Position numbers and translations under genes: made by a program
Assembly: GCA_017634675.1 (NCBI GenBank)
Contig: JAGBMX010000137.1
Span: forward strand, 58,118-122,117
Length of the DNA stretch: 64,000 nt
Direction: 5' to 3'
Source of the DNA: Selenomonadaceae bacterium
Lineage (GTDB): Bacteria > Bacillota > Negativicutes > Selenomonadales > Selenomonadaceae
The notes under the pieces: model-generated
Told to the model about the DNA's origin: nothing
Database searches by the model: none
The model's input: the letters and a program-made list of their open reading frames with translations, nothing else
Part shown: positions 1-64,000 of the stretch, piece by piece
How positions within the stretch are numbered: the stretch's first letter is position 1
Layout of the letters: each line of letters opens with the position of its first letter

Positions 1-2321
1 ATAAGGGAGGTAAAGACTCCGAGTAGGGACTGAACATCAAGAGGGTGCAAACCGATGGTAGGTTCATCAAATACAAAGACAGAGTCTTCTTGGCCGCGTC
101 CCATTTCGCTTGCCAATTTGAGCCGTTGCGCCTCGCCGCCAGACAAACCGGGAGTTTCCTCCCCAAGGGTCAGATAGCCTAACCCTAAGTTAGAAAGAAC
201 TGATAGGCGTTGATATACTGTTTTCATATCCTTACAAAATTCCAATGCCGTATCGACATCCATATCCATAAGTTCCGGTAAAGAATGAGCTTCTCCCGCT
301 TTATTGGTGTATTTCAACGTGTAGGCTTGTTTTCCGTAACGAGAACCTCGACAATCGGGGCAGGGGATATTAACATCCGGTAAAAACTGAACATCAAGAC
401 TGATTGCTCCCGTACCGTCGCAGGTATGGCAGCGGAGTTTACCCGTATTGTATGAAAAATCTCCCGCCTTGTAGCCCTTTGCCTTTGCTGCAGCAGAACG
501 AGCGTAGATTTTCCTGAGTTCATCGTGGACATTGGCGTAGGTGGCTACTGTGGAGCGGATATTGATTCCTATTGGAGCAGAGTCTATCAGTTTTACATGT
601 TTGATGTTTTCAGCCTGAATTGAAAGAACATGCTTTGGCAAAGGCATACCTGCAATATGAGCAGAGAGTCCCGGCACAAGACTTTCCAAAATAAGCGTAG
701 TCTTGCCGGAGCCGGAAACTCCGGTAATTACGGTGAATTTTCCCTTGGGAATGTCAATATTAAGGGGTTTTACCGTGTGAATGGCGGAAGTTTCCATATG
801 AATCCTGCCCTCGTCGAACATTTTGTCCCAAGGGGAGGACTTTCTCATGGATACATTGGCTGTTCCCGCAAGGAATGGAGCGATGAGTGATTTGCTGTCC
901 TTTTTTACATTTTCAGTTGACCCCTCGGTGATAATGTTACCGCCATTCGTTCCTGCCCCCATTCCCATCTCTATAATCCAATCAGATTCTTTCAAAATTT
1001 CCGTTTCGTGGTCAACGAGAATGATAGAATTTCCATCGGCAATAAGATCACGCATTACTCCTTTCAACCCCGCTATATTGGAAGGATGCAGACCTATAGA
1101 AGGTTCGTCCAACACGTATAGCACGCCGGTGGTACGGTTGCGCACGGCGCGCGCAAGTTGCATACGCTGACGTTCTCCCGTGGATAGAGTGGAGGACGCG
1201 CGGTCAAGGGTGAGATAGCCAAGTCCTAAGTCCATGAGTCGCTTGGCAACCGTATCGAATGACTCGCATATGCTTTTTGCCATAGGTCGCATATCTTTCG
1301 GCAAAGAAGCAGGGACTCCCGATACCCAATCTATGAGGGAAGTTAGGGTCATCTGCGTGGCTTCGGCAAGAGAGATGCCGCGAATAAGTGGCGCTCTTGC
1401 AGCTTCAGATAAACGTGAGCCGTTACACTTCGGACAGATTTCTTCTTTCAAAAATTTTTCCACACGTTTCATGCCTTTTTCATCTTTAACTTTGGCTAGG
1501 GCGTTTTCCACGGTATAGACGGCGTTGAAGTAAGTAAAATCCATTTCGCCGGCTGCGCCGCTGGTTTTGTTTTGGTAGATCATATGGTGCTTTACGGCAT
1601 CGCCGCGAAAAACAATATCCCGCTCCTTTTGGGTAAGTTCCCGAAAAGGTACATCCGTTCGCACACCCAAGTCCCGCGCTATGTCCTTCATCAGCGACCA
1701 CATGAGGGTTTGCCAAGGAAGTACCGCTCCTTCGTCTATGGTAAGCGATTCATCGGGGACAAGAGTGGATTCGTCAACTGTTCTCACCATTCCCGTACCG
1801 CCGCAATGTTCACAAGCGCCTTGGCTGTTAAAGGCCAATTCTTCTGCGCCGGGACCGTAGAAATGTTCGCCGCATTCCGGACAAACAAGCTCCTGCTCTG
1901 TCGCCACGGAGAGTGTCGGCGGCAGATAGTGACCGTTGGGGCAACGATGGCTGGCAAGTCTTGAGAACATAAGTCGCAAACTGTTCAAAAGTTCCGTTCC
2001 CGTTCCGAAAGTAGAGCGAATGCCCGGTACGCCGGGGCGTTGACGCAAAGCAAGAGCCGCCGGCACATATAGAACTTCGTCTACGTCGGCTTTTGCAGAA
2101 AATGTCATACGCCGTCTGGTATAAGTAGATAGAGCGTCCAAATAACGGCGAGAGCCTTCTGCATACAGTATGCCAAGGGCAAGGGAGGATTTGCCGGAGC
2201 CGGACACGCCGCAAATTCCGACAATTTTGCCTAATGGAATATCAACACTAATGTTTTTTAGATTATGCACCCTTGCGCCGCGAATTTTGATTAACTTGGG
2301 ATGTTCTGTATTTTGCTTCAT
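1..2321 (-). CDS. uvrA: UvrA-family ABC ATPase (excinuclease ABC subunit A paralogue); C-terminal end runs off the window
   Basis: Uninterrupted minus-strand frame from ATG at 2321 to position 1; it is missing from the ORF track because there is no stop in the window. My translation starts MKQNTEHPKLIKIRGARVHNLKNISVDIPLGKIVGICGVSGSGKSS (Walker A). It contains the ABC signatures LSTGERQRMQLA and LSGGEAQRLKLA plus Cys-rich zinc modules. RBS GGAGCAAG lies upstream. Confidence 0.85.
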   Translation of the reverse strand, partial: MKQNTEHPKLIKIRGARVHNLKNISVDIPLGKIVGICGVSGSGKSSLALGILYAEGSRRYLDALSTYTRRRMTFSAKADVDEVLYVPAALALRQRPGVPGIRSTFGTGTELLNSLRLMFSRLASHRCPNGHYLPPTLSVATEQELVCPECGEHFYGPGAEELAFNSQGACEHCGGTGMVRTVDESTLVPDESLTIDEGAVLPWQTLMWSLMKDIARDLGVRTDVPFRELTQKERDIVFRGDAVKHHMIYQNKTSGAAGEMDFTYFNAVYTVENALAKVKDEKGMKRVEKFLKEEICPKCNGSRLSEAARAPLIRGISLAEATQMTLTSLIDWVSGVPASLPKDMRPMAKSICESFDTVAKRLMDLGLGYLTLDRASSTLSTGERQRMQLARAVRNRTTGVLYVLDEPSIGLHPSNIAGLKGVMRDLIADGNSIILVDHETEILKESDWIIEMGMGAGTNGGNIITEGSTENVKKDSKSLIAPFLAGTANVSMRKSSPWDKMFDEGRIHMETSAIHTVKPLNIDIPKGKFTVITGVSGSGKTTLILESLVPGLSAHIAGMPLPKHVLSIQAENIKHVKLIDSAPIGINIRSTVATYANVHDELRKIYARSAAAKAKGYKAGDFSYNTGKLRCHTCDGTGAISLDVQFLPDVNIPCPDCRGSRYGKQAYTLKYTNKAGEAHSLPELMDMDVDTALEFCKDMKTVYQRLSVLSNLGLGYLTLGEETPGLSGGEAQRLKLASEMGRGQEDSVFVFDEPTIGLHPLDVQSLLGVFTSL

Positions 2322-2411
2322 AAAATCTTGCTCCTAACTTCTATATTGGCAGAAAAATAAATCTGTGATATGCTAAATTCATTAAAAATTTATGCAAGAA
2401 AGGTGATTGAA

Positions 2412-2867
2412 ATGCCAAAGAAAATCCTATTCGTTTGCCATGGGAATATCTGCCGATCCCCAATGGCGGAGTTTGTTATGAAGGATATGGTGCGTAAAGC
2501 CGGATTGGAAAAGGAAATTCTCGTGGATTCTAAAGCCTGCCGTACCGACGAAATCGGTTCCGACACTTATTACGGAACGAAAAATAAGCTCCGTGAAGAA
2601 GGCATACCGTTTACGCCAAGGAAAGCCAGTCAGATTACCGTTGCCGATTATGACAAATACGATTACATTATCGGCATGGATAGTGAAAATATGCGGGATT
2701 TGAGCCGTATAACCAAAGGCGATCCCAAAGGAAAGACACATCGTCTTTTGGAATTTGTCGGAGAGAGCCGCGATGTTGCCGATCCTTGGTACACCGATGA
2801 TTTTGACGCTACCTATCGTGATGTCGCTATTGGCTGTGAGGCGCTGCTGAAAACACTGACAAAGTAG
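2412..2867 (+). CDS. low-molecular-weight protein-tyrosine phosphatase
   Basis: MPKKILFVCHGNICRSPMAEF carries the CX5R(S) P-loop, and a DPWY motif lies near the C-terminus. The internal ATG at 2412 was chosen over the ORF-track start at 2370. Confidence 0.9.
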   Translation: MPKKILFVCHGNICRSPMAEFVMKDMVRKAGLEKEILVDSKACRTDEIGSDTYYGTKNKLREEGIPFTPRKASQITVADYDKYDYIIGMDSENMRDLSRITKGDPKGKTHRLLEFVGESRDVADPWYTDDFDATYRDVAIGCEALLKTLTK

Positions 2868-3031
2868 ACTAATTTATTCTGTATATCGTTACAAAATTCG
2901 TCTGACGATTCCTTAATTTTTGACATAAATTGAATACTATGATATTATAACTCTAAAATTACTACGAACGCAAGGAGGCGAGGAATATGGTAAACTATAG
3001 CGTTAAAACCCTCGTGAGCCTTGATTTTCCC

Positions 3032-3040
3032 GGGGGGGGG
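3032..3040 (+). repeat. poly-G tract, G9 (intergenic, at the end of an 18-codon mini-ORF)
   Basis: Counted directly from the sequence. Confidence 0.95.
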
Positions 3041-3188
3041 TAGATTTTAGTATAGATTTTGAAAATAAAAATTTCATACAAGAATATTTGCCGCGTGAAG
3101 CGGGCGCATTTTAAATGTGTTCGTTTTGCGTGGCTTTTTGTGTTTGAAAAAGGTAAAAATTTTATTGCTAAGAGGATGTTTGAAAACG

Positions 3189-4027
3189 ATGATAAAAACG
3201 TTAATTTATTGTGCCAGCGGTACAGGAGAGAGAGTTGCTTACTCGTTAGATGATGAGCGATATGAAGTTATCGGTTTGGTTGACAGTAATCCCGAGGTAT
3301 GGGGAAAGTCATTATATGGTATGGGGGGGTACTGCCGCCTTGTAAAATAAGGGAAATTGATTATGACTTAATCATAATTGCTAGATCTGTGTATGAAAAA
3401 GAAATTACGAATGATTTAGTAAATAAATATGGCGTAGATGAAAGTAAAATAGTAGCTTATCAACCTCAGACCCATGGAATTACGTGGGAAGATGAACGGA
3501 TTGTCATGTTGCGCAAGTGTATTTCGCTTATGAAGGAGCGAGATATTAGAGGAGATATGGCGGAAGTCGGGGTTTATACAGGCGAGTTCGCTAAACTTTT
3601 TAACCGTTATTATCCGGATAGAAAGCTTTATTTGTTTGATACTTTCGAAGGATTCGATTCAGAGCGTGACGCCGTCAATGCGGTGGACATCGATAACTTT
3701 AAAGATACATCTATAGATATAGTTTTAAATAAAATGAAGAACCCGAAAAATTGCATTGTAAGAAAGGGCTATTTTCCTGATACTGCGTACGGTATTGACG
3801 GAGATTTTGCTTTGGTAAGCCTTGATTGTGATTTGTATAATCCTATTTTGGCAGGATTGGAGTTTTTTTATCCCAAACTTGTACACGGCGGATATATTTT
3901 TGTACATGATTTCGGTTCTTATCATTATGAGGATGTAAAAAAAGCGGTGTTTGAGTTTTGCGGGCGTAACAACGCCATTATTTTTCCTTTGACGGATATA
4001 TGTTTGTCCATAGTGGTTTCAAAGTAA
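3189..4027 (+). CDS. TylF/macrocin-O-methyltransferase-like SAM methyltransferase, currently frameshifted at a G7 tract (phase-variable candidate, OFF)
   Basis: The N-terminal 47 codons (MIKTLIYCASGTGERVAYSLDDERYEVIGLVDSNPEVWGKSLYGMGG) are in frame 0. The remainder (VLPPCKIREIDYD...DMAEVGVYTGEFAKLF...LDCDLYNPILAGLEFFYPKLVHGGYIFVHDF) is in frame 2. The junction is G7 at 3323-3329; G8 would restore one ORF. Confidence 0.75.
3323..3329 (+). repeat. poly-G tract, G7 (frameshift point of methyltransferase 1)
   Basis: Counted directly from the sequence. Confidence 0.95.
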
Positions 4028-4040
4028 TCAGAGGAATTTT

Positions 4041-4960
4041 ATGAATACAGATTATTTGTTTGATGATGTAAAAAAGAACGAAGAGCATGGTTTTTACATG
4101 CTTGACGATAAGTACAGGAAAAAAATGAATGATTTTTATGAAAATGAGTACTATCAGCATGATCACGCTCTATATCAGCATAACGAATATGACGCCGTTG
4201 ACATGGCGCATAAAAACAATTTTTATGCGCAGAAGTTGTATATTATCAAAAAATATTCGGGGGGGGGTATACTTCGGAGTATCGAAGTTTCTTAGACATA
4301 GGTTGCGGCGAAGGTTTCGCTCTGCAATATTTTTATAATGCCGGGTGGAGCGTAACGGGGGTTGATTTTAGTTCTTACGGCATAACTGTGCATAATACGT
4401 CGATGAAAAAATTTCTGCTTCAAGGGGATTTTGAGAAAATTATAAACGAGCTTCATTCACAGGGAAAAACATTTGATTTTATAAATTCCGATAATGTGTT
4501 GGAACATTTGCCCGAGCCGGAAAAATTCTTCGAAAGCGTAAAAAAAGTTTCTAATGATAACACTATGCTTTGCGTTACGGTGCCTAACGATTTTTCCCGT
4601 ATCCAAAAATTGGCTTATGAAAACGGGTTTATCGACGGGGCTTTTTGGGTAGATAAGGAAACAAGCGAACATTTCAGTTATTTTTCCGTAGATTCTTTAT
4701 CTTCCTTGGGCTATGCCGCTGGGTATGAAAAATTAATCGCTACAGCAGATTGGCCTATAGATTTTTTCCTATTGCATAACCGTACAAATTACAGAAAGGA
4801 TAACGCCGTAGGGCATGATTGCCATATTGCTTGCGCATTGTTGGAAAACAGCATTTATGACGAATCTATGGATATTGCCGTAAACCTTTTTAAGACTCTG
4901 GCGGATGCCGGGGTAGGAAGAGAAATCAGCGTGTATTTTAAAATGGCGAAAGGTCGATGA
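4041..4960 (+). CDS. class I SAM-dependent methyltransferase, currently frameshifted at a G9 tract (phase-variable candidate, OFF)
   Basis: Frame 0 reads ...IIKKYSGGG and then stops at 4293-4295. Frame 2 continues YTSEYRSFLDIGCGEGFALQYFYNAGWSVTGVDFS (SAM-binding motif I) to the stop at 4960. The junction is G9 at 4259-4267; G10 or G7 would fuse the frames. Confidence 0.75.
4259..4267 (+). repeat. poly-G tract, G9 (frameshift point of methyltransferase 2)
   Basis: Counted directly from the sequence. Confidence 0.95.
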
Positions 4961-4963
4961 GAG

Positions 4964-6607
4964 ATGAAAGTGGCGTTGCTTTCAAATATTAATGCGGATC
5001 CCATCAACAGATATTTAAACGGTTGTAAAGATATTGAAATTTACGAACCTCAAGGTTATGGCAACGAACTTGGCGTATTGCTTAACAGAGATTCGTCTTT
5101 GTATGATTTCGCTCCGGATATGGTATTTATAATTACGGATTTAATGGAGTTAATTGGTCGCGATTTGGAAATAACTGCCGCCGGAAAAAAGATTGACGAA
5201 TGGTTTGCTCTTTTTGAAAGTTCGCTGAGCGAAGGGACGGTTTTTTACGTTTCAGATGCATTTGTACATGGATTTGAAGTAGATCTTGTTTGGGAAAGAA
5301 GCGTAATCACGGCTGTCGAAAACAAATGGGACGAAAATCTGTACGCCTTGGCAAATAAATATTCGAATGTTCGGGTTTTCGGATTAAATCGCATAATACG
5401 GCTATATGGTGAGAGCAACGCTTTTTCCCGTAAAATGTGGTATATGGGGAAAATACTTTATTCCGCCGTATTGCAAAAAGCTCTGGCGGAAGAAATAATT
5501 CACAGAACAGAGATAGAGATAAGGCAGCCTAAAAAGGCGTTGTTGCTTGATTTAGACAATACCTTGTGGAGAGGACTTGCCGGTGAAAACGATATTTCGC
5601 CTGTTATTTTATCTGAGGATGGGGTAGGCTTAGCGTATAAGAATTTTCAGAGAGGGATAAAGCTCTTAAAATCTCAAGGCGTTATATTGGGGATTGTGTC
5701 GAAAAACAATGAGGATGATGCGATATCTATAATAGAAAATCATCCTCATATGGTTCTGAGACTTGAGGATTTTGCAACGTATAGGATTAATTGGGAAAAC
5801 AAGGCTGAAAATATAGTATCAATATCCAAAGAGTTGAATATCGGATTGGATTCCATTGTTTTCATAGACGATAACAAAGCCGAGCAAGCGTTGATACGAG
5901 AAGCTTTGAGCCAAGTGTACGTTCCGGATTTTCCGGTTAATCCCGAGGAACTTTCGTCGTTTATAGCGGAAATTTACCGTCAATGTTTTGAAAAGCCGAT
6001 AGTTACTGATGAAGACAAAAATAAAACAAAACAGTATCGTGAAAACCAGACACGCAAGCAATTAATGAAAGCGTCTGTAGATTTTGCCGGATATTTGGAT
6101 AATCTAGAAATGCGTATGATTAGGGTAAATCCTGAAAAGCATAAAGAACGTTTGTTGCAGCTCGTAAACAAAACTAATCAATTTAACCTGACAACAAGAA
6201 GGCTAACGGAGCAGGAACTTGCAAATATTTTACGCGATAATAATTCGGAGGTCTTTCTTTATAGGGTACTGGATAGGTTCGGCGATAACGGCATTGTGGC
6301 TGCGGCAATGGTCGAGTATAGAAATGAGGCTGTAATAACAGAATTTACAATGAGTTGTCGGGTTATGGGAAGAAAAATAGAAGACGCAGTGATAGACGAT
6401 ATCGAAAAATATTCGGCAAGTCGCGGTTACGGCGAGCTTGTAGGCATATATATTCCCACGGAAAAGAATAAGCCGGTAAAGGATTTGTATTCGTCTTTGG
6501 GATATAAAAAAAGAGAGGTTTGCGACGACGGAACTTTTGAATTTGTTATTTCGCTAAAGGACGATTTGGTTAGAGATATTCACGTTGAAAGAACGACGGA
6601 GGTTTGA
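4964..6607 (+). CDS. FkbH-like HAD-IIIC phosphatase/acyl-carrier loader
   Basis: ALLLDLDNTLWRG (HAD DxDxT motif in the FkbH context), GIVSKNNEDDA, and a C-terminal GNAT-like region. An ACP gene follows immediately. Confidence 0.8.
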   Translation: MKVALLSNINADPINRYLNGCKDIEIYEPQGYGNELGVLLNRDSSLYDFAPDMVFIITDLMELIGRDLEITAAGKKIDEWFALFESSLSEGTVFYVSDAFVHGFEVDLVWERSVITAVENKWDENLYALANKYSNVRVFGLNRIIRLYGESNAFSRKMWYMGKILYSAVLQKALAEEIIHRTEIEIRQPKKALLLDLDNTLWRGLAGENDISPVILSEDGVGLAYKNFQRGIKLLKSQGVILGIVSKNNEDDAISIIENHPHMVLRLEDFATYRINWENKAENIVSISKELNIGLDSIVFIDDNKAEQALIREALSQVYVPDFPVNPEELSSFIAEIYRQCFEKPIVTDEDKNKTKQYRENQTRKQLMKASVDFAGYLDNLEMRMIRVNPEKHKERLLQLVNKTNQFNLTTRRLTEQELANILRDNNSEVFLYRVLDRFGDNGIVAAAMVEYRNEAVITEFTMSCRVMGRKIEDAVIDDIEKYSASRGYGELVGIYIPTEKNKPVKDLYSSLGYKKREVCDDGTFEFVISLKDDLVRDIHVERTTEV

Positions 6608-6608
6608 A

Positions 6609-6827
6609 ATGAGAGAGAAAATGATAGGTTTAATCGAAAAAACTTTAAATTTAGCCCATGGCGTTATCAATGAAGATACTAAAATTGAAGAAGTACCGGG
6701 GTGGGATTCTTTGGCCCATGTTTTGATTATCGGGGCCATTGAGTCGGATCTAGGCATTTCGATTCCATTAGACGAAGCTGTTGACATTGCTTCGGTCGGA
6801 GAATTATTTGAAAAAGCGGGGGTATAA
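6609..6827 (+). CDS. acyl carrier protein
   Basis: 72 aa with a GWDSLAHV phosphopantetheine-attachment-type motif. GGAGG RBS lies 6 nt upstream of ATG 6609, and the gene starts 2 nt after the FkbH stop. Confidence 0.8.
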   Translation: MREKMIGLIEKTLNLAHGVINEDTKIEEVPGWDSLAHVLIIGAIESDLGISIPLDEAVDIASVGELFEKAGV

Positions 6828-6829
6828 TA

Positions 6830-7804
6830 ATGGCTGCAACGCTTCGACTGATTACAAAAGATGATTTGGAAAGGATTATGAACTGGCGAATGTCCGAAAG
6901 GGTCACAAAATATATGAACACCAATCCTAAGCTGACTCTTGAAGGGCAGGAAAAATGGTTTGACTCTCTTGAAGGAAACGATAAAGTCAGGAACTGGATA
7001 ATTGAAGTAAACGGTGCGCCCGCCGGTTTGATCAATCTTGCGGATATTGATTGGGAAAAAGGAACTACGTCATGGGGGTATTATATAGGGGAGAATGATA
7101 AGCGTTCTTTAAAGTTGGCTGTATCCCTTGAAATGAGTTTATATGATTATTGTTTCGACGTTTTGGGATTTAACGAAGTACACAACGAAGTTTTTAAATT
7201 GAACGAAGGAGTATGGAAATTACACATAGCTTGCGGTTGCAAAGTGGTAAAAGAAGTTGTCGGCGAGGTGGAAAAAGAAGGAGTCGCTTACGACATAGTG
7301 CATCTTTCCATGGAACGCAACGAGTGGTTTAAAATTAGAGAAAAAAAGAAATATGAGAAGATAAATTTTGATGTGTTTGAAGGTATAATGGGGGGGGTAA
7401 CGGTACACCACATAGGCGTAGCAGTAGCGGACATAAAAAAATCAGTGGAAAGTTTTAAAAATTTCGGATGGGTTTGCGACGGAGAAATAATAAAAGATTC
7501 GTCTCGCAGCGTAAATCTTGCATTTTTAAAGAGGCGTAATTCAAACGAGATTTTGGAACTCGTATCTCCGATTAACGAACAGAGTCCGGTATTTGATATG
7601 CTTAATGCCAACAAAAATGTGGCGTTGCCCTATCATATTTGTTATGAAGTAAAGGATATAGATAAAACTGTGGATACTTTGAAATCCCGTAACTATATTC
7701 TTGTGGAAAAACCTAAACCGGCAATCGCTTTTCAACACAGACAAGTTGCTTTCTTGTTAAATCGCGATTCCGGTTTGTTGGAACTTTTGGAGGAAAGAAA
7801 ATAA
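6830..7804 (+). CDS. GNAT N-acetyltransferase fused to a VOC/glyoxalase (methylmalonyl-CoA-epimerase-like) domain
   Basis: The N-terminal half has RimJ/L-like GNAT features. The C-terminal half has VHHIGVAVADIKKSVESFKNFGW and ICYEV, typical of VOC/epimerase folds. An in-frame G8 tract (7390-7397) sits at the domain junction. Confidence 0.65.
   Translation: MAATLRLITKDDLERIMNWRMSERVTKYMNTNPKLTLEGQEKWFDSLEGNDKVRNWIIEVNGAPAGLINLADIDWEKGTTSWGYYIGENDKRSLKLAVSLEMSLYDYCFDVLGFNEVHNEVFKLNEGVWKLHIACGCKVVKEVVGEVEKEGVAYDIVHLSMERNEWFKIREKKKYEKINFDVFEGIMGGVTVHHIGVAVADIKKSVESFKNFGWVCDGEIIKDSSRSVNLAFLKRRNSNEILELVSPINEQSPVFDMLNANKNVALPYHICYEVKDIDKTVDTLKSRNYILVEKPKPAIAFQHRQVAFLLNRDSGLLELLEERK
7390..7397 (+). 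repeat. poly-G tract, G8 (in frame, at the GNAT/VOC junction)
   Basis: Counted directly from the sequence. Confidence 0.95.
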
Positions 7805-7810
7805 AAAGAA

Positions 7811-7853
7811 GGCTGTGAAGAAACTGAAAAACAGTTTCCTCACAGCCTTTTTA
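7811..7853. terminator. bidirectional hairpin terminator between convergent genes
   Basis: GGCTGTGAAGAAACTG / CAGTTTCCTCACAGCC forms a 16-bp stem with 1 mismatch, with an A-run before it and a T-run after it. Confidence 0.8.
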
Positions 7854-8303
7854 TGCGTTTTGTAACGTCTTTAAGCTTACAAATTCGTTTGCTTTTTGAA
7901 ATTTACTGCTTCCGTTTTGACTGCGGTAATTTAGAGTGTCCACATAGGAGCGGATACTGTCTGCTCCTTTTTTCATGCCGCCGGAGCCGTCGGAAAAAAT
8001 CTGCTTCGTGACACTTGAAAACGTCCCGTTGCCCATTTTCAGCACATCACTTGTAGTGCGACTTTTTGAGGATAACTTTTCGGTAAAATGCGTTCCGTCG
8101 CGATATATCCGAGCATTACCCCTGGCAAACCTGCTGTTGCCGATTTTAGTTTCGTTGCCGAAATTGGAAACATCCGTAAACGAATTATCCTGTTTGGAGA
8201 TGGTTGCGGTCATGGATTGACCGTTTTGTACAATCTCTCGATTTGTGCGTTGAAACAGGCTGCTGCCCCAATTTACCGCACCGAGCATCCCGGTAGAAGA
8301 CAT
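7851..8303 (-). CDS. hypothetical S/T/N/G-rich 150-aa protein
   Basis: Intact ORF, last gene of a minus-strand gene string, followed by a strong hairpin terminator. I recognise no motif. Confidence 0.45.
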   Translation of the reverse strand: MSSTGMLGAVNWGSSLFQRTNREIVQNGQSMTATISKQDNSFTDVSNFGNETKIGNSRFARGNARIYRDGTHFTEKLSSKSRTTSDVLKMGNGTFSSVTKQIFSDGSGGMKKGADSIRSYVDTLNYRSQNGSSKFQKANEFVSLKTLQNA

Positions 8304-8379
8304 AAAGCCTCACACCTTCCATGGAAAACCTTCTACACACTCTCATAATAGCATAATTTCAAAAAAAAATCCAGATTTT

Positions 8380-9039
8380 TTAATCAATAGTCAAAATTTT
8401 ATTTTTCAGCACATATACTAAAGCCTGTGTGCGGTCGGAAACATTTAATTTCCTGAAGATATTTGTGAGGTGATTTTTTACGGTTTTTTCGCTGACGCAG
8501 AGACTGTCGGCTATTTCTTGATTGCTTAAACCTTGGGTTATACAGCTTAACACGTCCATCTCCCGAAGGGTAAGACCGTTTGGACGGTGCCTTTTGTATA
8601 AGAGGCGAGCTTTTTCTATAATGTGTTCTTCCTTGCCGAAGAGTCTTTTGGCTATTTTAGGGTAAACAAACGCATTGCCTTTGTTTACTGCGTGAATTGC
8701 GCGAACAAGAGCCTCCGGCTCTACGTCTTTTAAAATATACCCAAGCGCGCCGTGTTTTAAGATTTCGAGAATATAGTTATCTCCATCGTGAATCGTAAGA
8801 GCTATAATTTTTGTCGGGATTTTTTTGCTCCCCAATTCTTTAGCTACCTCAAGCCCGTTTTTTTCAGGCATATTGATGTCCAAAAGCAGGATATCCGGGG
8901 AGAGTTCAAGGGTTTTTTTGATTGTTTCTTCACCATCTCCGGCTTCACCCACCACTTTTAAATCGTCTTCGAAGGAGAGCACGCGACGGATTCCCTCGCG
9001 AATAAGTGCGTGATCGTCCGCTATTAATATTGAAATCAT
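8380..9039 (-). CDS. NarL/FixJ-family response regulator (REC + LuxR HTH)
   Basis: MISILIADDHALIREG...LLLDINMP (receiver domain), then LTLREMDVLSCITQGLSNQEIADSLCVSEKTVKNHLTNIFRKL (LuxR HTH). ATG 9039 has a GGAG RBS; the ORF track extends to 9066. Confidence 0.9.
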   Translation of the reverse strand: MISILIADDHALIREGIRRVLSFEDDLKVVGEAGDGEETIKKTLELSPDILLLDINMPEKNGLEVAKELGSKKIPTKIIALTIHDGDNYILEILKHGALGYILKDVEPEALVRAIHAVNKGNAFVYPKIAKRLFGKEEHIIEKARLLYKRHRPNGLTLREMDVLSCITQGLSNQEIADSLCVSEKTVKNHLTNIFRKLNVSDRTQALVYVLKNKILTID

Positions 9040-9049
9040 ATCGTCACTC

Positions 9050-9793
9050 CTATATGCGTACTTCAAAACGACCGCCTTCCTTGGGAGGCTCTTGTTTTGG
9101 CGATATACTTGCGCTTTCTTTGGATTTTTTTTGTATCTGGGCTTGATAATCTCTTATTGCTTTTTTTTGAGGAACAGCAGATATATTTGAAGAAGGCATT
9201 TCAGCCGGTTCAGCCGCAAGGGAAGATAAATCTCTTTTGGAGAACCCTTGTGTATCCGATTGTTCCCTTATGAGAAATTTCTTTGCGAGGTAAACCAAAA
9301 GCGCCAATACGGCGGCAATCGTAAACCCCCAATACAGCGCGCTGTGCCCGCTATCGGAATTATGCAACCTAAAAGGAGGGGATGTTGTCGCCGCTTGCTG
9401 AGTTTCACCGCTATGCTCGTCCGGGAAAGTTTCTTTTACATTCACTCGATTTTCATTTCTGATATCTGACGCTTGAATTTGATTATTTTGTGGTTCGGCT
9501 GGGGTTTCTCTCGTATTTTTAGTGTTTTGAGACGGCTTTTCAGTTGAATTTTTGTTATTGTTTTCACCTGCCCGTTGACTCTCCTCGGGAGTTGACGTTG
9601 TAGTTTTAGAAAGAGGCCCCGAACCGTGAGCCACGGCATCCTTGGCTTTTTGTTCGTTTATGCTGTCGGTTGAAGTCGGACCGTAACTTTTAGGGCGCGG
9701 CATATCGGTTACGCTGCCACCGCCTTCAAGCACTACCCGCGGCGGCGTGGGAGGGGTAGGCGGCGTAGGAGGAGTAGGGAAGTTAAGCGCCAT
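9050..9793 (-). CDS. proline/threonine-rich, largely disordered single-pass membrane protein
   Basis: N-terminal PTPPTPPTPPTPP repeat and one hydrophobic helix (ALYWGFTIAAVLALLVYLA). The start overlaps the upstream stop (TAATG). Confidence 0.5.
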   Translation of the reverse strand: MALNFPTPPTPPTPPTPPRVVLEGGGSVTDMPRPKSYGPTSTDSINEQKAKDAVAHGSGPLSKTTTSTPEESQRAGENNNKNSTEKPSQNTKNTRETPAEPQNNQIQASDIRNENRVNVKETFPDEHSGETQQAATTSPPFRLHNSDSGHSALYWGFTIAAVLALLVYLAKKFLIREQSDTQGFSKRDLSSLAAEPAEMPSSNISAVPQKKAIRDYQAQIQKKSKESASISPKQEPPKEGGRFEVRI

Positions 9794-10758
9794 TAATTTG
9801 CATCTCCGAAAAGCAAGTAAGAAGTTGCCAAGCTATAGATACCTTCGCCGTAATCTTCGCGAATATCCGGACGTATCAAAAGATTCGGCAAAAATTTTAT
9901 AGATACTTCCTTAGAGGCAAGTTCAATAATTTTTTGTTTATCGTTTTCTCGTAACTTTTCGTTATAAAATATAACTCCGTGTGGATTCCAAAGCTGCGTT
10001 AAAATAACCAGGGTTTTTGCCGCATTTTCGATTGAATCACTAATGCTTAAATCGTTTCCCAAAGCTCCGGCAAAACCGTCGCGCCCTTTGTAGAGTTTGC
10101 CCTTTAGAAGTATTCCGCATCTTGGACTTTCCGATTTTTCCCAAGACACGCCTATAAGAGTTTCGCTTTCCGCAACTTTTCCGAAGAGTTTACCTGCGCC
10201 GTGTGTCGCCGCATGAATATCTCTAAAAAGGGTTACAGGTCGATTTATCTTAGAGAATAAAAGACTCGAAAGTGCTTCTCCTTTTAAAGCAGGATAGACG
10301 TTAGTTTCAAAGTTGCCCGCTATCTCCTCGCCGTCAAGTCCTAAGAGTATCGTTGTTATTTGAGGATATTTTTCAATGAAAGATTCAAATTCTTTTTGTA
10401 AAAATTCCGGTGTGACGTTATCGGTAATTGCCTCGCTACCCGTTATAACTTCGCCGAATAAATTTAATACAAACGAGGTAAGTTTAAAATTATTTCCTTC
10501 GCTCCAAATATAAGCTCCTAAAGCCAGTCGTTTTTCCGCAACAAAACGGTATTGTCTGGCAGGTCTTCCGCCGATTGTTACCGTATCTGTTATAAGTTCG
10601 GCGTCTCCACGTTTGATAAGAGCATCTAAATGAGCGTTGATTGTGACGACGCTAAGTCCGGTTTCTTTTGCAAGATTTGGTTTTGAAGTTACTTTAAGAC
10701 GCCTTAAGGCGTCAAGGGTAATTTCGAGATTTTTCGCCCGCATATCTTTCTTATCCAT
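9793..10758 (-). CDS. ROK-family-like transcriptional regulator (wHTH + sugar-kinase-like fold)
   Basis: The N-terminal wHTH-like segment (LAKETGLSVVTINAHLDALIKRG) is followed by an actin-like ATPase-type region. The assignment is by general resemblance only. Confidence 0.55.
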   Translation of the reverse strand: MDKKDMRAKNLEITLDALRRLKVTSKPNLAKETGLSVVTINAHLDALIKRGDAELITDTVTIGGRPARQYRFVAEKRLALGAYIWSEGNNFKLTSFVLNLFGEVITGSEAITDNVTPEFLQKEFESFIEKYPQITTILLGLDGEEIAGNFETNVYPALKGEALSSLLFSKINRPVTLFRDIHAATHGAGKLFGKVAESETLIGVSWEKSESPRCGILLKGKLYKGRDGFAGALGNDLSISDSIENAAKTLVILTQLWNPHGVIFYNEKLRENDKQKIIELASKEVSIKFLPNLLIRPDIREDYGEGIYSLATSYLLFGDAN

Positions 10759-10898
10759 ACAGCATCCCCTTTAGGGTAGAAATTACTTTATAAAGCTATG
10801 TTCTGATTGTACAAGATGAACCCAAAATTGTCAAGCTAAGCTAGAGAATTCACGCTAATTAGGTTAAAATTAATTTTATTTTGGATGGAGGAATTTTT

Positions 10899-11507
10899 AT
10901 GAAAAAGGGAACTACTTATGGTTACATTCGAGTGTCAACCGTTATGCAACATGATGACCGTCAAAGAGTCGCTATGAGGGAATTTGGCGTTGAATCTAAA
11001 TTTATATTTGCTGATAAACAAAGCGGCAAAGATTTTAATCGTCCGGCATATAAAAAACTAATGAAAAAACTCTCCGCCGGAGATGTTTTGGTGATTCAAA
11101 GCTTAGATAGGCTTGGTCGGGATTATAACGATATTTTGGAGCAATGGCGTATTATTACCAAGAAAAAACGAGCTTACATCGTAGTCTTAAATATGCCTAT
11201 TTTGGATACGAGAGTAAAAATAGCCGGTGATCTCACAGGTACTCTTATCTCTGATCTTGTACTCCAACTTCTTTCTTATGTGGCGCAGATGGAACGGGAG
11301 ATGAATCTTAGGCGCACGCTGGAGGGAATAGCGGCGGCGAAGGCGAGAGGTGTAAAGTTTGGACGAAGACCCATGGAACGCCCGAAAATTTATGAGACGA
11401 TTCGCCTGCGTTGGGAAGCCGGCGAATTATCGGCGCGTGAAGCTGCAAAACACATAGGAATAGCGCCTTCTACTTTTAGACGATGGGTGAAAACAGGCGA
11501 GCGATAA
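10899..11507 (+). CDS. serine recombinase (resolvase/invertase family)
   Basis: YGYIRVSTVMQHDDRQ (catalytic Ser), LVIQSLDRLGRDY, and a C-terminal HTH (AAKHIGIAPSTFRRW). GGAGG RBS precedes ATG 10899. Confidence 0.9.
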   Translation: MKKGTTYGYIRVSTVMQHDDRQRVAMREFGVESKFIFADKQSGKDFNRPAYKKLMKKLSAGDVLVIQSLDRLGRDYNDILEQWRIITKKKRAYIVVLNMPILDTRVKIAGDLTGTLISDLVLQLLSYVAQMEREMNLRRTLEGIAAAKARGVKFGRRPMERPKIYETIRLRWEAGELSAREAAKHIGIAPSTFRRWVKTGER

Positions 11508-11519
11508 ACCATGGTTTAT
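11504..11519. repeat. perfect 16-bp palindrome ATAAACCATGGTTTAT overlapping the recombinase stop codon
   Basis: Read directly. A second copy of GCGATAAACCATGG lies at 11595-11608. Confidence 0.8.
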
Positions 11520-11652
11520 GACCCGGCAATAAATAAAAAAAAATGGCAGGAAATTTGCGTTTTTTAGCGAAAATAATTTGTATAAAGTAGGTGGGCGATA
11601 AACCATGGGTTGCCGCCCACCCTGAATCGTAGAGTCTAAAGGAGCGGTTAAC

Positions 11653-12606
11653 ATGGCAAAAGAATTGCGTATGGAAAGAAAAGTTGTATTTACAGAGCGT
11701 CCTCCATTTCCTGAAAATATGCTTGTAGAACTTACTAACAAATGTAACCATCAATGTATTTTCTGTCACTATCGTCTTATGAGCCGTAAAAAAGCGGATT
11801 GTAATCGAGAATTTACCTTTGATATCATAAAACAAGCCTATGACAACGGTACGCGCGAGATTGGGTTTTATATGATAGGCGAGCCTTTTTTGAAGCGGGA
11901 TTTGGAGGAATACATTGCTTACGCCCATAATCTTGGTTTTACATACATTTATCTAACCACCAACGGCGCTTTGGCTACCTTAGAGCGCACCGTTAAATGT
12001 ATTGAGGCGGGATTAAACAGTATCAAATTCTCCATAAACGCCGCCACTACTGAGCATTACATACAAATACACGGGCACGACGATTATGAAACTGTAAAAA
12101 CAAATGTTCGCAATCTTAGCGAATATGTAAGAAAAAATAATATAGATCTTTCAATGTTTATCACTTTCGTAAAAACTAATATTACGTTAGATGATTTTGA
12201 TTTGTTGCTGGCGGATTTTTCATCCTTTGTTGACAAAATATACGAATGCGACTGCAACTCTCAAGGAACGCCTATAATCGAATTGATCAATAACGGTATT
12301 GTAAATCCTTTAATATACTTAAAAGAAAACCAAGAGCTATGCCAGATGGTTTTTAATCGCTTACATATAACTAGCGAAGGTTATTTAAACGCCTGTTGCG
12401 CAGATGCTGAAGGGCTTTTGAGCGCCGTTGATTTGCATGAAGTTTCACTAAAGGAAGCTTGGCATTCGGATATTATGGTTAATTTGCGTCGGCAATTTCT
12501 TAACAATACACTTAGTAAAGATGTTCTTTGCTATAACTGCTTACATAAAGAGCAACATAAGGTAAAGCCCTTAAACGAAGCGCTTTGGTCATCGAATGGA
12601 CGCTAA
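11653..12606 (+). CDS. radical SAM enzyme with C-terminal SPASM/twitch-like Cys cluster
   Basis: CNHQCIFC (CX3CX2C) lies near the N-terminus. The C-terminal Cys-rich region contains CDCNSQG, GYLNACCADAEG and CYNCLH. Confidence 0.85.
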   Translation: MAKELRMERKVVFTERPPFPENMLVELTNKCNHQCIFCHYRLMSRKKADCNREFTFDIIKQAYDNGTREIGFYMIGEPFLKRDLEEYIAYAHNLGFTYIYLTTNGALATLERTVKCIEAGLNSIKFSINAATTEHYIQIHGHDDYETVKTNVRNLSEYVRKNNIDLSMFITFVKTNITLDDFDLLLADFSSFVDKIYECDCNSQGTPIIELINNGIVNPLIYLKENQELCQMVFNRLHITSEGYLNACCADAEGLLSAVDLHEVSLKEAWHSDIMVNLRRQFLNNTLSKDVLCYNCLHKEQHKVKPLNEALWSSNGR

Positions 12607-12615
12607 TTATAAAAA

Positions 12616-14634
12616 ATGAGTCGTAATGTAGGAGGTTTACTGAAATTGAAAGAGTATAATATTGAAATACCGAAGTTTACAGCGCTTGAGAAAAAGCTTC
12701 AACAAGAGTCTGACTTTTTTAACTATATGAAGCTCTTGACAGAGGTTTTAACCCAGTATGTACTTATAATTACCGTTAGCGACACGCCTTCAGGTCCTAT
12801 GTTTACATCTGCTCATGCAAACGCTATGATGAGCGCACTTGGACTTGAAATGAATATGATGAATGCTTTTCGTATGCCTTATGTAGCAGTTATAGATCAT
12901 GGTAAGCTTGCGTATGAAAGCACGTCAAAAGGACGTGAGGAGCCTGTAATTGTGAATGGCAATTTAGGAGAACATACTCTTAGTATATATAGCGGAGGCC
13001 TTGACTGTAATCTTAATTTGGGGTTTGGATGTAATGCGCTAATCACCATAGATGGTACACATTATTTTGGAGACTTGGGATATAATTTTTTTCTATATAA
13101 CGTTAAAGATGACTATATTGCTGATATGTGCGTCTACGGAGCTTGGTATAATAGTGATGAACGTACGTTACACAGACCAACTTCCATTATAAAAGAGTTT
13201 ATCGCAAATTTAAATACCGGGGGGGGTATGCTTTGCTTTATGCATACACCTGTATTTACACCTTTATCAATGCGTTCAGAGCAGGAGAATCTTATTATTA
13301 ATTCAAAGTTTGGTTATAACATGATGTCTGATAAAAATGTTTTACAAAATATATGGAATAATAAAATTTTTCACTTCGTAAATGACTTTGACACCGAAGA
13401 AGATTTGCTCGAAGCTATAACGCCTCCAGACGCTTATGAGGATATTGATGGAATAATGAAGTTCAAAGACCATAAATCAAATGCGGTAAATACAAAAAAT
13501 GGAATACGGGTAACGACGGATCAACCGCAAAATCCCCAAAGAGCCATATATATTTTTGGTCCTTGCACAACTTTTGGAATAGGCGCAAAAGATAGTTATA
13601 CGATAGCGTCGTGTTTGCAGAGAAAATTAAACGAGTATTTGCCGGAGGAAAAATTCATAGTATATAATTATGGATTTTATATAAATGGCATAGGTGACGC
13701 TCAAGAACGACTCATAGCGATAATGAAATCATTGCCGATACAAAAAAACGATATTATTTTATTTGCGCAAAACGCTCCTTTTTACGGTATCCCATTTTGT
13801 GACTTAACCGAAAAATCAAAACGACCACATAATTACGGCGATATTTTTTTGGATAGCGGACATTTTACAGCTAACGGTAATCGTATGATAGCCGACGGTA
13901 TTTTTGATTTTTTAAAAAAATATGATTTTTTCAAAGATACGAAAATGAACATTACCAATGCTGGAGATTTAGGCGAAATAACTATTTTTGAAAATCACGA
14001 GAACGAACTTTTGACGATGTATAAATGTAAACTTAAAAATTTTTTCAAAACAAATATCTCTCCAAAAGTCGGTGCAATTGTTATGAACGCAAACCCTTTT
14101 ACATACGGACATCGCGCCTTGGTGGACGAAGCTTTGAAAAAATGCGATTACTTGATAGTTTTTGTCGTTGAAGAGGATAAATCCGATATACCTTTTAAAG
14201 ATAGGATTATGCTTGTAAGAGAAAATCTAAAAACGGAGTCCCGAGTTTTTATAATGCCTAGCGGAGAATTTATAATTTCCGGCAAGACTTTTAGCGAATA
14301 TTTCAGAAAAGAGAGTTTACAAGAGCAAAAAATAGATACTTCAAAAGATGTAATTCTTTTCGCAAAAGAAATTGCGCCATGCCTTAACATAAGCATTCGT
14401 TTTGCCGGCGAAGAGCCTACTGACAAAATTACGAGGCAATATAATGAGGATATGGCAAAAATTTTGCCTATGTATGGCATTGAGTTTATGGAGATAAAGC
14501 GAAAGATTACCGATGAAGGGGAAGTAATAAGCGCATCTACGGTAAGGAAACTTGTTAGAGCGTGCGAGTATGAGAAGTTAGAAACACTTGTTCCTCCCGT
14601 TACATTTGAGTATTTAAAGAGAAAATATTTGTAG
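12616..14634 (+). CDS. large multidomain protein: unknown N-terminal region, SGNH-like middle region, C-terminal CitC-type (citrate-lyase-ligase-like) adenylyltransferase domain
   Basis: The C-terminus has GAIVMNANPFTYGHRALVDEALKKCDYLIVFVVEEDKSDIPFKDR (NPFTxGH nucleotidyltransferase motif as in CitC). The middle has IYIFGPCTTFG ... DSGHFTANGNRMIA (SGNH block I/V-like, with Cys in place of Ser). An in-frame G8 sits at 13219-13226. An alternative TTG start at 12646 has an AGGAGG RBS. Confidence 0.7.
   Translation: MSRNVGGLLKLKEYNIEIPKFTALEKKLQQESDFFNYMKLLTEVLTQYVLIITVSDTPSGPMFTSAHANAMMSALGLEMNMMNAFRMPYVAVIDHGKLAYESTSKGREEPVIVNGNLGEHTLSIYSGGLDCNLNLGFGCNALITIDGTHYFGDLGYNFFLYNVKDDYIADMCVYGAWYNSDERTLHRPTSIIKEFIANLNTGGGMLCFMHTPVFTPLSMRSEQENLIINSKFGYNMMSDKNVLQNIWNNKIFHFVNDFDTEEDLLEAITPPDAYEDIDGIMKFKDHKSNAVNTKNGIRVTTDQPQNPQRAIYIFGPCTTFGIGAKDSYTIASCLQRKLNEYLPEEKFIVYNYGFYINGIGDAQERLIAIMKSLPIQKNDIILFAQNAPFYGIPFCDLTEKSKRPHNYGDIFLDSGHFTANGNRMIADGIFDFLKKYDFFKDTKMNITNAGDLGEITIFENHENELLTMYKCKLKNFFKTNISPKVGAIVMNANPFTYGHRALVDEALKKCDYLIVFVVEEDKSDIPFKDRIMLVRENLKTESRVFIMPSGEFIISGKTFSEYFRKESLQEQKIDTSKDVILFAKEIAPCLNISIRFAGEEPTDKITRQYNEDMAKILPMYGIEFMEIKRKITDEGEVISASTVRKLVRACEYEKLETLVPPVTFEYLKRKYL
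13219..13226 (+). repeat. poly-G tract, G8 (in frame, in the 672-aa gene)
   Basis: Counted directly from the sequence. Confidence 0.95.
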
Positions 14635-14664
14635 TGGATGATTATTAACAAAAATTAATTTTTG

Positions 14665-14891
14665 CCTGTCTGTAGACTTATTGTCGTTGTTTCCAATTTA
14701 AGAGGATACTCCCCCCGCCCCCCCTCTAGGAGGGGGGCTTTTATGTGGTTCATTCTTAGATAAGTGCCACAAAAGCAACAGTCAGAGAGCCTCCCTCTCA
14801 GAGGAAGGTGCCCGAAGAGCGGAGGGGTCGACCATGAAGAGCGCTATTTTTATTTTTGTACTACATGTGAATAGTAACAATACTTATTGTA
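14665..14891 (+). repeat. MITE-like element, family H, copy A (approximate ends)
   Basis: Shares the core CAGAGAGCCTCCC...GGTGCCCGAAG.GC.GAGGGGT.GACCATGAAGAGC and GTGAATAGTAAC with copies at 17949-18212 and, inverted, 44730-44965. Confidence 0.65.
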
Positions 14892-14923
14892 CAGACTGTA
14901 GACTTATTAAAAATAATTTTAAA

Positions 14924-15002
14924 ATGGGGGTCCAGAGGGGCGAAGCTCCTTTGGCGGGTCAAGGGCAGCGCCCTTGTGGGGTTTGGGGCAAAGCCCCAAA
15001 AA
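14924..15002 (-). repeat. GC-rich triple-hairpin repeat, family G, copy 1 (inverted)
   Basis: The reverse complement aligns with 48388-48466 and 49682-49761. Confidence 0.75.
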
Positions 15003-15080
15003 CTTCATTTTTCGACAGTCTGAACAATACTTATTGTAATTTCATTGTTTTGTCGATAATCTGCATTTTTTCAAAAATTA

Positions 15081-15108
15081 TGTAACACTTTTCATTTTCA
15101 GGCGTATA
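15081..15108 (+). promoter_or_regulatory. ECF-type promoter of P1: TGTAAC-N16-CGTATA
   Basis: TGTAAC at 15081-15086, a 16-nt spacer, and CGTATAAAG starting at 15103. It is part of a roughly 100-bp module repeated at P2 and P9. Confidence 0.6.
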
Positions 15109-15167
15109 AAGATACAGAAAGAAAAAAATAAAAGCCTTTAGGCAAACAATTTGAAAGGATGATTGTA

Positions 15168-15500
15168 ATGAAACTTAATAAGGAAAACAAACTAAGCAAT
15201 GATGAACTTGAACAGGTAGCCGGAGGTCATTGTGGGAATAGTTATAAAGATATGCAGCGAGCGTACGACAGGCAAATGCCGGGCTTTGAAAACATGGATC
15301 CCTCAAATATAGCTACGATGGTATATTGCCTCAAAAACTGGGATAAAGTGGTGGGAGAGCTAAAAAATATGTTCGCCCAATACGGAATCGAAATGACTTA
15401 CAAAAGCGACCCCTTAGAAGACAATCTTTATATGTACCAAGGCAGGCGGATTACCGACGGTCAAGCGTGGCAAATCCTCGACAGCCAAAGAAACCCCTGA
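15168..15500 (+). CDS. GG-leader cargo protein P1 (subfamily A)
   Basis: MKLNKENKLSNDELEQVAGG leader, then a 90-aa hydrophilic domain (HCGNSYKDM...YMYQGRRITDGQAWQILDSQRNP). RBS GAAAGGA and an ECF-type promoter lie upstream. Confidence 0.8.
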   Translation: MKLNKENKLSNDELEQVAGGHCGNSYKDMQRAYDRQMPGFENMDPSNIATMVYCLKNWDKVVGELKNMFAQYGIEMTYKSDPLEDNLYMYQGRRITDGQAWQILDSQRNP

Positions 15501-15542
15501 TTCCCATGAGTATCACGCTCATTAAAATTTTTTCAAAAATTA

Positions 15543-15570
15543 TGTAACACTTTTCATTTTCAATCGTATA
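15543..15570 (+). promoter_or_regulatory. ECF-type promoter of P2: TGTAAC-N16-CGTATA
   Basis: Same motif and spacing as for P1. Confidence 0.6.
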
Positions 15571-15629
15571 AAGATACAGAAAGAAAAAAATAAAAGCCTT
15601 TAGGCAAACAATTTGAAAGGATGATTGTA

Positions 15630-15974
15630 ATGAAACTTAATAAGGAAAACAAACTAAGCAGTGAGGAACTTGAGCAGGTAGTCGGAGGAAACGCTGGCGA
15701 AACTGCGCTTGAATCGGAATTTTTGCGAGACCTTGGATATAATATTCAAGAAATGGGTTTCTTTCACATGGAGCTTAATTGGGAAGAAGGGTCGGCTAAA
15801 GTCAGGGATGGATGGGCGCATTTCGGCGTAGATTGTCATACCGCCAGGTCGGTAAAAAACGAATATTACATCGACGGCAAGAGAGTTTCCAGGCGCCAGG
15901 CATTTCAGCATGCGGCATATAAAGCCGGAAAACCGTGGATCTATGATGATGATTATTCTAAATGCGCACTCTGA
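15630..15974 (+). CDS. GG-leader cargo protein P2 (subfamily B, divergent)
   Basis: MKLNKENKLSSEELEQVVGG leader. The 5' module is near-identical to P1. The core has ESEFLRDLGYN...GWAHFGVD...NEYYIDGKRVSRRQAFQHA. Confidence 0.8.
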   Translation: MKLNKENKLSSEELEQVVGGNAGETALESEFLRDLGYNIQEMGFFHMELNWEEGSAKVRDGWAHFGVDCHTARSVKNEYYIDGKRVSRRQAFQHAAYKAGKPWIYDDDYSKCAL

Positions 15975-16035
15975 TATAAAATGATAGGTTTACCCCCGAA
16001 ACATACGAAAAGAGATTTTTTCAAAAATTATGTAA

Positions 16036-16124
16036 GGCAACCTCTAAAAATTGCCTAATTTCCTTGATGTCTCCCCGCCCCTTCGGGGCGGGGAGACATC
16101 AAAAATAAGTTTTTAGAAGTGCCC
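16036..16124 (+). repeat. repeat element, family K, copy 1 (inserted in the P3 promoter module)
   Basis: Aligns along its length with 21923-22010. It contains the hairpin GATGTCTCCCCGCCCC-TTCG-GGGCGGGGAGACATC. Confidence 0.7.
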
Positions 16125-16151
16125 GTAACAATTTCCGTTTTCAGTCGTATA
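16124..16151 (+). promoter_or_regulatory. ECF-type promoter of P3-P4: CGTAAC-N16-CGTATA
   Basis: Same spacing. The -35 element abuts an inserted repeat element (16036-16124). Confidence 0.55.
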
Positions 16152-16203
16152 AAAATACAGAAATAAAACGTCTGAGGGCGAACGACACGAAAGGATGATT
16201 GTA

Positions 16204-16560
16204 ATGCAACTCGATAAAGAACACAAACTGAACGATGAGGAACTTGAGCAAGTATCGGGAGGATGCGACTATGAAACATCCGATGACAGCAAATTTTTGA
16301 ATGTTTTGCTCAGTGGAACCGATTATCATCGTTGCGATCGCTACGGCAAATTTAAAATTTTTTGGGGGAGCAGCAAACGTTACGGTCCATGTGAAGATAT
16401 CGAGAATTCTTGGAGGGTGCTTGGCATTGAGATGGTCCCTTACGCCTCTGATCGTAATGAATACTGGATGAACGGCAAACTACTTACGAGGGGCGAGGCT
16501 TGGGCCCATGCGGAGAAATTAGTGGGCAAGCACTTGGAACGCGCAGATTGGGACTGGTAA
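16204..16560 (+). CDS. GG-leader cargo protein P3 (subfamily B)
   Basis: MQLDKEHKLNDEELEQVSGG leader. The core has DDSKFLNVLL...RYG...WRVLGIEM...NEYWMNGKLLTRGEAWAHAEKLVGKHLERADWDW. Confidence 0.8.
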   Translation: MQLDKEHKLNDEELEQVSGGCDYETSDDSKFLNVLLSGTDYHRCDRYGKFKIFWGSSKRYGPCEDIENSWRVLGIEMVPYASDRNEYWMNGKLLTRGEAWAHAEKLVGKHLERADWDW

Positions 16561-16604
16561 CGTAAAAAGAAAAAAAGAACGTCTAAGAAAGGATAGTGAT
16601 TTAA

Positions 16605-16937
16605 ATGCCGAATTTTGAATATGCAAAACTCACCGATGATGAACTTGAGCAGGTAGCCGGAGGTCATTGCGGGGATAGTTATAAAGATATGCGTCAAGCG
16701 TACGAGAGGAAAATGCCGGGCTTTGAAAAACTGGATCCCGAGAGCCTGGATACGATGGTGTATTGTTTAAAAAACTGGGATAAAGTGGTGGGAGATCTAA
16801 AAAATATGTTCGCCCAATACGGAATCGAAATGACTTACAAAAGCGACCCATTAGAAGACAATCTCTATATGTACCAAGGCAGGCGCATTACTAACGGTCA
16901 AGCGTGGCAAATCCTCGACAGCCAAAGAAACCCCTGA
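16605..16937 (+). CDS. GG-leader cargo protein P4 (subfamily A; close paralogue of P1)
   Basis: MPNFEYAKLTDDELEQVAGG leader. By hand count the core differs from P1 at about 13 of 90 positions. It starts 44 nt after P3, so it is probably co-transcribed. Confidence 0.8.
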   Translation: MPNFEYAKLTDDELEQVAGGHCGDSYKDMRQAYERKMPGFEKLDPESLDTMVYCLKNWDKVVGDLKNMFAQYGIEMTYKSDPLEDNLYMYQGRRITNGQAWQILDSQRNP

Positions 16938-16998
16938 TTTCCATGAGTATGGTAGGTTTATCACTCAAACATACGAAAGAAAATTTTTAAAAAAAACA

Positions 16999-17026
16999 TG
17001 CAACATTTTTTGTTTTTTCTGAATAT
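16999..17026 (+). promoter_or_regulatory. ECF-type promoter of P5-P6: TGCAAC-N16-GAATAT
   Basis: Variant of the same motif, followed by the conserved AAAGCCTTTAGGCAA 5'-UTR box. Confidence 0.5.
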
Positions 17027-17086
17027 AAAGTACAGCAAGAATGAACGAAAGCCTTTAGGCAATGAGAAATCAAGGAGATGTTGAAA

Positions 17087-17461
17087 ATGGCAAAACGCGA
17101 AGAAATTCTCAAAAAAATTAATCTTGAACTTAATAAGTTGAGCGATGAAGAACTTGAACAAGTGGCGGGCGGCAATGCGGAGCAAACGTCAAATGACAGT
17201 CGCTTTCTTAACAGCTTGAACGGCTCGACAGACCGTTACGGCCCGGAACGTATCGCGTGGTCGTTTGGAATTCATAATGCGGAAATTGAAAAAGGTTGGG
17301 CGACAGTCGGAATAAAAGCAACAGTCTATTTCGCTTGCGGCGGTTTCGGCAAAAGCAACAGATATTATCTTAACGGCCGAGAAATCTCGCAGGAAGAGGC
17401 GCGTCAGCACGCAATGGAAGTCACTCAGCACTATATGACGGAAAAAGATTGGAAATGGTAA
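17087..17461 (+). CDS. GG-leader cargo protein P5 (subfamily B)
   Basis: MAKREEILKKINLELNKLSDEELEQVAGG leader. The core has NDSRFLNSLNGSTDRYG...GWATVGIK...NRYYLNGREISQEEARQHAMEVTQHYMTEKDWKW. AAGGAG RBS lies 10 nt upstream; the ORF track starts at 17078. Confidence 0.8.
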   Translation: MAKREEILKKINLELNKLSDEELEQVAGGNAEQTSNDSRFLNSLNGSTDRYGPERIAWSFGIHNAEIEKGWATVGIKATVYFACGGFGKSNRYYLNGREISQEEARQHAMEVTQHYMTEKDWKW

Positions 17462-17500
17462 AAAATTTTGCAACTATGTGAAATAGAGGAGATGTTTAAA

Positions 17501-17839
17501 ATGGTACAGAATATAGAGATGAACAAATTAAACGATAGCCAGCTTGAAAATGTTGCGGGCGGTTGCAGCTATGAGTCGTTTGAATTATTCCACGCTTTAA
17601 GAGGCAACAATGCCTTTCAGAAAGATTATCCCGGTCTTTTTGCTCCTCCGGTGAACCAGGAGGTTAAGATAGACGATAACATTATGGAGAAAGCGCTCTT
17701 GGAAAAGATGGGAATTAAGGCGCAGATTAATTGGGGGCCTGACGAATGGTTCGATTGCAATAAGTATGTGTCTGCAGACACCGGCAAGAGATTGTATCAT
17801 GATGATGTTATAAAAGCCATAAAGAATTACAAAGGTTAA
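17501..17839 (+). CDS. GG-leader cargo protein P6 (divergent)
   Basis: MVQNIEMNKLNDSQLENVAGG leader followed by a divergent 92-aa core. It starts 39 nt after P5 and is followed by a strong terminator. Confidence 0.7.
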   Translation: MVQNIEMNKLNDSQLENVAGGCSYESFELFHALRGNNAFQKDYPGLFAPPVNQEVKIDDNIMEKALLEKMGIKAQINWGPDEWFDCNKYVSADTGKRLYHDDVIKAIKNYKG

Positions 17840-17867
17840 AAAATTACCTTTTGTTGCTGAAACATAT

Positions 17868-17926
17868 AAGAGCCGATAGCTTGGTGACTAAGACCACAAG
17901 CTACCGGCTCTTGTACCGTTTTTCAC
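17868..17926 (+). terminator. rho-independent terminator after P6
   Basis: AAGAGCCGATAGCTTGGTG ... CACAAGCTACCGGCTCTT followed by a T-rich tail. Confidence 0.75.
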
Positions 17927-17948
17927 AGCATCATTTCCACAACGAATA

Positions 17949-18212
17949 GCACGGAGAGTGACTATTCACGGGTAATACAACATAGTGGTGCGAAAGGTGA
18001 ATTGGTGCCGTTCACGGTCGACCTCTCCACCGCTTCGCGGTCCCCCTCCCCTTTCAGGGGAGGCAATGTGAAGGTGACTTTTCTATTATATATCCACAAA
18101 ATGAGAAATCAGAGAGCCTCCCCTGAAAGGGGAGGTGCCCGAAGGGCAGAGGGGTTGACCATGAAGAGCAATATTTTCCTTTTTTTACTACCCGTGAATA
18201 GTAACCACGGAG
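17949..18212 (+). repeat. MITE-like element, family H, copy B (long imperfect inverted-repeat arms)
   Basis: The left end ...ACTATTCACGGG pairs with the right end CCCGTGAATAGTAAC. The internal arms (GTCGACCTCTCC...CCCCTTTCAGGGGAGGC versus GCCTCCCCTGAAAGGGGAGG...GGTTGAC) are also complementary. Confidence 0.7.
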
Positions 18213-18481
18213 AAGATTATTAGGTTAAATCGCCCCATCAATCATCTCCGTACTTTTTGTTTTGTCTGCCTTCTTGAAACCGCAATTATCCTGTTCACGC
18301 ATTGGATTCTTTCATTATTTTATATCGTCATAACCTTGTCACCAAATATTTTCTCAAATTGGTTTAAATTTTTATTCAACTTTCCCAGGACAAAACAGGC
18401 AGTAAATCCTTTATGGGATGCGCATTGCCGTTGATTAATACGAACTGCCATGAGGACTTTTACGCCATGGAGGCTGTGTTA

Positions 18482-18775
18482 TGACAAATTGCCGCTTTTG
18501 GCAATTTTGACGCCGAAAGACAGCGTTTGCTTTTTGGTCTTAAAAAGTGTGAGGATATTTGCGACGGGCGACTTTCGTTTTATTGCCAAAAAGTTAATCC
18601 GAATGAACGACCTAAGATTTATCGCGCTATTGACAAAGCGTTGGATATTGTGAGCAAAGAGCTGAACGAATTGAATGTCGAGGGCAATGGAGAAGCGGAA
18701 ATTTTCATGTCGTTTGCGGGCAAAAGTATTGCCGAAAGAATAGGCGAAGCGATGGACTGCGCTTCGTTAGGATGA
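18482..18775 (+). pseudogene. possible gene remnant (no proper start; upstream part in another frame)
   Basis: The open frame ...AAFGNFDAERQRLLFGLKKCEDICDGRLSFYCQKV...AMDCASLG has no ATG or RBS near its beginning. An upstream fragment (MGCALPLINTNCHEDFYAMEAVL) is in a different frame. A terminator follows. Confidence 0.25.
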
Positions 18776-18799
18776 CAAAAAATGTCGTAAAATAAATAA

Positions 18800-18855
18800 A
18801 CAAAAGCTACATTTCACAAATTATGATATGCTGAAATGTAGCTTTTGTTTTAAAT
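18800..18855 (+). terminator. rho-independent terminator
   Basis: ACAAAAGCTACATTTCA ... TGAAATGTAGCTTTTGT followed by TTTTAAATTTT. Confidence 0.75.
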
Positions 18856-19343
18856 TTTATCCGCATAATGCTTACGCTCTTCTTGAGGAAAAAATCGTTT
18901 AAAAAAAGGATTATAACTATAAGACGGCGAATTTTTAGAAGTCAGATATATATTAACTTAGATATATACTAAATTTATTTGAGCGAAAGTTCACTTAAAC
19001 GACGGCGTCGGAAATTCCGATTTGAACTTTAACAATAAATGAATCTTTGAAGGGGAATTGAAGCGTTGAAAATTCAGCGCGACCAGCGCTTGGTGCAACA
19101 GGGCTGGCTGTCAGTTCGAGTGCTACCGCCAAAATCTTGTCAATGCCGAAAAACAGGTGAAGGTTGCCAAATCTACGCTGGCAAGCATTGTGGGACTGTC
19201 CCAAGACACGGATGTGAAGCCGTCGGACATAAAAGCAATGGGGGTGCCGGTTGCCACGGACGCTTTGCGCTATGTCGCAACGGAAAAAGAAGGAGCCACG
19301 GCAGAACAGGCGCTGAAAGCCTCGCAAATGGAGAAGAATCCGG

Positions 19344-20009
19344 ATGAACATAAAGATTATTACAAGCGGTAAAAAACGGACGGATCCTTGGGGACAGCTG
19401 GCGGTAAAAGCCATTCATGATGAACAGGCATTTACGGAGCTTTACGAATATTTTTTCCCAAGGGTCTATCAATATCTGCTGAAAAAAACACAGGACAGCC
19501 ATCTCGCAGACGAAATGGTGGAGAGCGCCTTTGTCCGTATGTATCAGCACTTATCTCAGTACGTCCCGGAGAAAGGCGCCTTTTCCACATGGCTGTTCCG
19601 CATTGCCCAAAACGTATTGAATAAGCATTACGGCAGCAAGGCAGTGACTATGCATACGGCTTGGGAGGAAACTTTCGATCCCGCCGCGCCGGAGAAAGAA
19701 ACTCCGGAGGAGCAAGCACTTACCAAAGAACGCAGCAGGGAGTTGCGCGACGCCATAATGAAATTGCCACCTCGCCAGCGTCAGATATTGGAGATGACCT
19801 ACTGGCTTGATATGAAGTCTGCGGACATAGCCGAACAGATGGGCATGGCTCCCAGTTCCGTCAGAGTAGCCTTAAAGCAGGCAAGGGACGCGCTGCGGAA
19901 ACTTTTTGCGAAAAAAATTGCAGTCTATGGGGGAGGCGATAAAAAACGCGACTTGCGTAATGGTGGCGCACAGACTAAATACCATAAAAAAAGCGGATAT
20001 TATTTATGA
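19344..20009 (+). CDS. ECF-type sigma-70 family RNA polymerase sigma factor
   Basis: Region 2: FTELYEYFFPRVYQYLLKKTQDSHLADEMVESAFVRMYQHL...FSTWLFRIAQNV. Region 4: LPPRQRQILEMTYWLDMKSADIAEQMGMAPSSVRVALKQARDALRKL. Confidence 0.85.
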   Translation: MNIKIITSGKKRTDPWGQLAVKAIHDEQAFTELYEYFFPRVYQYLLKKTQDSHLADEMVESAFVRMYQHLSQYVPEKGAFSTWLFRIAQNVLNKHYGSKAVTMHTAWEETFDPAAPEKETPEEQALTKERSRELRDAIMKLPPRQRQILEMTYWLDMKSADIAEQMGMAPSSVRVALKQARDALRKLFAKKIAVYGGGDKKRDLRNGGAQTKYHKKSGYYL

Positions 20010-20118
20010 AATCAAAGACGGAGCAGTCATTCGGTACGATAGCTTTGAAGAATTTGAAAAAACTAGGAATATAGCATGATATACCTTGTAAAAAAAAAGA
20101 AAAAATTTAAAAAAAAAT

Positions 20119-20146
20119 CATAACAGTTTGCTGCCTTCGAGGATAT
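20119..20146 (+). promoter_or_regulatory. weaker copy of the array promoter ahead of ORF 20172-P7: CATAAC-N16-GGATAT(AAAG)
   Basis: Motif and spacing similar to the other copies. Confidence 0.35.
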
Positions 20147-20171
20147 AAAGAATGAAGAGAGGTGATAGAGA

Positions 20172-20435
20172 ATGAGGAACGAAACGTTAGAACAGGAATT
20201 GAGCGCGTTCGACTTTTCCCTCTGTCATCCCGTTCGTACGCACTTACTTAATAAGCTGCTCACTATCCACAGGGCAGACAACGTTGCTACGGAGCAGCCT
20301 AGTCGTAAATGGACATTCGCCCGTCTGGACGATAAGGAACTGAACTGGGTTGTAGCTGCGGGCAGCGTCGGAAATTTGCAAAACTCTGAAGAATGGAAAG
20401 AAAGGGTGACGGATCATGTCATTAAAAGAAAGTAA
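20172..20435 (+). CDS. 87-aa hypothetical protein with an internal leader-like motif (LDDKELNWVVAAG)
   Basis: RBS AGAGGTGA. The 3' end overlaps the P7 start by 20 nt. A weaker copy of the array promoter lies upstream. Confidence 0.5.
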   Translation: MRNETLEQELSAFDFSLCHPVRTHLLNKLLTIHRADNVATEQPSRKWTFARLDDKELNWVVAAGSVGNLQNSEEWKERVTDHVIKRK

Positions 20436-20754
20436 AAAATTGAGTGTTGAAGATCTTGAGGGTGTGTCTGGCGGTACGATTATCGAAACGGTGGCTGACA
20501 GCGTAGAGCTTTACAAGCGTGGTCTGTTGAACAAAGAATACGATGGTTGCGCGGCCGTCCGGGACAAGTTGCATGGCATGGGCTATAGCGGCTATGTGGA
20601 TATGGGCGGCATAGCCAAAGGCAATATTTATACGGATAAGGATGGCAACACGATTACACGTCAGCAATTCTGGAAAAACTTCGATGCGGAAAACGGCACT
20701 AAGATTATCCGCAGCAGCCAGTATGATGGTTTAAAAGACGCTTTGGGGATGTAA
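20416..20754 (+). CDS. GG-leader cargo protein P7 (divergent)
   Basis: MSLKESKKLSVEDLEGVSGG leader. The core ends in ...NIYTDKDGNTITRQQFWKNF..., matching the family C-terminal motif. A terminator follows. Confidence 0.7.
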   Translation: MSLKESKKLSVEDLEGVSGGTIIETVADSVELYKRGLLNKEYDGCAAVRDKLHGMGYSGYVDMGGIAKGNIYTDKDGNTITRQQFWKNFDAENGTKIIRSSQYDGLKDALGM

Positions 20755-20767
20755 TGCTCAGATTATA

Positions 20768-20815
20768 AAAAGGGTCCTGTTGATGCCGAAAAGCATCAGC
20801 AGGACCCTTTTTTTC
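20768..20815 (+). terminator. rho-independent terminator after P7
   Basis: AAGGGTCCTGTTGATGC ... GCATCAGCAGGACCCTT followed by TTTTTT. Confidence 0.85.
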
Positions 20816-20879
20816 GGGAATTGGGTAATTTGTTTGCCGCCAAAGTAATATTCTCTGTCATTGCCATCTCTGCCAAATA

Positions 20880-20935
20880 AAAAAATGGGCTGTCGCAAGA
20901 AGTAATTTACCAATTCTTGCGACAGCCCATTTTTG
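20880..20935 (-). terminator. rho-independent terminator after P8
   Basis: ATGGGCTGTCGCAAGAA ... TTCTTGCGACAGCCCAT, flanked by A and T runs. Confidence 0.8.
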
Positions 20936-20945
20936 TATCGCCTTA

Positions 20946-21299
20946 CTAATGCCAATCATTATATGACATATAATGACCGGTGACTTCCATGGCGTGTTGA
21001 CGCGCCTGTTCGTGTGAGATGGGCGTGATATTTCCGCCGTCAATGAGCACATATTGAATTTTCGTATCATAATCCGTAGGGTCACCGGGGCAAATAATGC
21101 CTACTCCAAGTTTTGCCCATGCATTTTCAATGATTAAAAGTCGATCCTTGGAGTTATGTATTTTCCATGCGCCATAACGATCCGTCGAACCGTTCAACGA
21201 GTTCAAAAAACGGCTGTCATCCGCCAAGTCGTAAGCGCTTCCCCCTACAACCTGCTCCAATTCCTCATCGTTCAGCTTTTCATTTTCATGATTTTTCAT
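20946..21299 (-). CDS. GG-leader cargo protein P8 (subfamily B)
   Basis: MKNHENEKLNDEELEQVVGG leader. The core has DDSRFLNSLNGSTDRYGAWK...NAWAKLGVG...EQARQHAMEVTGHYMSYNDWH. AGGAG RBS is present. The ORF-track N-terminal extension to 21431 overlaps P9 and was rejected. Confidence 0.8.
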   Translation of the reverse strand: MKNHENEKLNDEELEQVVGGSAYDLADDSRFLNSLNGSTDRYGAWKIHNSKDRLLIIENAWAKLGVGIICPGDPTDYDTKIQYVLIDGGNITPISHEQARQHAMEVTGHYMSYNDWH

Positions 21300-21370
21300 T
21301 TTAATAGCTCCTTTTTTACTTTTGATTTCACATAAGCGCTTAGCGCGAAACACCGTTTCGCAGGTCGTTG

Positions 21371-21700
21371 TCACCAATCCCAATCCGCGCGCTTCAAGTG
21401 CTTGCCCACCACTTGCTCCGCGTGTAGCCACGCTTCATCTCGGGAGACCTGTCTGCCATTGATACGATAACTGTAATCGAAGTTATCTCCAGTGCACTCA
21501 AATTCGACGCCCACCGATGCCCATGCTCTCCTTATTTCGTCCTTGTGACCTTTGACTGTCCAAGCGCCATATCTCCCGCATTGTCCCTCGTGCCCTCGAA
21601 GCAGCACATTCAAGAATCTCGAATCCTGGTCGAGTTGACCGCCGCCGACAACCTGCTCCAGTTCATCATTGGTGAGTTTGTCTTCCTTATTGAGTTCCAT
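21371..21700 (-). CDS. GG-leader cargo protein P9 (subfamily B)
   Basis: MELNKEDKLTNDELEQVVGG leader. The core has QDSRFLNVLLRG...RYGAW...AWASVGVEF...YSYRINGRQVSRDEAWLHAEQVVGKHLKRADWDW. The same 5' promoter module as P1/P2 is present in inverted orientation. Confidence 0.8.
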   Translation of the reverse strand: MELNKEDKLTNDELEQVVGGGQLDQDSRFLNVLLRGHEGQCGRYGAWTVKGHKDEIRRAWASVGVEFECTGDNFDYSYRINGRQVSRDEAWLHAEQVVGKHLKRADWDW

Positions 21701-21758
21701 TTCAATAATCCTTTCACATTGTTCGCCTAAAGGCTTTTATTTTTTCTTTCTGTATCTT

Positions 21759-21786
21759 TATACGCTTGAAATCGAAAGATGTTACA
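21759..21786 (-). promoter_or_regulatory. ECF-type promoter of P9-P8: TGTAAC-N16-CGTATA (minus strand)
   Basis: The reverse complement of 21701-21800 matches the P1/P2 5' module almost base for base. Confidence 0.6.
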
Positions 21787-21825
21787 TAATTTTAAAAAAA
21801 TTAAAAACAAGTTTTTAAAAATGCC

Positions 21826-21872
21826 CTAAAACAAAACCGGCTGTCCTCCGCTTAAAAAGCAGGGGACAGCCG
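21826..21872. terminator. hairpin terminator between the phosphatase cassette and the P9 promoter
   Basis: CCGGCTGTCC ... GGACAGCCG, with A and T runs on both sides. Confidence 0.65.
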
Positions 21873-21887
21873 ATTTTAAAGTTTTTT

Positions 21888-21919
21888 TATTCGCATCCCA
21901 TAGAGATTGTGATTAAACC
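21888..21919. repeat. left copy of a 32-bp inverted repeat bracketing the histidine phosphatase gene
   Basis: TATTCGCATCCCATAGAGATTGTGATTAAACC. Its reverse complement matches 22763-22794 at 29 of 32 positions by hand alignment. Confidence 0.8.
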
Positions 21920-21922
21920 AAA

Positions 21923-22010
21923 GACACCTCTAAAAACCATTTGATTTCCCTTAGACTTCCCGCCGCAAAGGGCGTGGAATCATCAAAAACGAGTCTTTAG
22001 AGATGCCCCA
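21923..22010 (+). repeat. repeat element, family K, copy 2
   Basis: Aligns with 16036-16124. A partial third copy of the AAAAAYRAGTYTTTARARRTGCCC motif lies at about 21803-21826. Confidence 0.7.
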
Positions 22011-22019
22011 AAGTAATTT

Positions 22020-22742
22020 TCAATATTTGCCGTTAAGATGAACGGTAGAATTTAGAAGCATAAGCCTCCACTGACCGTTTTCATATTCAAGCACGTTTAC
22101 GCAGGTGTTGTCCTGACCTAACTTCAAGAACATACTTGGATCCATGCCAAGAGCTCTTATGATAACAGCGCGGTTCACCGTTCTGTGTGCGCCTATAAAA
22201 ATGGTTTTGCCGGGGTATTTTTTCACTGTGTCTTCTAAGGCTTTCATACCCCTGTCCCCTACGTCCGCAAAGCTTTCGCCGCCCGGATATTTGACGAGCC
22301 AAGGAGTTTCTTTTAACTGTTTTTCAATTTCGGGATATTTTTTATAAGCGTCGGGTCTGGTCATGCCGGTTAAATCGCCAAAATCTATTGTTTTAAATCT
22401 TACATCGGTATAGGCGATTTTTTGGTTGTGCAGGGCAGCTACCTTTTCGGTAGTTTGCATGGCGCGTTTAAACGGAGTGGAAATAAAAACATCTATATGG
22501 GTGTTTTTGAGAGCCTGTGCCAACAATTCCGCCTGTTTGAAGCCGGTTGCGTTCAAGCTTGGATCGGCATTGCCCTGGAATATGTCTTTGCGATTGAACT
22601 CGGTCTGTCCGTGTCTTGCCAAAATAACTCTTGTGACTTGACCTTGCGCGGCTGCAAAAGCCGGAGTCGCCACAATGAATAAAGCCAAAACAGCCACAAA
22701 CTGAAAGATTTTTTTGCTAAAACGATTAAAAATTTTCAACAA
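22020..22742 (-). CDS. secreted histidine phosphatase superfamily protein (phosphoglycerate-mutase-like)
   Basis: Signal peptide (VAVLALFIVATPAFAAAQG) and the RHGQTEFN catalytic motif. GAGGAGG RBS. Confidence 0.8.
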   Translation of the reverse strand: MLKIFNRFSKKIFQFVAVLALFIVATPAFAAAQGQVTRVILARHGQTEFNRKDIFQGNADPSLNATGFKQAELLAQALKNTHIDVFISTPFKRAMQTTEKVAALHNQKIAYTDVRFKTIDFGDLTGMTRPDAYKKYPEIEKQLKETPWLVKYPGGESFADVGDRGMKALEDTVKKYPGKTIFIGAHRTVNRAVIIRALGMDPSMFLKLGQDNTCVNVLEYENGQWRLMLLNSTVHLNGKY

Positions 22743-22762
22743 AATTCCTCCTCAATATAGGC

Positions 22763-22794
22763 GGTTCAATCACAATCTCTACTGGATGCGAATA
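22763..22794. repeat. right copy of the 32-bp inverted repeat
   Basis: GGTTCAATCACAATCTCTACTGGATGCGAATA. Confidence 0.8.
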
Positions 22795-22810
22795 TTTTAG
22801 GAACTGCTGC

Positions 22811-24508
22811 CTACGCAAAATATTTTTGCTCGTCCAGCATACCCGCTTTTTTGGCTACGATAAAAGATGTGGTTATGTTGGCGCTTTCGTTGCAAACACC
22901 GTTGAACATAGATGCTAGGGGTTCAATGCAGAGGATCACGGAGATTGCTTCGGGAGGCACGCCCACCACGGTGAAAAGGTAGGCGATGCAGATGATGCCG
23001 CCGCAGGGAATGGGCGGTTTTGCAATAGCCATGACAAATACGGAAAGCCATAGGGTCAGAAACATCTCCGCAGGTATCTCCAGATTGTAAACTCTCATAA
23101 ACATAATAGTCACAAGAGAGAAGAAGACGCAGTTGCCCGCCTTATTTAGCTGCACCCCCACGGGAATGGAAAAAGCCGCCAGCTTGCCGTCAATGCCCAA
23201 TTTCTCGGCGCAAAATTTCAGCACGAAGGGCAGCCGCGCATGGGAACTGGACACGGTGAATATCAATGGAGAAAGAGCGGCAAGTTTTTTAATGGCCTTT
23301 ATTGGGGATATTTTGCCGAAGAGAAGAACCGCGCAGGCTGCTACAGCCCACACGATAAGGATACCCAACGCCAAACCGCCGAAGAGTTTGCCGAAGGCAA
23401 GCAGGGATTCTATGCCGGTGCCGGCAAAGAGGGACAGCATAGAAAGGAACACCACCAAGGGAATAGCCTTCACTATGAGCTTGAGGACGGCAAGAACAAA
23501 GCGGAACACAAAATCTATTACTTCCACTGCGCCTTTGGCTTTCTCCCCCATGTTGTTGATGATGAAGCCGAAAAATATGGCAAGGAACATAACCTGTAGG
23601 ATATTGTCCCCCTTAAAGGGATCCACCAGGTTCCTAGGGACGATGTTTAAGAGCATATCCGCCAAAGACACATTTTGCCCCGGGGCGTTTCCCCCGCCGG
23701 AGGATGAAATGCCCGCTTGTATGTAGCTAAAATCTCCGGTGAAGATGAAAATCCCCAAAAAGAGAGCCAATAGTACGGTGATGAGCTGCATAAAGCCGGA
23801 CACCATCACCATCCTGCCCCCCAGCTTGCCAATGAGAGCAGCGTCGGAAATGTTTGTGATGCCGGCGATAATGGCGAAAAAGGTCACGGGAGCCATCATC
23901 ATGTGCAGAGCGTTCAGAAAAAGGCTGCGCACGGGATTGATGAAGCTGTTGTTGACGGCGGCAATGGCGGCGTTGTCCAAAACGCTCTGGGCAATGAGAC
24001 CGCCTACAATCCCCAAAATGAGCGCGCACACAGTATAGATGAGCTGTTTCTTTGTGGAATTAAGCTCTCGCAGCTTGATGGTGACGATGTTCTTGCCGTT
24101 TTTGCGTACGCAGGAAAGCCTTTGCCGATTGGTTTTTAGTATGGCCAGCCTGTAGGCTTCCTCCTCGTCCCCATCTTCTTGCTCGGTTACGCTGGGAATT
24201 GGATTGTACTCTCTGCCACAGACTTCTAAGCGAAGGTCTGTTTCCCTCCAAGCTCGCTTTAATGACACGTCTGCGGAAAAATCCTCGCCACGACGCGCAG
24301 GATGCTCTAGTGCGGGCGCAGGAGCGTGATGCGACTGGTTGCGCCCGCCTTCCATGCCCTTCTTAAGACGAAAGAACATTTCCTCCATAAGAAGCTGCGC
24401 CATGGTAATTTCCTTGACGGAAAGCCCCGCCTCTTTAAGATGCGCCGCCACTTCCTGCCGTCCTTGGCTGAAATTTTGGGCGGAAACTGTGATGCTGTTT
24501 TTTTCCAT
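22811..24508 (-). CDS. dicarboxylate/amino acid:cation symporter (DAACS) family transporter with about 150-aa N-terminal cytoplasmic extension
   Basis: Multi-pass hydrophobic core with SSSHARLP and VGVQLNKAGN-type motifs typical of the GltP/SstT-like family. ATG 24508 was preferred to GTG 24514. Confidence 0.75.
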   Translation of the reverse strand: MEKNSITVSAQNFSQGRQEVAAHLKEAGLSVKEITMAQLLMEEMFFRLKKGMEGGRNQSHHAPAPALEHPARRGEDFSADVSLKRAWRETDLRLEVCGREYNPIPSVTEQEDGDEEEAYRLAILKTNRQRLSCVRKNGKNIVTIKLRELNSTKKQLIYTVCALILGIVGGLIAQSVLDNAAIAAVNNSFINPVRSLFLNALHMMMAPVTFFAIIAGITNISDAALIGKLGGRMVMVSGFMQLITVLLALFLGIFIFTGDFSYIQAGISSSGGGNAPGQNVSLADMLLNIVPRNLVDPFKGDNILQVMFLAIFFGFIINNMGEKAKGAVEVIDFVFRFVLAVLKLIVKAIPLVVFLSMLSLFAGTGIESLLAFGKLFGGLALGILIVWAVAACAVLLFGKISPIKAIKKLAALSPLIFTVSSSHARLPFVLKFCAEKLGIDGKLAAFSIPVGVQLNKAGNCVFFSLVTIMFMRVYNLEIPAEMFLTLWLSVFVMAIAKPPIPCGGIICIAYLFTVVGVPPEAISVILCIEPLASMFNGVCNESANITTSFIVAKKAGMLDEQKYFA

Positions 24509-24517
24509 AAACACACC

Positions 24518-25727
24518 TTATCTGAAAAATTCGTCGATACGCCCTGCGACTTTCATGATGTCGTCCAAACGCGGGAACAGGTTTTTCCTTGTTTCCTCCA
24601 CGTGGAAGGCTTTTAATTCAGGGGCAATCTGCACGTGTTTTCTGGGGAAGAGTGCGCCGCGTAAGAGTCCAAAGGCATCCAAGAGAGTTTTAATATCCGC
24701 AAGTCTTTCCTCGTCTTGTGTGTCAAAGTAAATGGCAAGGAGCGTGTTGTAGAAGCGGAGCATATTCTCCTGATTCATTCCGTGGACTTTTTGTCTGGTT
24801 TCCGAGCCGCTGTAACGGGCGTGGAAAGCGTTGCCCGCCAAGTCAAAGATTGGGTGGCCGTAACCGATGTCCGCCATGTCTATAACCACGATCTCGCCCT
24901 TTTGGTACATGACGTTGCCGGCGTGGTAGTCGCAATGCACCATGGTGGAACGGTCGGGTATGGTGTCGATGAGCTTGTGAAGGCTCTCTGTCTCATGACT
25001 GTCAAAGCCGTCGTCGCTATTCATGCCGTCCGCCCAGCTGTGCCATGTGTCTTTAAGGGAATTGAAGCCTCCCATTTCCTTAATGTCAGTTTGATGGATA
25101 ATCTTGTAGGTGTCCACAAACTTTCGGGTAATTTCGTCAAACTCGTCCATATGAGAAGTGATGCTTGGAGATGCGACCTACCGTGTCCGCATCTCCAAGC
25201 ATCTCAAAGACCACGCCGTAAGACTTATCGCACGTCACTAAATCATAGGAAATGGGCGTAGGTATTCCCACCACAAAAGCTTTCTTTGCAAGGTCTATCT
25301 CTTGCTTAATCTTGGGTAGAGGAACGCCTGCGGTGTAGAGTTTGACAATGGTTTCGGGATCTATGCGGTAGACGGTGCTGGATCTCCCTTTGCCCACGAT
25401 TTCTGCGCCCTCGATACTGATTTCCCTCATTTTCTTCTCAATGTTCATCAAGCTGGTGAACTTTGTCATGTCAAAGATTTCATAAACATCTTTGGACACA
25501 TTTCGTACTGTGAGCTTGTTTTTTCCCATTTTATTTTGGGTAGCGAGGAGCAGCCTGAGTCCGGCGCTGGAAATATAGGTCAGGGCATCGGCGTCAAAGA
25601 GAATTTCCCGACCGGGATTGGCGGAAATAATTTCGTTTATTTCCTTTTGAAGCGCAGGGACGTTTTTGGCGTTGATTTCCCCTTCAAAAAAGATGGTAAG
25701 CAAATTGTCTTGGACAGAAGTTTTCAT
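24518..25727 (-). pseudogene. STAS domain fused to an aminoglycoside-phosphotransferase/choline-kinase-like kinase, split by a +1 frameshift near 25140-25150
   Basis: ORF 25137..25727 encodes STAS (TYISSAGLRLLL) plus the kinase N-lobe. ORF 24518..25150 encodes the kinase C-lobe (HCDYHAGNVM catalytic loop, IDMADIGYGHP). The two ORFs overlap in different frames. Confidence 0.7.
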
Positions 25728-27328
25728 GGTTGAACATTCCTTTCGTTTTCAAACGCGTGATATATAAGTTCTAACATAGTGATGTCGTCCGACTGCTCGG
25801 CTTTGCCCGCATACTTTGTTAGAATTGATAGCATTTCATTGATGTCTGCCTTTGCGTTTTTCCCGAGCGCTTCGGTTGCTTTTAACAGGCGTTTTTCTTC
25901 GAAGAAACCGTTTTCCTCGTTTCTTGCTTCGGTAACGCCGTCGGTGTAGAGGATGAGACTGTCACCCGGACTTAGTTTCAGGGTTCTTGTGGGAAAGGCA
26001 AGCCCATCCACCATGCCCAAGATGGGGCTGTCGGCTTTGTTTAGAAAGCGGCATTTTCCGCCGGCTTTGAGAACAGGGGGATTATGTCCCGCGTTGGCGT
26101 AGACAAATTCTCCCGTTTTTATGTCAAGAATCCCTGTGAAGACAGTGACAAACATATTTTCTTCATTGACGTTAACGAGAGCGTTGTTGGTTTCCTCGAA
26201 GACCTGACCAAGTTTGTCCGCCCCCGCAAAAAGGAGACTTTCCTTTAAAAGGGTCTTGGCAATCACCATGAAGAGCGCGGCAGGCACTCCCTTGTCCGAA
26301 ACGTCGGCTACGGTTATAGCCAAATGCCTCTCGTCAATGAAGTAAAAATCGTAGAAATCCCCTCCCACCTCTTTGGCGGGTTGCATTATTGCCGCCAGAT
26401 CAAACTCTTTCCTAACAAAAGGTTTCCCCACCCTAGGCAACATCCCTGCTTGTATGCGGGTGGCAACAGATAATTCCGTTTCGATACGCTCCTTTTGGGC
26501 GCTCATTTTGGACAGATGTTCCGTATAGGCGGCAAGCTCGTCCATCATGGTGTTGAAGCTCTCCGCCAAAGTTTCAAGTTCGTCGCCGGTATCTATGGAG
26601 AGCTTCTTTTCAAAATTACCTCTTGCAATCTCTCTGGCTCTCTCCGTCAAGAGATTTATGGGCGCCGCAAAACTTTTTACCAGACGCACATTGGCTTTTA
26701 AGATAGCGACCAGGATGCACACAAAGAGCAGAGCCGACAGCATCGCCATAAGGAGGAAGAATTTTTGCAAACCTGCGCTGTAGTCGCTGATAATGCCTTG
26801 GGTGTATTCCTCGATTCTGTGCACGCTTGCCATGGCTTCGGCTTTGCTCTTTACGGTGCAAATGCTCCAGCCAACGTCAGGAAGGGGCGCATAAGCGAGA
26901 TAATACTCCCTGCCCTCCACGACTACCTCTGCCAGCCCCACTTCTCCTTTCATTATACGCTGAGCCACCGCCGCCAAATCGCTGTTCTCCGAACTCAATA
27001 AATCCCTGGGGCATTCCGTTGCCGAGAACGGACCTTCCTTCAAGGGAGAAATAATGATTTCCCCTTTTTGACCCACGATAAAGCTAAAATCAGTTTCTAT
27101 ATCTTCATTACTGTTCATACGCGTCAGTATGTAATCGGTGTTAAGATCTGCCAGGGCTACGCCGGCGAAGCCATTTTCATCGTAATAGGGAGCGCAGACA
27201 GAAATGCAGTAGCCGCCGTAGGATGTAATATAAGGCTCGGTGTAGATAAGCTTTTGAGCTTCCTTAGTGTCAAGATACCACCTTCGGGACATATAATCAT
27301 AAGTGCTCCGAAGTGGTTCACTGCACAA
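25724..27328 (-). CDS. SpoIIE/PP2C-type phosphatase with partial Cache, TM and HAMP modules (apparently 5'-truncated)
   Basis: HAMP region (PINLLTERAREIARGNFEKKL...ELETLAESFNTMMDEL) and PP2C region (ATRIQAGMLP...GGDFYDFYFIDERHLAITVADVSDKGVPAALFM...DGVTEA). The open frame begins only 18 codons above a TTG, with no N-terminal TM helix. Confidence 0.8.
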   Translation of the reverse strand: MCSEPLRSTYDYMSRRWYLDTKEAQKLIYTEPYITSYGGYCISVCAPYYDENGFAGVALADLNTDYILTRMNSNEDIETDFSFIVGQKGEIIISPLKEGPFSATECPRDLLSSENSDLAAVAQRIMKGEVGLAEVVVEGREYYLAYAPLPDVGWSICTVKSKAEAMASVHRIEEYTQGIISDYSAGLQKFFLLMAMLSALLFVCILVAILKANVRLVKSFAAPINLLTERAREIARGNFEKKLSIDTGDELETLAESFNTMMDELAAYTEHLSKMSAQKERIETELSVATRIQAGMLPRVGKPFVRKEFDLAAIMQPAKEVGGDFYDFYFIDERHLAITVADVSDKGVPAALFMVIAKTLLKESLLFAGADKLGQVFEETNNALVNVNEENMFVTVFTGILDIKTGEFVYANAGHNPPVLKAGGKCRFLNKADSPILGMVDGLAFPTRTLKLSPGDSLILYTDGVTEARNEENGFFEEKRLLKATEALGKNAKADINEMLSILTKYAGKAEQSDDITMLELIYHAFENERNVQP

Positions 27329-27498
27329 TGGAGCAAGTTTTTGCTTGGTAACGAAAAGGCCTTCCCAAAGTCTTCCCTATTAATGAAAAATTTTTCGTTA
27401 ATGAGCTAGGTTAATGTGTGAGAGCCAGCTAAATTTATTTAGAGGTTTACATTAAGTAAAAAAACGCAACCGCAATTAGCGTTTCTTTGAAAATATAT

Positions 27499-27528
27499 TT
27501 GACGATTAAACTGATTTTATGCTATACT
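27499..27528 (+). promoter_or_regulatory. sigma-70-type promoter of rpsO-pnp
   Basis: TTGACG, an 18-nt spacer ending in TGC, then TATACT. Confidence 0.5.
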
Positions 27529-27618
27529 TTTATCGTTGTTAATCTCCTTTGGCTAGGATTTGGCGATACTCCGACGCTTTCTTGGCCGATGGATAGTTAA
27601 AATTTAGGAGGAAATAAA

Positions 27619-27885
27619 ATGCTAACCCAGGAAAAAAAACAGGAAATCATAAAGACTCATGCCGTACATGCTGGAGATACAGGCTCTCCCGAGGTTCAAA
27701 TTGCGGTTTTAACGGCCAAAATCCAGTATTTAACCGAACACTTGAAGGTGCATAAAAAGGATTTTCATTCTCGTCGCGGACTTTTGAAGATGGTTGGTCG
27801 CCGCCGCCGTTTCCTTGATTATTTGAAGAAAAATGATATTGAACGTTATCGCGCTATTGTGTCTAAATTAAATCTCAGAAAATAA
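27619..27885 (+). CDS. rpsO: 30S ribosomal protein S15
   Basis: 88 aa with [14 protein letters not shown]...[37 protein letters not shown]. Confidence 0.97.
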
Positions 27886-27951
27886 ACAAAAAAAGGGGGT
27901 GTGATTTTTTCACAGTCCCTTTTTTTCATAATGTACGTTTGGAGGATAAAT

Positions 27952-30021
27952 ATGCAGAGTTTTGAAATGGAACTTGGCGGACGAAAACTTATTGTTGAAC
28001 ATGGCAAAATGGCAAAACAAGCCAACGGCGCCGCGCTTGTAAGATACGGTGATACCGTTGTGTTGGTCACGGCTACGGCTTCTGCGGAGCCTAGGGAAGG
28101 GGTGGATTTCTTTCCGCTTACTGTTGACTATGAAGAAAAAATGTACGCTGCGGGGAAAATTCCAGGAGGCTTTATAAAACGAGAGGGCAGACCTTCAAGC
28201 GATGCGGTGCTTTGCGCTCGTCTTATTGATAGGCCTATTCGTCCGCTTTTTCCGGAGGGTTACAGAAATGACGTACAAATCGTGGCTACTGTGCTTTCGG
28301 TAGAGCAGGATAATGCGCCGGAATTAGTAGGTATGATAGGTGCCAGCATCGCCCTTATGGTATCGGACATTCCTTTTCTTGGACCTATAGCGGGAGTTCG
28401 TGTAGGACGTATCGATGATAGATTTATCATAAATCCTACTGAAAAAGAGCGGGAGATTTCAACTTTAAATTTAACCGTGGCGGGTTCCAAGGGTGCTGTT
28501 ATGATGGTCGAGGCGGGAGCTAACGAACTTCCCGAAGAAGTTATTTTAGACGCTATACTGTTCGGTCACGAAGAGATAAAAAAGATTGTGGCATTTGAGG
28601 AAGAAATTGCCGCGGCAGTAGGTAAAGAAAAACGCGAGGTTAAGCTTTTTACCGTAGATGAAACGCTAAACCAGGCCATTCGCGAATTTGCTTGGGAAAA
28701 ATTGGACAAAGCCGTAAGAAATCCAGATAAACAAACTAGGGACGCCAATGTTAACGAAGTGCGTCAAGAGGTTAAGGATAATTTCCTGACGGAATATCCT
28801 GAAAGTGAAAAAGAAATCGAATACATTTTATATAAGGCTGAAAAAGAAATTGTTCGACACATGATAACCCATGAGAAGATACGTCCTGATGGCAGAGCTG
28901 TTGAAGAAGTTCGTCCTATTTCCTGCGAAGTGGGAGTTTTACCGCGTCCTCACGGTTCAGGTCTCTTCACTCGAGGTCAAACTCAAGTCCTGACTGTTAC
29001 GACGCTTGGTCCAATGAGCGATGAACAGATTATTGACGGACTTGGTCCTGAAACAACCAAACATTATATTCATCACTATAATTTCCCGGGCTATAGCGTA
29101 GGCGAGGCTCGTCCCGTTAGAAGCCCGGGACGCAGGGAAATTGGACACGGCGCTCTTGCCGAGCGGGCTCTTGTTCCCGTTATCCCAAGCACTGAGGATT
29201 TTCCATATACTATTAGATTGGTGTCCGAAGTATTGGAATCCAACGGTTCAAGTTCCATGGGAAGTGTTTGTGGCAGTACTCTTTCTCTTATGCATGCGGG
29301 GGTTCCAATTAAACGTCCGGTGTCTGGCGTGGCAATGGGGCTTGTTAAAGACGGTGACGCATATACCATATTAACCGATATTCAGGGCATGGAAGACGCT
29401 TTAGGAGATATGGATTTTAAAGTGGCGGGAACAGAAGTTGGGGTCACTGCCATTCAAATGGATATAAAAGTTGCCGGAATCAGTCGCGAAATACTGGCTT
29501 CTGCTCTCGCTCAAGCTAAACGAGGTCGAGCTTTTATCTTGAGCAAAATGCTTGAGTGTATAAAGGAACCTGCGTCGGATCTTTCAAAATATGCCCCCCG
29601 AGTAGAAGTTATGCAGATAAAGATTGATAAAATTCGCGATGTAATAGGAACCGGCGGAAAGGTTGTCCGCGGCATTATTGAAGAAACCGGTGCTACCATT
29701 GACATACACGAAGACGGCAACATTTTTATCGCATCAAGCGATGAAAATAGCATGAAGAAGGCTCGTCGAATGATTGAAGCTATTGTTAAGGAAATAGAAG
29801 TTGGCGAAATCTATACCGGCACAGTTACAAGGCTTTTAAAATTTGGAGCTTTCGTTGAACTTTTACCGGGTAAAGAAGGGCTTTGCCACATATCGCAAAT
29901 CGCGCCCAAACGCGTTGAAAAAATAGAAGATGCGGTTAAAGTCGGTGACGAGCTAACCGTCAAAGTTGTTGAAATTGATGATAAGGGACGTATAAATGTT
30001 AGCCACAAGGCAGTATTGTAA
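27952..30021 (+). CDS. pnp: polyribonucleotide nucleotidyltransferase (PNPase)
   Basis: Two RNase PH domains plus KH and S1 ([32 protein letters not shown]). GGAGG RBS precedes ATG 27952. Confidence 0.97.
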
Positions 30022-30072
30022 CATAAAACTTTTTTGCTGTTTATGAATTTCCATTATGTTGTTTCAAAGGAA

Positions 30073-30133
30073 GCGCTATACGAAAAAACCCTTCTCTCCT
30101 AAGAGGAGGGTTTTCTCGTATAGCGTTACTTTT
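30073..30133 (+). terminator. terminator after pnp
   Basis: Long stem GCGCTATACGAAAAAACCC ... GGGTTTTCTCGTATAGCG. Confidence 0.75.
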
Positions 30134-30178
30134 CATAGAGGAATAGGGTATGAAGTGAATAATAAGATTTTCCTATAA

Positions 30179-31393
<1,215 letters not shown>

Positions 31394-31396
31394 CCA

Positions 31397-31495
31397 ATTA
31401 TTAAAGTTTTTTCTTTCTCTTTTTTCTTTGTTACTTTCTTTTTTCTCTTTCTTTTTTACAAAAAAGAAAGAGAAAAAAGAAAGTAAGAAACTAAC
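31397..31495 (+). repeat. polypyrimidine/polypurine palindromic repeat, family R, copy 1
   Basis: ATTATTAAAGTTTTTTCTTTCTC...; perfect 27-nt arms at 31431-31457 and 31460-31486. Confidence 0.85.
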
Positions 31496-31524
31496 TTTTA
31501 AACATAAACGAAGGAAGTGTAGAT

Positions 31525-31815
31525 ATGTCGGGAGATATGATGGCGGGGCTTATGACGTGGGGTCCTGCGCTTTTAATGGTGTTCATGTTGTATTTTCTTT
31601 TGATAAGACCGCAGAAGAAGGCGCAAAAGAAGAGGAACGAGATGCTTGAGAAGCTAAAGCGCGGCGATAAGGTTATGACGATTGGCGGGCTTTACGGAAC
31701 TATTGTGGATATAAGCGAAAAGCAAGTTAAACTGGCGGTAGAAGGCGGCGTACGGCTTGAATTTGCCCGTTCCGCAATAAGCGCAAACATAACCGAGGAT
31801 GGGGAAGAAACTTGA
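31525..31815 (+). CDS. yajC: preprotein translocase subunit YajC
   Basis: One TM helix, then FLLIRPQKKAQKKRNEMLEKLKRGDKVMTIGGLYGTIV. Confidence 0.9.
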   Translation: MSGDMMAGLMTWGPALLMVFMLYFLLIRPQKKAQKKRNEMLEKLKRGDKVMTIGGLYGTIVDISEKQVKLAVEGGVRLEFARSAISANITEDGEET

Positions 31816-32396
31816 ATATTCAGGAAGAAAAAAGGGCGTTACGGGAAAAGATACGCGCAAAGAGATTGGGAATACCCGTAAAAATGCGGGAGCATCTGAG
31901 CGAAAAAATACTGGCGGAACTTTCACGGGAATCTTTTTTTCACACAGACGAATTCGTATTTTTGTATGCGTCCATGCCGGAAGAAGTGCAGCTTTACGGA
32001 CTTATTCGCTTTATGCTCGATACCGGAAGAAAGATTGCTATTCCTTCAATTAAAGGAAAAGGCGAGATGGAAGCCGTGGAGCTTTCGTCGGGAATGGATT
32101 TAAAGCAGGACGAATTCGGCCTTTTGACGGTTGCAAAGGATAAAAGAAGGATTGTGCCGCCGGAAGCTATCGGACTTGTTATAGTGCCGGGAGTAGCGTT
32201 TTCCGAAGAAGGACATAGATTAGGCATGGGCGGCGGGTATTACGATAATTTTTTGAGGGATTCTGCGCCTCATGCGTATCGCGCGGCACTTGCCTTTGAC
32301 GTTCAGTTGCAAGATAAAATCCCAACCGAAAAACACGATGAAAAGGTTGATTATATAATAACGGAATCTCGCAGTATCGCTGTAAAGAAAGGGTGA
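31812..32396 (+). CDS. 5-formyltetrahydrofolate cyclo-ligase
   Basis: LVIVPGVAFSEEGHRLGMGGGYYDNFL motif. TTG start overlaps the yajC stop. Confidence 0.85.
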   Translation: MNIQEEKRALREKIRAKRLGIPVKMREHLSEKILAELSRESFFHTDEFVFLYASMPEEVQLYGLIRFMLDTGRKIAIPSIKGKGEMEAVELSSGMDLKQDEFGLLTVAKDKRRIVPPEAIGLVIVPGVAFSEEGHRLGMGGGYYDNFLRDSAPHAYRAALAFDVQLQDKIPTEKHDEKVDYIITESRSIAVKKG

Positions 32397-33652
32397 ATGC
32401 TTTGCAAAGACAGCATACCATAAAATTATTATCATGTGTTTTTATAATTGTGGCGGTATTCTTTATCTTTGTGTCCCCGCTGGCGCATTCAATTCGTCAG
32501 GGATTAGACCTTCAAGGCGGCACTCATGTGGTTTTGGAGGCTGAGGATACGGAAGAAGCTAAGGTCAACGACGACGCTATGGGGCGCGTTGTTAAAATAA
32601 TGGAAAAACGCGTGAACGAACTTGGATTAACGGAGCCTATTATACAGAGGGAAGGCGAAAGACGAATTATCATCGAACTTCCCGGTATAAAAGACCCGGA
32701 CGCCGCCATTAAAACCATAGGCAAAACAGCTGTATTGGAGTTTAAGGACGAAGAAGGAAACACCGTATTAACGGGCAATGACTTAAAAGACGCTCAAGCG
32801 GCGACCAATCCGCAGGGCGGCGGTCATGTGGTACATCTTGAGTTTTCAGATGAAGGCGGTAAGAAGTTTGGAGAGCTCACACTAAAAAATGTGGGACGCA
32901 CTATTTCCATATTGCTTGACGGCGAAGTGTTGACTGCGCCTAACGTAAGAGAGCCTATCATGGGCGGGCGCGCAGAGATTTCGGGACAGCGCACATTGGA
33001 AGAAGCGCAGCAACTTGCGGTGCTTTTACGAAGCGGCGCTCTTCCCGTTAAGGTAAACATAATTGAAACCAGAACTGTAGGACCTTCCTTGGGGCAAGAT
33101 TCCAAGGATAAGAGCGAGTTTGCCTTTGCGGTAGGCATTGGAGCGGTTTTGCTCTTTATGCTTTTGGTGTATAAGGTGCCGGGCATCATAGCGGACGTTG
33201 CGCTTATGGCGTATACGATGTTGCTTTTATTCGTGCTTAAAATGCTGGACGCTACGTTGACTTTGCCGGGTGTTGCGGGTATTATTCTTTCAATAGGTAT
33301 GGCGGTCGATGCTAACGTACTTATATTTGAACACTTTAAGGAAGAATACAGAACGGGAAAAAGCCTTCGTCTTGCTATGGACGCAGGATTTAACCGCGCC
33401 TTTACCACTATTTTCGACTCGAACATAACGACGATTATAGCCGCCGCCGTGCTGTTTTTCTTAGGCACCGGCACTATTCGCGGATTTGCCATTACTTTGG
33501 GACTCGGCGTGTTTTTAAGTATGTTTACTGCGATAACTTTGACCCAGTATATGCTTAAAGAACTCATTGCAGCGAGACTATTTACCAATGTTTCGCTTTA
33601 CGGTACGGACGATGTGATTTTTTCGGGAAAGGGAGTGACGAAGAGTGAATAA
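32393..33652 (+). CDS. secD: protein translocase subunit SecD
   Basis: GLDLQGGTHVVLEA and a C-terminal 6-TM RND-like region. Confidence 0.93.
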   Translation: MNALQRQHTIKLLSCVFIIVAVFFIFVSPLAHSIRQGLDLQGGTHVVLEAEDTEEAKVNDDAMGRVVKIMEKRVNELGLTEPIIQREGERRIIIELPGIKDPDAAIKTIGKTAVLEFKDEEGNTVLTGNDLKDAQAATNPQGGGHVVHLEFSDEGGKKFGELTLKNVGRTISILLDGEVLTAPNVREPIMGGRAEISGQRTLEEAQQLAVLLRSGALPVKVNIIETRTVGPSLGQDSKDKSEFAFAVGIGAVLLFMLLVYKVPGIIADVALMAYTMLLLFVLKMLDATLTLPGVAGIILSIGMAVDANVLIFEHFKEEYRTGKSLRLAMDAGFNRAFTTIFDSNITTIIAAAVLFFLGTGTIRGFAITLGLGVFLSMFTAITLTQYMLKELIAARLFTNVSLYGTDDVIFSGKGVTKSE

Positions 33653-34544
33653 GTTTGACATAGCTTCAAGAGGTAAGCTGTGGTTCATAATATCGGCTCT
33701 TATCATAATCCCGGGACTTATCTGCATAGGCGTTAAAGGCTTTAATTTCGGCATAGATTTCACCGGCGGTACGATTATAGATTTAAAGTTTGAAAATCCC
33801 GTAACCGTTTCCGCCGTGCGCGACGCTATTAAACCCTATGGCTTAGACGGCGCAACCATTCAGCTTGCGGGGAGCGATTCCGATATCGCTTCGTCTGAAT
33901 CCGTCATGATTCGCACCGCAGATATGGAAGAAGAGCAGCGTAAGGAGGTAATGGCGGGCATTAAGTCGAGTGTCGGCGATTATCAGGTGATGCGCGAAGA
34001 AAAAGTCGGGGCGGTCATCGGCTCGGAGCTCATCTTAAACGCCGTGGAGGCGCTTGTGGTATCTTGGCTCTTAATTATAGCCTACGTTGCGTATAGATTC
34101 GAGTGGCGTTTCGGCGTATCTGCCGTGCTTGCGCTTATACACGATATTATAATAGTTTTGGTTGTGTTTTCCCTTACGGGGCGGCAGGTTGATTCTTCCT
34201 TTGTTGCGGCGCTCCTCACTATTGTCGGTTATTCCATAAACGATACCATCGTTATATTTGACCGTGTCCGAGAAAATCTGCGACTGCATTTTGCGAAAAA
34301 CGGCAATATATATGAGCTTGTAAACAAAAGCATATATCAAACCCTTCGCCGTTCGTTGTATACGGTTTTCACAGTATTGTTTACGACTTTTGCGCTGTAT
34401 GTTTTTGGCGGCGAAACCACGAAAGATTTTGCTTTTGCGCTTCTTGTGGGTTTTGCAAGCGGTTGTTATTCGTCAATCTTTATCGCAAGCCCGCTTTGGA
34501 TTTACTTTAAAAATCGGGACGAAAAAAAGAAACGGGTTAAATAA
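33645..34544 (+). CDS. secF: protein translocase subunit SecF
   Basis: GIDFTGGTIIDLKF and YSINDTIVIFDRVREN. Confidence 0.93.
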   Translation: MNKFDIASRGKLWFIISALIIIPGLICIGVKGFNFGIDFTGGTIIDLKFENPVTVSAVRDAIKPYGLDGATIQLAGSDSDIASSESVMIRTADMEEEQRKEVMAGIKSSVGDYQVMREEKVGAVIGSELILNAVEALVVSWLLIIAYVAYRFEWRFGVSAVLALIHDIIIVLVVFSLTGRQVDSSFVAALLTIVGYSINDTIVIFDRVRENLRLHFAKNGNIYELVNKSIYQTLRRSLYTVFTVLFTTFALYVFGGETTKDFAFALLVGFASGCYSSIFIASPLWIYFKNRDEKKKRVK

Positions 34545-34558
34545 AGGGAGGAAAAAAT

Positions 34559-36019
34559 TTGGACAAACCTAAGTTTGCCTCGGTCGTTTTCTCTGCCTTT
34601 GCCCTACTCTTTTTTTTAGGTAACGGGCTTATTCCCATAAGCGACCCCGTAGAAGTCAACTACGCCATGACAGCCAAGGAAATGTTGGAGTCGGGGGACT
34701 ATGTATCGCCGCGTATTTACGGTAATCCGTGGTTCGATAAGCCGGTGTTCTTTTATTGGGAGATATTGGCGGCGTTTAAGTTTATAGGAATAACGGATTT
34801 TGCCGCAAGGTTTTTTCCCGCCCTCATGTCGTTGTTGGGACTTTTTCTTATTTATATATTCGCAGGCGTATTATACGGGAAAAAAGTAGGCATCTATTCG
34901 GTGATTATCCTTGGTACATCGTTGATTTATTGGTGTTTGTCAAAACTCATCATTACGGATACGACTCTGTTTTTCTTTATGAACGGCGCTCTTGTCGCTT
35001 TTTATTTGGCGTATAGTCAAAACATACCGAAATTATATTATCTTGCCTATTTATTTGCGGGTCTGTCGGTTTTGACGAAAGGTCCCGTAGGATTAGCGGT
35101 GCCGGGAGCGATTATACTTCTGTTCTTGCTCTGGGATAAAAACATAAAAGCCTTGCTAAAGATGAAATTATTAAGCGGGCTTGCGCTTTTTCTCCTTGTC
35201 TGCGCGCCTTGGTACATAGCCATGACGAACTTGCACGGCGACGCTTTTATAGATACGTTTTTGGGCGTGCATAACTATTTAAGGGCGACGGTTTCGGAAC
35301 ATCCCAAATGGGACGTTTGGTATTATTATACGGGCATATTTTTTATAGGCGCGTTTCCGTGGTGCTTTGCGCCGATAGCGGCGTTATATAGAAGGATAAA
35401 GGCTAAGAATTTTTCGCTTACGAGAGAGCAGAGATTTTTGATTGTGTGGGCTGTTTTTATTCCGGTTCTGTTTCAATGTATGGCGACAAAATATCCTACC
35501 TATTCTTTCCCCGCATTTTTCCCCGTCGCTATTTTGATTGCGCTTTTCTTAAAGGATAGGGAAAAATTGTTTAAAGGCGTTGCAATCTTTGCGTTTCTGT
35601 TTTCTGTTGCCGCTATCTCCTTTATAACGGTAAAAGGAGAAGAAAACGGTCATTTTGCGGGTAAACCCATAGGAATATATCTAAAAGATCACGCAACAAA
35701 AGACGATGTCATTTTAAGCATGGGAGACTATCGCGCTTCAATTCCTTTCTACAGCGGGAAAATCATGTATCAGCTAGATACAAAGGAGCGGATAGAAGAA
35801 CGGGAAAACAAAGGACTCGATTGGTCGAAAAAACAAGTTATGCCGTTCATCTCCTACGATGAAATACCTTGGGACAATCCAATTTATTTAGTGGTTGAAG
35901 AACATAAAGTAAGGGAATTTGATAAATTGAAAAATTCCAAGGAATGGAAGCTTATTATGACTTCCACAGAAAAGGATAAGGTTATATGGCTTTATAAAAA
36001 AGAGAAAATTGCAAAATAG
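34559..36019 (+). CDS. ArnT/PMT-like family 39 glycosyltransferase (copy 1)
   Basis: Multi-TM protein with DPVEVNYAMTAKEMLESGDYVSPRIYGNPWFDKPVFFYW. TTG start with AGGGAGG RBS. Confidence 0.8.
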   Translation: MDKPKFASVVFSAFALLFFLGNGLIPISDPVEVNYAMTAKEMLESGDYVSPRIYGNPWFDKPVFFYWEILAAFKFIGITDFAARFFPALMSLLGLFLIYIFAGVLYGKKVGIYSVIILGTSLIYWCLSKLIITDTTLFFFMNGALVAFYLAYSQNIPKLYYLAYLFAGLSVLTKGPVGLAVPGAIILLFLLWDKNIKALLKMKLLSGLALFLLVCAPWYIAMTNLHGDAFIDTFLGVHNYLRATVSEHPKWDVWYYYTGIFFIGAFPWCFAPIAALYRRIKAKNFSLTREQRFLIVWAVFIPVLFQCMATKYPTYSFPAFFPVAILIALFLKDREKLFKGVAIFAFLFSVAAISFITVKGEENGHFAGKPIGIYLKDHATKDDVILSMGDYRASIPFYSGKIMYQLDTKERIEERENKGLDWSKKQVMPFISYDEIPWDNPIYLVVEEHKVREFDKLKNSKEWKLIMTSTEKDKVIWLYKKEKIAK

Positions 36020-36039
36020 TTTAAAAGGGGAGAATTGAT

Positions 36040-37518
36040 ATGGTGAGGATTTTGATATTATTGCTTGTATCGGTTCTTCTTTTTTTTGTGGGAAATAATC
36101 TTTTACCATTTACGGATCCTGTTGAGGGTAATTATACTCAAACCGCGAAGGAAATGCTGTTTTCGGGGGATTATTTTTCGCCCAGAATTTACGGGGGTTA
36201 TTGGTACGATAAGCCTGTGTTCTTTTATTGGGAACTTATAGCGGCTTATAAAATGTTTGGCATAAACGAATTTGCCGCAAGATTTTTTCCTGCGCTTATG
36301 GCGACTTTGGGCGTGTTTGCCACATATTTCTTCGGTAGAAAATTATTTGATAAAATCGTCGGTTTTATCGCGGCCGTAATTTTAATGACGTCTCTTGAAT
36401 ATTGGTATATCGCTCATGCGGTTATAACCGATATGACGCTCTTTTTAACGGTGTCGCTTACTCTGATATTCTTTTATGTAGGTTATACCGAAAATCGTTC
36501 GAGATATTTTTACGCGGCGTATTTTATGTCGGCTATAGCTGTGCTTACAAAAGGACCTATCGGGCTGTGTCTGCCGGGGCTTATTATACTTTTGTTTTTG
36601 CTTTCCGAGAAGAATTTAGGATACTTAAAAAAACTCTGTATTCCCACGGGGATGATTTTATTTTTAGCAGTTGTTTCAACGTGGTACTATCCCATGTATA
36701 AAATCCACGGTTCGGATTTTATAATGACATTTTTGGGCGTGCATAATGTTTTGAGAGCCTCGGTTTCGGAACACCCCGAGGTGAATGTGTGGTATTATTA
36801 TACTCTCGTATTTATAGCTGGCTTTTTCCCTTGGAGTTTCTATGTGATTCCTAAGGTTATAAAAAAATATTACGCTAAATTAAGAGAGAAATTAGCGTTT
36901 CCAAAATTTGACAAAAGCCAAAAATTTCTTTTAATCTGGGCTGTTGCGGTTTTCGTTGTGTTCCAGAGTTTTGCCACCAAATATGTTACTTATACATTGC
37001 CTTATATGATGCCGATTGCGATTTTGTTTGCCTTGGTTATAAAGGAAAACATCAAAATTTTTAAGATAACGGCTGTTGCTATTACTGTTCTTTTGCCCAT
37101 ACTCCTCTTTACCGTTGCTATTCCCATGTGCGAAAAGAATTCGGAAAAGGACGCGGCGGCGGTTATGAAGACTTATGCGAATAACGGCGCATATTTAATA
37201 TCCGTTGGCGGGCGTTATCCCACTACGTTGGTGTTTTATTCCGATTGCGAAATTGTGCGGGTTGACAACAGAAAGAGAGTAATGACTCTAAGACCTAACG
37301 GGCTTACATGGAAAGCGACCAACGTCATGCCGATTCTTCCCTTTGACGCATTGCCGGAAAATCGTGATATTGTGGCGTTCGTGCGAAAAAAGCAAAAAGA
37401 CGATTTTTTGCGCCATGTTAAGGGGAAGTGGAATTTGGTGGACGAAACGAGGACGGCTTATATATATGAAAGAAAGCGTCTGACTATACCCAATTATTTT
37501 TATGAGGAACAAAGATGA
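36040..37518 (+). CDS. ArnT/PMT-like family 39 glycosyltransferase (copy 2, tandem paralogue)
   Basis: DPVEGNYTQTAKEMLFSGDYFSPRIYGGYWYDKPVFFYW; collinear with copy 1. Confidence 0.8.
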   Translation: MVRILILLLVSVLLFFVGNNLLPFTDPVEGNYTQTAKEMLFSGDYFSPRIYGGYWYDKPVFFYWELIAAYKMFGINEFAARFFPALMATLGVFATYFFGRKLFDKIVGFIAAVILMTSLEYWYIAHAVITDMTLFLTVSLTLIFFYVGYTENRSRYFYAAYFMSAIAVLTKGPIGLCLPGLIILLFLLSEKNLGYLKKLCIPTGMILFLAVVSTWYYPMYKIHGSDFIMTFLGVHNVLRASVSEHPEVNVWYYYTLVFIAGFFPWSFYVIPKVIKKYYAKLREKLAFPKFDKSQKFLLIWAVAVFVVFQSFATKYVTYTLPYMMPIAILFALVIKENIKIFKITAVAITVLLPILLFTVAIPMCEKNSEKDAAAVMKTYANNGAYLISVGGRYPTTLVFYSDCEIVRVDNRKRVMTLRPNGLTWKATNVMPILPFDALPENRDIVAFVRKKQKDDFLRHVKGKWNLVDETRTAYIYERKRLTIPNYFYEEQR

Positions 37519-38882
37519 AGCGTGATATTCCCGTTATTTTAGGCAAGACGTACGAAATAAATATAGAGTCGTTGGGCGCTTTCGGCGAGGGCGTGGGCAG
37601 AGTTGACGGTTTTACGGTCTTTATTGACGGCGCGCTTAAAAACGAAAAAGTTTTGGGGAAAGTTACCGAAGTAAAGAAAAATTACGCAGTTTGCAGTTTA
37701 GAAAAAATTTTAGAGAAAAGCCCCGACAGAATCGAGCCTATTTGCCCACTCTTTTACGAATGCGGCGGTTGTCAGCTTCAACATCTTTCGTATGATGCGC
37801 AACTTGCTTATAAATATGAATTGGTTAAGGATTTAATTCAAAGGATAGGCAAGATAAAAGATGCGGAAATTCTTCCCGTGTTAGGAGCTGAAAATCCCCT
37901 GCATTACCGGAACAAGATGCAGTTCCCCGTGAAGAAAGAAGGGGGAAAAGTCGTCATCGGCTGTTTTAAAAGGGGCACTCACAAGGTTATTGATTCAATT
38001 CATTGTTATATAGAAAACGAAAGCAACAACGAACTTGTGAACGCCGCGAGGGAGATTATAAACAAGCTGAAAATTCCCGTATATGATGAAGATACCCACA
38101 GGGGCGTAATTCGTCATATAATGGGCAGAGTAGGGGAGAAAGGCGCATTAATGGCGGTTATCGTCACAGCAACAAAGGAATTTCCAAAGGGTAAGGAGTT
38201 TTCAAAGCTTTTAAGGGAAAGACTGCCCAATTTGGTGAGTATACATCAAAACATACAAACTTACCATAACAATGTAATACTAGGTAGGGACACGGTAAAA
38301 CTTTTCGGTAAGGAAACCATTTACGATAAAATCGGAAAGTTGCGTTTTCATATTTCGCCGCGTTCGTTTTTTCAGGTAAATACCAAACAGGCGGAGGTTT
38401 TATATGAAACGGCACTGCGTTTTGCGGGACTTACCGGAAATGAAACTGTTATAGACGCATATTGCGGAACCGGTACAATATCGCTTTTTTTGGCGCAAAA
38501 GGCAAAAAAAGTTTACGGAGTGGAAATAGTATCCTCCGCTATAGCGGACGCAAAAAAGAATGCCAGAGAGAACAACATACGAAACGCTGAATTTATCGTT
38601 GGCGATGCGATAAAAGTATTGCCTAAGCTTTATAAAACTGGAGTAAGGGCTGATGTGATAGTTTTAGACCCGCCAAGAGCGGGAACTACTGAAATTGTGC
38701 TTGAAACTTTTGCGAGAATGCAGCCCAACCGCATAGTATATGTTTCGTGTAACCCGGCGACTTTAGCGAGAGATTTGGCATTTTTAGAAACCCTCAATTA
38801 CAAAACGAAAAAAATTCAGCCCGTGGATATGTTTCCGCAAACGAATTCGGTGGAAAGCGTTGCGTTGGTAGAAAGAGCGTAA
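37515..38882 (+). CDS. rlmD: 23S rRNA (uracil-C5)-methyltransferase RlmD/RumA family
   Basis: TRAM domain, Fe-S Cys cluster CPLFYECGGCQLQH, SAM motif DAYCGTGT, and catalytic VYVSCNPATLARD. Confidence 0.9.
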   Translation: MKRDIPVILGKTYEINIESLGAFGEGVGRVDGFTVFIDGALKNEKVLGKVTEVKKNYAVCSLEKILEKSPDRIEPICPLFYECGGCQLQHLSYDAQLAYKYELVKDLIQRIGKIKDAEILPVLGAENPLHYRNKMQFPVKKEGGKVVIGCFKRGTHKVIDSIHCYIENESNNELVNAAREIINKLKIPVYDEDTHRGVIRHIMGRVGEKGALMAVIVTATKEFPKGKEFSKLLRERLPNLVSIHQNIQTYHNNVILGRDTVKLFGKETIYDKIGKLRFHISPRSFFQVNTKQAEVLYETALRFAGLTGNETVIDAYCGTGTISLFLAQKAKKVYGVEIVSSAIADAKKNARENNIRNAEFIVGDAIKVLPKLYKTGVRADVIVLDPPRAGTTEIVLETFARMQPNRIVYVSCNPATLARDLAFLETLNYKTKKIQPVDMFPQTNSVESVALVERA

Positions 38883-38894
38883 GGAGCGAAGATT

Positions 38895-39389
38895 TTGCAT
38901 ATTGTTTTGATAGAACCCGAAATTCCCGGAAATACCGGAAATATCGCAAGGCTTTGCGCAGGGACGGGTATAGACTTGCATCTTGTAAAACCTTTGGGAT
39001 TTTCGGTTGACGATAAACATTTGAAACGTGCGGGGCTTGATTATTGGCATTTGGTATCGGTGCATTATCACGAAAACTTTGACGAGGTACTGCAAAAATA
39101 TAACGGTAATAAATTTCATTTTTGTTCTACAAAAGCCGCAAAGATTTATTCCGACACAACATTCGGCAAAGACGATTTATTGGTGTTTGGAAAGGAAACG
39201 GCGGGAATCCCCGAAAATATTTTGAAAGCGCATTGGGAAGATACCGTAAGAATACCCATGCAAGAAGGGGCGCGTTCGCTTAATCTCTCAAACGCCGTTG
39301 CGGTGGTGGCTTACGAGGCGCTCCGCCAACAGCAATTTTTGGCGCTTTTAAAATCGGGACCAGGGCTTAGAATGGATGGTAATTCATGA
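38895..39389 (+). CDS. trmL: tRNA (cytidine/uridine-2'-O)-methyltransferase TrmL (SpoU family)
   Basis: IVLIEPEIPGNTGNIARLC, LLVFGKETAGIP and RSLNLSNAVAVV. Confidence 0.9.
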   Translation: MHIVLIEPEIPGNTGNIARLCAGTGIDLHLVKPLGFSVDDKHLKRAGLDYWHLVSVHYHENFDEVLQKYNGNKFHFCSTKAAKIYSDTTFGKDDLLVFGKETAGIPENILKAHWEDTVRIPMQEGARSLNLSNAVAVVAYEALRQQQFLALLKSGPGLRMDGNS

Positions 39390-40306
39390 AAAACAAAGAC
39401 GAATTTTTAAAAGAGGCAAAAAGCGTTTTGAAAGCGGGGCGGATTTTGGAAAACGCTCCGATGAAGGACTATACGACTTTTCACATAGGCGGTCCCGCAG
39501 ATTTTCTGGTGTTTCCCGCCTCAATGGAAGAAGTGAGCGGAATGTTTTCCCTCTTTTCCCGTTATGAAATTCCGTATATGATTTTAGGCAACGGCTCTAA
39601 TGTGCTTGTGCGGGACAAGGGAGTAAGAGGTGCGATTTTAAAATTCGGCGAACCTTTTTCAAAGATAGAACTTGCAAGCGATACGGAAATCGTGGCGGGG
39701 GCGGGAGCGTCCCTTAAAGACGTGGCGACCTTCGCGGCGGACAACGAACTTACAGGGCTTGAATTTGCCATAGGGATCCCAGGCAGTATAGGCGGCGCGG
39801 TATTTATGAATGCCGGAGCTTACGGCAGCGAGATGAAAAACGTAGTCGAAAAAGTCCGTTCGGTTTCGCCAGACGGCGCTTTTCACGAATTTTGGGCAAA
39901 CGAACTTGGTTTATCTTATAGGCAAAGTATTTTTCAAAATAACAATCATGCGATAACCGCAGTAAAACTTCGTCTTTCTAAAGGCGAAGGAGAAACCATT
40001 CGCTTTAAGATGGAAGACTTGACCAAAAGACGCGAAGAAAAGCAACCTCTTGAAATGCCCAGCGCAGGAAGTACCTTTAAACGTCCAACCGGATATTTTG
40101 CCGGTACTTTAATTGACCAAACAGGATTAAAGGGATTAAGAGTAGGCGGCGCGGAGGTTTCAAAAAAACACGCAGGTTTTGTTATAAACAGGGGTGACGC
40201 TACGGCGGAGGACGTGCTAAATCTTATCGAAGAAGTAAAGCGTCGGGTTTTTGAGGCTCACGGAGTTAAACTTTATCCCGAAGTCAGAATTGTGGGCGAA
40301 GAATGA
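39386..40306 (+). CDS. murB: UDP-N-acetylenolpyruvoylglucosamine reductase
   Basis: YTTFHIGGPADFLVFP, ILGNGSNVLV and PSAGSTFKRP. Confidence 0.95.
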   Translation: MKNKDEFLKEAKSVLKAGRILENAPMKDYTTFHIGGPADFLVFPASMEEVSGMFSLFSRYEIPYMILGNGSNVLVRDKGVRGAILKFGEPFSKIELASDTEIVAGAGASLKDVATFAADNELTGLEFAIGIPGSIGGAVFMNAGAYGSEMKNVVEKVRSVSPDGAFHEFWANELGLSYRQSIFQNNNHAITAVKLRLSKGEGETIRFKMEDLTKRREEKQPLEMPSAGSTFKRPTGYFAGTLIDQTGLKGLRVGGAEVSKKHAGFVINRGDATAEDVLNLIEEVKRRVFEAHGVKLYPEVRIVGEE

Positions 40307-40318
40307 GGTGCGTTACTG

Positions 40319-40978
40319 ATGATAATTTACGCTGTGCATGAGGGCGGAAAATATTTGCCAGTTCGGGAGAGTTTTAATGTAAAGCCCGAAGGAAAACGGG
40401 GGATTTATGTAAATTTAACCAATCGTTGCAACTGTTCTTGCGTTTTTTGTCTGCGTTCAAAAAAGGATATGGATGAGGATGCGAGCCTTTGGATAAAAGA
40501 AGAACCGACGGTTGACGAAGTAAAGCGAGAAATTGAAGCTCTTCCCATTGATATGGTATCAGAAATTGTGTTTTGCGGTTTTGGGGAACCGACCATCAGG
40601 CAGGACGATTTAGTTAAACTTTTGAAGTATGTAAAGCAAGAATATAAGAACATACCCACAAGGATTAACACTAACGGGCTTGGAGAACTTTACAACAAAA
40701 GAGAGATAGCAAAAGAATTTGAAGGCATATTAGATACGGTTTCAATAAGTTTAAACGCCTCAAACGCAAAGCGTTATCTTGAGCTTACGAGAGCCAAATA
40801 CGGGGAGCAATCCTTTGAAGCTATGCTTACGTTTGCCGAACACGCAAAAAAATACGTGCCAAACGTAGTGATGACCGTTGTGGAAAAGGTTGAAGACGAG
40901 GAAGAAATAGAAAAATGCCGCAATCTTTGCGACTCAAGAGGGCTTAAACTTCGAGTTAGAACTTATGAGGACAAGTGA
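40319..40978 (+). CDS. small radical SAM protein
   Basis: VNLTNRCNCSCVFCLR (CX3CX2C) and FCGFGEPT. Confidence 0.75.
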   Translation: MIIYAVHEGGKYLPVRESFNVKPEGKRGIYVNLTNRCNCSCVFCLRSKKDMDEDASLWIKEEPTVDEVKREIEALPIDMVSEIVFCGFGEPTIRQDDLVKLLKYVKQEYKNIPTRINTNGLGELYNKREIAKEFEGILDTVSISLNASNAKRYLELTRAKYGEQSFEAMLTFAEHAKKYVPNVVMTVVEKVEDEEEIEKCRNLCDSRGLKLRVRTYEDK

Positions 40979-40982
40979 TGTT

Positions 40983-41675
40983 ATGAGGGGAACTTTTTAC
41001 GGAATTGGCGTTGGTCCCGGCGACAGCGAACTTCTGACATTAAAAGCGGTTAAAATTTTGCATAATATCGATGTTGTCATAGCTCCCAAAACAGAAAAAA
41101 ACGAAGGCAGTATCGCCCTTGATATTGTAAAGCCTTATTTAAATGAAGATGTGGAGATTTGTTATCAAGTATTTTCGATGGTAAAAGATTTTCAAAAAGA
41201 TTTTTCACTGTGGGAACAAAATAAAATTGAAATCAAAGCGATTTTGGACGCGGGAAAAAACGCGGCTTTTTTGACCCTCGGCGACCCTATGTTTTACAGC
41301 ACTTATATTTATATTTTTAAGTTGTTGCAAAAGGACGGAGTAAAAATTGAAACCGTGCCGGGGATTCCTGCGTTTGTCGCTATTGCGGCAAAATATAACC
41401 AACCGATAGTAGAAGGCAACGATATTTTGTCGATTATTCCCGCCACGGCGAATGCGTCGGAAATTGAAGCCGCTTTGACACATTCTGATGCTGCGGTGTT
41501 GATGAAAGTTTATAAAAATTTAAATGATATAGAACGAACGCTTGAAATTTGCGGCTATGGTGATACGCTTATGGTGAGCAGATTAGGCTTTGATGATGAG
41601 AAAAACATTGATTTAAAAACTTTTGACGGTGCGGATTTAAATTATCTTTCGACAATACTTGCGAGAAGGAAATAG
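40983..41675 (+). CDS. cbiL: precorrin-2/cobalt-factor-2 C20-methyltransferase
   Basis: GTFYGIGVGPGDSELLTLKAV, FLTLGDPMFYST and VPGIPAF. The ORF-track start is 40965. Confidence 0.85.
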   Translation: MRGTFYGIGVGPGDSELLTLKAVKILHNIDVVIAPKTEKNEGSIALDIVKPYLNEDVEICYQVFSMVKDFQKDFSLWEQNKIEIKAILDAGKNAAFLTLGDPMFYSTYIYIFKLLQKDGVKIETVPGIPAFVAIAAKYNQPIVEGNDILSIIPATANASEIEAALTHSDAAVLMKVYKNLNDIERTLEICGYGDTLMVSRLGFDDEKNIDLKTFDGADLNYLSTILARRK

Positions 41676-41689
41676 AAAAGAGGGTTGCC

Positions 41690-42640
41690 ATGCTTAATAT
41701 TTACTGTTCTGACAACGATGGCGCGCTTCAGGAATTAACCCTTGATACGCTTAAGACTGGGGCTTGGATCAGTATAACCGACCCTACTCCTTATGAGTTA
41801 AAACTTGTTGGCGAGGTAACAGAGGTAGAGCCGGATTTTCTGCGCTCGGCGCTTGACGACGAGGAGCGTTCTCATACGGATGTTGAAGATAACGCAGTGT
41901 TAGTATTGACGAATGTGCCTGTTGTGCGTGACGGAGAATACGACGCTTTGCCGCTTGGCGTAATTTTAACGGAGGATTATATAATAACTGTATGTCTCGA
42001 AGAAACTCCAGTAATGGCTGAATTTAATGTACGCACGGCAAAACTTTTCCGCACTTTTAAGCGAACTCGCTTTTTGTTTCAAATTTTATATAAATCCGTG
42101 ACATACTATCTGAAATATTTGCGGCAAATCAGCCGCCAATCCGAAGAAATCGAAGACCGTTTAAGAGTGTCTATGAAAAATAAAGATATTTTAAGGCTTT
42201 TAGAATTGCAAAAGGGCTTGACGTATTTTAATGCGGCTCTGCGTTCGGATGGCGTGGTGCTTGATAAACTTCTTAGGCATCGCACAAATCATGGGTCAAC
42301 GAATATCATTCGCATATATGAAGAGGACGAGGAACTTTTGGAGGACGTTATAATCGAAAACAAGCAGGCGCGTGAAATGGTCGAGATGTATGGTAAAATT
42401 TTAGCAAGACAGGCGGATACGTTTTCGTCCATAATTTCCAACAACCAGAACTCGGTCATGAAATTTTTGGCGGCTATAACCATAATTATCGCTATTCCAA
42501 CCGTTATAGCAAGCTTTTTCGGCATGAACGTTCCGATTCCTTTCGGCGAAAACCAAAACGGATTTTTATATATAATGCTTATCGCCGTAAGCGGATCGGG
42601 AGCCTTAGCCTATGCTTTTTGGCGAAGGAATATGTTCTGA
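41690..42640 (+). CDS. corA: CorA-family magnesium/cobalt transporter
   Basis: C-terminal two TM helices with the FGMNVP (GMN) motif. Confidence 0.88.
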   Translation: MLNIYCSDNDGALQELTLDTLKTGAWISITDPTPYELKLVGEVTEVEPDFLRSALDDEERSHTDVEDNAVLVLTNVPVVRDGEYDALPLGVILTEDYIITVCLEETPVMAEFNVRTAKLFRTFKRTRFLFQILYKSVTYYLKYLRQISRQSEEIEDRLRVSMKNKDILRLLELQKGLTYFNAALRSDGVVLDKLLRHRTNHGSTNIIRIYEEDEELLEDVIIENKQAREMVEMYGKILARQADTFSSIISNNQNSVMKFLAAITIIIAIPTVIASFFGMNVPIPFGENQNGFLYIMLIAVSGSGALAYAFWRRNMF

Positions 42641-43089
42641 TGAAAGATGCCGATTATATGCGTCTGGCGATTGCAGAGGCGAAAAAAGCCTCCGATATGG
42701 GAGAAGTTCCTGTAGGAGCGGTTATCATTGACGAAGATGGAGAAGTTATCGCAAAAGCGCATAATCTAAGAGAAACTTCAAACGATCCAACGGCTCACGC
42801 AGAGATTTTAGCTATCCGAAACGCCGGCGAAAAACTTCGTAAATGGCGGCTTGAGGATTTAACGCTATACGTTACGTTAGAACCGTGCCCTATGTGCGCA
42901 GGAGCGATTTTGGAAAGCCGAATCGGACGCTTGGTATACGGCGCGATGGATATAAGGCGAGGTGGAGTAGAGTCAATTTTTGCGCTGTTGTGGCATAAAG
43001 AAATTAGCAGTAACACAGAGATAAGAGCGGGCGTTTTGGAAGATGAATGTAAAGAGTTGTTAGAGAAATTTTTCACAGAAAAAAGATGA
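42640..43089 (+). CDS. tadA: tRNA adenosine(34) deaminase
   Basis: HAE and PCPMCAGA zinc motifs. ATG overlaps the corA stop (TGATG). Confidence 0.92.
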   Translation: MKDADYMRLAIAEAKKASDMGEVPVGAVIIDEDGEVIAKAHNLRETSNDPTAHAEILAIRNAGEKLRKWRLEDLTLYVTLEPCPMCAGAILESRIGRLVYGAMDIRRGGVESIFALLWHKEISSNTEIRAGVLEDECKELLEKFFTEKR

Positions 43090-43315
43090 TTGATCCACGT
43101 CAAATTATTTAGAGAATAAAGAGTGTATAATAACCTCTTTAAGAACATAAGAAACATCGTCAATGGTTAAATACCAATTACCGCTAAAAGTTTTGACTAC
43201 CAAATCTCTTTTGTAGTAAACGAGGTAGGAAACGAGATACTTTTTTAATTGACAAAGAAAAAATAAGTTCTTATAATGATAAGGAAATTTGTATGATTTA
43301 AAGGAGTGCGTTTAC

Positions 43316-44710
43316 ATGGCCAAACCTGTAAAAATTATGGAAACCGTGCTTCGCGACGGACATCAGTCTCTTCTTGCCACTCGAATGCGTATTGAAGATA
43401 TGTTGCCAGAACTTGGCGCTCTTGACAAAATAGGCTATAAAGCCCTTGAGGCTTGGGGCGGCGCCACATTCGACACTTGTCTTCGTTTTTTGAATGAGGA
43501 TCCTTGGGAAAGACTTAGGACACTTAAACAAAATTTAAAAACCCCGATTCAAATGCTCTTAAGAGGGCAAAATTTATTGGGATATAATCATTATTCCAAC
43601 GATGTGGTTGAAAAATTTGTACAAAAAGCATCCGAACATGGTGTGGGCGTATTCCGTATATTCGATGCTTTAAATGACGTGCGAAATTTAAAAGTAGCGA
43701 TTAATGCTGCTCTTAACTGCCCTGAAAAACCTGAAGTTCAGGGTTGCCTTGTATATACCATAAGTCCGGTTCACACTAACGAGTCTTTTGTAGAGCTTGC
43801 AAAGGAACTAAAAAATATGGGATGTCATTCCGTTTGCATAAAGGATATGTCCGGTCTTTTGAAACCTTATGTAGCGGAGGACCTTATTAAAAAGTTGAAA
43901 GAAGGATTGGGTGAAGATTTCCCTATCGACTTACATACTCATTGCACTTCGGGTTTCGGTCACGCTACATATTTAAAGGCAGTCGAAGCAGGAGTAGATA
44001 TTATAGATTGCGCTCTTGCTCCTTTTTCAAGTGATACGTCACAACCTTGCACCGAAACCATGGTAGCTGCCCTTGAAGGCACAGAGCGTGATACTAAATT
44101 AGATCGTGCGGCTATTTCAGCGATTTCTAAAAATTTTATAGCGGTAAAACAGCGTATTATAAAGGAATTCAATTTAAAAGGTTATTTTGATGTTAATCCC
44201 AACGTGCTTGATTTCCAGATTCCTGGCGGTATGCTTTCAAATCTTGCCAATCAATTAAAGGAAAACGGTATGGAAGATCGTTATCAGGATCTTTTGGCGG
44301 AAATGCCAAGAGTTAGAAAAGACGTTGGTTATCCGCCGTTGGTTACTCCTTCCAGTCAAATCGTCGGTACAATGGCAACATTTAATGTAATGACAGCCCC
44401 GCACAGATATAAAATGGTACCAAACGAATTTAAGGATCTTGCCCGCGGTAAATTCGGTCGTTGCCCGGTGCCTGTTGATAAGCGATTCCTAACCGATACT
44501 CTCAAAATAAAAGAATCAGATATTATAGATGATTGCTCCATTGAGGACGCAAAGGGAATGTCGTTTAACGATTTTGCAGAAGAGATGAAGGCTAAAGGCT
44601 ATCTTAATCCGTCCGAAGAAGATGTGCTCAGTTATGCCCTTTTCCCGCAAGTGGCCGAGGAATTTTTCAAAAAACATTACAGTCCGATAACGGCGTATGT
44701 AAAAAAATAA
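43316..44710 (+). CDS. oxaloacetate decarboxylase alpha / transcarboxylase 5S-type carboxyltransferase subunit (no biotinyl domain seen)
   Basis: IMETVLRDGHQSLLATRM and a TIM-barrel carboxyltransferase region. The protein ends without an AMKM biotin motif. Confidence 0.85.
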   Translation: MAKPVKIMETVLRDGHQSLLATRMRIEDMLPELGALDKIGYKALEAWGGATFDTCLRFLNEDPWERLRTLKQNLKTPIQMLLRGQNLLGYNHYSNDVVEKFVQKASEHGVGVFRIFDALNDVRNLKVAINAALNCPEKPEVQGCLVYTISPVHTNESFVELAKELKNMGCHSVCIKDMSGLLKPYVAEDLIKKLKEGLGEDFPIDLHTHCTSGFGHATYLKAVEAGVDIIDCALAPFSSDTSQPCTETMVAALEGTERDTKLDRAAISAISKNFIAVKQRIIKEFNLKGYFDVNPNVLDFQIPGGMLSNLANQLKENGMEDRYQDLLAEMPRVRKDVGYPPLVTPSSQIVGTMATFNVMTAPHRYKMVPNEFKDLARGKFGRCPVPVDKRFLTDTLKIKESDIIDDCSIEDAKGMSFNDFAEEMKAKGYLNPSEEDVLSYALFPQVAEEFFKKHYSPITAYVKK

Positions 44711-44729
44711 ATGTATCTCGAGAACTGAT

Positions 44730-44965
44730 AGGTTTTTGGGTCAGATTGTAGATAAATCAATAAAATTACAATAAAAATTGTGCTTTTCATGGTGCTCCTT
44801 CCGCCTTTCTGGCACCTTCCTCTGATATAGAGGCGCTATGATTGTTGCTTTTGCGCCTTTATTTTCAGCTTGAGCTAAAAGAAAGCCCTGTCCCAGAGGA
44901 GGGTAGGGGAGTGTCCCCTGAAGATAGGTGGAAATGGAAAGTAACAACAGTGATTCTGCATTCTG
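44730..44965 (-). repeat. MITE-like element, family H, copy C, inserted in the terminator of the carboxyltransferase gene
   Basis: Flanked by the 14-bp direct repeat TCTCGAGAACTGAT at 44716-44729 and 44966-44979. The core matches family H in inverted orientation. Confidence 0.7.
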
Positions 44966-44968
44966 TCT

Positions 44969-44996
44969 CGAGAACTGATGAGTTCTCGTTTTTTTA
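44969..44996 (+). terminator. rho-independent terminator of the carboxyltransferase gene
   Basis: CGAGAAC-TGATGA-GTTCTCG followed by TTTTTTT. Confidence 0.8.
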
Positions 44997-45005
44997 TATT
45001 TTATA

Positions 45006-45056
45006 TTGACAACCTGTCGATTTTAATTTATTATTATTCTGACACGAAGTAAATTA
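45006..45056 (+). promoter_or_regulatory. promoter/operator of the TetR gene
   Basis: TTGACA-N17-TATTAT, with the palindrome GACAAcCTGTC overlapping -35 and the box GACACGAAGTAAATTA downstream. Confidence 0.55.
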
Positions 45057-45076
45057 TTTATGACAAAGGAGAAGAT

Positions 45077-45706
45077 ATGCCAAAAGTTACGGAAGAATTT
45101 TTGCTTGCGAGGCGTGAAGAAATCATCGACGCTTGCGCAAAACTTTATGAAACCATGAGTTTTAAGGAAATTACCCTGAAGGAAATCGGAAAAGCCACCT
45201 CTTTTAACCGCACTTCCATATACAATTATTTTGATACGAAGGAAGAAATTTTTCTCGCGCTTATGCAACGAGAATACGAAATTTGGGTGAAAGAACTCGA
45301 CGCTCTCTGCAATGAAAACGAAACGCTTTCAAGAGAGGGACTTGCAAAGGCGTTGGCGCTTTCATTGGAAAAACGCGGAAGGCTTTTAAAACTCTTGTCG
45401 ATGAACCATTTCGATATGGAGGAAAACAGCCGTCACGAAAATTTAGTGGAGTTTAAAAAATCTTACGGCGCATCTTTAAACGCCGTAAAACGCTGTGTCG
45501 ATAAATTCTGCCCAAATATGACCGAGACGGAAAAACAAAAATTTCTGTACGCATTTTTCCCGTTTATTTACGGAATTTATCCTTACGCCGTTGTAAGCGA
45601 TAAACAGAAAAAAGCCATGGAAGATGCGGGAATTGATTTTAAATATCACAGCGTATATGAGATTGCTTTTAATTGCTTGGAAAAGCTCTTAAAGGAGGGA
45701 ACATGA
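45077..45706 (+). CDS. TetR/AcrR family transcriptional regulator
   Basis: N-terminal HTH FKEITLKEIGKATSFNRTSIYNYFDTKEEIF. Confidence 0.88.
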   Translation: MPKVTEEFLLARREEIIDACAKLYETMSFKEITLKEIGKATSFNRTSIYNYFDTKEEIFLALMQREYEIWVKELDALCNENETLSREGLAKALALSLEKRGRLLKLLSMNHFDMEENSRHENLVEFKKSYGASLNAVKRCVDKFCPNMTETEKQKFLYAFFPFIYGIYPYAVVSDKQKKAMEDAGIDFKYHSVYEIAFNCLEKLLKEGT

Positions 45707-45709
45707 AAA

Positions 45710-45981
45710 GTGAACCGACGTAATTTTATAAAAATCTTCGGCTTTGGGGCGTTAAGGTTGCGTCAAACAGCTACGAAATATATTTAAGCGATCCGATGCC
45801 GGATGAAATGGATATGCTCTTAAAAATCACGGACAGGGAACATATAGTTTACGGCAGCGACTATCCTTATGTTTTATCTCCGATTTTGCTGAAAAAGAAG
45901 GAAGCTCTCGACAGAGAACTTTCGGCGCGTAATTGGACGGAACAAGTTTATGTAAAAAATGCGGCGACTTTAATGTCGTAA
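45710..45981 (+). pseudogene. gene remnants: Tat-like signal fragment plus C-terminal amidohydrolase-like fragment
   Basis: VNRRNFIKIFGFGAL... stops at 45785-45787. A separate frame encodes ...HIVYGSDYPYV..., a C-terminal amidohydrolase-type motif. The middle of the gene is missing. Confidence 0.4.
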
Positions 45982-45999
45982 ATTTTTTTGAATTTTATA

Positions 46000-46049
46000 T
46001 TGACAACTTGTCGTTTATTCTATATTATAAATGACACAAAGTAAATTAC
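46000..46049 (+). promoter_or_regulatory. second copy of the same promoter/operator ahead of the flavoprotein cluster
   Basis: TTGACA-N17-TATTAT, the palindrome GACAAcTTGTC, and the box GACACAAAGTAAATTA. Confidence 0.55.
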
Positions 46050-46082
46050 AACAAGTCGTTTTTATTGTTAGGAGAGAACGAC

Positions 46083-46631
46083 ATGAAAGCTTTAGTCGTA
46101 TGCGGCAGTATGCGAAAAAACGGAAACACGAACATTTTAGCCGATGAGTTTATAAAGGGCGCAAAGGAAGCCGGGCACGAGGCGGAAAAAGTTTCACTCA
46201 GAGATTTAACCTTCGGCGATTGTTTCGGTTGCAGGGCTTGTCACGGTAACGGAGGAATTTGCGTACAAAAGGACGATATTGGAAATGTCCTTGAAAAAAT
46301 GAAATCCGCCGATGTGATAGTTCTCGCTTCGCCTATGTATTATTTTACTTGGACAGGTTTAATGAAAAGATTTTTGGACAGGACGTACCCTCTGTTGCCT
46401 ATATTAAAAAACAAGGATTTTTATCTTATCACTCTTGGCGGAGTGCCGGACAAAAAATATATGGCAAACATTTTATCCGACTTTTCCATGTATGTTGGGT
46501 GCTTCAAAGAGTTTAATCAAGTAGGCTGCCGAGTTGCGGGAAATGTTATTGCAACTTCCGCTCTTAAACCGGGAGCCGTTCGCGAATCAAAAGCGTTGGA
46601 AGAAGCCTACGAGCTTGGCAAGAATATTTAG
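46083..46631 (+). CDS. flavodoxin-like fold NAD(P)H-dependent FMN reductase family protein
   Basis: MKALVVCGSMRKNGNTN and LASPMYYFTWTGLMKRFLDR. Confidence 0.75.
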   Translation: MKALVVCGSMRKNGNTNILADEFIKGAKEAGHEAEKVSLRDLTFGDCFGCRACHGNGGICVQKDDIGNVLEKMKSADVIVLASPMYYFTWTGLMKRFLDRTYPLLPILKNKDFYLITLGGVPDKKYMANILSDFSMYVGCFKEFNQVGCRVAGNVIATSALKPGAVRESKALEEAYELGKNI

Positions 46632-46643
46632 GAGGCGTAATAT

Positions 46644-46946
46644 ATGTTTCTCATAACTCAAACACTAATACCCGAAAAAATCCCCGAAGGCAAGGGCGAC
46701 GAACTTTTTAAAGGTCACGTCGCTTGGTTTACCCGTCATTTTGAAAAAGGCGATTTTATCTTGGTTGGTCCCTATACCGATAAAAAAATGGCGGGAATCA
46801 TGATTTCTCCTCTTGAAACCCGTGAAGCCGTCGAAGCCGTCTTAAAAGATGATGTGTACTATGCGGACGGTTTGGCAAATTATGAAGTACGTTCCTTCAC
46901 GGCGGGCAAAATCGCCGAGAATTTCTCATCGTTCGCTGGTAAATAA
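46644..46946 (+). CDS. YciI-like small protein
   Basis: 100 aa with H...F.....G.....GP pattern (GHVAWFTRHFEKGDFILVGPY). Confidence 0.5.
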   Translation: MFLITQTLIPEKIPEGKGDELFKGHVAWFTRHFEKGDFILVGPYTDKKMAGIMISPLETREAVEAVLKDDVYYADGLANYEVRSFTAGKIAENFSSFAGK

Positions 46947-46967
46947 AATTACGGAGGTCTAAGCAAT

Positions 46968-47702
46968 ATGAATAAATTCCTGAAAAAATGTCTGACGCTC
47001 TGTCTTGGAGGTATCATAATGGCAAGTTCGACGGCGATGGCTCATTCTATTCGCACTCCCGAAGGCAATATGCCCATGGTGCATTGGGCTGTACTGGAAT
47101 CAACTCCTGGCAATCTGGCCGCCATGGGCGCAATCGGGGCAAAGACCGTTGCGCCGCAAACCGCAAAGGAATCGGGCACATACGCTCTTTACGGCGCGGT
47201 TGACATTAATAATCACGATTTAATGCGACTTTTGGAAATTTACGAAAGCTATGAAGCCTACAGAATCCACAGTACAAGCGAAGCGTTTCAGGAATATCGC
47301 GCGGCAAGGTTTCCCATGCTAAAAAATCTTAAAATCCTTGAAGTTAACGGCATAGCATTAGAGCAAAAAGAGAATGGCGCAGCTACGGTCGTTTATATGC
47401 ATCGTTATGAAGTCAAACCCGAAAAATTAGCCGAATACCAACACTTGGCCACAGCTGAAGCCATTCGCGCCGTTGACGAGGACGACGGAGTTATGGGGAT
47501 GTTTGTGACCGCAGAACACGACAATCCCAACATCATTCACACGATGGAGCTTTATCGCGATAAAGCCGCTTGCGAACGGTACATCAAATCCTCAAAATCC
47601 AAAGAATTTCAAAACAAGATATCCGCTATGTTCATAAATTCTCGGGAGATTGTAAATCTTCCCGCAAATATTCCCATGAGTACAAAGGGGTCTCGCAAAT
47701 GA
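46968..47702 (+). CDS. exported tandem ABM (antibiotic-biosynthesis-monooxygenase-like) domain protein
   Basis: Signal peptide followed by two ferredoxin-like repeats (LLEIYESYEAYRIHSTSEAFQEY / TMELYRDKAACERYIKSSKSKEFQ). Confidence 0.5.
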   Translation: MNKFLKKCLTLCLGGIIMASSTAMAHSIRTPEGNMPMVHWAVLESTPGNLAAMGAIGAKTVAPQTAKESGTYALYGAVDINNHDLMRLLEIYESYEAYRIHSTSEAFQEYRAARFPMLKNLKILEVNGIALEQKENGAATVVYMHRYEVKPEKLAEYQHLATAEAIRAVDEDDGVMGMFVTAEHDNPNIIHTMELYRDKAACERYIKSSKSKEFQNKISAMFINSREIVNLPANIPMSTKGSRK

Positions 47703-48382
47703 ACAGGAGAGATTTTATAAAAATAAGCGGAGTCGGCGCAATGACCTTGCTTTTATCGGGTTGCGGACTTTCAGCGCTCACAGGTAGCGAAAACAAAGCG
47801 GCGGCGGAAATTCCCGCTAAAGGCAGCGTATCGGGAGGCAATAAAATGAAAATAGTAGTTATCAATTCAAGCCCTCATTCGGACGACGAATCCACATCAA
47901 AATACTTATCCGCGCGTTTCACTGAAGGCGCAAAGAGCGCGGGACACGATGTATTCGTATTCGATGCGGCGAGAGAGGAAACACATCCTTGCAGCGGTTG
48001 CGACCGTTGCGGCATGGACGGGCCCTGCGTGTGGAACGATGCGATAGAAAACAAACTAATGCCAAAAATGCTTGAAGCCGATCTTTTGGTTCTCGCAACT
48101 CCCCTTTACTACTACGGTATGTCGGCGCAACTCAAAACCATTGTAGACCGTTTCTACTCCCGCACCGGCAAACTTCACAACAAAAAATCCATAATAATCG
48201 CCACGGCGTACAACAGCGCCGACTGGACAATGGAAGCCCTATCCGCTCACTACAACACTTTAGTCCGCTACATGGAATGGCAAGACGTGGGTCAAATCTG
48301 GGGCATCGGCTGCGGCTCCCGCTCCTTAGTCGAAAGCTCCAAGTTCGGCGACCAAGCTCAAAAAATCGGCTCTAATTTGTGA
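47699..48382 (+). CDS. Tat-signal lipoprotein with flavodoxin-like FMN-reductase domain
   Basis: MNRRDFIKISGVGAMTLLLSGCG (twin-Arg plus lipobox), KIVVINSSPHSD and LATPLYYYGMSAQLKTIVDRF. ATGA overlap with the upstream gene. Confidence 0.7.
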   Translation: MNRRDFIKISGVGAMTLLLSGCGLSALTGSENKAAAEIPAKGSVSGGNKMKIVVINSSPHSDDESTSKYLSARFTEGAKSAGHDVFVFDAAREETHPCSGCDRCGMDGPCVWNDAIENKLMPKMLEADLLVLATPLYYYGMSAQLKTIVDRFYSRTGKLHNKKSIIIATAYNSADWTMEALSAHYNTLVRYMEWQDVGQIWGIGCGSRSLVESSKFGDQAQKIGSNL

Positions 48383-48387
48383 GATGT

Positions 48388-48466
48388 TGGGACTCCGTCC
48401 CAAACCCTGCAAGGGGCGCTGCCCCTTGACCCCGCCAAAGGGCATTGCCCTCTGGACTCCCGGGTA
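48388..48466 (+). repeat. GC-rich triple-hairpin repeat, family G, copy 2
   Basis: GGGACTCCGTCCC / AAGGGGCGCTGCCCCTT / GGGCATTGCCC. Confidence 0.75.
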
Positions 48467-48493
48467 CGCTATCTGACAGTTTAAACAAAATCG

Positions 48494-48591
48494 ATTATTA
48501 AAGTTTTTTCTTTCTCTTTTTCTTTGCTTCTTTCTTTTTCTCTTTCTTTTTTACAAAAAAGAAAGAGAAAAAGAAAGAAGAAGAAACTAAC
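48494..48591 (+). repeat. family R palindromic repeat, copy 2
   Basis: Same ends (ATTATTAAAG...GAAACTAAC) and same CT/GA palindrome as copy 1. Confidence 0.85.
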
Positions 48592-48617
48592 CTATAAAAG
48601 AAAACTAGGAGGAAAAC

Positions 48618-49049
48618 ATGAAAATAAAAAAAGTAGTGGCGGCGCTGTGCGGCGGAATGATGATGGTTATGAGTGTAGCGCCTGTGATGGCGGCTGATGC
48701 GAAAGGGGATAGACCTGTGGCGAAAAAGATTGTGCAGACGGCGGGAAGAGACGCTTTGGGAGATTTTGCTCCCGATTTTGCTAGGTACAACGATGATATT
48801 TTGTTTGGCGAAGTGTGGTCTAAAAACGATGTGCTTTCATTGCATGACCGCAGTATTGTTACGATTTCGGCGTTAGTTGCGAGCGGCGTTATAGACAGTT
48901 CGCTTAAATATCACATTCAGACGGCAAAAAGTAACGGTGTGACAAAGGAAGAGATGGCGGAGATAATCACTCAGCTTGGGTTTTATGCGGGCTGGCCAAA
49001 GGCTTGGGCGGCGTTTCGCATGGCAAAAGAAGTTTATGCGGATAAGTGA
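48618..49049 (+). CDS. exported carboxymuconolactone decarboxylase (CMD) family protein
   Basis: Signal peptide, LHDRSIVTISALVASG and EIITQLGFYAGWPKAWAAF. Confidence 0.7.
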   Translation: MKIKKVVAALCGGMMMVMSVAPVMAADAKGDRPVAKKIVQTAGRDALGDFAPDFARYNDDILFGEVWSKNDVLSLHDRSIVTISALVASGVIDSSLKYHIQTAKSNGVTKEEMAEIITQLGFYAGWPKAWAAFRMAKEVYADK

Positions 49050-49066
49050 AATAAAGGAGTGATTTT

Positions 49067-49681
49067 ATGCGTAAATTATGGACGCTTTTACTGTCCGTTT
49101 TTATTATAACTACTTTCACGGCTTGCGGGGGAACTACAGGCGCAAGCGCCGATAAGAAAGCCTCAAACTCGACCCCTGCTTCAAGCGAAAGCAAGCAAAC
49201 CGCATCAAATACAAGCAAAACTTTAGTAGTATATTTCTCCTGCTCCGGCAACACCAAAAAATTGGCGCAAACCGCCGCAACTGCGTTAAACGCTGACATT
49301 TATGAAATCGTTCCCGAAAAGCCTTATACGAATAACGATCTCAACTACAACGACGAAAGCACCCGTGCCACCGTAGAGCAAAAGGACGATAAGGCTCGTC
49401 CAAAACTTAAAGATAAAAACGCCAACATCGCCGCTTACGACAAAATCGTTATAGCGTATCCAATTTGGTGGGGGCAAGCGCCTCGCATTGTGGACACATT
49501 CCTTGAAAGCTACGACTTTTCCGGAAAGACTATCGCGCCTATTTGCACATCGGGCGGCAGCGACGTAGGTTCAAGCGCGGATTATCTAAAATCCATAACT
49601 CGCGGTTCCGCCAATTGGAAACTCGGCAAAAAATTCTCTCCCTCCGCTTCTGCGCAGGAACTTAAATCTTTGTTTGATTAA
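49067..49681 (+). CDS. lipoprotein flavodoxin
   Basis: Lipobox FTACGG, LVVYFSCSGNTKKLA and IAYPIWWGQAPRIV. Confidence 0.75.
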   Translation: MRKLWTLLLSVFIITTFTACGGTTGASADKKASNSTPASSESKQTASNTSKTLVVYFSCSGNTKKLAQTAATALNADIYEIVPEKPYTNNDLNYNDESTRATVEQKDDKARPKLKDKNANIAAYDKIVIAYPIWWGQAPRIVDTFLESYDFSGKTIAPICTSGGSDVGSSADYLKSITRGSANWKLGKKFSPSASAQELKSLFD

Positions 49682-49761
49682 TTGGGACTTCGTCCCAAAC
49701 CCTACAAGGGGCGCTGCCCCTTGACCCCGCCAAAGGGCATTCGCCCTCTGGACACCTGGGT
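49682..49761 (+). repeat. GC-rich triple-hairpin repeat, family G, copy 3
   Basis: Near-identical to copy 2. Confidence 0.75.
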
Positions 49762-49813
49762 AGTAAAAAACCTTTCACTTAACATTTTGCATTGAGTGAA
49801 AGGTTTTTCTTTT

Positions 49814-50140
49814 TTATTCCACGCCCGGGAAAGACGTTACATATTTAATTTTAATATCGGGAAAATTTTCTACGAACTGAATCGTAAAATCCTCGCCGTA
49901 TTCCACGAATTTCCATTCGCCGATATTATTGGGGAAGGAATCGACGACTTTTACTTTTAAATCGGGAAACGAGTTTACAACTTTAACCTTAATATCCGCA
50001 AAATGCTCAACAACTTTCACCTTGCCGCATAACTTAATGCCCTTATAATATCCGTCCTTGTTGATTGCGGATGCCGCCGCTGCGGGAACTGTCATGATAA
50101 AAAGCAACAGCAACGTAAATATGACTGTGAATTTTTTCAT
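49814..50140 (-). CDS. small exported protein with internal F-P/A-D-[IL]-K-[VI]-K-[VY]-V repeats
   Basis: Signal peptide, then four repeats: FADIKVKVV, FPDLKVKVV, FPNNIGEWKFV and FPDIKIKYV. Confidence 0.55.
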   Translation of the reverse strand: MKKFTVIFTLLLLFIMTVPAAAASAINKDGYYKGIKLCGKVKVVEHFADIKVKVVNSFPDLKVKVVDSFPNNIGEWKFVEYGEDFTIQFVENFPDIKIKYVTSFPGVE

Positions 50141-50162
50141 CGTAACTCCCCCGTAAACAGTA

Positions 50163-51473
50163 TTATTTACCGTTAGCGACTTTTCTAAACGCTTTTCCGG
50201 CCGCCTCTATGGTTTTTTCAATATCTTCCTTCGTATGCGCCAACGACATAAATATAGTTTCAAATTGCGACGGAGCCAGATATATTCCTTCGTTTAGCAT
50301 AGAGTGGAACCATATTTTAAAAGCGTTTTGATCGCAGTTTTCCGCATCTTTGTAATCCCAAATTTCTTCTTTGGAAAAAAAGATTCCAAACATTGAGCCA
50401 GCTTGATGAGTTACTACATTTACTCCAACTTCTTTTGCCTTCGCCTCAATCCCTAATACAAGTTCCTTTGTTTTAAGGGTAAGCGCGCGGCTTGCGTCCA
50501 CTCCGTCAAAATCTCGGCGCAAAATCTCAAGAGTAGCGATACCCGCAGACATTGCCAACGGGTTGCCCGAAAGAGTTCCCGCCTGATAAACTTTCCCAAG
50601 CGGCGCGACATAATCCATAATATCGCGCCTGCCACCGTACGCCGCAACGGGCAGACCGCCGCCGATAATTTTCCCCAAACAGGTAATATCCGGGGTAATG
50701 CCGTAGGCCGCTTGCGCCCCGCCTAAGGACGCGCGAAAACCGCACATAACTTCGTCAAAAATTAAAATCGTCCCGTATTTTTTCGTAATCTCGCGAAGCG
50801 AACGAAGATAGCCCTGTTTGGGAAGGATAAGCCCCATATTTCCCGCAACAGGCTCGATTATAAGCGCGGCTATTTCCTCGCCGTATTTTTCAAATACGGC
50901 TTCCATCGCTTCAATATCGTTATACGGCACGGGAATCGTATCGCTTGCGACGCTTTTCGTCACGCCCAAAGAACTTGGCGTGCCGAAAGTCGCTGCGCCG
51001 GAACCTGCGCTTACCAACAATGAATCGCTGTGTCCGTGATAACAACCGATACATTTTACAATCTTATTCCGTCCCGTAAATCCTCTTGCTAAGCGCAGTG
51101 CGCTCATGGTGGCTTCCGTTCCCGAATTTACCATACGGATTTTTTCTATGCTCGGGTAAAACTCTTGAACCAACTTAGCCAAGCGAGTTTCGAGCAAAGT
51201 AGGCGCGCCGTAACTTGTCCCGTTTTCGGCGGCCTTTTTTATCGCGTCGATTACCTCGTCGTTAGCGTGACCTACAACCATAGGACCCCATGAGCCGACA
51301 TAATCTATATATTCGTTGCCGTCGATGTCGTATATTTTAGACCCTTTTGCCTTTGCTATAAAAGGCGGCGTACTTTCCATAGCGGAAAACGAACGCACGG
51401 GACTGTTCACGCCCCCGGGCATAAGCTCTTTCGCTTCTTCAAAAGCCGCTTTTGATTTGTCCAATGAAAGCAT
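50163..51473 (-). CDS. hemL: glutamate-1-semialdehyde 2,1-aminomutase
   Basis: MPGGVNSPVRSF, and a PLP region with the lysine in the context TCLGKIIGGG. The start was trimmed to ATG 51473 because the ORF-track N-terminus translates an intergenic repeat. Confidence 0.93.
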   Translation of the reverse strand: MLSLDKSKAAFEEAKELMPGGVNSPVRSFSAMESTPPFIAKAKGSKIYDIDGNEYIDYVGSWGPMVVGHANDEVIDAIKKAAENGTSYGAPTLLETRLAKLVQEFYPSIEKIRMVNSGTEATMSALRLARGFTGRNKIVKCIGCYHGHSDSLLVSAGSGAATFGTPSSLGVTKSVASDTIPVPYNDIEAMEAVFEKYGEEIAALIIEPVAGNMGLILPKQGYLRSLREITKKYGTILIFDEVMCGFRASLGGAQAAYGITPDITCLGKIIGGGLPVAAYGGRRDIMDYVAPLGKVYQAGTLSGNPLAMSAGIATLEILRRDFDGVDASRALTLKTKELVLGIEAKAKEVGVNVVTHQAGSMFGIFFSKEEIWDYKDAENCDQNAFKIWFHSMLNEGIYLAPSQFETIFMSLAHTKEDIEKTIEAAGKAFRKVANGK

Positions 51474-51508
51474 ATTTTTCCTTTCTATAAATAGGGCATT
51501 TCTAAAAA

Positions 51509-51596
51509 CCTTACTTTCTTTTTCTCTTTTCTTTTTTGTAAAAAAGAAAAGAGAAAAAGAAAGTAACAAAGAAAAAGAGAAAAGAAAAAACTTTAT
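51509..51596 (-). repeat. family R palindromic repeat, copy 3 (inverted)
   Basis: Lies between hemB and hemL. It creates the spurious N-terminal extension of the hemL ORF. Confidence 0.8.
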
Positions 51597-51628
51597 CAAA
51601 CCTAAATTCTAAATTTAGTCCATTTTTT

Positions 51629-51700
51629 CATTAAAGTTCTTTTTCTTTCTTTTGGTTCTTTTCTTTCTTTTTCTTTCAAGAAAAAGAAAGAAAAGAACGG
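51629..51700 (+). repeat. family R-like palindromic repeat, copy 4 (shorter variant)
   Basis: GTTCTTTTCTTTCTTTTTCTTTCAAGAAAAAGAAAGAAAAGAAC. Confidence 0.75.
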
Positions 51701-51703
51701 TTT

Positions 51704-52678
51704 TTAAAAATTATCTTTATGCAACCATTTAGCCGCATCAATGGCGTGATAAGTTATGATAATGTTCGCCCCTGCGCGTTTCATTCCGAGAAGGCTCTCC
51801 AATACGATTCTCTTCTCGTCAATCCAACCGTTCGCCGCCGCAGCCTTAACCATTGCGTATTCGCCGCTGACGTTATATACCGCAAGCGGAAGGTTTATGT
51901 TTTCCTTTACGGTTTTCACGATGTCCAAATAAGCGAGCGCAGGTTTTACCATGATAATATCCGCGCCTTCTTCAACGTCAAGCAAGGCTTCTCGCGCTGC
52001 CTCTTTTGCGTTTGCAGGGTCCATTTGATATTGTTTGCGATCGCCAAACTGCGGCGCGCTGTTTGCCGCGTTCCTAAACGGACCGTAGTAAGCGGACGCA
52101 TATTTTACGGCGTAAGACATAATTGACACGTTATGCAAACCATTTGCGTCCAACGCTTCTCTGATAGCTTTTACCCGCCCGTCCATCATATCCGACGGCG
52201 CAACAATATCCGCGCCCGCTTTCGCCTGACTTAGAGCGACTTTCTGCAACAGCTCGAGCGTCGCATCGTTATCTACATAATTACCGCAAAGTTTGCCGCA
52301 ATGACCATGGCTTGTATACTGGCAAAGACAAACGTCGCCCACTATCGCCAAATTCGGCAGAGCTTCCTTTATAGCCGCCATTCCTCGTTGCACGGGGCTT
52401 TTCATATCCCAAGCGGAAGAGCCGATTTCATCTTTATATTCGGGCAACCCGAACACTTCTACAGACGGTATGCCAAGCGAAGCAACTTCCCTTGCAACTT
52501 TTACCGCCTCGTCAACCGAGAGATGATAACAACCCGGCATACCGGGAATTTCCTCTTTAACGCCTTCGCCGGGCACTACAAAAATCGGATATACAAAATC
52601 GTCAACGCTCAACGTAGTTTCTGCAACCATCTTGCGTAAATTCTCGGAAACACGCAAACGGCGCGGTCGTATCAACAT
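51704..52678 (-). CDS. hemB: porphobilinogen synthase (zinc type)
   Basis: RPRRLR, GDVCLCQYTSHGHCG (Cys-rich Zn site) and IIMVKPALAYLD. Confidence 0.95.
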   Translation of the reverse strand: MLIRPRRLRVSENLRKMVAETTLSVDDFVYPIFVVPGEGVKEEIPGMPGCYHLSVDEAVKVAREVASLGIPSVEVFGLPEYKDEIGSSAWDMKSPVQRGMAAIKEALPNLAIVGDVCLCQYTSHGHCGKLCGNYVDNDATLELLQKVALSQAKAGADIVAPSDMMDGRVKAIREALDANGLHNVSIMSYAVKYASAYYGPFRNAANSAPQFGDRKQYQMDPANAKEAAREALLDVEEGADIIMVKPALAYLDIVKTVKENINLPLAVYNVSGEYAMVKAAAANGWIDEKRIVLESLLGMKRAGANIIITYHAIDAAKWLHKDNF

Positions 52679-52680
52679 AT

Positions 52681-54186
52681 TTACAACTCCCTTAAAACTT
52701 CAACCAATCCGGGTATCGTATACTCCTTTGCCACAACGTCCGCCGTTACGCCGTAATTTTTCAGAGTTTCCGCAGTAACGGGGCCTATGCAAGCAGTTTT
52801 TATATTTTGCAAAAGTTCTGCGCCGCCAATCAATTTTACGAAATTTTTTACGGTGGACGAACTGGTAAATGTCACAACGTCAATTTCCCCGCTTAATAAT
52901 TTCTCCCGCAATTTTTCGCCGTTTTGTTCGTCCTTAACGGTTTTGTACGCCGCCGCAACTTCCACTTTTGCGCCGAAATCCTTTAAAGAGTCTACAAGTG
53001 TTTCTCTCGCAACCTCCGCCCGAGGTATCAAAATATTGTCAGACTCGTTTACTTTACCCTTCAAAGCATCAATTATACCTTCCGCGCGAAATTCATCGGG
53101 GCATAAATCCGCAACAATACCGTAAACTAAAAGTTCCGCCGCCGTCGCAGTTCCGATTGCGGCTATTTTCGCATTATAAAGGGCGCGGCTGTCAAGTTTT
53201 GCCTTTTGAAGCCTTGCAAAAAAATGTCTGACCCCGTTGACGCTTGTGAAAATTATCCAACTGTAACCATTAATTCTTGACAAAGCGTTATCAAGCCCCA
53301 AATAATTATCGCTAGGCTCGCTTATCTTTATTACGGGGGCTTCCGTAACCCTCGCTCCCAATTCCTCCAATTTTTCCGTCAAAGCCGAAGCCTGCGCCCT
53401 CGCCCTTGTCACCAAAATCCGTTTTCCGAAAAGCGGGCGGTTTTCGTTGTCGAACCAACGAAGTTCGTTTCGTAAATTCACCACATTCCCCAATACAAAT
53501 ACGGCGGGAGGTTTTAAACCGTTTTTCGCAACGTCCTCCGCCGCATTTTCCAAAGTTGTAATTAGTGTCTCTTGCTCGGGTCTTGTGCCCCATCTCACAA
53601 AAGCCGCCGGAGTATTGCCCGCTCTTCCGTTCTCCATCAATTTTTTTGTAATTTTCGGCAGATTTTCAATGCCCATCAAAAAAACAAGGGTATCGGTAGC
53701 GGTTGCAAGACAAGTCCAATTTATGCTTGAGTTTTCTTTGTTTGGGTCCTCATGTCCCGTCACTACGGCAAAAGACGCGGCAACGTTTCTGTGAGTCACG
53801 GGAATCCCCGCATACGCCGCGGCGGCTATGGCGCTTGTCACACCCGGCACTATTTCAAACGGTACGTTTTCTTCCTTTAAGTAAAGAGCCTCTTCGCCAC
53901 CGCGTCCGAAAACAAACGGGTCGCCGCCCTTTAATCTTACGACGGTTTTCCCCTCTTTAGCCTTATTCGCCAAAAGCCTATTTATGTCCTCCTGCCGCAT
54001 CGCGTGGTTGCTCGAGGCTTTCCCCACATAAATCCGCTCGGCGGTCTCGGGCGCAAAAGACAGTATCTTCTCCTCCGCCAATCTGTCGTACACCAATACT
54101 TCAGCCTTCGACAGCGCAACCACAGCCTTCAGCGTCAAAAGCCCCACATCTCCGGGACCTGCGCCCACAAGATAAACTTTTCCCAT
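52681..54186 (-). CDS. cobA: uroporphyrinogen-III C-methyltransferase / uroporphyrinogen-III synthase fusion
   Basis: MGKVYLVGAGPGDVGLLTLKA, RLKGGDPFVFGRGGEE and VPGVTSA, followed by a HemD-like C-terminal half. Confidence 0.9.
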   Translation of the reverse strand: MGKVYLVGAGPGDVGLLTLKAVVALSKAEVLVYDRLAEEKILSFAPETAERIYVGKASSNHAMRQEDINRLLANKAKEGKTVVRLKGGDPFVFGRGGEEALYLKEENVPFEIVPGVTSAIAAAAYAGIPVTHRNVAASFAVVTGHEDPNKENSSINWTCLATATDTLVFLMGIENLPKITKKLMENGRAGNTPAAFVRWGTRPEQETLITTLENAAEDVAKNGLKPPAVFVLGNVVNLRNELRWFDNENRPLFGKRILVTRARAQASALTEKLEELGARVTEAPVIKISEPSDNYLGLDNALSRINGYSWIIFTSVNGVRHFFARLQKAKLDSRALYNAKIAAIGTATAAELLVYGIVADLCPDEFRAEGIIDALKGKVNESDNILIPRAEVARETLVDSLKDFGAKVEVAAAYKTVKDEQNGEKLREKLLSGEIDVVTFTSSSTVKNFVKLIGGAELLQNIKTACIGPVTAETLKNYGVTADVVAKEYTIPGLVEVLREL

Positions 54187-54644
54187 AATTATAAACCGCC
54201 TTTCTGCGAAAGGCACCGATGAGGTTATGAAATTACGATGCAAATTCCGCTGAGTTATAATTTTTGCTTAATTTTGTGGTAGATGGGTTAAAATGCCTTA
54301 ATTCAAGTTTTTTCTTCGCCAGAAGAAAAAACTACATACGTCAGCATTTCAACAAGACGTCCGAGAGGCGGGAGATTTAAACTCCCGCCTTTCTTCCAAT
54401 ATAGCCCCCCACCTAAGAGGTGGGGGACATCTAGTCTTGTTATATTTTTTACTGAAAGTTATTCTTATTTCCTATATAAAAATGAGCTGTGAAAGACTAC
54501 AAATTAGCTTTTTCACAGCCCATTTTTATTACGGAAAGTCGTATAAAAGATGGGCAATTATATCTACCCACAGATTCTGATGAAAAGTCATTTTTTCCTA
54601 ACGGAGAAAAATAGATTATGATATTCAAATGCTAAGATAGTTTT

Positions 54645-55811
54645 TTATTTTATTGCTTGAATAATTTTTTCTTCGATTTCCTTCAAAACGTTTTCGGATG
54701 GTACGTTTATATTACGAATGTTTTCCAAACAAATTTCACAACCGGCAGCTTTTAATTCTTCTTCAACAAGTTTTATGCTTTGTCCGCCCCAACCATAAGA
54801 ACCAAACGCGAACGCTTTGTGATTTTTCGGTTGCAACCCTTTTAGATAGCAAAGGAACGCTGCAACGGTTGGCATCATTTGGTTATTTATTGTAGGGGAG
54901 CCAACGGCCAAATATTTGCTGTCAAAAAGCTCAGTAACAATATCTGACAATTCGTTAGTCTTTAAATCGTAGAAAACGGCAGGTATACCACAAGCTGCAA
55001 ATGCATCGGTTATTGTTTTAGCCATAATCTCGGTAGAGTGCCACATACTGTCGAAAACGATAACCGCTCGGTCTTTAACATCATAACGGCTCCAACTTTC
55101 ATAGCAAGAAAGAATATCATTAATGTGATTTTTCCAGCTTATGCCGTGACCTGTTAATATCATCTCTATATCGTAGCCAGCGAGCGCTTTTAAGGCTGCC
55201 TGAGCTTGTTTCCCGTAAGGCATTAAAATATTTGCAAAATACTTTTTTGCTTCCCACAAAACGAGCGGAAGATCTATTTCGGAATCAAAACGTTCGGTTG
55301 AAGCAAAGTGCTGACCAAATGCGTCGTTGGAAAAGAGAATTTTTTCTTCGGGGCAATAGGTTACCATGCTGTCCGGCCAGTGAAGCATTGGAGTAGTTAC
55401 AAAAGACAAGGTTCTCTTCCCAATATTTATGGTATCGCCAGCCTTAACGGTTTGATAATTAAGATTACCATAATGAGCAGTTAAACCTTTCTGTCCATTT
55501 GGAAAACTGGTTATAATCTTTGCGTCTGGCGCAATTCTCGATATAAAAGGAAGACCGCCGGAATGATCCATCTCAACATGACTAGAGATAATATAATCGA
55601 TTTTTGTAGGATCGATAACAGAAGATATGCGAGATAGCATTTCATCCTCGAAACCGTGTTTTACGGTATCAATGAGAGTGATTTTGTCATCTATTATAAG
55701 ATAAGAATTATAAGTAGCGCCGTGACCCGTTTTATATCCGTGAAAATTTCTAAGAGACCAATCGATAGCGCCGACCCAATAAATATTGTCTTTCATTTTT
55801 ACAGCTTTCAT
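54645..55811 (-). CDS. flavodiiron protein (metallo-beta-lactamase-like + flavodoxin domains)
   Basis: YNSYLIIDDK, SHVEMDHSGG (di-iron ligands) and a C-terminal flavodoxin domain (AVIVFDSMWHSTE). The start is uncertain: 55811, 55796 or 55844. Confidence 0.88.
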   Translation of the reverse strand: MKAVKMKDNIYWVGAIDWSLRNFHGYKTGHGATYNSYLIIDDKITLIDTVKHGFEDEMLSRISSVIDPTKIDYIISSHVEMDHSGGLPFISRIAPDAKIITSFPNGQKGLTAHYGNLNYQTVKAGDTINIGKRTLSFVTTPMLHWPDSMVTYCPEEKILFSNDAFGQHFASTERFDSEIDLPLVLWEAKKYFANILMPYGKQAQAALKALAGYDIEMILTGHGISWKNHINDILSCYESWSRYDVKDRAVIVFDSMWHSTEIMAKTITDAFAACGIPAVFYDLKTNELSDIVTELFDSKYLAVGSPTINNQMMPTVAAFLCYLKGLQPKNHKAFAFGSYGWGGQSIKLVEEELKAAGCEICLENIRNINVPSENVLKEIEEKIIQAIK

Positions 55812-56050
55812 AAAATCCGCCTTTCTAAAAAAATCCTTTAGCAAAAGAAATTATTCTACAAAAAAAAAAAAATTCCTGTAAAAAATTTTCAAAACATGAT
55901 TTTATTAATTCCAAGAAAATATTATGACTTTATCAACCACACTTTTTATAAAAAAATTTAACTTCGTATAATTCCTATTATAGTTAGTTAAATTTCTAAT
56001 AAAAGAATACGCTTTGGAATTACCCAAAGCGTATTCTTTATTATATCCAA

Positions 56051-57400
56051 TTACACAATACCGTGAGCCATCATGACATCCGCAACTTTTTTAAATGCCG
56101 TCATGTTTGCACCTGCAACTAAATCATCGGGGTCTGCGAAAGCTTCCGCGTTTTTCTTTGAAGATTCGTAGATGTTCTTCATTATGTTCTTTAATTTCTC
56201 GTCGACTTCCTCGAAAGTCCACTGCAAACGTTCGGAGTTCTGAGCCATTTCAAGCGCACTTGTCGCAACGCCGCCTGCATTTGCCGCTTTTGCCGGAGCA
56301 AAGAGAACTTTATGGTCTTGGAAATACTTGATTGCATCGAGCGTGGAAGGCATATTTGCACCCTCGCCAACAGCTATAACGCCGTTAGCCACAAGAGCTT
56401 TTGCGCTGTCAAGGTTGATTTCGCTTTGAGTTGCGCAAGGAAGTGCAATGTCACATTTAACCGTCCAAACGCCGGAGCAACCTTCGTGATACTCAGCGTT
56501 CGGATGCTTCTCAACATATTCTTTAATGCGTCCGCGGCGAACCTGCTTGATTTCTTTAACGGTGTCAAGCTTAATCCCGTCGGGATCGTAAACATAACCG
56601 TTTGAATCTGAACAGGTGACGACTTTGCCGCCAAATGTTTGAGCCTTTTCAATAGCATAAGTAGCAACGTTGCCGGAACCTGATACAACAATGGTCTTGC
56701 CATTAATATCAATGTTCTTTGCATCGAGCATATTCTTTACAAAATAAAGCAGACCGTAACCTGTGGCTTCGGTACGCGCCAAACTGCCCCAATAATCCAC
56801 GCCTTTTCCGGTAAGCACGCCCGCATCGTAAGAATCACGGAGGCGTTTATATTGTCCGAAAAGATAGCCGATTTCGCGACCGCCAACGCCAATATCGCCT
56901 GCAGGAATATCAATGTTAGGACCAATATGACGGTAAAGCTCTGTCATAAAGCTCTGGCAGAACTTCATAACTTCGTTGTCAGATTTTCCTTTAGGATCAA
57001 AATCGGAACCACCCTTGCCGCCGCCGATGGGAAGCCCTGTCAAAGCGTTCTTAAATGTCTGCTCGAATGCGAGAAATTTCAAGATGCTTAAATTTACACT
57101 TGGATGAAAACGAAGACCGCCTTTATATGGTCCGATTGCGCTGTTCATCTGGACTCTGAAGCCGCGGTTCACATGAATCTCGCCCTTATCGTCCTGCCAA
57201 GGAACTCTAAACGTAACAATGCGCTCCGCTTCAACCATGCGCTCCAAAATCTTTGCTTCCTTGTACTGAGGATTTTTTTCAAGCACAGGTATAATGGTCG
57301 TCAACACTTCTTTAACAGTGTTCTGGAACTCAACCTCGTTTGGATCCTTCTTTGCAACCAAATCCAAAACCTCATTGACATAAGCTTTCATATCAGCCAT
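56051..57400 (-). CDS. gdhA: NAD(P)-specific glutamate dehydrogenase
   Basis: GPYKGGLRFHP, LPIGGGKGGSDFDP and VSGSGNVA. Confidence 0.95.
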   Translation of the reverse strand: MADMKAYVNEVLDLVAKKDPNEVEFQNTVKEVLTTIIPVLEKNPQYKEAKILERMVEAERIVTFRVPWQDDKGEIHVNRGFRVQMNSAIGPYKGGLRFHPSVNLSILKFLAFEQTFKNALTGLPIGGGKGGSDFDPKGKSDNEVMKFCQSFMTELYRHIGPNIDIPAGDIGVGGREIGYLFGQYKRLRDSYDAGVLTGKGVDYWGSLARTEATGYGLLYFVKNMLDAKNIDINGKTIVVSGSGNVATYAIEKAQTFGGKVVTCSDSNGYVYDPDGIKLDTVKEIKQVRRGRIKEYVEKHPNAEYHEGCSGVWTVKCDIALPCATQSEINLDSAKALVANGVIAVGEGANMPSTLDAIKYFQDHKVLFAPAKAANAGGVATSALEMAQNSERLQWTFEEVDEKLKNIMKNIYESSKKNAEAFADPDDLVAGANMTAFKKVADVMMAHGIV

Positions 57401-57518
57401 ACTTTTCTTCCTTTCCACTCTTGAAACCAATCTCAATTTTTAATTTCTTTTCTCTTTCAGACAGATTTTAAGCAATTTATCTCATTAGAATCTGTTGTAC
57501 CCGTAGGTGTTTTTTTTA

Positions 57519-57571
57519 AAATAAAGAGAAAGAAATCAACAAAGAAAAGAGAAAGAAAAATTTTTAATAAT
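57519..57571 (-). repeat. family R repeat, copy 5 (half element)
   Basis: The reverse complement ATTATTAAAAATTTTTCTTTCTCTTTTCTTTGTTGATTTC... matches the outer arm of copy 1. Confidence 0.6.
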
Positions 57572-57736
57572 TTTTCGAGATTTGCATCAATATCTTTAAC
57601 ACAGGCATTATATAACAGGCATTTTTCTCTTGCAATATTTTGATTATATGTATTTTTGTATACATCGTTGTTGATCTTGAACAGGAATTTTGACGGTTAA
57701 ATATTCAGTTTTCACTTATTCAACTATCTCTGAATT

Positions 57737-57973
57737 TTAAACATCTCCATCAACGCCTCTGCGTTTCAATAAATCCCTTATAGCTTCCACGCTCGTAAAG
57801 TTTTGCGGTGTTAAATCCGTCCCCGCAAACTCTACATTATATTCTTCTTCCAATCTCGCAAAGAGATCCTGCATATCCATGGAATCTATAAGCCCATCGC
57901 TTACAAAATCTTCGCTTTCCTCATAATTATTCTTAGGATTAAGTTCCTTTAGTATTTCTATTATCTTCTTCAT
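57737..57973 (-). CDS. small acyl/peptidyl-carrier-like protein
   Basis: 78 aa with GLIDSMDMQDLF, a DSx carrier-protein serine context. Confidence 0.6.
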   Translation of the reverse strand: MKKIIEILKELNPKNNYEESEDFVSDGLIDSMDMQDLFARLEEEYNVEFAGTDLTPQNFTSVEAIRDLLKRRGVDGDV

Positions 57974-57994
57974 GATTTCTCCTATTGAGGAATA

Positions 57995-59233
57995 TTATGC
58001 TGTTGCTTTCTTCAAAGCTTTATTTATCTTTTCCGCCATACCTTTGATTTTTGCAATGGGTACGGAGCAAACTGCAACTCTTACGCCCAACTTCAACGGC
58101 ACGGCATAAATCAAATCCTCATGCAAAATATCGCAAACTTTCCCCGGATCATTTGCGGGTACCGACAAGAAGAATCCACCGGTATAAGGAAGCGCAGCAA
58201 GCCCCGCCTCTTTTGCCTCTTTCATAAAAAGATCGCCTCTTGCCTGAATTAAGGCGTGAGCTTCTTCCCTGTCCTTTTCAAATGCGGCAAAAACTTCTTT
58301 ATCATTTTGTATGCGAAGCAAAAGTTCCATAGCTCCGCGATTTATATTGCTCCAAGCGGCTCTGCTTGAATACTTCATTACATCGTTAAATTCGTCGATA
58401 ACGCTTTTGCTGGAACTTGCCGCAACCAACGCTCCTGTGCGCTGACCATAGAACGTATACCCTTTAGACATACTGAAAGAAAACAGCGCCAAGATATTTT
58501 CCGGTAAGTCTCCGAATTTTTTCATAAATCTACGCACTGCGTTCTTTTCTCCAGCATAATCAATATAAGCTATATCCACAAGTATAGTAACTTTTTTTCC
58601 GTTTTTGGCGTAGGTTTTAAACAAGTCTATAATTTTGTCCCAATCGGCTTCCGTCAATTGGAAACCGGTGGGATTATGCGCCGGTGTATTTAATATTACC
58701 AAAAGCGACTCTTGTGTTATATATATATCCTCAACCTTACCTTTAAACGAATCAAAGTTAAAATTTCTGTTCTCGTCAAACAGCGTGAAATTCTCCAGAT
58801 TTGCTCCGTGTTCACGACAAATCACATTATATGTGCCCCAGTACCAATCAGAAGTAAGAACCTTCTCGCCTATTTCGGAATAATTCATTATGGCATGATG
58901 AATTGCGCCCGTACCACCCGCCGTTGCTACCGCAGAAGTATAGGCGTTCGGCTTTTGTTCGAGAAAAGTCAATTCCTGAACAGCGTTAAGGTACTCGGGA
59001 ATTCCCGATATAGGCGCGTAAGCCGCTATCTTTTCAATGGGCATTTCCTTATATACCTTTTCCATTGTAGGTAAAGTTATAAGTTTTTCATTATCATCCA
59101 GCATAACGCCAATCGTAGCGTTGGTAACTTTATCTGCTCCAAACTTCTCCGCAGCTTCCTTGCAAGCCGCCGCCGCCCCAAATATCACATCGTTTAATTT
59201 TTTTCCCGCTGATTGCGTAGCCGCCATACTCAT
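57995..59233 (-). CDS. class I (AspC/TyrB-like) aminotransferase
   Basis: NPTG, and FSFSMSKGYTFYGQRTGAL (SxSK PLP lysine with YGxRxG). The start was chosen at the ATG 6 nt after GAGGTG. Confidence 0.8.
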   Translation of the reverse strand: MSMAATQSAGKKLNDVIFGAAAACKEAAEKFGADKVTNATIGVMLDDNEKLITLPTMEKVYKEMPIEKIAAYAPISGIPEYLNAVQELTFLEQKPNAYTSAVATAGGTGAIHHAIMNYSEIGEKVLTSDWYWGTYNVICREHGANLENFTLFDENRNFNFDSFKGKVEDIYITQESLLVILNTPAHNPTGFQLTEADWDKIIDLFKTYAKNGKKVTILVDIAYIDYAGEKNAVRRFMKKFGDLPENILALFSFSMSKGYTFYGQRTGALVAASSSKSVIDEFNDVMKYSSRAAWSNINRGAMELLLRIQNDKEVFAAFEKDREEAHALIQARGDLFMKEAKEAGLAALPYTGGFFLSVPANDPGKVCDILHEDLIYAVPLKLGVRVAVCSVPIAKIKGMAEKINKALKKATA

Positions 59234-59323
59234 TTCCAGCACCTCATATATCTTTCAATTTGATTCTTTACTTTCTTTTGTTTTTCAGTATTCTCTTTAA
59301 AGAAAGAGAATACCGAAAGCAAC

Positions 59324-60553
59324 TTACCTATTAGGGAAAAACTCATCGTGGATAGCATTGACCGCCTCTTTGACGTGACCGCCCTTGATTAAGCAAGAGA
59401 GACTGATTTCTGACGTGCTGATAATCTCGATGTTGACGCCGGCTTTAGCAAGAGCTCCGAACATTCTGGCGGCAATTCCCGGATTACCCAACATACCTGC
59501 GCCTACGATGGAAATTTTTGTTACGTTTTCCTCTATCAAAACCTTGGAGGCGTTTAATTCTTTTGCAACTGTTTCCATAACCTCTTTAGCTTTGGTTAAA
59601 TCGTCATTTGAAACGGTGAAAACCATGTCGGTGATGTTTTTCTCGATATTACGCATACTTTGAACAATCATGTCAACGTCAACGTTAGCTTTAGCAAGGG
59701 CGTCGAAAATTTTGTGAGCTATGCCCGGCGTATCGGATATACCTAAGACAGCGATTTTAGTGACATTTTCATCATGAGCAACGCCTCTTATAACAAAACT
59801 TTTTTCTTCCATTGAATAATCCCCCTGAATAATAGTTCCCGAAGCCTTAGTAAATGTAGAGCGCACATGAATGGGGATTTTAAAAATCTCGCCCATCTCA
59901 ACGGAACGAGGCTGCATGACTCCCGCGCCAAGACGCGCCATTTCAAGCATCTCGCTGTATGTAATTTCTTTAATCTTTCTGGCGGACGGTACTATTCTCG
60001 GATCTGCCGAATACACGCCTTCAACGTCCGTGTATATTTCGCAAGAATCTGCCCCTAAAGCGCCGGCAAGGGCAACGGCAGAAGTGTCCGAGCCACCGCG
60101 GCCTAATGTCACTGGATCGCCTAAGCTGTTGGAGCCTTGAAAGCCCGCCACTACTACGATATTTCCCTTGTTAAGTTCTTCATGTACTCGTTCGGGAGTA
60201 ATGTCTAAAATGCGTCCTTTTGTATACGCCGAATCGGTTTGAAGACCAACCATAGGTCCTGTGAGTGACACTGCAGGATGTCCCAATGTTTGAAACGCCA
60301 TGGATAAAAGCGCAATGGATACCTGTTCGCCCGTTGTAAGAAGCATATCCATCTCACGTGGAAATTTATACGGTTCGCCATTTATGCCTTTAGCAAGGCT
60401 TATAAGTTCGTCTGTAGTATCTCCCATAGCGGACACTACCATAACTATTTTGTCATCGTCTTTCTTTTCTTCCAAGATTCTCTTAGCCACAGACATCATT
60501 TTTTCCGTAGTCGCAACAGAACTTCCGCCAAATTTTTTTACGATAAGAGCCAT
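59324..60553 (-). CDS. aspartate kinase (two C-terminal ACT domains)
   Basis: IVKKFGGSSV, VVSAMGDTTD and GRGGSDTSA. Confidence 0.93.
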   Translation of the reverse strand: MALIVKKFGGSSVATTEKMMSVAKRILEEKKDDDKIVMVVSAMGDTTDELISLAKGINGEPYKFPREMDMLLTTGEQVSIALLSMAFQTLGHPAVSLTGPMVGLQTDSAYTKGRILDITPERVHEELNKGNIVVVAGFQGSNSLGDPVTLGRGGSDTSAVALAGALGADSCEIYTDVEGVYSADPRIVPSARKIKEITYSEMLEMARLGAGVMQPRSVEMGEIFKIPIHVRSTFTKASGTIIQGDYSMEEKSFVIRGVAHDENVTKIAVLGISDTPGIAHKIFDALAKANVDVDMIVQSMRNIEKNITDMVFTVSNDDLTKAKEVMETVAKELNASKVLIEENVTKISIVGAGMLGNPGIAARMFGALAKAGVNIEIISTSEISLSCLIKGGHVKEAVNAIHDEFFPNR

Positions 60554-60779
60554 GCGCATCCTTCCTCGCTATAGAAAATTAAAAACTAGATGTGATTATA
60601 ACCTAAATTTAACGCTTAGTCTATATAAATTGTAATGAATACATGAATTTTTCTCATCTATTCTTAATAGAGGAATTAGCGTGTTTATGTAGAATATAAT
60701 TGGTATACAGTAATTTGAAATTCAGAAGGAACGCTCTTGGTGGAAATTTGATCAAAATTTCGAACAGGGAGGGATTATC

Positions 60780-62414
60780 GTGGGAATTCGCGGTCGGCTC
60801 TTAAGCCTTTCGGTTATCGCTGCCGTTACAATATTAATTATTGCAACTATGGGTTACTATCAAGCTTCAGTCGTAGTAAAAGAAAGCGCTGAGGAAAAAC
60901 TTTTGGCAAAGGTTGGAAAAGCGTCTTCAGGTTTTGAGACATGGCTTTTGCAGAAACAGCGAATAGCGATAGATACAGCTCATTTCATGGAAGATTTAGA
61001 CGATAATTTAAAAGGCGATCGCAAATTTTTAAATGTATACCGAGGAGACGAAACAGTTTTAAATATTGCTTACGCTGATGAAACAGGTCGATTTACTTCG
61101 TATGTTCGAAAAGATTTTCAGAATGTGGACGTGCATACGAGAGATTGGTATATTAATTTAATGAAAGAAAAGCAGCCTACTTTTACGAATCCGTATGAAT
61201 CGCTTTCAATCGGTAATGTGGTAATATCCGCAACGGCGCCGATTTTTAAAAACGGCAAATTTTACGGCGGTATCTGTGTTAATATCGGCATTGGCTCGCT
61301 TTTGGCGCAAGTTGGAGCAATGAATTACGAAGGAAGCGGAGAAGGATTTTTGTTTGATGAACAGGGACATTTAATCGCCACCTTCGCCGCTACCGCAGGA
61401 AAATCCATAAGTGAAATATCTGCGTTGGCTCACCATGAAACAGAAATTATGACGGGAGGATCTATAGGCTTGTCATCTATTCAGGATGGCAATGTGGTAA
61501 GTTACGCAAGAGTGCCGTCAACTGGTTGGATATTGGCTTTTGCTGTGCCGGAGCAAGTCGTATATGCTCCATTAAGCAGAATCCGCACTACTTATATTGT
61601 ATTGACTATTTTAGGGATTATTGCCATTATTGCCATGTTTAAATTTTGCATGACATTCGCTAATGATATTGTTACAAGTGTTCGCGCCGTAGAAAAACGA
61701 GCGGTTGAGATTGCGAAAGGAAACCTTGCTTTTAGGGATTTGCCCGTAAAAACTAATGACGAAATAGGAGAGCTTACAAAGTCGTTTAATACGATGCAAC
61801 GCGATTTGAAAAAGCTCGTTGGAACTACCAAAGAAGCGGCTGATGGAGTTTTATCATCCTCTAAGAATTTATTGCAATACGTTGAGATGAACGCCGAATC
61901 CACAAGAGAAATTGCAAGACTTGCAAGTCTCGTATCGAAAAGCATGACAAGACAAATGGAAGACGTTATGAAAACGGCCGGTCATGTGGACGCAGCCTTC
62001 TCCGATATGGACGAATTAGCTAAAAATGCGGAACTGTTGGAAAAAAACATAAGCGCCGCTTCAACAAACGCTTCTTTTGTATTTGAAGATGTTAAGACCA
62101 TACTGGCGAACGATGAAAATGAAAAAGCCCTTGCAAAATGTTTCGAATCTCTTTTCGAAACATTCGAAGGGCTTGCAAGAGATGCCGGTGAACTTACTGC
62201 CATTGTAAGAGCCGTGGAAGAAAGAACCGGATATATAATAGACAATGTAAACTCCATGGACACCGTGAGCAGAGAAACTGCCAAAAGCGCAGAGACAATA
62301 GAAACTGCAATCGAAGCGCAAGAAGCGGCGGTGCTTGACATTGTGGCAAGCGCCGAAGCTATGGATAACCTTGCAAAGAGTCTTGAAGAAAACGCCAAAA
62401 GATTTAAGTTGTAA
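60780..62414 (+). CDS. dCache-HAMP membrane sensor, MCP-like but without a recognisable signalling-tip motif
   Basis: Two TM helices flank a Cache-like periplasmic region, followed by HAMP (DEIGELTKSFNTMQRDL). The C-terminal 200-aa coiled-coil-like region lacks the LLALNAxIEAARAGE/GFAVVA core. GTG start. Confidence 0.7.
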   Translation: MGIRGRLLSLSVIAAVTILIIATMGYYQASVVVKESAEEKLLAKVGKASSGFETWLLQKQRIAIDTAHFMEDLDDNLKGDRKFLNVYRGDETVLNIAYADETGRFTSYVRKDFQNVDVHTRDWYINLMKEKQPTFTNPYESLSIGNVVISATAPIFKNGKFYGGICVNIGIGSLLAQVGAMNYEGSGEGFLFDEQGHLIATFAATAGKSISEISALAHHETEIMTGGSIGLSSIQDGNVVSYARVPSTGWILAFAVPEQVVYAPLSRIRTTYIVLTILGIIAIIAMFKFCMTFANDIVTSVRAVEKRAVEIAKGNLAFRDLPVKTNDEIGELTKSFNTMQRDLKKLVGTTKEAADGVLSSSKNLLQYVEMNAESTREIARLASLVSKSMTRQMEDVMKTAGHVDAAFSDMDELAKNAELLEKNISAASTNASFVFEDVKTILANDENEKALAKCFESLFETFEGLARDAGELTAIVRAVEERTGYIIDNVNSMDTVSRETAKSAETIETAIEAQEAAVLDIVASAEAMDNLAKSLEENAKRFKL

Positions 62415-62446
62415 AAAAACCGCCGCTGAATTGCGACGGTTTTTCT
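62415..62446. terminator. bidirectional terminator between the sensor gene and glyS
   Basis: AAAAAAACCGCCGC-TGAATT-GCGACGGTTTTT. Confidence 0.7.
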
Positions 62447-62447
62447 T

Positions 62448-64000
62448 TTACGCCAACACTATCTTATCAAAAGCCGCGACCTCTTTTATCATATCGTCGA
62501 TGCCTTTTAACAGCGCCAGCCTGTTTTCCTTTATCTTTTTATCTTTATCCATAACCATGACCGCATCGAAAAATTCGTTTATCGGCCCGGTAAGTTCCGT
62601 AAACGCATGGAGCGCTTTTTCGTAATCTCCCGCGGCAATTCCCGCTTTAGCGTCCGTTTTTACCTTTTTGTACGCATTGTATAAATTGCCTTCGGAAGTT
62701 TCTTTAAACAATCCTTCGTCAACATTGTCGCTCGTCGCGTTTTTGGCGAGGTTGCCCACTCGGTTAAACGCCTGTATTGCGTTCTTTGACTCGGAAGTTT
62801 TTACAAATTCGCCTACAGCTTCGGCGCGAAGCAACGCGGCATACGGATCGTCTACGTTTTCAAGCACGGCATCCATAACGTCGTAACGAATCCCTTTTTC
62901 AGTAAACAAATTCTTTAACCTAAGCCGCATAAAATCAGCGACATTTTGCTGCATCGCCTCTACTTCGCTCTTTTTATAAAGTTCCATCGCCTTTGCAACC
63001 AGCGCATTAAGCGAAAGGTGAAGTTTCGCTTCCGTCAAGATTCCTACAAAACCCAAAGCCTGCCTACGAAGCGCAAACGGATCCTGCGAGCCTGTCGGAA
63101 TCTTGCCGCGGCTAAACGTACCCACGATGTTGTCGATTTTATCCGCAAGGCTTAGTATTTTGCCCGCATCCGTTTTGGGAAGTTCATCTCCCGCAAAACG
63201 AGGCATATACTGTTCGTCTATCGCCGTGGCTACCCCTTCGCATCTGCCTTCTAAGAGAGCGTATTCGCGCCCCATAACGCCTTGGAGTTCCGTAAACTCC
63301 GTAACCATTCCCGTCACCAAGTCCGCCTTCGATATGAGAGCGGCTTTTTCTGCGTGTTTACGGGTTTTTTCGTCGGAATTAAAAGCGTCGCATAAGAACT
63401 TCGAGAGTTCATGAAGTCGCTCTGTCTTTTCATAGACAGAACCCAAACCCTCTTGGAAAACCACCGTCTTCAAGCGTTCCCGATGTTCTTCCAAGGTCTT
63501 TTTCCTATCCTCTTCAAAGAAGAATTTAGCGTCCTCAAGCCTTGCTTTCAAAACTCTTTCGTTACCGTGCGCCACGGTATCCAAATGCTCTTTCCCGCCG
63601 TTTCTCACGGTTAAAAACAGGGGCATGAGCTTCCCGTTTGAATCTCTCACGGGGAAATATCTCTGATGATCCCGCATGGGCGTAATAACGGCGGCTTCCG
63701 GCAAAGACAAGTACGCTTCTTCAAAGCTTCCCGCAAGAGGCGTGGGGTATTCCACCAAGTACAATACTTCCTCAAGCAAATCTTCCGTTATCTCCGCAAC
63801 TCCACCTTTTTCCTCAGCGACAGACTTTAATCCTTCAACTATTTTCTCCCTGCGTTTTTCGGGGTCTACAATCACAAAAGCCTTTTCGCAATCCGCTTCG
63901 TAATCGCCTGCAGAAGCTATGCTAAATTCGCCGCCGTATAACGCTCTGTGTCCCCTTGATTTACGATCGCTCTTGACGTTCGCTATCTCAAAAGGTATTA
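62448..64000 (-). CDS. glyS: glycine--tRNA ligase beta subunit; N-terminal part lies beyond the window end
   Basis: IVDPEKRREKI..., FPVRD..., PTGSQDPFALRR. The frame stays open upstream of 63875 to the window edge. Confidence 0.9.
   Translation of the reverse strand, partial: IPFEIANVKSDRKSRGHRALYGGEFSIASAGDYEADCEKAFVIVDPEKRREKIVEGLKSVAEEKGGVAEITEDLLEEVLYLVEYPTPLAGSFEEAYLSLPEAAVITPMRDHQRYFPVRDSNGKLMPLFLTVRNGGKEHLDTVAHGNERVLKARLEDAKFFFEEDRKKTLEEHRERLKTVVFQEGLGSVYEKTERLHELSKFLCDAFNSDEKTRKHAEKAALISKADLVTGMVTEFTELQGVMGREYALLEGRCEGVATAIDEQYMPRFAGDELPKTDAGKILSLADKIDNIVGTFSRGKIPTGSQDPFALRRQALGFVGILTEAKLHLSLNALVAKAMELYKKSEVEAMQQNVADFMRLRLKNLFTEKGIRYDVMDAVLENVDDPYAALLRAEAVGEFVKTSESKNAIQAFNRVGNLAKNATSDNVDEGLFKETSEGNLYNAYKKVKTDAKAGIAAGDYEKALHAFTELTGPINEFFDAVMVMDKDKKIKENRLALLKGIDDMIKEVAAFDKIVLA

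Follow-up and report, generated by a model that had tools for sequence, protein, structure and literature searches.

Predicted cargo of a known peptide-export pump: a previously undescribed family of double-glycine-leader proteins in rumen Selenomonadaceae

The window analysed here, a 64-kb stretch of DNA from a diderm, Selenomonas-type bacterium of the rumen, carries nine intact open reading frames, P1-P9 (109-124 aa each; Table 1), whose sequences mark them as a previously undescribed cargo family of a known peptide-export pump. All nine lie where an earlier note had placed them, and a regex scan detected no further members elsewhere in the 64 kb; their starts were picked from RBS spacing and the lengths of homologues, and are taken as likely. 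The explanation we favour, and consider reasonably probable, is that the nine proteins are cargo of a type-I-like C39-peptidase secretion system (the 'NHLM' cassette) under the control of an ECF sigma factor, with a bacteriocin-like role that is a guess.

Table 1. Features of the array and its surroundings, in window positions
Feature	Position	Strand	Description
P1 promoter	15081..15111	+	ECF-type, TGTAACA-N15-CGTATAAAG
P1	15168..15500	+	Subfamily A, 110 aa; alternative start 15159; leader MKLNKENKLSNDELEQVAGG; homologues found
P2 promoter	15543..15573	+	ECF-type
P2	15630..15974	+	114 aa; alternative start 15621
P3-P4 promoter	16124..16154	+	ECF-type
P3	16204..16560	+	118 aa; alternative start 16195
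P4	16605..16937	+	Subfamily A, 110 aa; without own promoter; 44 nt 3' of P3
P5-P6 promoter	17000..17029	+	Degenerate ECF-type, GCAACA...GAATATAAA
P5	17087..17461	+	Subfamily B, 124 aa; 29-aa Nif11-like leader
P6	17501..17839	+	Divergent cargo gene, 112 aa; alternative starts 17492, 17468; leader HMM 14.1 bits
Hairpin 3' of P6	17869..17911	+	Likely terminator of the six-gene run, from reading the sequence
MFP1 scars	19034..19115	+	Membrane-fusion adaptor, first gene of the exporter: start region plus an interior segment
TolC scars	19125..19343	+	106-nt internal piece joined to 3' end, running into sigma gene
ECF sigma factor	19344..20009	+	Sigma-70 regions 2 and 4 only
ABC ATPase C-terminal fragment	19906..20079	+	…VAHRLNTIKKADIIYEIKDG…; overlaps sigma ORF tail; origin uncertain
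ORF87-P7 promoter	20120..20150	+	Variant, ATAACA-N16-GATATAAAG
ORF87	20172..20435	+	87 aa, conserved small partner gene of sigma; internal leader-like motif RLDDKELNWVVAAG; short variable tail
P7	20416..20754	+	112 aa; overlaps ORF87 end; conserved 'locus-core' cargo
25-nt inverted repeat	20877..20938	.	Between convergent P7 and P8; 96% complementary; likely bidirectional terminator
P8	20946..21299	-	Subfamily B, 117 aa
P9	21371..21700	-	109 aa
P9-P8 promoter	21756..21786	-	ECF-type

The double-glycine (GG) leaders described in the earlier note are borne out. They are 20-29 aa long, with the consensus K-L-x-x-[DES]-[EQD]-L-E-x-V-x-G-G, and seven of its residues (K, L, L, E, V, G, G) do not vary in the alignment. 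When a 14-position HMM trained on the leaders of homologues was scored against 1,148 segments drawn from all six frames of the window, the top eight segments were eight of the nine ORFs (14-27 bits); P7 ranked next (5.4 bits), above the best unrelated segment (3.9 bits). Pfam and NCBIfam matches of P1-P9 touch the leader only and fall below cut-off (TIGR01847, ComC and similar models), and P5, for which there are 249 homologues, weakly matches the end of TIGR03798. Scores under the curated cut-offs could be taken to mean that the N-terminus resembles a GG leader by chance and that the proteins act in the cytoplasm, but this reading, already disfavoured, is scarcely credible: the leader is the most conserved part of the proteins across cargo families that are otherwise unrelated, synteny with a catalytically intact C39-peptidase ABC transporter (PCAT) recurs, and in one relative (P0243) a hydrophobic N-terminal anchor or signal replaces the GG leader, which we count as support for an extracytoplasmic location. 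Cleavage and export of P1-P9 by the GG route are, as predictions, well supported.

Behind the leaders stand the large, charged and aromatic-rich domains that had been reported: cores of 89-98 aa with 9-15 aromatic residues, acidic and hydrophilic (net charge -1 to -5, GRAVY -0.54 to -0.95), with 1-3 Cys each and poor in Cys/Ser/Thr runs. Their size, which had been presented as striking, is by itself less unusual than supposed, because GG cargo of ~90-115 aa is known (class II microcins, MAM and the PCAT1 substrate). The motifs DS[KR]FLNxL, RYG, W..[LV]G[IV], Y..NG..I[ST]..[EQ]A..HA and DW[DK]W are found in P3, P5, P8 and P9, with the other proteins carrying them in part only. P1 and P4, of subfamily A, are 81% identical in alignment; the proposal that likeness between subfamilies A and B is limited to leader and C-terminal motif has to be given up, since the two are homologous along the whole core (hhalign: 98.5% probability over 96 aligned columns, a score to which the leader adds). 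An AF2 model of P5 has a compact, confidently modelled alpha/beta core (core block-mean pLDDT mostly 81-97). The fold is as unrecognised as the note had it: searches of the cores against Pfam and NCBIfam gave no domain match and those against PDB and BFVD no fold match, and thus no activity is suggested by the fold. At 50% identity the family falls into ~505 clusters. Nearly all of it comes from rumen Selenomonadaceae, and its members are named 'hypothetical' in every source record seen. In 13 of 15 pairs the core dN/dS lies between 0.10 and 0.46, and the other two pairs give 0.00 and 0.85; the cores are under purifying selection.

RiPPs are the usual bearers of Nif11/NHLP-type GG leaders (PMC2887384), and immediately 5' of P1 (11653-14634) are a radical SAM/SPASM gene and a gene for a 672-aa protein with a citrate-lyase-ligase domain, raising the possibility that P1-P9 are RiPP precursors with cores modified by these two enzymes. 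We consider this very unlikely: neither enzyme has a homologue in any of the ~70 other family or sigma loci examined, the radical SAM protein scores below every RiPP-maturase cut-off, and the length, confident fold and few Cys/Ser/Thr runs of the cores argue against it.

The earlier statement that the window lacks an exporter stands in that no exporter gene within the 64 kb is intact, but degraded remnants are present at 19034-19343. In related loci (prefixed L), a full NHLP/Nif11-type export cassette adjoins family genes: it encodes two adaptors, a C39-peptidase ABC transporter, a second ABC transporter and TolC, and behind it lie genes for an ECF sigma factor, an 87-aa partner protein and P7-like cargo. 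L049 has four family genes, an RND-type adaptor, TIGR03794 (212 bits; cut-off 156), TIGR03796 (948; cut-off 853), TIGR03797 (722; cut-off 709), TolC and a sigma factor 65% identical to that of the window. Exporter genes, complete or ending at a contig end, also adjoin family genes in L038, L039, L051, L063 and L072, and L061 and L065 have the full cassette and sigma gene with no family gene within the sequence covered there. The PCATs of related loci, encoded next to family genes along with a HlyD-type adaptor and TolC, retain the Cys/His/Asp catalytic pattern (QMEATECGAAAL ... NHFVVLEG ... NDP). Individual cargo genes recur in related loci: P2 in S. ruminantium SIG239 (L051) and an Anaerovibrio sp. 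(L045) at 74-79% aa identity, P8 in L051, L045 and L043, P9 in L049, L051 and L044, and P3 in L063, immediately 5' of an intact exporter operon. P7-like genes lie 3' of ORF87 homologues in L062, L063 and L064 (aa identity 70-74%, measured for L062 and L064).

Blastn against the intact L063 places the adaptor scars of the window at 1330-1369 (from 19034-19072) and 1867-1907 (from 19075-19115), and the TolC scar at 9212-9317 and from 9888 onward; the TolC scar also matches residues 233-306 of the L049 TolC (tblastn, 52% identity, E 3e-13). Sigma, ORF87 and P7 are collinear between the window and L063. As read from these alignments, five exporter genes, ~8.5 kb in all, have been deleted here, leaving ~200 bp of scars. 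Homology of the sigma factor to its orthologues stops near 19918, the final ~30 codons being foreign sequence, and the ABC fragment that overlaps them gives only generic 35-43% matches to the ABC C-termini of related loci. With the exporter deleted, export would depend on a cassette encoded at some other site in the genome, unless the array has recently been orphaned; L064, where one contig holds two cassettes, makes a second exporter plausible. That the array is instead a decaying relic, its proteins no longer secreted and its genes becoming pseudogenes, is suggested by the reduction of the exporter operon to scars, by the fusion of the sigma ORF tail with the ABC fragment, by dispersed repeats on both flanks of the six-gene run, and by a related locus with a truncated sigma gene and a TnpB-like transposase gene just 3' of it. 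We hold this to be unlikely, given that all nine cargo ORFs, sigma, ORF87 and six promoters are intact despite the loss of the exporter, that dN/dS against orthologues is well below 1, that arrays of other genomes are also mostly distant from any exporter, and that a second exporter is plausible.

The sigma factor matches Pfam Sigma70_r2 and Sigma70_r4_2 as well as TIGR02937 (102.6 bits; cut-off 42.9), and its orthologues (61-83% aa identity) are immediately 3' of the exporter operon's TolC gene in all loci where the sequence upstream is covered. Homologues of ORF87, for which no family match was found, lie downstream of sigma in 8 of ~12 assessable loci, and the variant ORF87-P7 promoter recurs 5' of ORF87 homologues in eight other loci. 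An ECF-type promoter, TGTAAC-N16-CGTATAA, precedes cargo genes in the window and in numerous further species, with both boxes kept and the spacer sequence varying. The strict form GTAAC-N15-17-CGTA occurs 78 times in all related loci examined (1.79 Mb), against ~20 expected by chance; 56 of the 78 matches are no more than 220 nt upstream of a GG-leader gene, and in 55 of these 56 the spacer is 16 nt. Each of the pairs P3 and P4, P5 and P6, and P8 and P9 probably forms one transcript. From this arrangement the cargo genes appear to be switched on by the locus's own sigma factor, which we infer to recognise the promoter. Quinella has both promoters and exporter, but its locus L039 is without a sigma gene after TolC. 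The promoter can alternatively be read as a sigma-70-like -35/-10 pair (GTAACA, 17 nt, TATAAA).

Under the favoured explanation, the ECF sigma factor, whose gene closes the exporter operon, would read the promoter before each cargo gene or pair, both at the array locus and at arrays dispersed over the rest of the genome. The leader would bind the ABC transporter's C39 domain and be cut after Gly-Gly, and the ~10-11 kDa core would be threaded through the ABC/adaptor/TolC conduit to fold outside the cell into a small acidic alpha/beta domain, where it might antagonise related rumen bacteria in a bacteriocin-like way by targeting a receptor.

A bacteriocin-like extracellular role is our leading guess. 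We count as bacteriocin-like context the small classic Gly-rich GG peptides, with leaders ending ELDQVAGG, at a family-gene locus of Anaerovibrio lipolyticus DSM 3074, the combination in arrays of unrelated cargo types behind one leader, and the occurrence of the P4-P5 cassette at ~95% nt identity in different genomic contexts (~95.5% for 16626-17468, P4 core to P5, against the pair L007/L011). As the note had stated, immunity-like membrane ORFs are absent from the array, both within and between its genes, and none is apparent in other arrays; this absence, the acidic hydrophilic cores and selection that is purifying rather than diversifying speak against a toxin. They suit a tentative alternative, possible at well under even confidence, in which P1-P9 are exported non-toxins serving the producer: an envelope or surface component like the MAM of Faecalibacterium, a binding or scavenging protein, or a signal. 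The confident fold and the strong dedicated promoters on every gene fit this too, as does control by an ECF sigma factor, the usual targets of such factors being envelope-related regulons. MAM, in the passages cited, is an abundant envelope protein and PCAT cargo (PMC12184118). Against a non-toxin, the many paralogues per genome, with at most eight GG-leader genes per array (regex count), are more in keeping with an arsenal than with a structural part, the shuffling of cassettes between loci is likewise arsenal-like, a family gene shares its locus with the classic Gly-rich bacteriocin-like peptides, which have the same leader ending, and no ligand-binding or structural fold is recognised. The earlier proposal of polymorphic folded proteins on a GG-dependent export route, rather than a conventional bacteriocin locus, is as a prediction supported by the confident fold, purifying selection, exporter synteny and lack of an immunity ORF.

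The HasA hemophore system (HasI/HasS), an example of ECF-sigma-controlled type I secretion, likewise combines a small exported protein with a type I exporter and an ECF sigma factor of its own. HasA differs in its uncleaved C-terminal signal and in being a single cargo, and its sigma factor in depending on cell-surface signalling via a TonB-dependent receptor. To our knowledge, no ECF regulon has been reported for PCAT1 of Clostridium thermocellum.

PCAT1 offers a mechanistic template, in that its C39 domain binds the leader and cuts after GG and the cargo, CtA (~90 aa), passes through the transmembrane domains, but it is a single-transporter system, unlike the tripartite exporter of the present family (PMC6959990, PMC8794836). 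The MAM of Faecalibacterium duncaniae is comparable by description, with a GG-type leader on cargo of more than 100 aa; as a PCAT-processed envelope protein it shows that a PCAT can carry cargo other than short toxins, though it is reported as a single highly abundant protein rather than a multi-paralogue array, and the passages cited describe no sigma-factor control (PMC12184118). Class II microcins of the MccV type, from Gram-negative bacteria, share a diderm producer and export by PCAT, adaptor and TolC, and are unmodified, with a 15-20 aa GG signal and mature products of up to ~90 aa (PMC12219008, PMC10233263). Those products are Gly/Ala-rich and hydrophobic, with a membrane immunity gene adjacent, whereas the cores here are acidic and aromatic-rich, lack such a gene, and have an antibacterial role that is putative. 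Closest are the NHLP/N11P systems (Haft, Basu & Mitchell 2010, PMC2887384), which share the three-gene TIGR03794/TIGR03796/TIGR03797 exporter (above equivalog cut-offs in related loci), the GG cleavage motif, a Nif11 leader end resembled by the final ~23 leader residues here, large paralogous expansions, and precursor genes often distant from the exporter. Their leaders are ~70-83 aa, against 20-29 aa here, and their ~26-aa Cys/Ser/Thr/Gly-rich peptides contrast with our folded hydrophilic cores of 89-98 aa. The present family further differs in having no linked modification enzyme, in an operon that adds an extra adaptor and a TolC gene, and in having its own ECF sigma factor together with a conserved promoter ahead of each cargo gene or pair.

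The nine cargo genes that the earlier note had placed in the window are present there as nine intact open reading frames: a head-to-tail run of six spans 15.2-17.8 kb, a seventh lies at 20.4 kb, and the last pair, at 20.9-21.7 kb, is read from the minus strand. Scanning the 64 kb with a regex gave no further family member. With starts picked by ribosome-binding-site spacing and homologue length, the products (P1-P9) are 109-124 residues long. Their alignment gives a common leader ending K-L-x-x-[DES]-[EQD]-L-E-x-V-x-G-G, and, when a double-glycine (GG) leader is defined as an N-terminal stretch of 15-30 residues ending in GG, hydrophobic at -4, -7 and -12 and acidic at -8, all nine carry L(-12), [EQD]L(-8/-7), V(-4) and GG. 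A 14-column leader HMM, trained on the leaders of homologues and run on the six-frame translation of the window (1,148 segments), placed eight of the nine ORFs in its top eight positions (14-27 bits); P7 ranked next at 5.4 bits, with the best unrelated segment at 3.9 bits. The curated GG-leader models considered were TIGR01847, PF03047 and PF10439. TIGR01847 matches seven of the nine proteins at 12.8-15.1 bits, below its cut-off of 15.7, and ComC scores are 12.5-15.6 bits, below the cut-off of 20.4; because the models are very short, these near-misses carry little weight.

The mature cores are 89-98 residues long, with GRAVY values of -0.54 to -0.95, net charges of -1 to -5, 9-15 aromatic residues and one to three cysteines each, which bears out the description of the cargo as large, hydrophilic and aromatic-rich. 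The cargo fold had not been recognised, and neither profile searches nor structure prediction, both proposed in the earlier note, gave a known domain or fold. For all nine proteins, Pfam and NCBIfam left the cores unmatched and returned only sub-threshold matches to leaders; a profile search of PDB sequences likewise left the cores unmatched and gave only a weak leader match, to the end of a protein with a Nif11 domain. An AlphaFold2 model of P5, built from 62 sequences, has a confident, compact alpha/beta core (pTM 0.71; block-mean pLDDT mostly 81-97 from residue 31 on, with one block at 67) behind a low-confidence leader, and Foldseek with this model found no match in the PDB (best E 1.7) or in BFVD (best E 0.65). 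One claim had to be given up: subfamilies A (P1, P4) and B (P2, P3, P5, P8, P9), thought to be alike only in leader and C-terminal motif, are homologous along the entire core (hhalign probability 98.5%, 96 columns aligned, the leader adding to the score). The hairpin-helix motif Y-x(2,3)-G-x-x-I-[ST]-x-x-[EQ]-A also occurs in more distant cargo types at other loci.

P5 has 249 homologues at E <= 1e-3 in a database clustered at 90%; the 120 matches listed are all 107-130 residues long, and those with names are all 'hypothetical protein' from Selenomonadaceae or Quinella MAGs. By homologue search, subfamily A comprises ten clusters only. Profile searching of 1.84 billion representatives yielded 505 clusters at 50% identity; among the 150 of these listed, nearly all are stand-alone proteins of about 100-130 residues, and the member names seen are 'hypothetical protein' without exception. 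With one genome taken per GTDB species, 50 family loci were collected, nearly all from rumen Selenomonadaceae/Selenomonadales; among the sources are MAGs of Selenomonas ruminantium and Quinella and a cultured strain, Anaerovibrio lipolyticus DSM 3074. For three of the 50 the bin is assigned to Lachnospiraceae or Bacteroidales, perhaps through binning errors. Multi-gene arrays are common, with up to eight GG-leader genes (regex count), and stand in unrelated housekeeping surroundings.

The repertoire of the window is typical of the S. ruminantium/Anaerovibrio group, since orthologues of P1, P2, P3, P8 and P9 are found in S. ruminantium SIG239 and an Anaerovibrio MAG, at 69-85% amino acid identity where measured, with the exception of P3 in one related locus, L044 (61%). 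From the P4 core to the end of P5, the window shares about 95.5% nucleotide identity with a gene pair that sits between Sua5 and gatC in MAG RGIG6591, whereas a flanking housekeeping gene of this MAG is only 80% identical to the window; cassettes therefore move or recombine between loci. Core dN/dS against orthologues is 0.10-0.46 in 13 of 15 pairs (0.00 and 0.85 in the other two); by this measure P1-P9 are constrained protein-coding genes.

As the earlier note had reported, the window holds no exporter, none being found by Pfam on the neighbouring genes or by a motif scan. At a related locus in a Selenomonadales MAG (L049), four family genes are followed by an RND-type adaptor, an NHLP/Nif11-type exporter cassette, a TolC-family gene and an ECF sigma factor gene, the sigma factor being 65% identical to that of the window. 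The cassette exceeds the cut-offs of TIGR03794 (212 against 156), TIGR03796, the C39-peptidase ABC or PCAT (948 against 853), and TIGR03797, a second ABC (722 against 709). Homologous cassettes occur at seven further loci, again related loci and not the window. Exporter genes, whole or ending at a contig edge, adjoin family genes at L038, L039 (Quinella), L051 (S. ruminantium), L063 and L072; at L061 and L065 a full cassette is followed by the sigma factor gene, with no family gene in the sequence covered, and L064 carries two cassettes on one contig. The Cys, His and Asp motifs of the C39 peptidase were inspected at L049, L039, L063 and L061, and the peptidase domains retain the pattern QMEATECGAAAL ... 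NHFVVLEG ... NDP. Because of this synteny with the exporter, export of P1-P9 by the GG route is well supported, as far as gene order can speak for it. The cassette, also termed NHLM, has been tied by phylogenetic profiling to the GG-cleaved NHLP/N11P precursors (Haft et al., PMC2887384). In P0243, a relative of 154 residues, the GG leader before the P9-like core is replaced by a hydrophobic N-terminal anchor or signal, which supports an extracytoplasmic location of the core.

In A. lipolyticus DSM 3074, a P8-like family gene shares its locus (L043) with three small Gly-rich hydrophobic GG peptides (342-1843; …CAFLGVGFGKT…ILGGSDGP…; leader M(N)LSEDELDQVAGG). The leaders of these classic small peptides and of the family gene end in the common motif ELDQVAGG, and the bacteriocin-like peptides and the large cargo presumably use one exporter. 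Other cargo families, with a common Nif11-like leader (MATREENLKKIN.ELE.L[ST]D[DE]EL[DE]QVAGG), were observed at L005 (3958-5334) and L038 (10225-11562) and include a 'SWYITEEQAK…GYLWNTGDYYWNG' family and a Pro/Ile-rich tandem-repeat protein. A 712-residue ABC protein near the P4/P5-like pair of RGIG6591 (L007/L011) was first taken for the cognate PCAT and then set aside as coincidental: it is an HlyB-type type I secretion ABC (NCBIfam, 741 bits against a cut-off of 725) whose N-terminal C39-like domain has no Q…CG motif, and between it and the pair lie two housekeeping genes. Together with its HlyD adaptor it is probably a separate RTX-type system, easily mistaken for a PCAT.

With the window sigma factor as query, an intact counterpart, L063, was recovered from rumen metagenomes. 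Its gene order is P3-like cargo, two adaptors (MFP1 and MFP2), PCAT, second ABC (ABC2), TolC, sigma factor, a homologue of ORF87 (the small gene after the sigma factor gene) and P7-like cargo; its sigma factor, whose gene overlaps the TolC stop, is 82% identical in amino acids to that of the window. As the window maps piecewise onto L063 (see table), several deletions have removed about 8.5 kb of exporter sequence, and the sigma factor gene, ORF87 and P7 remain collinear with L063 despite this loss. The TolC fragment was confirmed by tblastn with the TolC of L049 (52% identity, E 3e-13). On the strength of this alignment, the window is a degraded copy of an L063-type exporter locus. That the P1-P9 array, whose ORFs are intact beside these scars, is likewise a relic in the present genome seems improbable.

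The window sigma factor ORF is about 30 codons longer than its orthologues, with an ABC ATPase fragment fused to its tail; against the exporter ABCs of related loci this fragment shows generic similarity only, and neither ABC can be assigned as its source. An 82-residue ORF in the gap left by the exporter deletion has no family match and no homologue in the related loci. At L051 (S. ruminantium SIG239, 15696-17587) the sigma factor orthologue is truncated at 152 residues, and the gene of a TnpB-like transposase of IS200/IS605 type separates it from the exporter adaptors, a second case of decay at this type of sigma/exporter locus.

Features of the window and their counterparts in related loci (nucleotide positions)
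Feature	Window	Related locus	Remark
MFP1 start	19034-19072	L063 1330-1369	blastn
MFP1 interior	19075-19115	L063 1867-1907	blastn
TolC interior	19125-19230	L063 9212-9317	blastn
TolC end and sigma factor gene	19231-19918	L063 9888-10575	blastn
Promoter, ORF87, P7	20086-20757	L063 11195-11899	blastn
ABC ATPase C-terminal fragment, 57 codons	19906-20079		another frame over sigma factor ORF tail
82-residue ORF (MLFGLKKCEDICDGRLSFYCQKV…)	18450-18775		in gap from exporter deletion
Serine recombinase (resolvase), radical SAM/SPASM protein, 672-residue protein	10881-14634		just upstream of array
Dispersed repeats	14767-14878, 18094-18205, 44770-44922; also 14927-14999, 48387-48461, 49682-49756		
104-nt inverted repeat, 87% complementary	15123-15226 vs 21642-21745, also 15585-15688		brackets locus
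HlyB-type ABC and HlyD adaptor, MAG RGIG6591		L007/L011 744-2882 and 1-747	2.5 kb from P4/P5-like pair

Two of the genes upstream of the array encode a radical SAM/SPASM protein of 317 residues, with no specific family above cut-off, and a 672-residue protein with a citrate-lyase-ligase C-terminal domain, and P1-P9 might be thought RiPP precursors modified by these enzymes. As candidate maturases the two genes were rejected; they are missing from all other family loci, and for that reason the RiPP reading is disfavoured. A resolvase 55% identical to that of the window lies between exporter and cargo array at L038 (8608-9201). The dispersed intergenic repeats are of two kinds (~112 nt and ~75 nt, 72-84% identity across copies) and contain GC-rich hairpins such as CCTCCCCTTTCAGGGGAGG; one copy flanks the six-gene run P1-P6 on each side. 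They resemble REP or MITE elements and might give rise to rearrangements. The 104-nt inverted repeat consists of the promoter-proximal region and leader of P1/P2 and of P9, and inversion of the 6.4-kb segment between its arms, with the resolvase nearby, is conceivable. The window is free of tRNA genes, and a search of 10-23 kb against Rfam gave no RNA family.

The sigma factor of the window is of the ECF type, having regions 2 and 4 only (PF04542, PF08281; TIGR02937 at 102.6 bits against a cut-off of 42.9). The sequence TGTAACA-N15-CGTATAAAG stands upstream of P1, P2, P3 and P9, with degenerate versions before P5 and ORF87; written as TGTAAC-N16-CGTATAA, this amounts to four strict and two variant sites in the window. 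P4, P6, P8 and P7 lie close behind or overlap the upstream gene and have no promoter of their own. We scanned both strands of 1.79 Mb of related loci, window included, for a strict pattern (GTAAC-N15-17-CGTA) and observed it 78 times against about 20 expected from composition; 56 of the 78 sites precede a GG-leader gene by no more than 220 nt (window included), and in 55 of these 56 the spacer is 16 nt. Both boxes are kept across Quinella, Selenomonas and Anaerovibrio, and the spacer sequence varies. A GTAAC-N17-CGTA match at 58587-58612 (+) of the window, within a minus-strand gene, is probably due to chance.

An AAC-type -35 and a CGT-type -10 box are the architecture of ECF promoters, and the cargo promoter is close to the consensus of B. 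subtilis SigW and SigX. The same sites could instead be read as a sigma-70-like pair (GTAACA, 17 nt, TATAAA); a generic scan for sigma-70 promoters and terminators was at background. We infer that the sigma factor of the locus reads the TGTAAC-N16-CGTATAA promoters, because the two are co-located. Wherever upstream sequence is available, its gene is joined to the exporter operon at the 3' end; in Quinella L039, TolC is not followed by a sigma factor gene. The promoter motif is absent from the exporter operon itself. On our reading, exporter and sigma factor would be expressed together, and the sigma factor would then switch on all cargo genes genome-wide.

Of about 12 loci that could be assessed, 8 retain ORF87 (87 residues), which has a variant promoter to itself. 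The protein combines a conserved N-terminal segment (LEQEL.FDFSLCHPVR..LL.KLL) with a leader-like stretch, RL[DE]x[DE]ELDW[VA]AAAG, in which A-A-G is invariant and after which comes a short variable tail. Searches gave neither a family match nor an anti-sigma domain match; modelled alone by AlphaFold2, it is of low confidence (pLDDT 54), too poor for a fold search. The leader HMM scores three ORF87 homologues at 8-10 bits, one at about 5 and the others near zero. The protein could act as the anti-sigma factor, could be the precursor of a short exported peptide with a long leader, or could combine the two roles. Under one scheme, which we consider distinctly unlikely, an anti-sigma ORF87 would be bound, cut or exported by the exporter peptidase through its leader look-alike (…ELDW[VA]AAAG, with Ala-Ala in place of the Gly-Gly of the cargo), freeing the sigma factor only where a working exporter is present. 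Such a checkpoint would tune transcription of the cargo regulon to export capacity. FlgM/sigma-28 is an analogous secretion-coupled checkpoint, the version proposed here being built on a PCAT instead; if true, this coupling of export and transcription would be a new regulatory principle.

At a distant, high-GC locus (L079, 7147-8577), the gene right after an ECF sigma factor gene encodes P0273, a single protein of 229 residues in which an N-terminal extension of ~120 residues precedes a GG leader (…EELEAAAGG) and then a family core, an architecture that fits the checkpoint idea. Homology of the extension to ORF87, suspected by eye, is unsupported (hhalign probability 0.2%). Upstream of P0273 are genes for a radical SAM protein and a TolC-like protein. 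In three rumen metagenome contigs (L068, L069, L074) the sigma factor orthologue is followed by five GG-leader genes with no ORF87 between; the five cores are quite different, several retaining the Y..G..I[ST]..EA motif.

What the exported proteins would do can be suggested only tentatively, antagonism in a bacteriocin-like role being the leading guess, at somewhat less than even odds. The exporter type, the co-occurrence with classic GG peptides, the polymorphic multi-copy arrays with cassette exchange and the dense, competitive habitat speak for it; the lack of an immunity ORF, the acidic hydrophilic cores and the purifying selection speak against it. A non-toxic extracellular role for P1-P9 is, in our view, somewhat less likely than antagonism. 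The earlier observation that no small hydrophobic immunity ORF is present holds, the hydrophobic ORFs in 14.7-22 kb being antisense overlaps of cargo or sigma factor genes only, and the arrays of other loci contain cargo genes only. Bacteriocins that target a receptor and come without an immunity gene are known, the lectin-like type being an example. Should P1-P9 and their relatives prove to be antagonists that need no immunity gene, they would represent a new kind of narrow-spectrum agent shaping rumen communities connected with propionate and methane phenotypes.

Export by a GG leader is generally taken to mean short bacteriocins, pheromones or RiPPs. The present family, hundreds of clusters of ~10-kDa folded acidic proteins, all unannotated, would widen the presumed cargo of the NHLP/Nif11-type exporter, whose hosts with the family are diderm Firmicutes abundant in the rumen. 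The proposed regulon is simple: it consists of a single ECF sigma factor and a single promoter motif, and the motif marks cargo genes anywhere in a genome, which is useful for annotating Selenomonadaceae MAGs, and A. lipolyticus DSM 3074 and S. ruminantium offer cultured entry points. Nowhere in the literature did we find a description of the cargo family, of the tripartite NHLM link in Negativicutes, or of an ECF sigma factor with a promoter for each cargo gene. Large GG-leader cargo has precedents in class II microcins, of up to ~90 residues (PMC12219008, PMC10233263), in the PCAT1 substrate (PMC6959990, PMC8794836) and in MAM (PMC12184118).

NHLP/N11P precursors have a long leader, homologous to the alpha subunit of nitrile hydratase or to Nif11, which P5 matches at 15.8 bits (TIGR03798, cut-off 32.3) over model positions 46-68 only and P6 at 12.1 bits (TIGR03793, cut-off 50.9). 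They also have a short, hypervariable Cys/Ser/Thr/Gly-rich core and a linked modification enzyme, whereas P1-P9 have folded cores of 89-98 residues. Having no long homologous leader and no short modifiable core, P1-P9 fall outside this group. Class II microcins are accompanied by an adjacent small membrane immunity protein, whereas the P1-P9 array is without one; for this reason, and because their composition differs, P1-P9 lie outside the microcins too. The export system, in contrast, works as in both known systems: the association with the TIGR03794/TIGR03796/TIGR03797 cassette, typical of NHLP/N11P, is found in related loci, and the combination that serves class II microcins, a GG signal with PCAT, adaptor and TolC in a diderm host, as Selenomonadaceae are, has all its components encoded in related loci.

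Follow-up and report, generated by a model that had tools for sequence, protein, structure and literature searches.

An ECF sigma factor gene among GG-leader genes that share a predicted ECF-type promoter in rumen Selenomonadaceae

RESULTS

An ECF sigma factor gene lies among nine GG-leader genes

The stretch of DNA analyzed here (the window, 64 kb) contains a sigma factor gene, nine genes for proteins with a predicted GG leader (P1 to P9), a gene for a small protein that we call FDFS (ORF20172), remnants of two exporter genes, and six predicted promoters (Table 1). The sigma gene product is an ECF-type (group 4) member of the sigma-70 family that comprises just regions 2 and 4: its ORF scored 102.6 bits with TIGR02937 (cut-off 42.9), and Pfam found Sigma70_r2 (52 bits) and Sigma70_r4_2 (62 bits) and neither region 1 nor region 3. 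The original prediction had named it as the sole sigma gene, reduced to these two regions, and this was borne out, with no second sigma gene in Pfam lists that span nearly all of the 64-kb window. The closest solved structures are ECF SigE (2q1z) and Bacillus subtilis SigW (5wuq), and the protein scored below the equivalog cut-offs for B. subtilis SigW (76.7 vs. 209 and 71.3 vs. 243 bits), SigM (80.5 vs. 148), and BldN (98.8 vs. 206), as well as below that for SigV. Its homologs (n = 212, each ~190 aa) all come from Selenomonadaceae, Anaerovibrio, and relatives, and the family is confined to rumen Selenomonadaceae and their relatives. The stretch shared with relatives runs from 19344 to ~19915, with the final ~30 codons of the ORF specific to this lineage; since the homologs have only ~190 aa, we take the ORF past residue ~190 to be read-through into the remnant of an ABC-ATPase gene.

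The leaders of the nine proteins follow the register L-x3-E-L-x2-V/I-x-G-G, those of P1 to P6 being of the type LSxxELEQVxGG. The proteins themselves (the cargo) are folded domains of ~90 aa, and neither the NHLP nor the Nif11 leader model matches them. In the AF2 model of P9 the leader is predicted to be disordered and the core to form a compact fold (pLDDT about 90). Comparison of the P9-family core with the PDB gave no match (best E 0.44, TM below 0.3), and all homologs of the P9 family are hypothetical proteins.

The most conserved neighbor of the sigma gene is the gene for FDFS. A profile search located this gene at 65 of 78 sigma loci, in every case on the same strand as the sigma gene and usually next to it. 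The protein has a conserved N-terminal segment, LEQELxxFDFSxCHxVRxxLL..HR, followed by the leader-like motif ELxWVxAA-G and a short hydrophilic tail. This motif lies in the register of the GG leaders, with Ala-Ala replacing Gly-Gly and invariant at positions −2 and −1. FDFS has no relative in Pfam, in NCBIfam, or in the PDB by sequence profile, a database search yielded no more than 13 relatives, all close and unnamed, and the AF2 model is helical, with low confidence (pLDDT 54).

Table 1. Features of the window, in order of position
Feature	Position	Strand	Basis and details
Predicted ECF-type promoter of P1	15080-15116	+	ATGTAACACTTTT-N-GCGTATAAAGATACA; exact pattern match 15081-15111; 24.9 bits
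P1, GG-leader gene	15159-15500	+	ORF and leader
Predicted promoter of P2	15542-15578	+	Exact pattern match 15543-15573; 17.1 bits
P2, GG-leader gene	15621-15974	+	ORF and leader
Predicted promoter of P3-P4 unit	16123-16159	+	16124-16154, CGTAAC...CGTATAAAA; 2 mismatches; 13.4 bits
P3, GG-leader gene	16195-16560	+	ORF and leader
P4, GG-leader gene	16605-16937	+	ORF and leader
Predicted promoter of P5-P6 unit	16998-17035	+	16999-17030; TGCAAC, 19 nt to TATAAAG; 26.4 bits
P5, GG-leader gene	17078-17461	+	ORF and leader
P6, GG-leader gene	17492-17839	+	ORF and leader
TolC-like outer-membrane gene remnant	19124-19372	+	tblastn to OEP residues 234-268
ECF-type sigma factor gene	19344-20009	+	TIGR02937, Pfam Sigma70_r2 and Sigma70_r4_2
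ABC exporter ATPase remnant, last ~50 residues	19906-20079	+	NCBIfam partial matches
Predicted promoter of FDFS (ORF20172)-P7 unit	20118-20155	+	20119-20150; CATAACA-N-GGATATAAAG; 26.7 bits
FDFS small protein (ORF20172)	20172-20435	+	Profile, cross-locus conservation
P7, GG-leader gene	20416-20754	+	ORF and leader
P8, GG-leader gene	20946-21299	-	ORF and leader
P9, GG-leader gene	21371-21700	-	ORF and leader
Predicted promoter of P9-P8 unit	21751-21787	-	Exact pattern match 21786-21756; 11.1 bits
Possible weakly linked regulatory module	24518-27328	-	Pfam, NCBIfam
STAS domain fused to APH-like kinase, two ORFs	25137-25727 and 24518-25150	-	Pfam, NCBIfam
dCache-HAMP-PP2C phosphatase	25724-27328	-	Pfam, NCBIfam

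Six sites with an ECF-like architecture precede the GG-leader and FDFS genes

The six promoter sites that had been proposed from the sequence are all present at the positions given, with end coordinates that stop 3 nt before the written pattern does. All six are in the right orientation, 21-56 nt ahead of the start codons of GG-leader genes or of FDFS; the P1 site lies 47 nt ahead of the first in-frame ATG of its gene (15159), and the P9-P8 site lies 55 nt ahead of the P9 start codon. The core consensus consists of an A-rich tract, (C/T)(A/G)TAACA(C/T)TTT, a spacer, and (C/G)(G/A)TATAAAG, within which AAC-N18/19-TATAAAG is conserved. The exact 16-nt spacing of the original prediction held for P1, P2, P3, and P9, where AAC and TATAAAG are 18 nt apart, but not for P5 and P7, where the distance is 19 nt, unless the −10 block is taken to begin one base earlier. 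Likewise, the CGT that had been put forward as the hallmark of the −10 element gives way to TATAAAG as the conserved feature, P5 and P7 having no CGT; CGT is confined to the other four window sites and to the distant sigma clade. Searching for TGTAAC-N16-CGTATAAAG and allowing as many as 3 mismatches, we obtained 5 matches in the window compared to 1.79 expected, a count that is too low because P5 and P7 carry one extra spacer base.

We also used a two-block weight matrix whose training sites came from other genomes only. The top six matches of this matrix in the 64-kb window were exactly the six proposed sites (11.1-26.7 bits), and the next best match scored 6.0 bits. Each shuffled window gave, on average, 0.64 matches that reached 6 bits, and the best of these scored 15.7 bits; individually, the P3 (13.4 bits) and P9 (11.1 bits) sites fall within that range. 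The FDFS-P7 promoter, which had been called weaker, turned out to be the top-scoring site of the window by this independent matrix and the archetype of the family, of the consensus type for its sigma clade. The −35 element of the P3-P4 promoter, CGTAAC, has been regenerated at the border of an inserted 88-nt palindromic element; an Rfam scan of positions 14000-23000 found no family above its gathering score.

ECF promoters have an AAC-containing −35 element and, 16-17 nt away, a short −10 element that is often CGT, and the architecture of the six sites is of this kind, with an AAC core and a T-tract at −35, 16-17 nt to xxTATA, no TTG, and no T at the last −10 position. AAC is invariant in all retained sites, in part since the site search demanded it; the T-tract beside the −35 element is conserved though the search did not demand it. 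We considered that the sites might instead be housekeeping (sigma-A) promoters in which GTAACA or ATAACA serves as a weak −35 element and TATAAA as the −10 element, perhaps aided by an activator, and that the ECF sigma might have nothing to do with them. TATAAA agrees with TATAAT in five of six positions and xTAACA with TTGACA in four of six, at a spacing of 17-18 nt, and the A-rich upstream tract resembles an UP element. However, sigma-A promoters almost always have T at the end of the −10 element, and in about 50 sites of our motif this position is always A, followed by G, and never T; moreover, the TTG of the −35 element is missing, while AAC and the neighboring T-tract are constant. A scan for the sigma-70 consensus flagged none of the six sites, the number of sigma-70-like sites in the region equaled the shuffle expectation, and the motif occurs almost only beside this sigma gene. 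Thus, we rejected sigma-A promoters as a very unlikely explanation.

The motif accompanies the sigma gene across related genomes

We collected 79 non-redundant related Selenomonadaceae loci (1.21 Mb), retrieved by the sigma protein alone. These contained 46 matches of at least 12 bits, compared to 1 in shuffled sequence. Of these matches, 44 share the strand of the sigma gene, and 33 fall in the first kilobase past its stop codon. Automatic assignment placed 39 of 52 matches ahead of FDFS or GG-leader genes, the remainder being mostly FDFS genes with a mis-called start, and in many genomes the FDFS gene has a homologous site ahead of it. In distant sigma relatives (~43% identity), the sigma stop codon marks the start of TGTAAC-N16-CGTATAAG, beyond which lies a short FDFS gene. 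The matrix, which was trained on clade A, reached 12 bits in only 28 of the 77 loci having enough flank, and many distant loci carry a divergent variant of the motif that was judged by eye only. A metagenome scan for TGTAACA-N15-CGTATAAAGATA found one chance match, on an unrelated contig and ahead of a gene resembling rpoD.

The comparison of genomes also bears on the duplications in the window. The P2 promoter falls in a 162-nt duplicate of the P1 upstream region (96% identical), and further cassette parts are duplicated, as would be expected if the motif were a functionless by-product of recent tandem duplication. This reading is contradicted by the occurrence of the bipartite motif in dozens of other genomes, with differing spacers and flanks and with sigma identity down to ~40%, and we regard it as having almost no chance of being right. 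Spacers vary from genome to genome while AAC, the T-tract, and TATAAAG stay constant, a pattern of selection and not of copying.

A further alternative arises from the two bases before TATAAAG, which are CG in four window sites (P1, P2, P3, and P9), as is typical of the distant sigma clade, and mostly GA or GG in close relatives of the window sigma. A paralog of the window sigma, belonging to the distant clade and encoded at another place in this genome, could read these four sites (TGTAAC-N16-CGTATAAAG type), so that the window sigma would serve mainly FDFS-P7 and perhaps P5-P6. Indeed, the distant clade (~40-45% identity) has TGTAAC-N16-CGTATAAG, while close relatives mostly have xATAAC-N17-GATATAAAG, and both clades are present in S. 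ruminantium ATCC 12561 (L012, L055), Sheep_1_mag_3 (L035, L045), and bin.32 (L022, L042). In contrast to this division, a TGTAAC −35 element and 18-nt spacing are also found in the clade-A loci L012, L015, L021, L022, L030, and L005, and in clade-A locus L003 the base before TATAAAG is G. Moreover, L007, which is the closest relative (sigma identity 89%), has GGATATAAAG at its P9 homolog, and thus the CG/GA difference flips between near-identical systems. With no second sigma gene in the window either, we think it unlikely that a paralog reads these sites.

The enrichment of the motif across genomes, its strand, its position near the sigma gene, and its GG-leader and FDFS targets support the dedicated ECF sigma regulon that had been proposed. 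We consider it likely, given how consistently gene and motif occur together, that the six bipartite sites are the cognate promoters of the window sigma.

In relatives the sigma gene belongs to an NHLM-type exporter locus

The exporter, missing from the original prediction, was located by synteny in relatives. In these genomes the sigma gene lies in or beside an NHLM-type operon that encodes two adaptor (membrane-fusion) proteins, a C39-peptidase ABC protein, a second ABC protein, and a TolC-like protein, and it is usually the last gene of the operon. The exporter at locus L003 passed the curated cut-offs for ABC1 (TIGR03796; 981.7 vs. 853.3 bits), ABC2 (TIGR03797; 722 vs. 709.4 bits), and the HlyD-like adaptor (TIGR03794; 209.4 vs. 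156.2 bits). Since the sigma gene of relatives is in or beside an export operon, the module couples an exporter, a transcription factor, and cargo genes.

At the window locus, two exporter remnants are present. Relatives have the TolC-like gene directly ahead of the sigma gene; the TolC-like remnant in the window has an internal deletion and a 5′ truncation, and its C-terminal residues match the end of the OEP of locus L005. The second remnant partly matches the C-terminal ends of ABC exporter proteins, NHLM ABC2 and ABC1 among them, and overlaps, in another frame, the extended 3′ end of the sigma ORF. We found no exporter homolog in the 64-kb window beyond these two. As read from the remnants, the exporter genes are deleted at this locus, with fragments rather than a complete system left behind, and the original operon of the window sigma has been destroyed.

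The sigma operon lacks the motif and a known anti-sigma class

We found no motif upstream of the window sigma gene, as had been noted before, and identified no promoter for this gene in the window. This is confirmed as a property of the family: in 36 of 37 distinct loci, no motif was present within 450 nt ahead of the exporter operon, even at 5 bits. Because the exporter operon, which usually ends in the sigma gene, lacks the motif, the sigma seems not to control its own expression through it, and we rejected positive autoregulation from an ECF-type promoter of its own.

A co-transcribed anti-sigma factor is common among ECF sigmas, although not obligatory. The absence of an adjacent membrane anti-sigma factor, claimed earlier, was upheld, in that no anti-sigma domain of a known class was found with Pfam or NCBIfam in the genes neighboring the window sigma. 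We infer that control is probably exerted via FDFS, together with partner-switching proteins of the STAS and PP2C types in some genomes. Genes for STAS and dCache-PP2C proteins directly flank the sigma gene in ~16 of 79 loci, among which the STAS-APH form of the window was not seen; the STAS protein passed the cut-off of the anti-sigma antagonist model TIGR00377, and an RsbW-like HATPase_c_2 domain is present only in Anaerovibrio loci. The STAS-APH and dCache-PP2C genes of the window are 5 kb from the sigma gene, on the opposite strand.

DISCUSSION

If the six sites are indeed promoters of the window sigma, RNA polymerase with this sigma would start a few bases past TATAAAG, and sigma-driven transcription would cover six units comprising the nine GG-leader genes and the FDFS gene. 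We presume that sigma activity is adjusted after translation; FDFS, itself predicted to be transcribed from the motif, is the foremost candidate for this role, and the dCache-PP2C/STAS partner-switching set is a further candidate in some genomes.

FDFS is a candidate regulator or precursor. It may be an anti-sigma-like regulator that doubles as a pseudo-substrate of the C39-peptidase ABC exporter, forming a FlgM-like checkpoint. We offer this as a tentative model that we consider rather unlikely. The N-terminal helices of FDFS would hold the ECF sigma and the Ala-Ala leader-like motif would dock on the exporter; a free exporter would capture, cleave, or export FDFS and so release the sigma, which would stay inhibited when the exporter is saturated or absent. 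Such a checkpoint, if real, would match transcription of the cargo genes to secretion capacity, and would explain why the sigma lies within the exporter operon, why it is not autoregulated, and why FDFS is the most conserved target.

The pieces of this module resemble parts of several known systems. In the microbisporicin cluster of Microbispora corallina, the ECF sigma MibX activates several cluster promoters (GAACC-N15-GCTAC); MibX is co-transcribed with MibW, a membrane anti-sigma, and controls its own operon as well, while the precursor operon mibA is not MibX-dependent (PMC4973701). Our system likewise has an ECF sigma encoded within a secreted-peptide cluster and shared ECF-type promoters, a resemblance that is functional only; phylum, promoter sequence, and exporter type all differ. 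Furthermore, here no known anti-sigma class is adjacent, the sigma operon lacks the motif, and it is the precursor or cargo genes that carry it. The promoters of B. subtilis SigW, SigX, SigM, and SigV have the form tGAAACnTTTt ... CGTA/CGTC, with a T-tract beside the −35 element (PMC5758882). The sites described here share with Bacillus ECF promoters an AAC-centered −35 element, the T-tract, and 16-17 nt to a CGTA-like −10 element, with TGTAAC-N16-CGTATA at P1, P2, and P9, but their conserved −10 block is TATAAAG, preceded in most relatives by GA rather than CG. The Bacillus sigmas also differ in responding to envelope stress via membrane anti-sigmas and in being autoregulated.

With NHLM/NHLP export the module has in common an exporter that, in relatives, passes all three models (TIGR03794, TIGR03796, and TIGR03797), cargo with GG-type leaders, and FDFS, which resembles a long-leader precursor. 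It departs from that system in its cargo, which consists of ~90-aa folded domains rather than NHLP or Nif11 precursors, and in that the exporter of the window has been lost. In the literature we found no description of a sigma factor as part of an NHLM/NHLP system, nor any paper in which an ECF sigma is connected with exporters of the NHLM or PCAT type or with Selenomonas bacteriocins. UviA of Clostridium perfringens is an alternative sigma for bacteriocin-like genes. Streptococcal SigX/ComX is also an alternative sigma that switches on bacteriocin-like genes, whose products are exported through GG-leader ABC transporters (PMC4497675). The window sigma would resemble both as a dedicated alternative sigma that turns on bacteriocin-like genes, but UviA and SigX/ComX belong to other sigma-70 subgroups, use other boxes (the cin-box, for example), and have their transcription induced by peptide quorum sensing.

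Classical partner switching governs group 3 sigmas such as SigB and SigF. The STAS and PP2C genes around the sigma gene in ~16 loci, and HATPase_c_2 in Anaerovibrio, recall the RsbV/RsbW/RsbU switch; here, in contrast, this set is an accessory that is missing from most loci, and the STAS-APH fusion of the window was seen nowhere else.

We found no published description of this module, which combines a sigma and a 30-nt promoter with an NHLM-type exporter and a repertoire of secreted GG-leader proteins that varies, and which is common in rumen Selenomonadaceae. It would be an unusual ECF system, with neither the usual autoregulation nor a known anti-sigma class and with FDFS as a near-universal partner, and the sigma and its promoter may serve as a compact orthogonal pair for expression work. 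All of the cargo is annotated as "hypothetical"; the promoter model would allow the secreted cargo of these bacteria to be listed genome by genome, and the module makes the link between transcription and peptide export directly testable.

Putative promoters of the GG-leader genes and their probable sigma factor

The open reading frame at 19344-20009 (+) encodes an ECF-type sigma factor, in agreement with the original prediction: it scored 102.6 bits against TIGR02937 (cut-off 42.9), and matched both Pfam Sigma70_r2 and Sigma70_r4_2, and it reached no named equivalog cut-off, such as those for SigW, SigM and BldN. Its homologues are ~190 aa long, and the final ~30 codons of the version in the window run, in another frame, into the remnant of an ABC ATPase gene; since a relative with 99% identity has a different C-terminal end, we consider this tail a lineage accident. 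The identical protein is present on rumen metagenome contigs, and we found 212 homologues in Selenomonadaceae, Anaerovibrio and relatives. A genome scan with the sigma alignment yielded 80 loci, nearly all from rumen Selenomonadaceae, Anaerovibrio, Schwartzia or Quinella.

Reading 14800-22200 together with pattern searches, we found exact copies of TGTAAC-N16-CGTATAAAG at 15081, 15543 and 21786 (minus strand), and a copy with two mismatches at 16124. The blocks recur at 16999 and 20119, but with no CGT and with a spacer one base longer. Thus, the six sites proposed earlier are all present, although not with the uniform 16-nt spacing ascribed to them. When both the window and the genome it comes from were excluded from matrix training, these six were the top-scoring sites in the window (11.1-26.7 bits; next match 6.0), compared to a mean of 0.64 matches of at least 6 bits in shuffled sequence (highest 15.7). 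The P3 and P9 sites are not significant against shuffles by score alone, but their location makes them credible. The site preceding ORF20172, which had been judged weaker, is actually of the consensus type and received the top score.

A MITE-like palindrome of 88 nt (GGCAACCTCTAAAAA...TTTTTAGAAGTGCC; 16036-16123), flanked by GTAA, is inserted within the P3 -35 element, stranding the original upstream half (…TTCAAAAATTATGTAA, 15981-16035); the edge of the insert recreates a -35 element as the CGTAAC variant. Past the P9 promoter there is a related copy (about 21925-22010).

The motif recurs in related genomes. A strict search of sigma loci for AAC-N18/19-TATAAAG found 59 sites, nearly all preceding GG-leader genes or ORF20172 homologues, with the logo A-rich, (C/T)(A/G)TAACA(C/T)TTT, variable spacer, TTC(G)GG(G)A-TATAAAG-(A/G)ACA(A/G). 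In 79 non-redundant loci (1.21 Mb), a two-block matrix gave 46 matches of at least 12 bits, compared to 1 in the shuffle; 44 of the 46 have the same orientation as sigma, and 33 are found no more than 1 kb past its stop codon. Automatic labels of the downstream gene, assigned to 52 matches in a slightly different locus set that includes the window, comprised 20 homologues of ORF20172 (FDFS), 19 GG-leader genes and 13 other or unassigned genes, the last mostly FDFS genes with a mis-picked start. In a sigma clade of ~40-45% identity, TGTAAC(G/A)AAT-N-ACGTATAAG begins at the sigma stop codon itself, with the TAA within TGTAAC, and a 64-aa FDFS gene follows ~40 nt further on.

We considered that these sites might be sigma-A promoters. 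Sigma-A promoters need T at the last -10 position. The fixed -10 block of the motif ends in A-G, never T, and its -35 element lacks TTG and instead has a fixed AAC and neighboring T-tract; moreover, a sigma-70 consensus scan flagged none of the six window sites. We therefore rejected this reading. The AAC and T-tract are the -35 architecture of B. subtilis ECF promoters, which read tGAAACnTTTt with CGTA or CGTC (PMC5758882). CGT, originally put forward as part of the hallmark architecture, is not the conserved element; most close relatives carry GGATATAAAG. Window P1, P2 and P9 read TGTAAC-N16-CGTATA and are close to SigW-type promoters. The main rival is that a paralogous sigma factor serves such CG-type sites, which we think unlikely; Pfam lists spanning nearly the whole window reveal no second sigma gene, as had been noted originally. 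Comparative evidence, which is strong, supports the proposed pairing of a dedicated sigma factor with these promoters, and we think it probable that this sigma family reads the sites as promoters.

Control of the sigma factor

We found no motif upstream of the window sigma gene, as noted originally. Sigma is mostly the final gene of the exporter operon, and in 36 of 37 distinct loci the 450 nt preceding this operon held no match of even 5 bits. Thus, the usual ECF autoregulation appears to be absent. The sole locus with a full-strength motif there (42 bits; L015, 831-868) has it at -365, with no convincing small gene called between the motif and the first exporter gene.

No anti-sigma factor of any known class adjoins the sigma gene, which extends the earlier observation on membrane anti-sigma factors. 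STAS and dCache-HAMP-PP2C genes immediately flank sigma in ~16 loci, and an RsbW-like domain is limited to Anaerovibrio loci. The window has a possible counterpart (see table), in which the split of the STAS (anti-sigma antagonist)-APH gene may stem from a frameshift, from pseudogene formation or from misassembly. Since this STAS-APH form was not seen beside sigma in other loci, its link to sigma is weak.

FDFS, encoded by ORF20172 (20172-20435, +), is the most constant partner of sigma. A profile built from 36 sequences detected it in 65 of 78 loci, on the sigma strand every time and adjacent in ~53, a tighter linkage than that of the exporter (52 of 78). Its N-terminal part is conserved (LEQELxxFDFSxCHxVRExLL..HR), with a leader-like segment in exact GG-leader register (E-8, L-7, V-4), invariant Ala-Ala at -2 and -1 and then usually Gly; the tail is short, hydrophilic and variable. 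It has no relatives in Pfam, NCBIfam or PDB and is unnamed in every source. The AF2 model predicts helices at low confidence, as would be expected of a leader peptide or equally of a small protein folding on its binding partner. We consider three readings: FDFS may be a sigma regulator, anti-sigma-like and possibly exporter-coupled; it may be a precursor with a long leader, giving rise to a signal peptide that is secreted and acts in positive feedback; or it may be another peptide precursor. Radical SAM/SPASM genes adjoin it in some loci.

Exporter and cargo

In most loci, sigma closes or adjoins a five-gene operon encoding two membrane-fusion proteins, a C39-peptidase ABC transporter, a second ABC protein (~925 aa) and a TolC-like outer-membrane protein. 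In one such operon (L003), the proteins passed NHLM/NHLP bacteriocin export cut-offs (ABC1, 982 bits vs 853; ABC2, 722 vs 709; HlyD-like adaptor, 209 vs 156). Thus, the exporter that a regulon scan had been hoped to reveal was located through synteny in relatives. In the window this operon is lost, leaving only fragments. The nearest relative is L007, with a sigma of 89% identity; it has only three segments in common with the window, namely sigma, FDFS-P7 and P9, set in an unrelated context. Two Clostridia bins, Agathobacter and Ruminococcus bromii (L072, L083), have the complete exporter-sigma-FDFS arrangement, reflecting either bin contamination or horizontal transfer of the module beyond Negativicutes.

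Features of the window around the sigma gene and GG-leader array
Feature	Position	Strand	Remarks
Resolvase gene	10881-11507		Immediately upstream of array
Radical SAM/SPASM gene	11653-12606		Immediately upstream of array
672-aa protein, citrate-lyase-ligase-like domain	12616-14634		Immediately upstream of array
P3	16195-16560		P9 family
P5	17078-17461		P9 family
TolC-like outer-membrane protein fragment	19124-19372		Internally deleted, 5'-truncated; immediately upstream of sigma
ABC ATPase C-terminal fragment	19906-20079		Downstream side of sigma; source of ~30-aa sigma tail unshared by relatives
P8	20946-21299	-	P9 family
P9	21371-21700	-	P9 family
STAS-APH-like kinase fusion, split	24518-25150 and 25137-25727 (overlapping)	-	Adjoins dCache-HAMP-PP2C gene; 5 kb from sigma
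dCache-HAMP-PP2C phosphatase gene	25724-27328	-	5 kb from sigma, opposite strand

The nine GG-leader genes of the window form six units. For the P9 family, the predicted structure is a compact alpha/beta domain (core ~90 aa, pLDDT ~90) that ends in D-W-x-W and follows a disordered leader. The core had no structural match in PDB, and every homologue is a hypothetical protein; "bacteriocin" is therefore a label by analogy only. The family may be a new secreted fold. The window radical SAM enzyme, which could modify peptides, is unrelated to those adjoining FDFS in Anaerovibrio loci. G+C-rich repeats of ~110 nt (…GGAGGTGCCCGAAG.GC.GAGGGGT.GACCATGAAGAGC…) at 14767-14878 and 18094-18205 bracket the P1-P6 block, and a related genome has a comparable element after its GG-leader genes (L005, about 11950-12070).

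Relation to known systems

Control of bacteriocin-type clusters by alternative sigma factors is already known, both in streptococci (PMC4497675) and in the microbisporicin cluster, in which MibX/MibW is the nearest functional precedent (PMC4973701). We found no account in the literature of an ECF sigma factor associated with exporters of the NHLM or PCAT type or with bacteriocins of Selenomonas. Bacteriocins and STAS proteins both go unmentioned in the paper that re-classified ECF sigma factors. What would be new here, judging from the comparison of loci, is an apparently non-autoregulated ECF sigma factor within a peptide-export operon, with a conserved uncharacterized partner and a well-defined predicted promoter.
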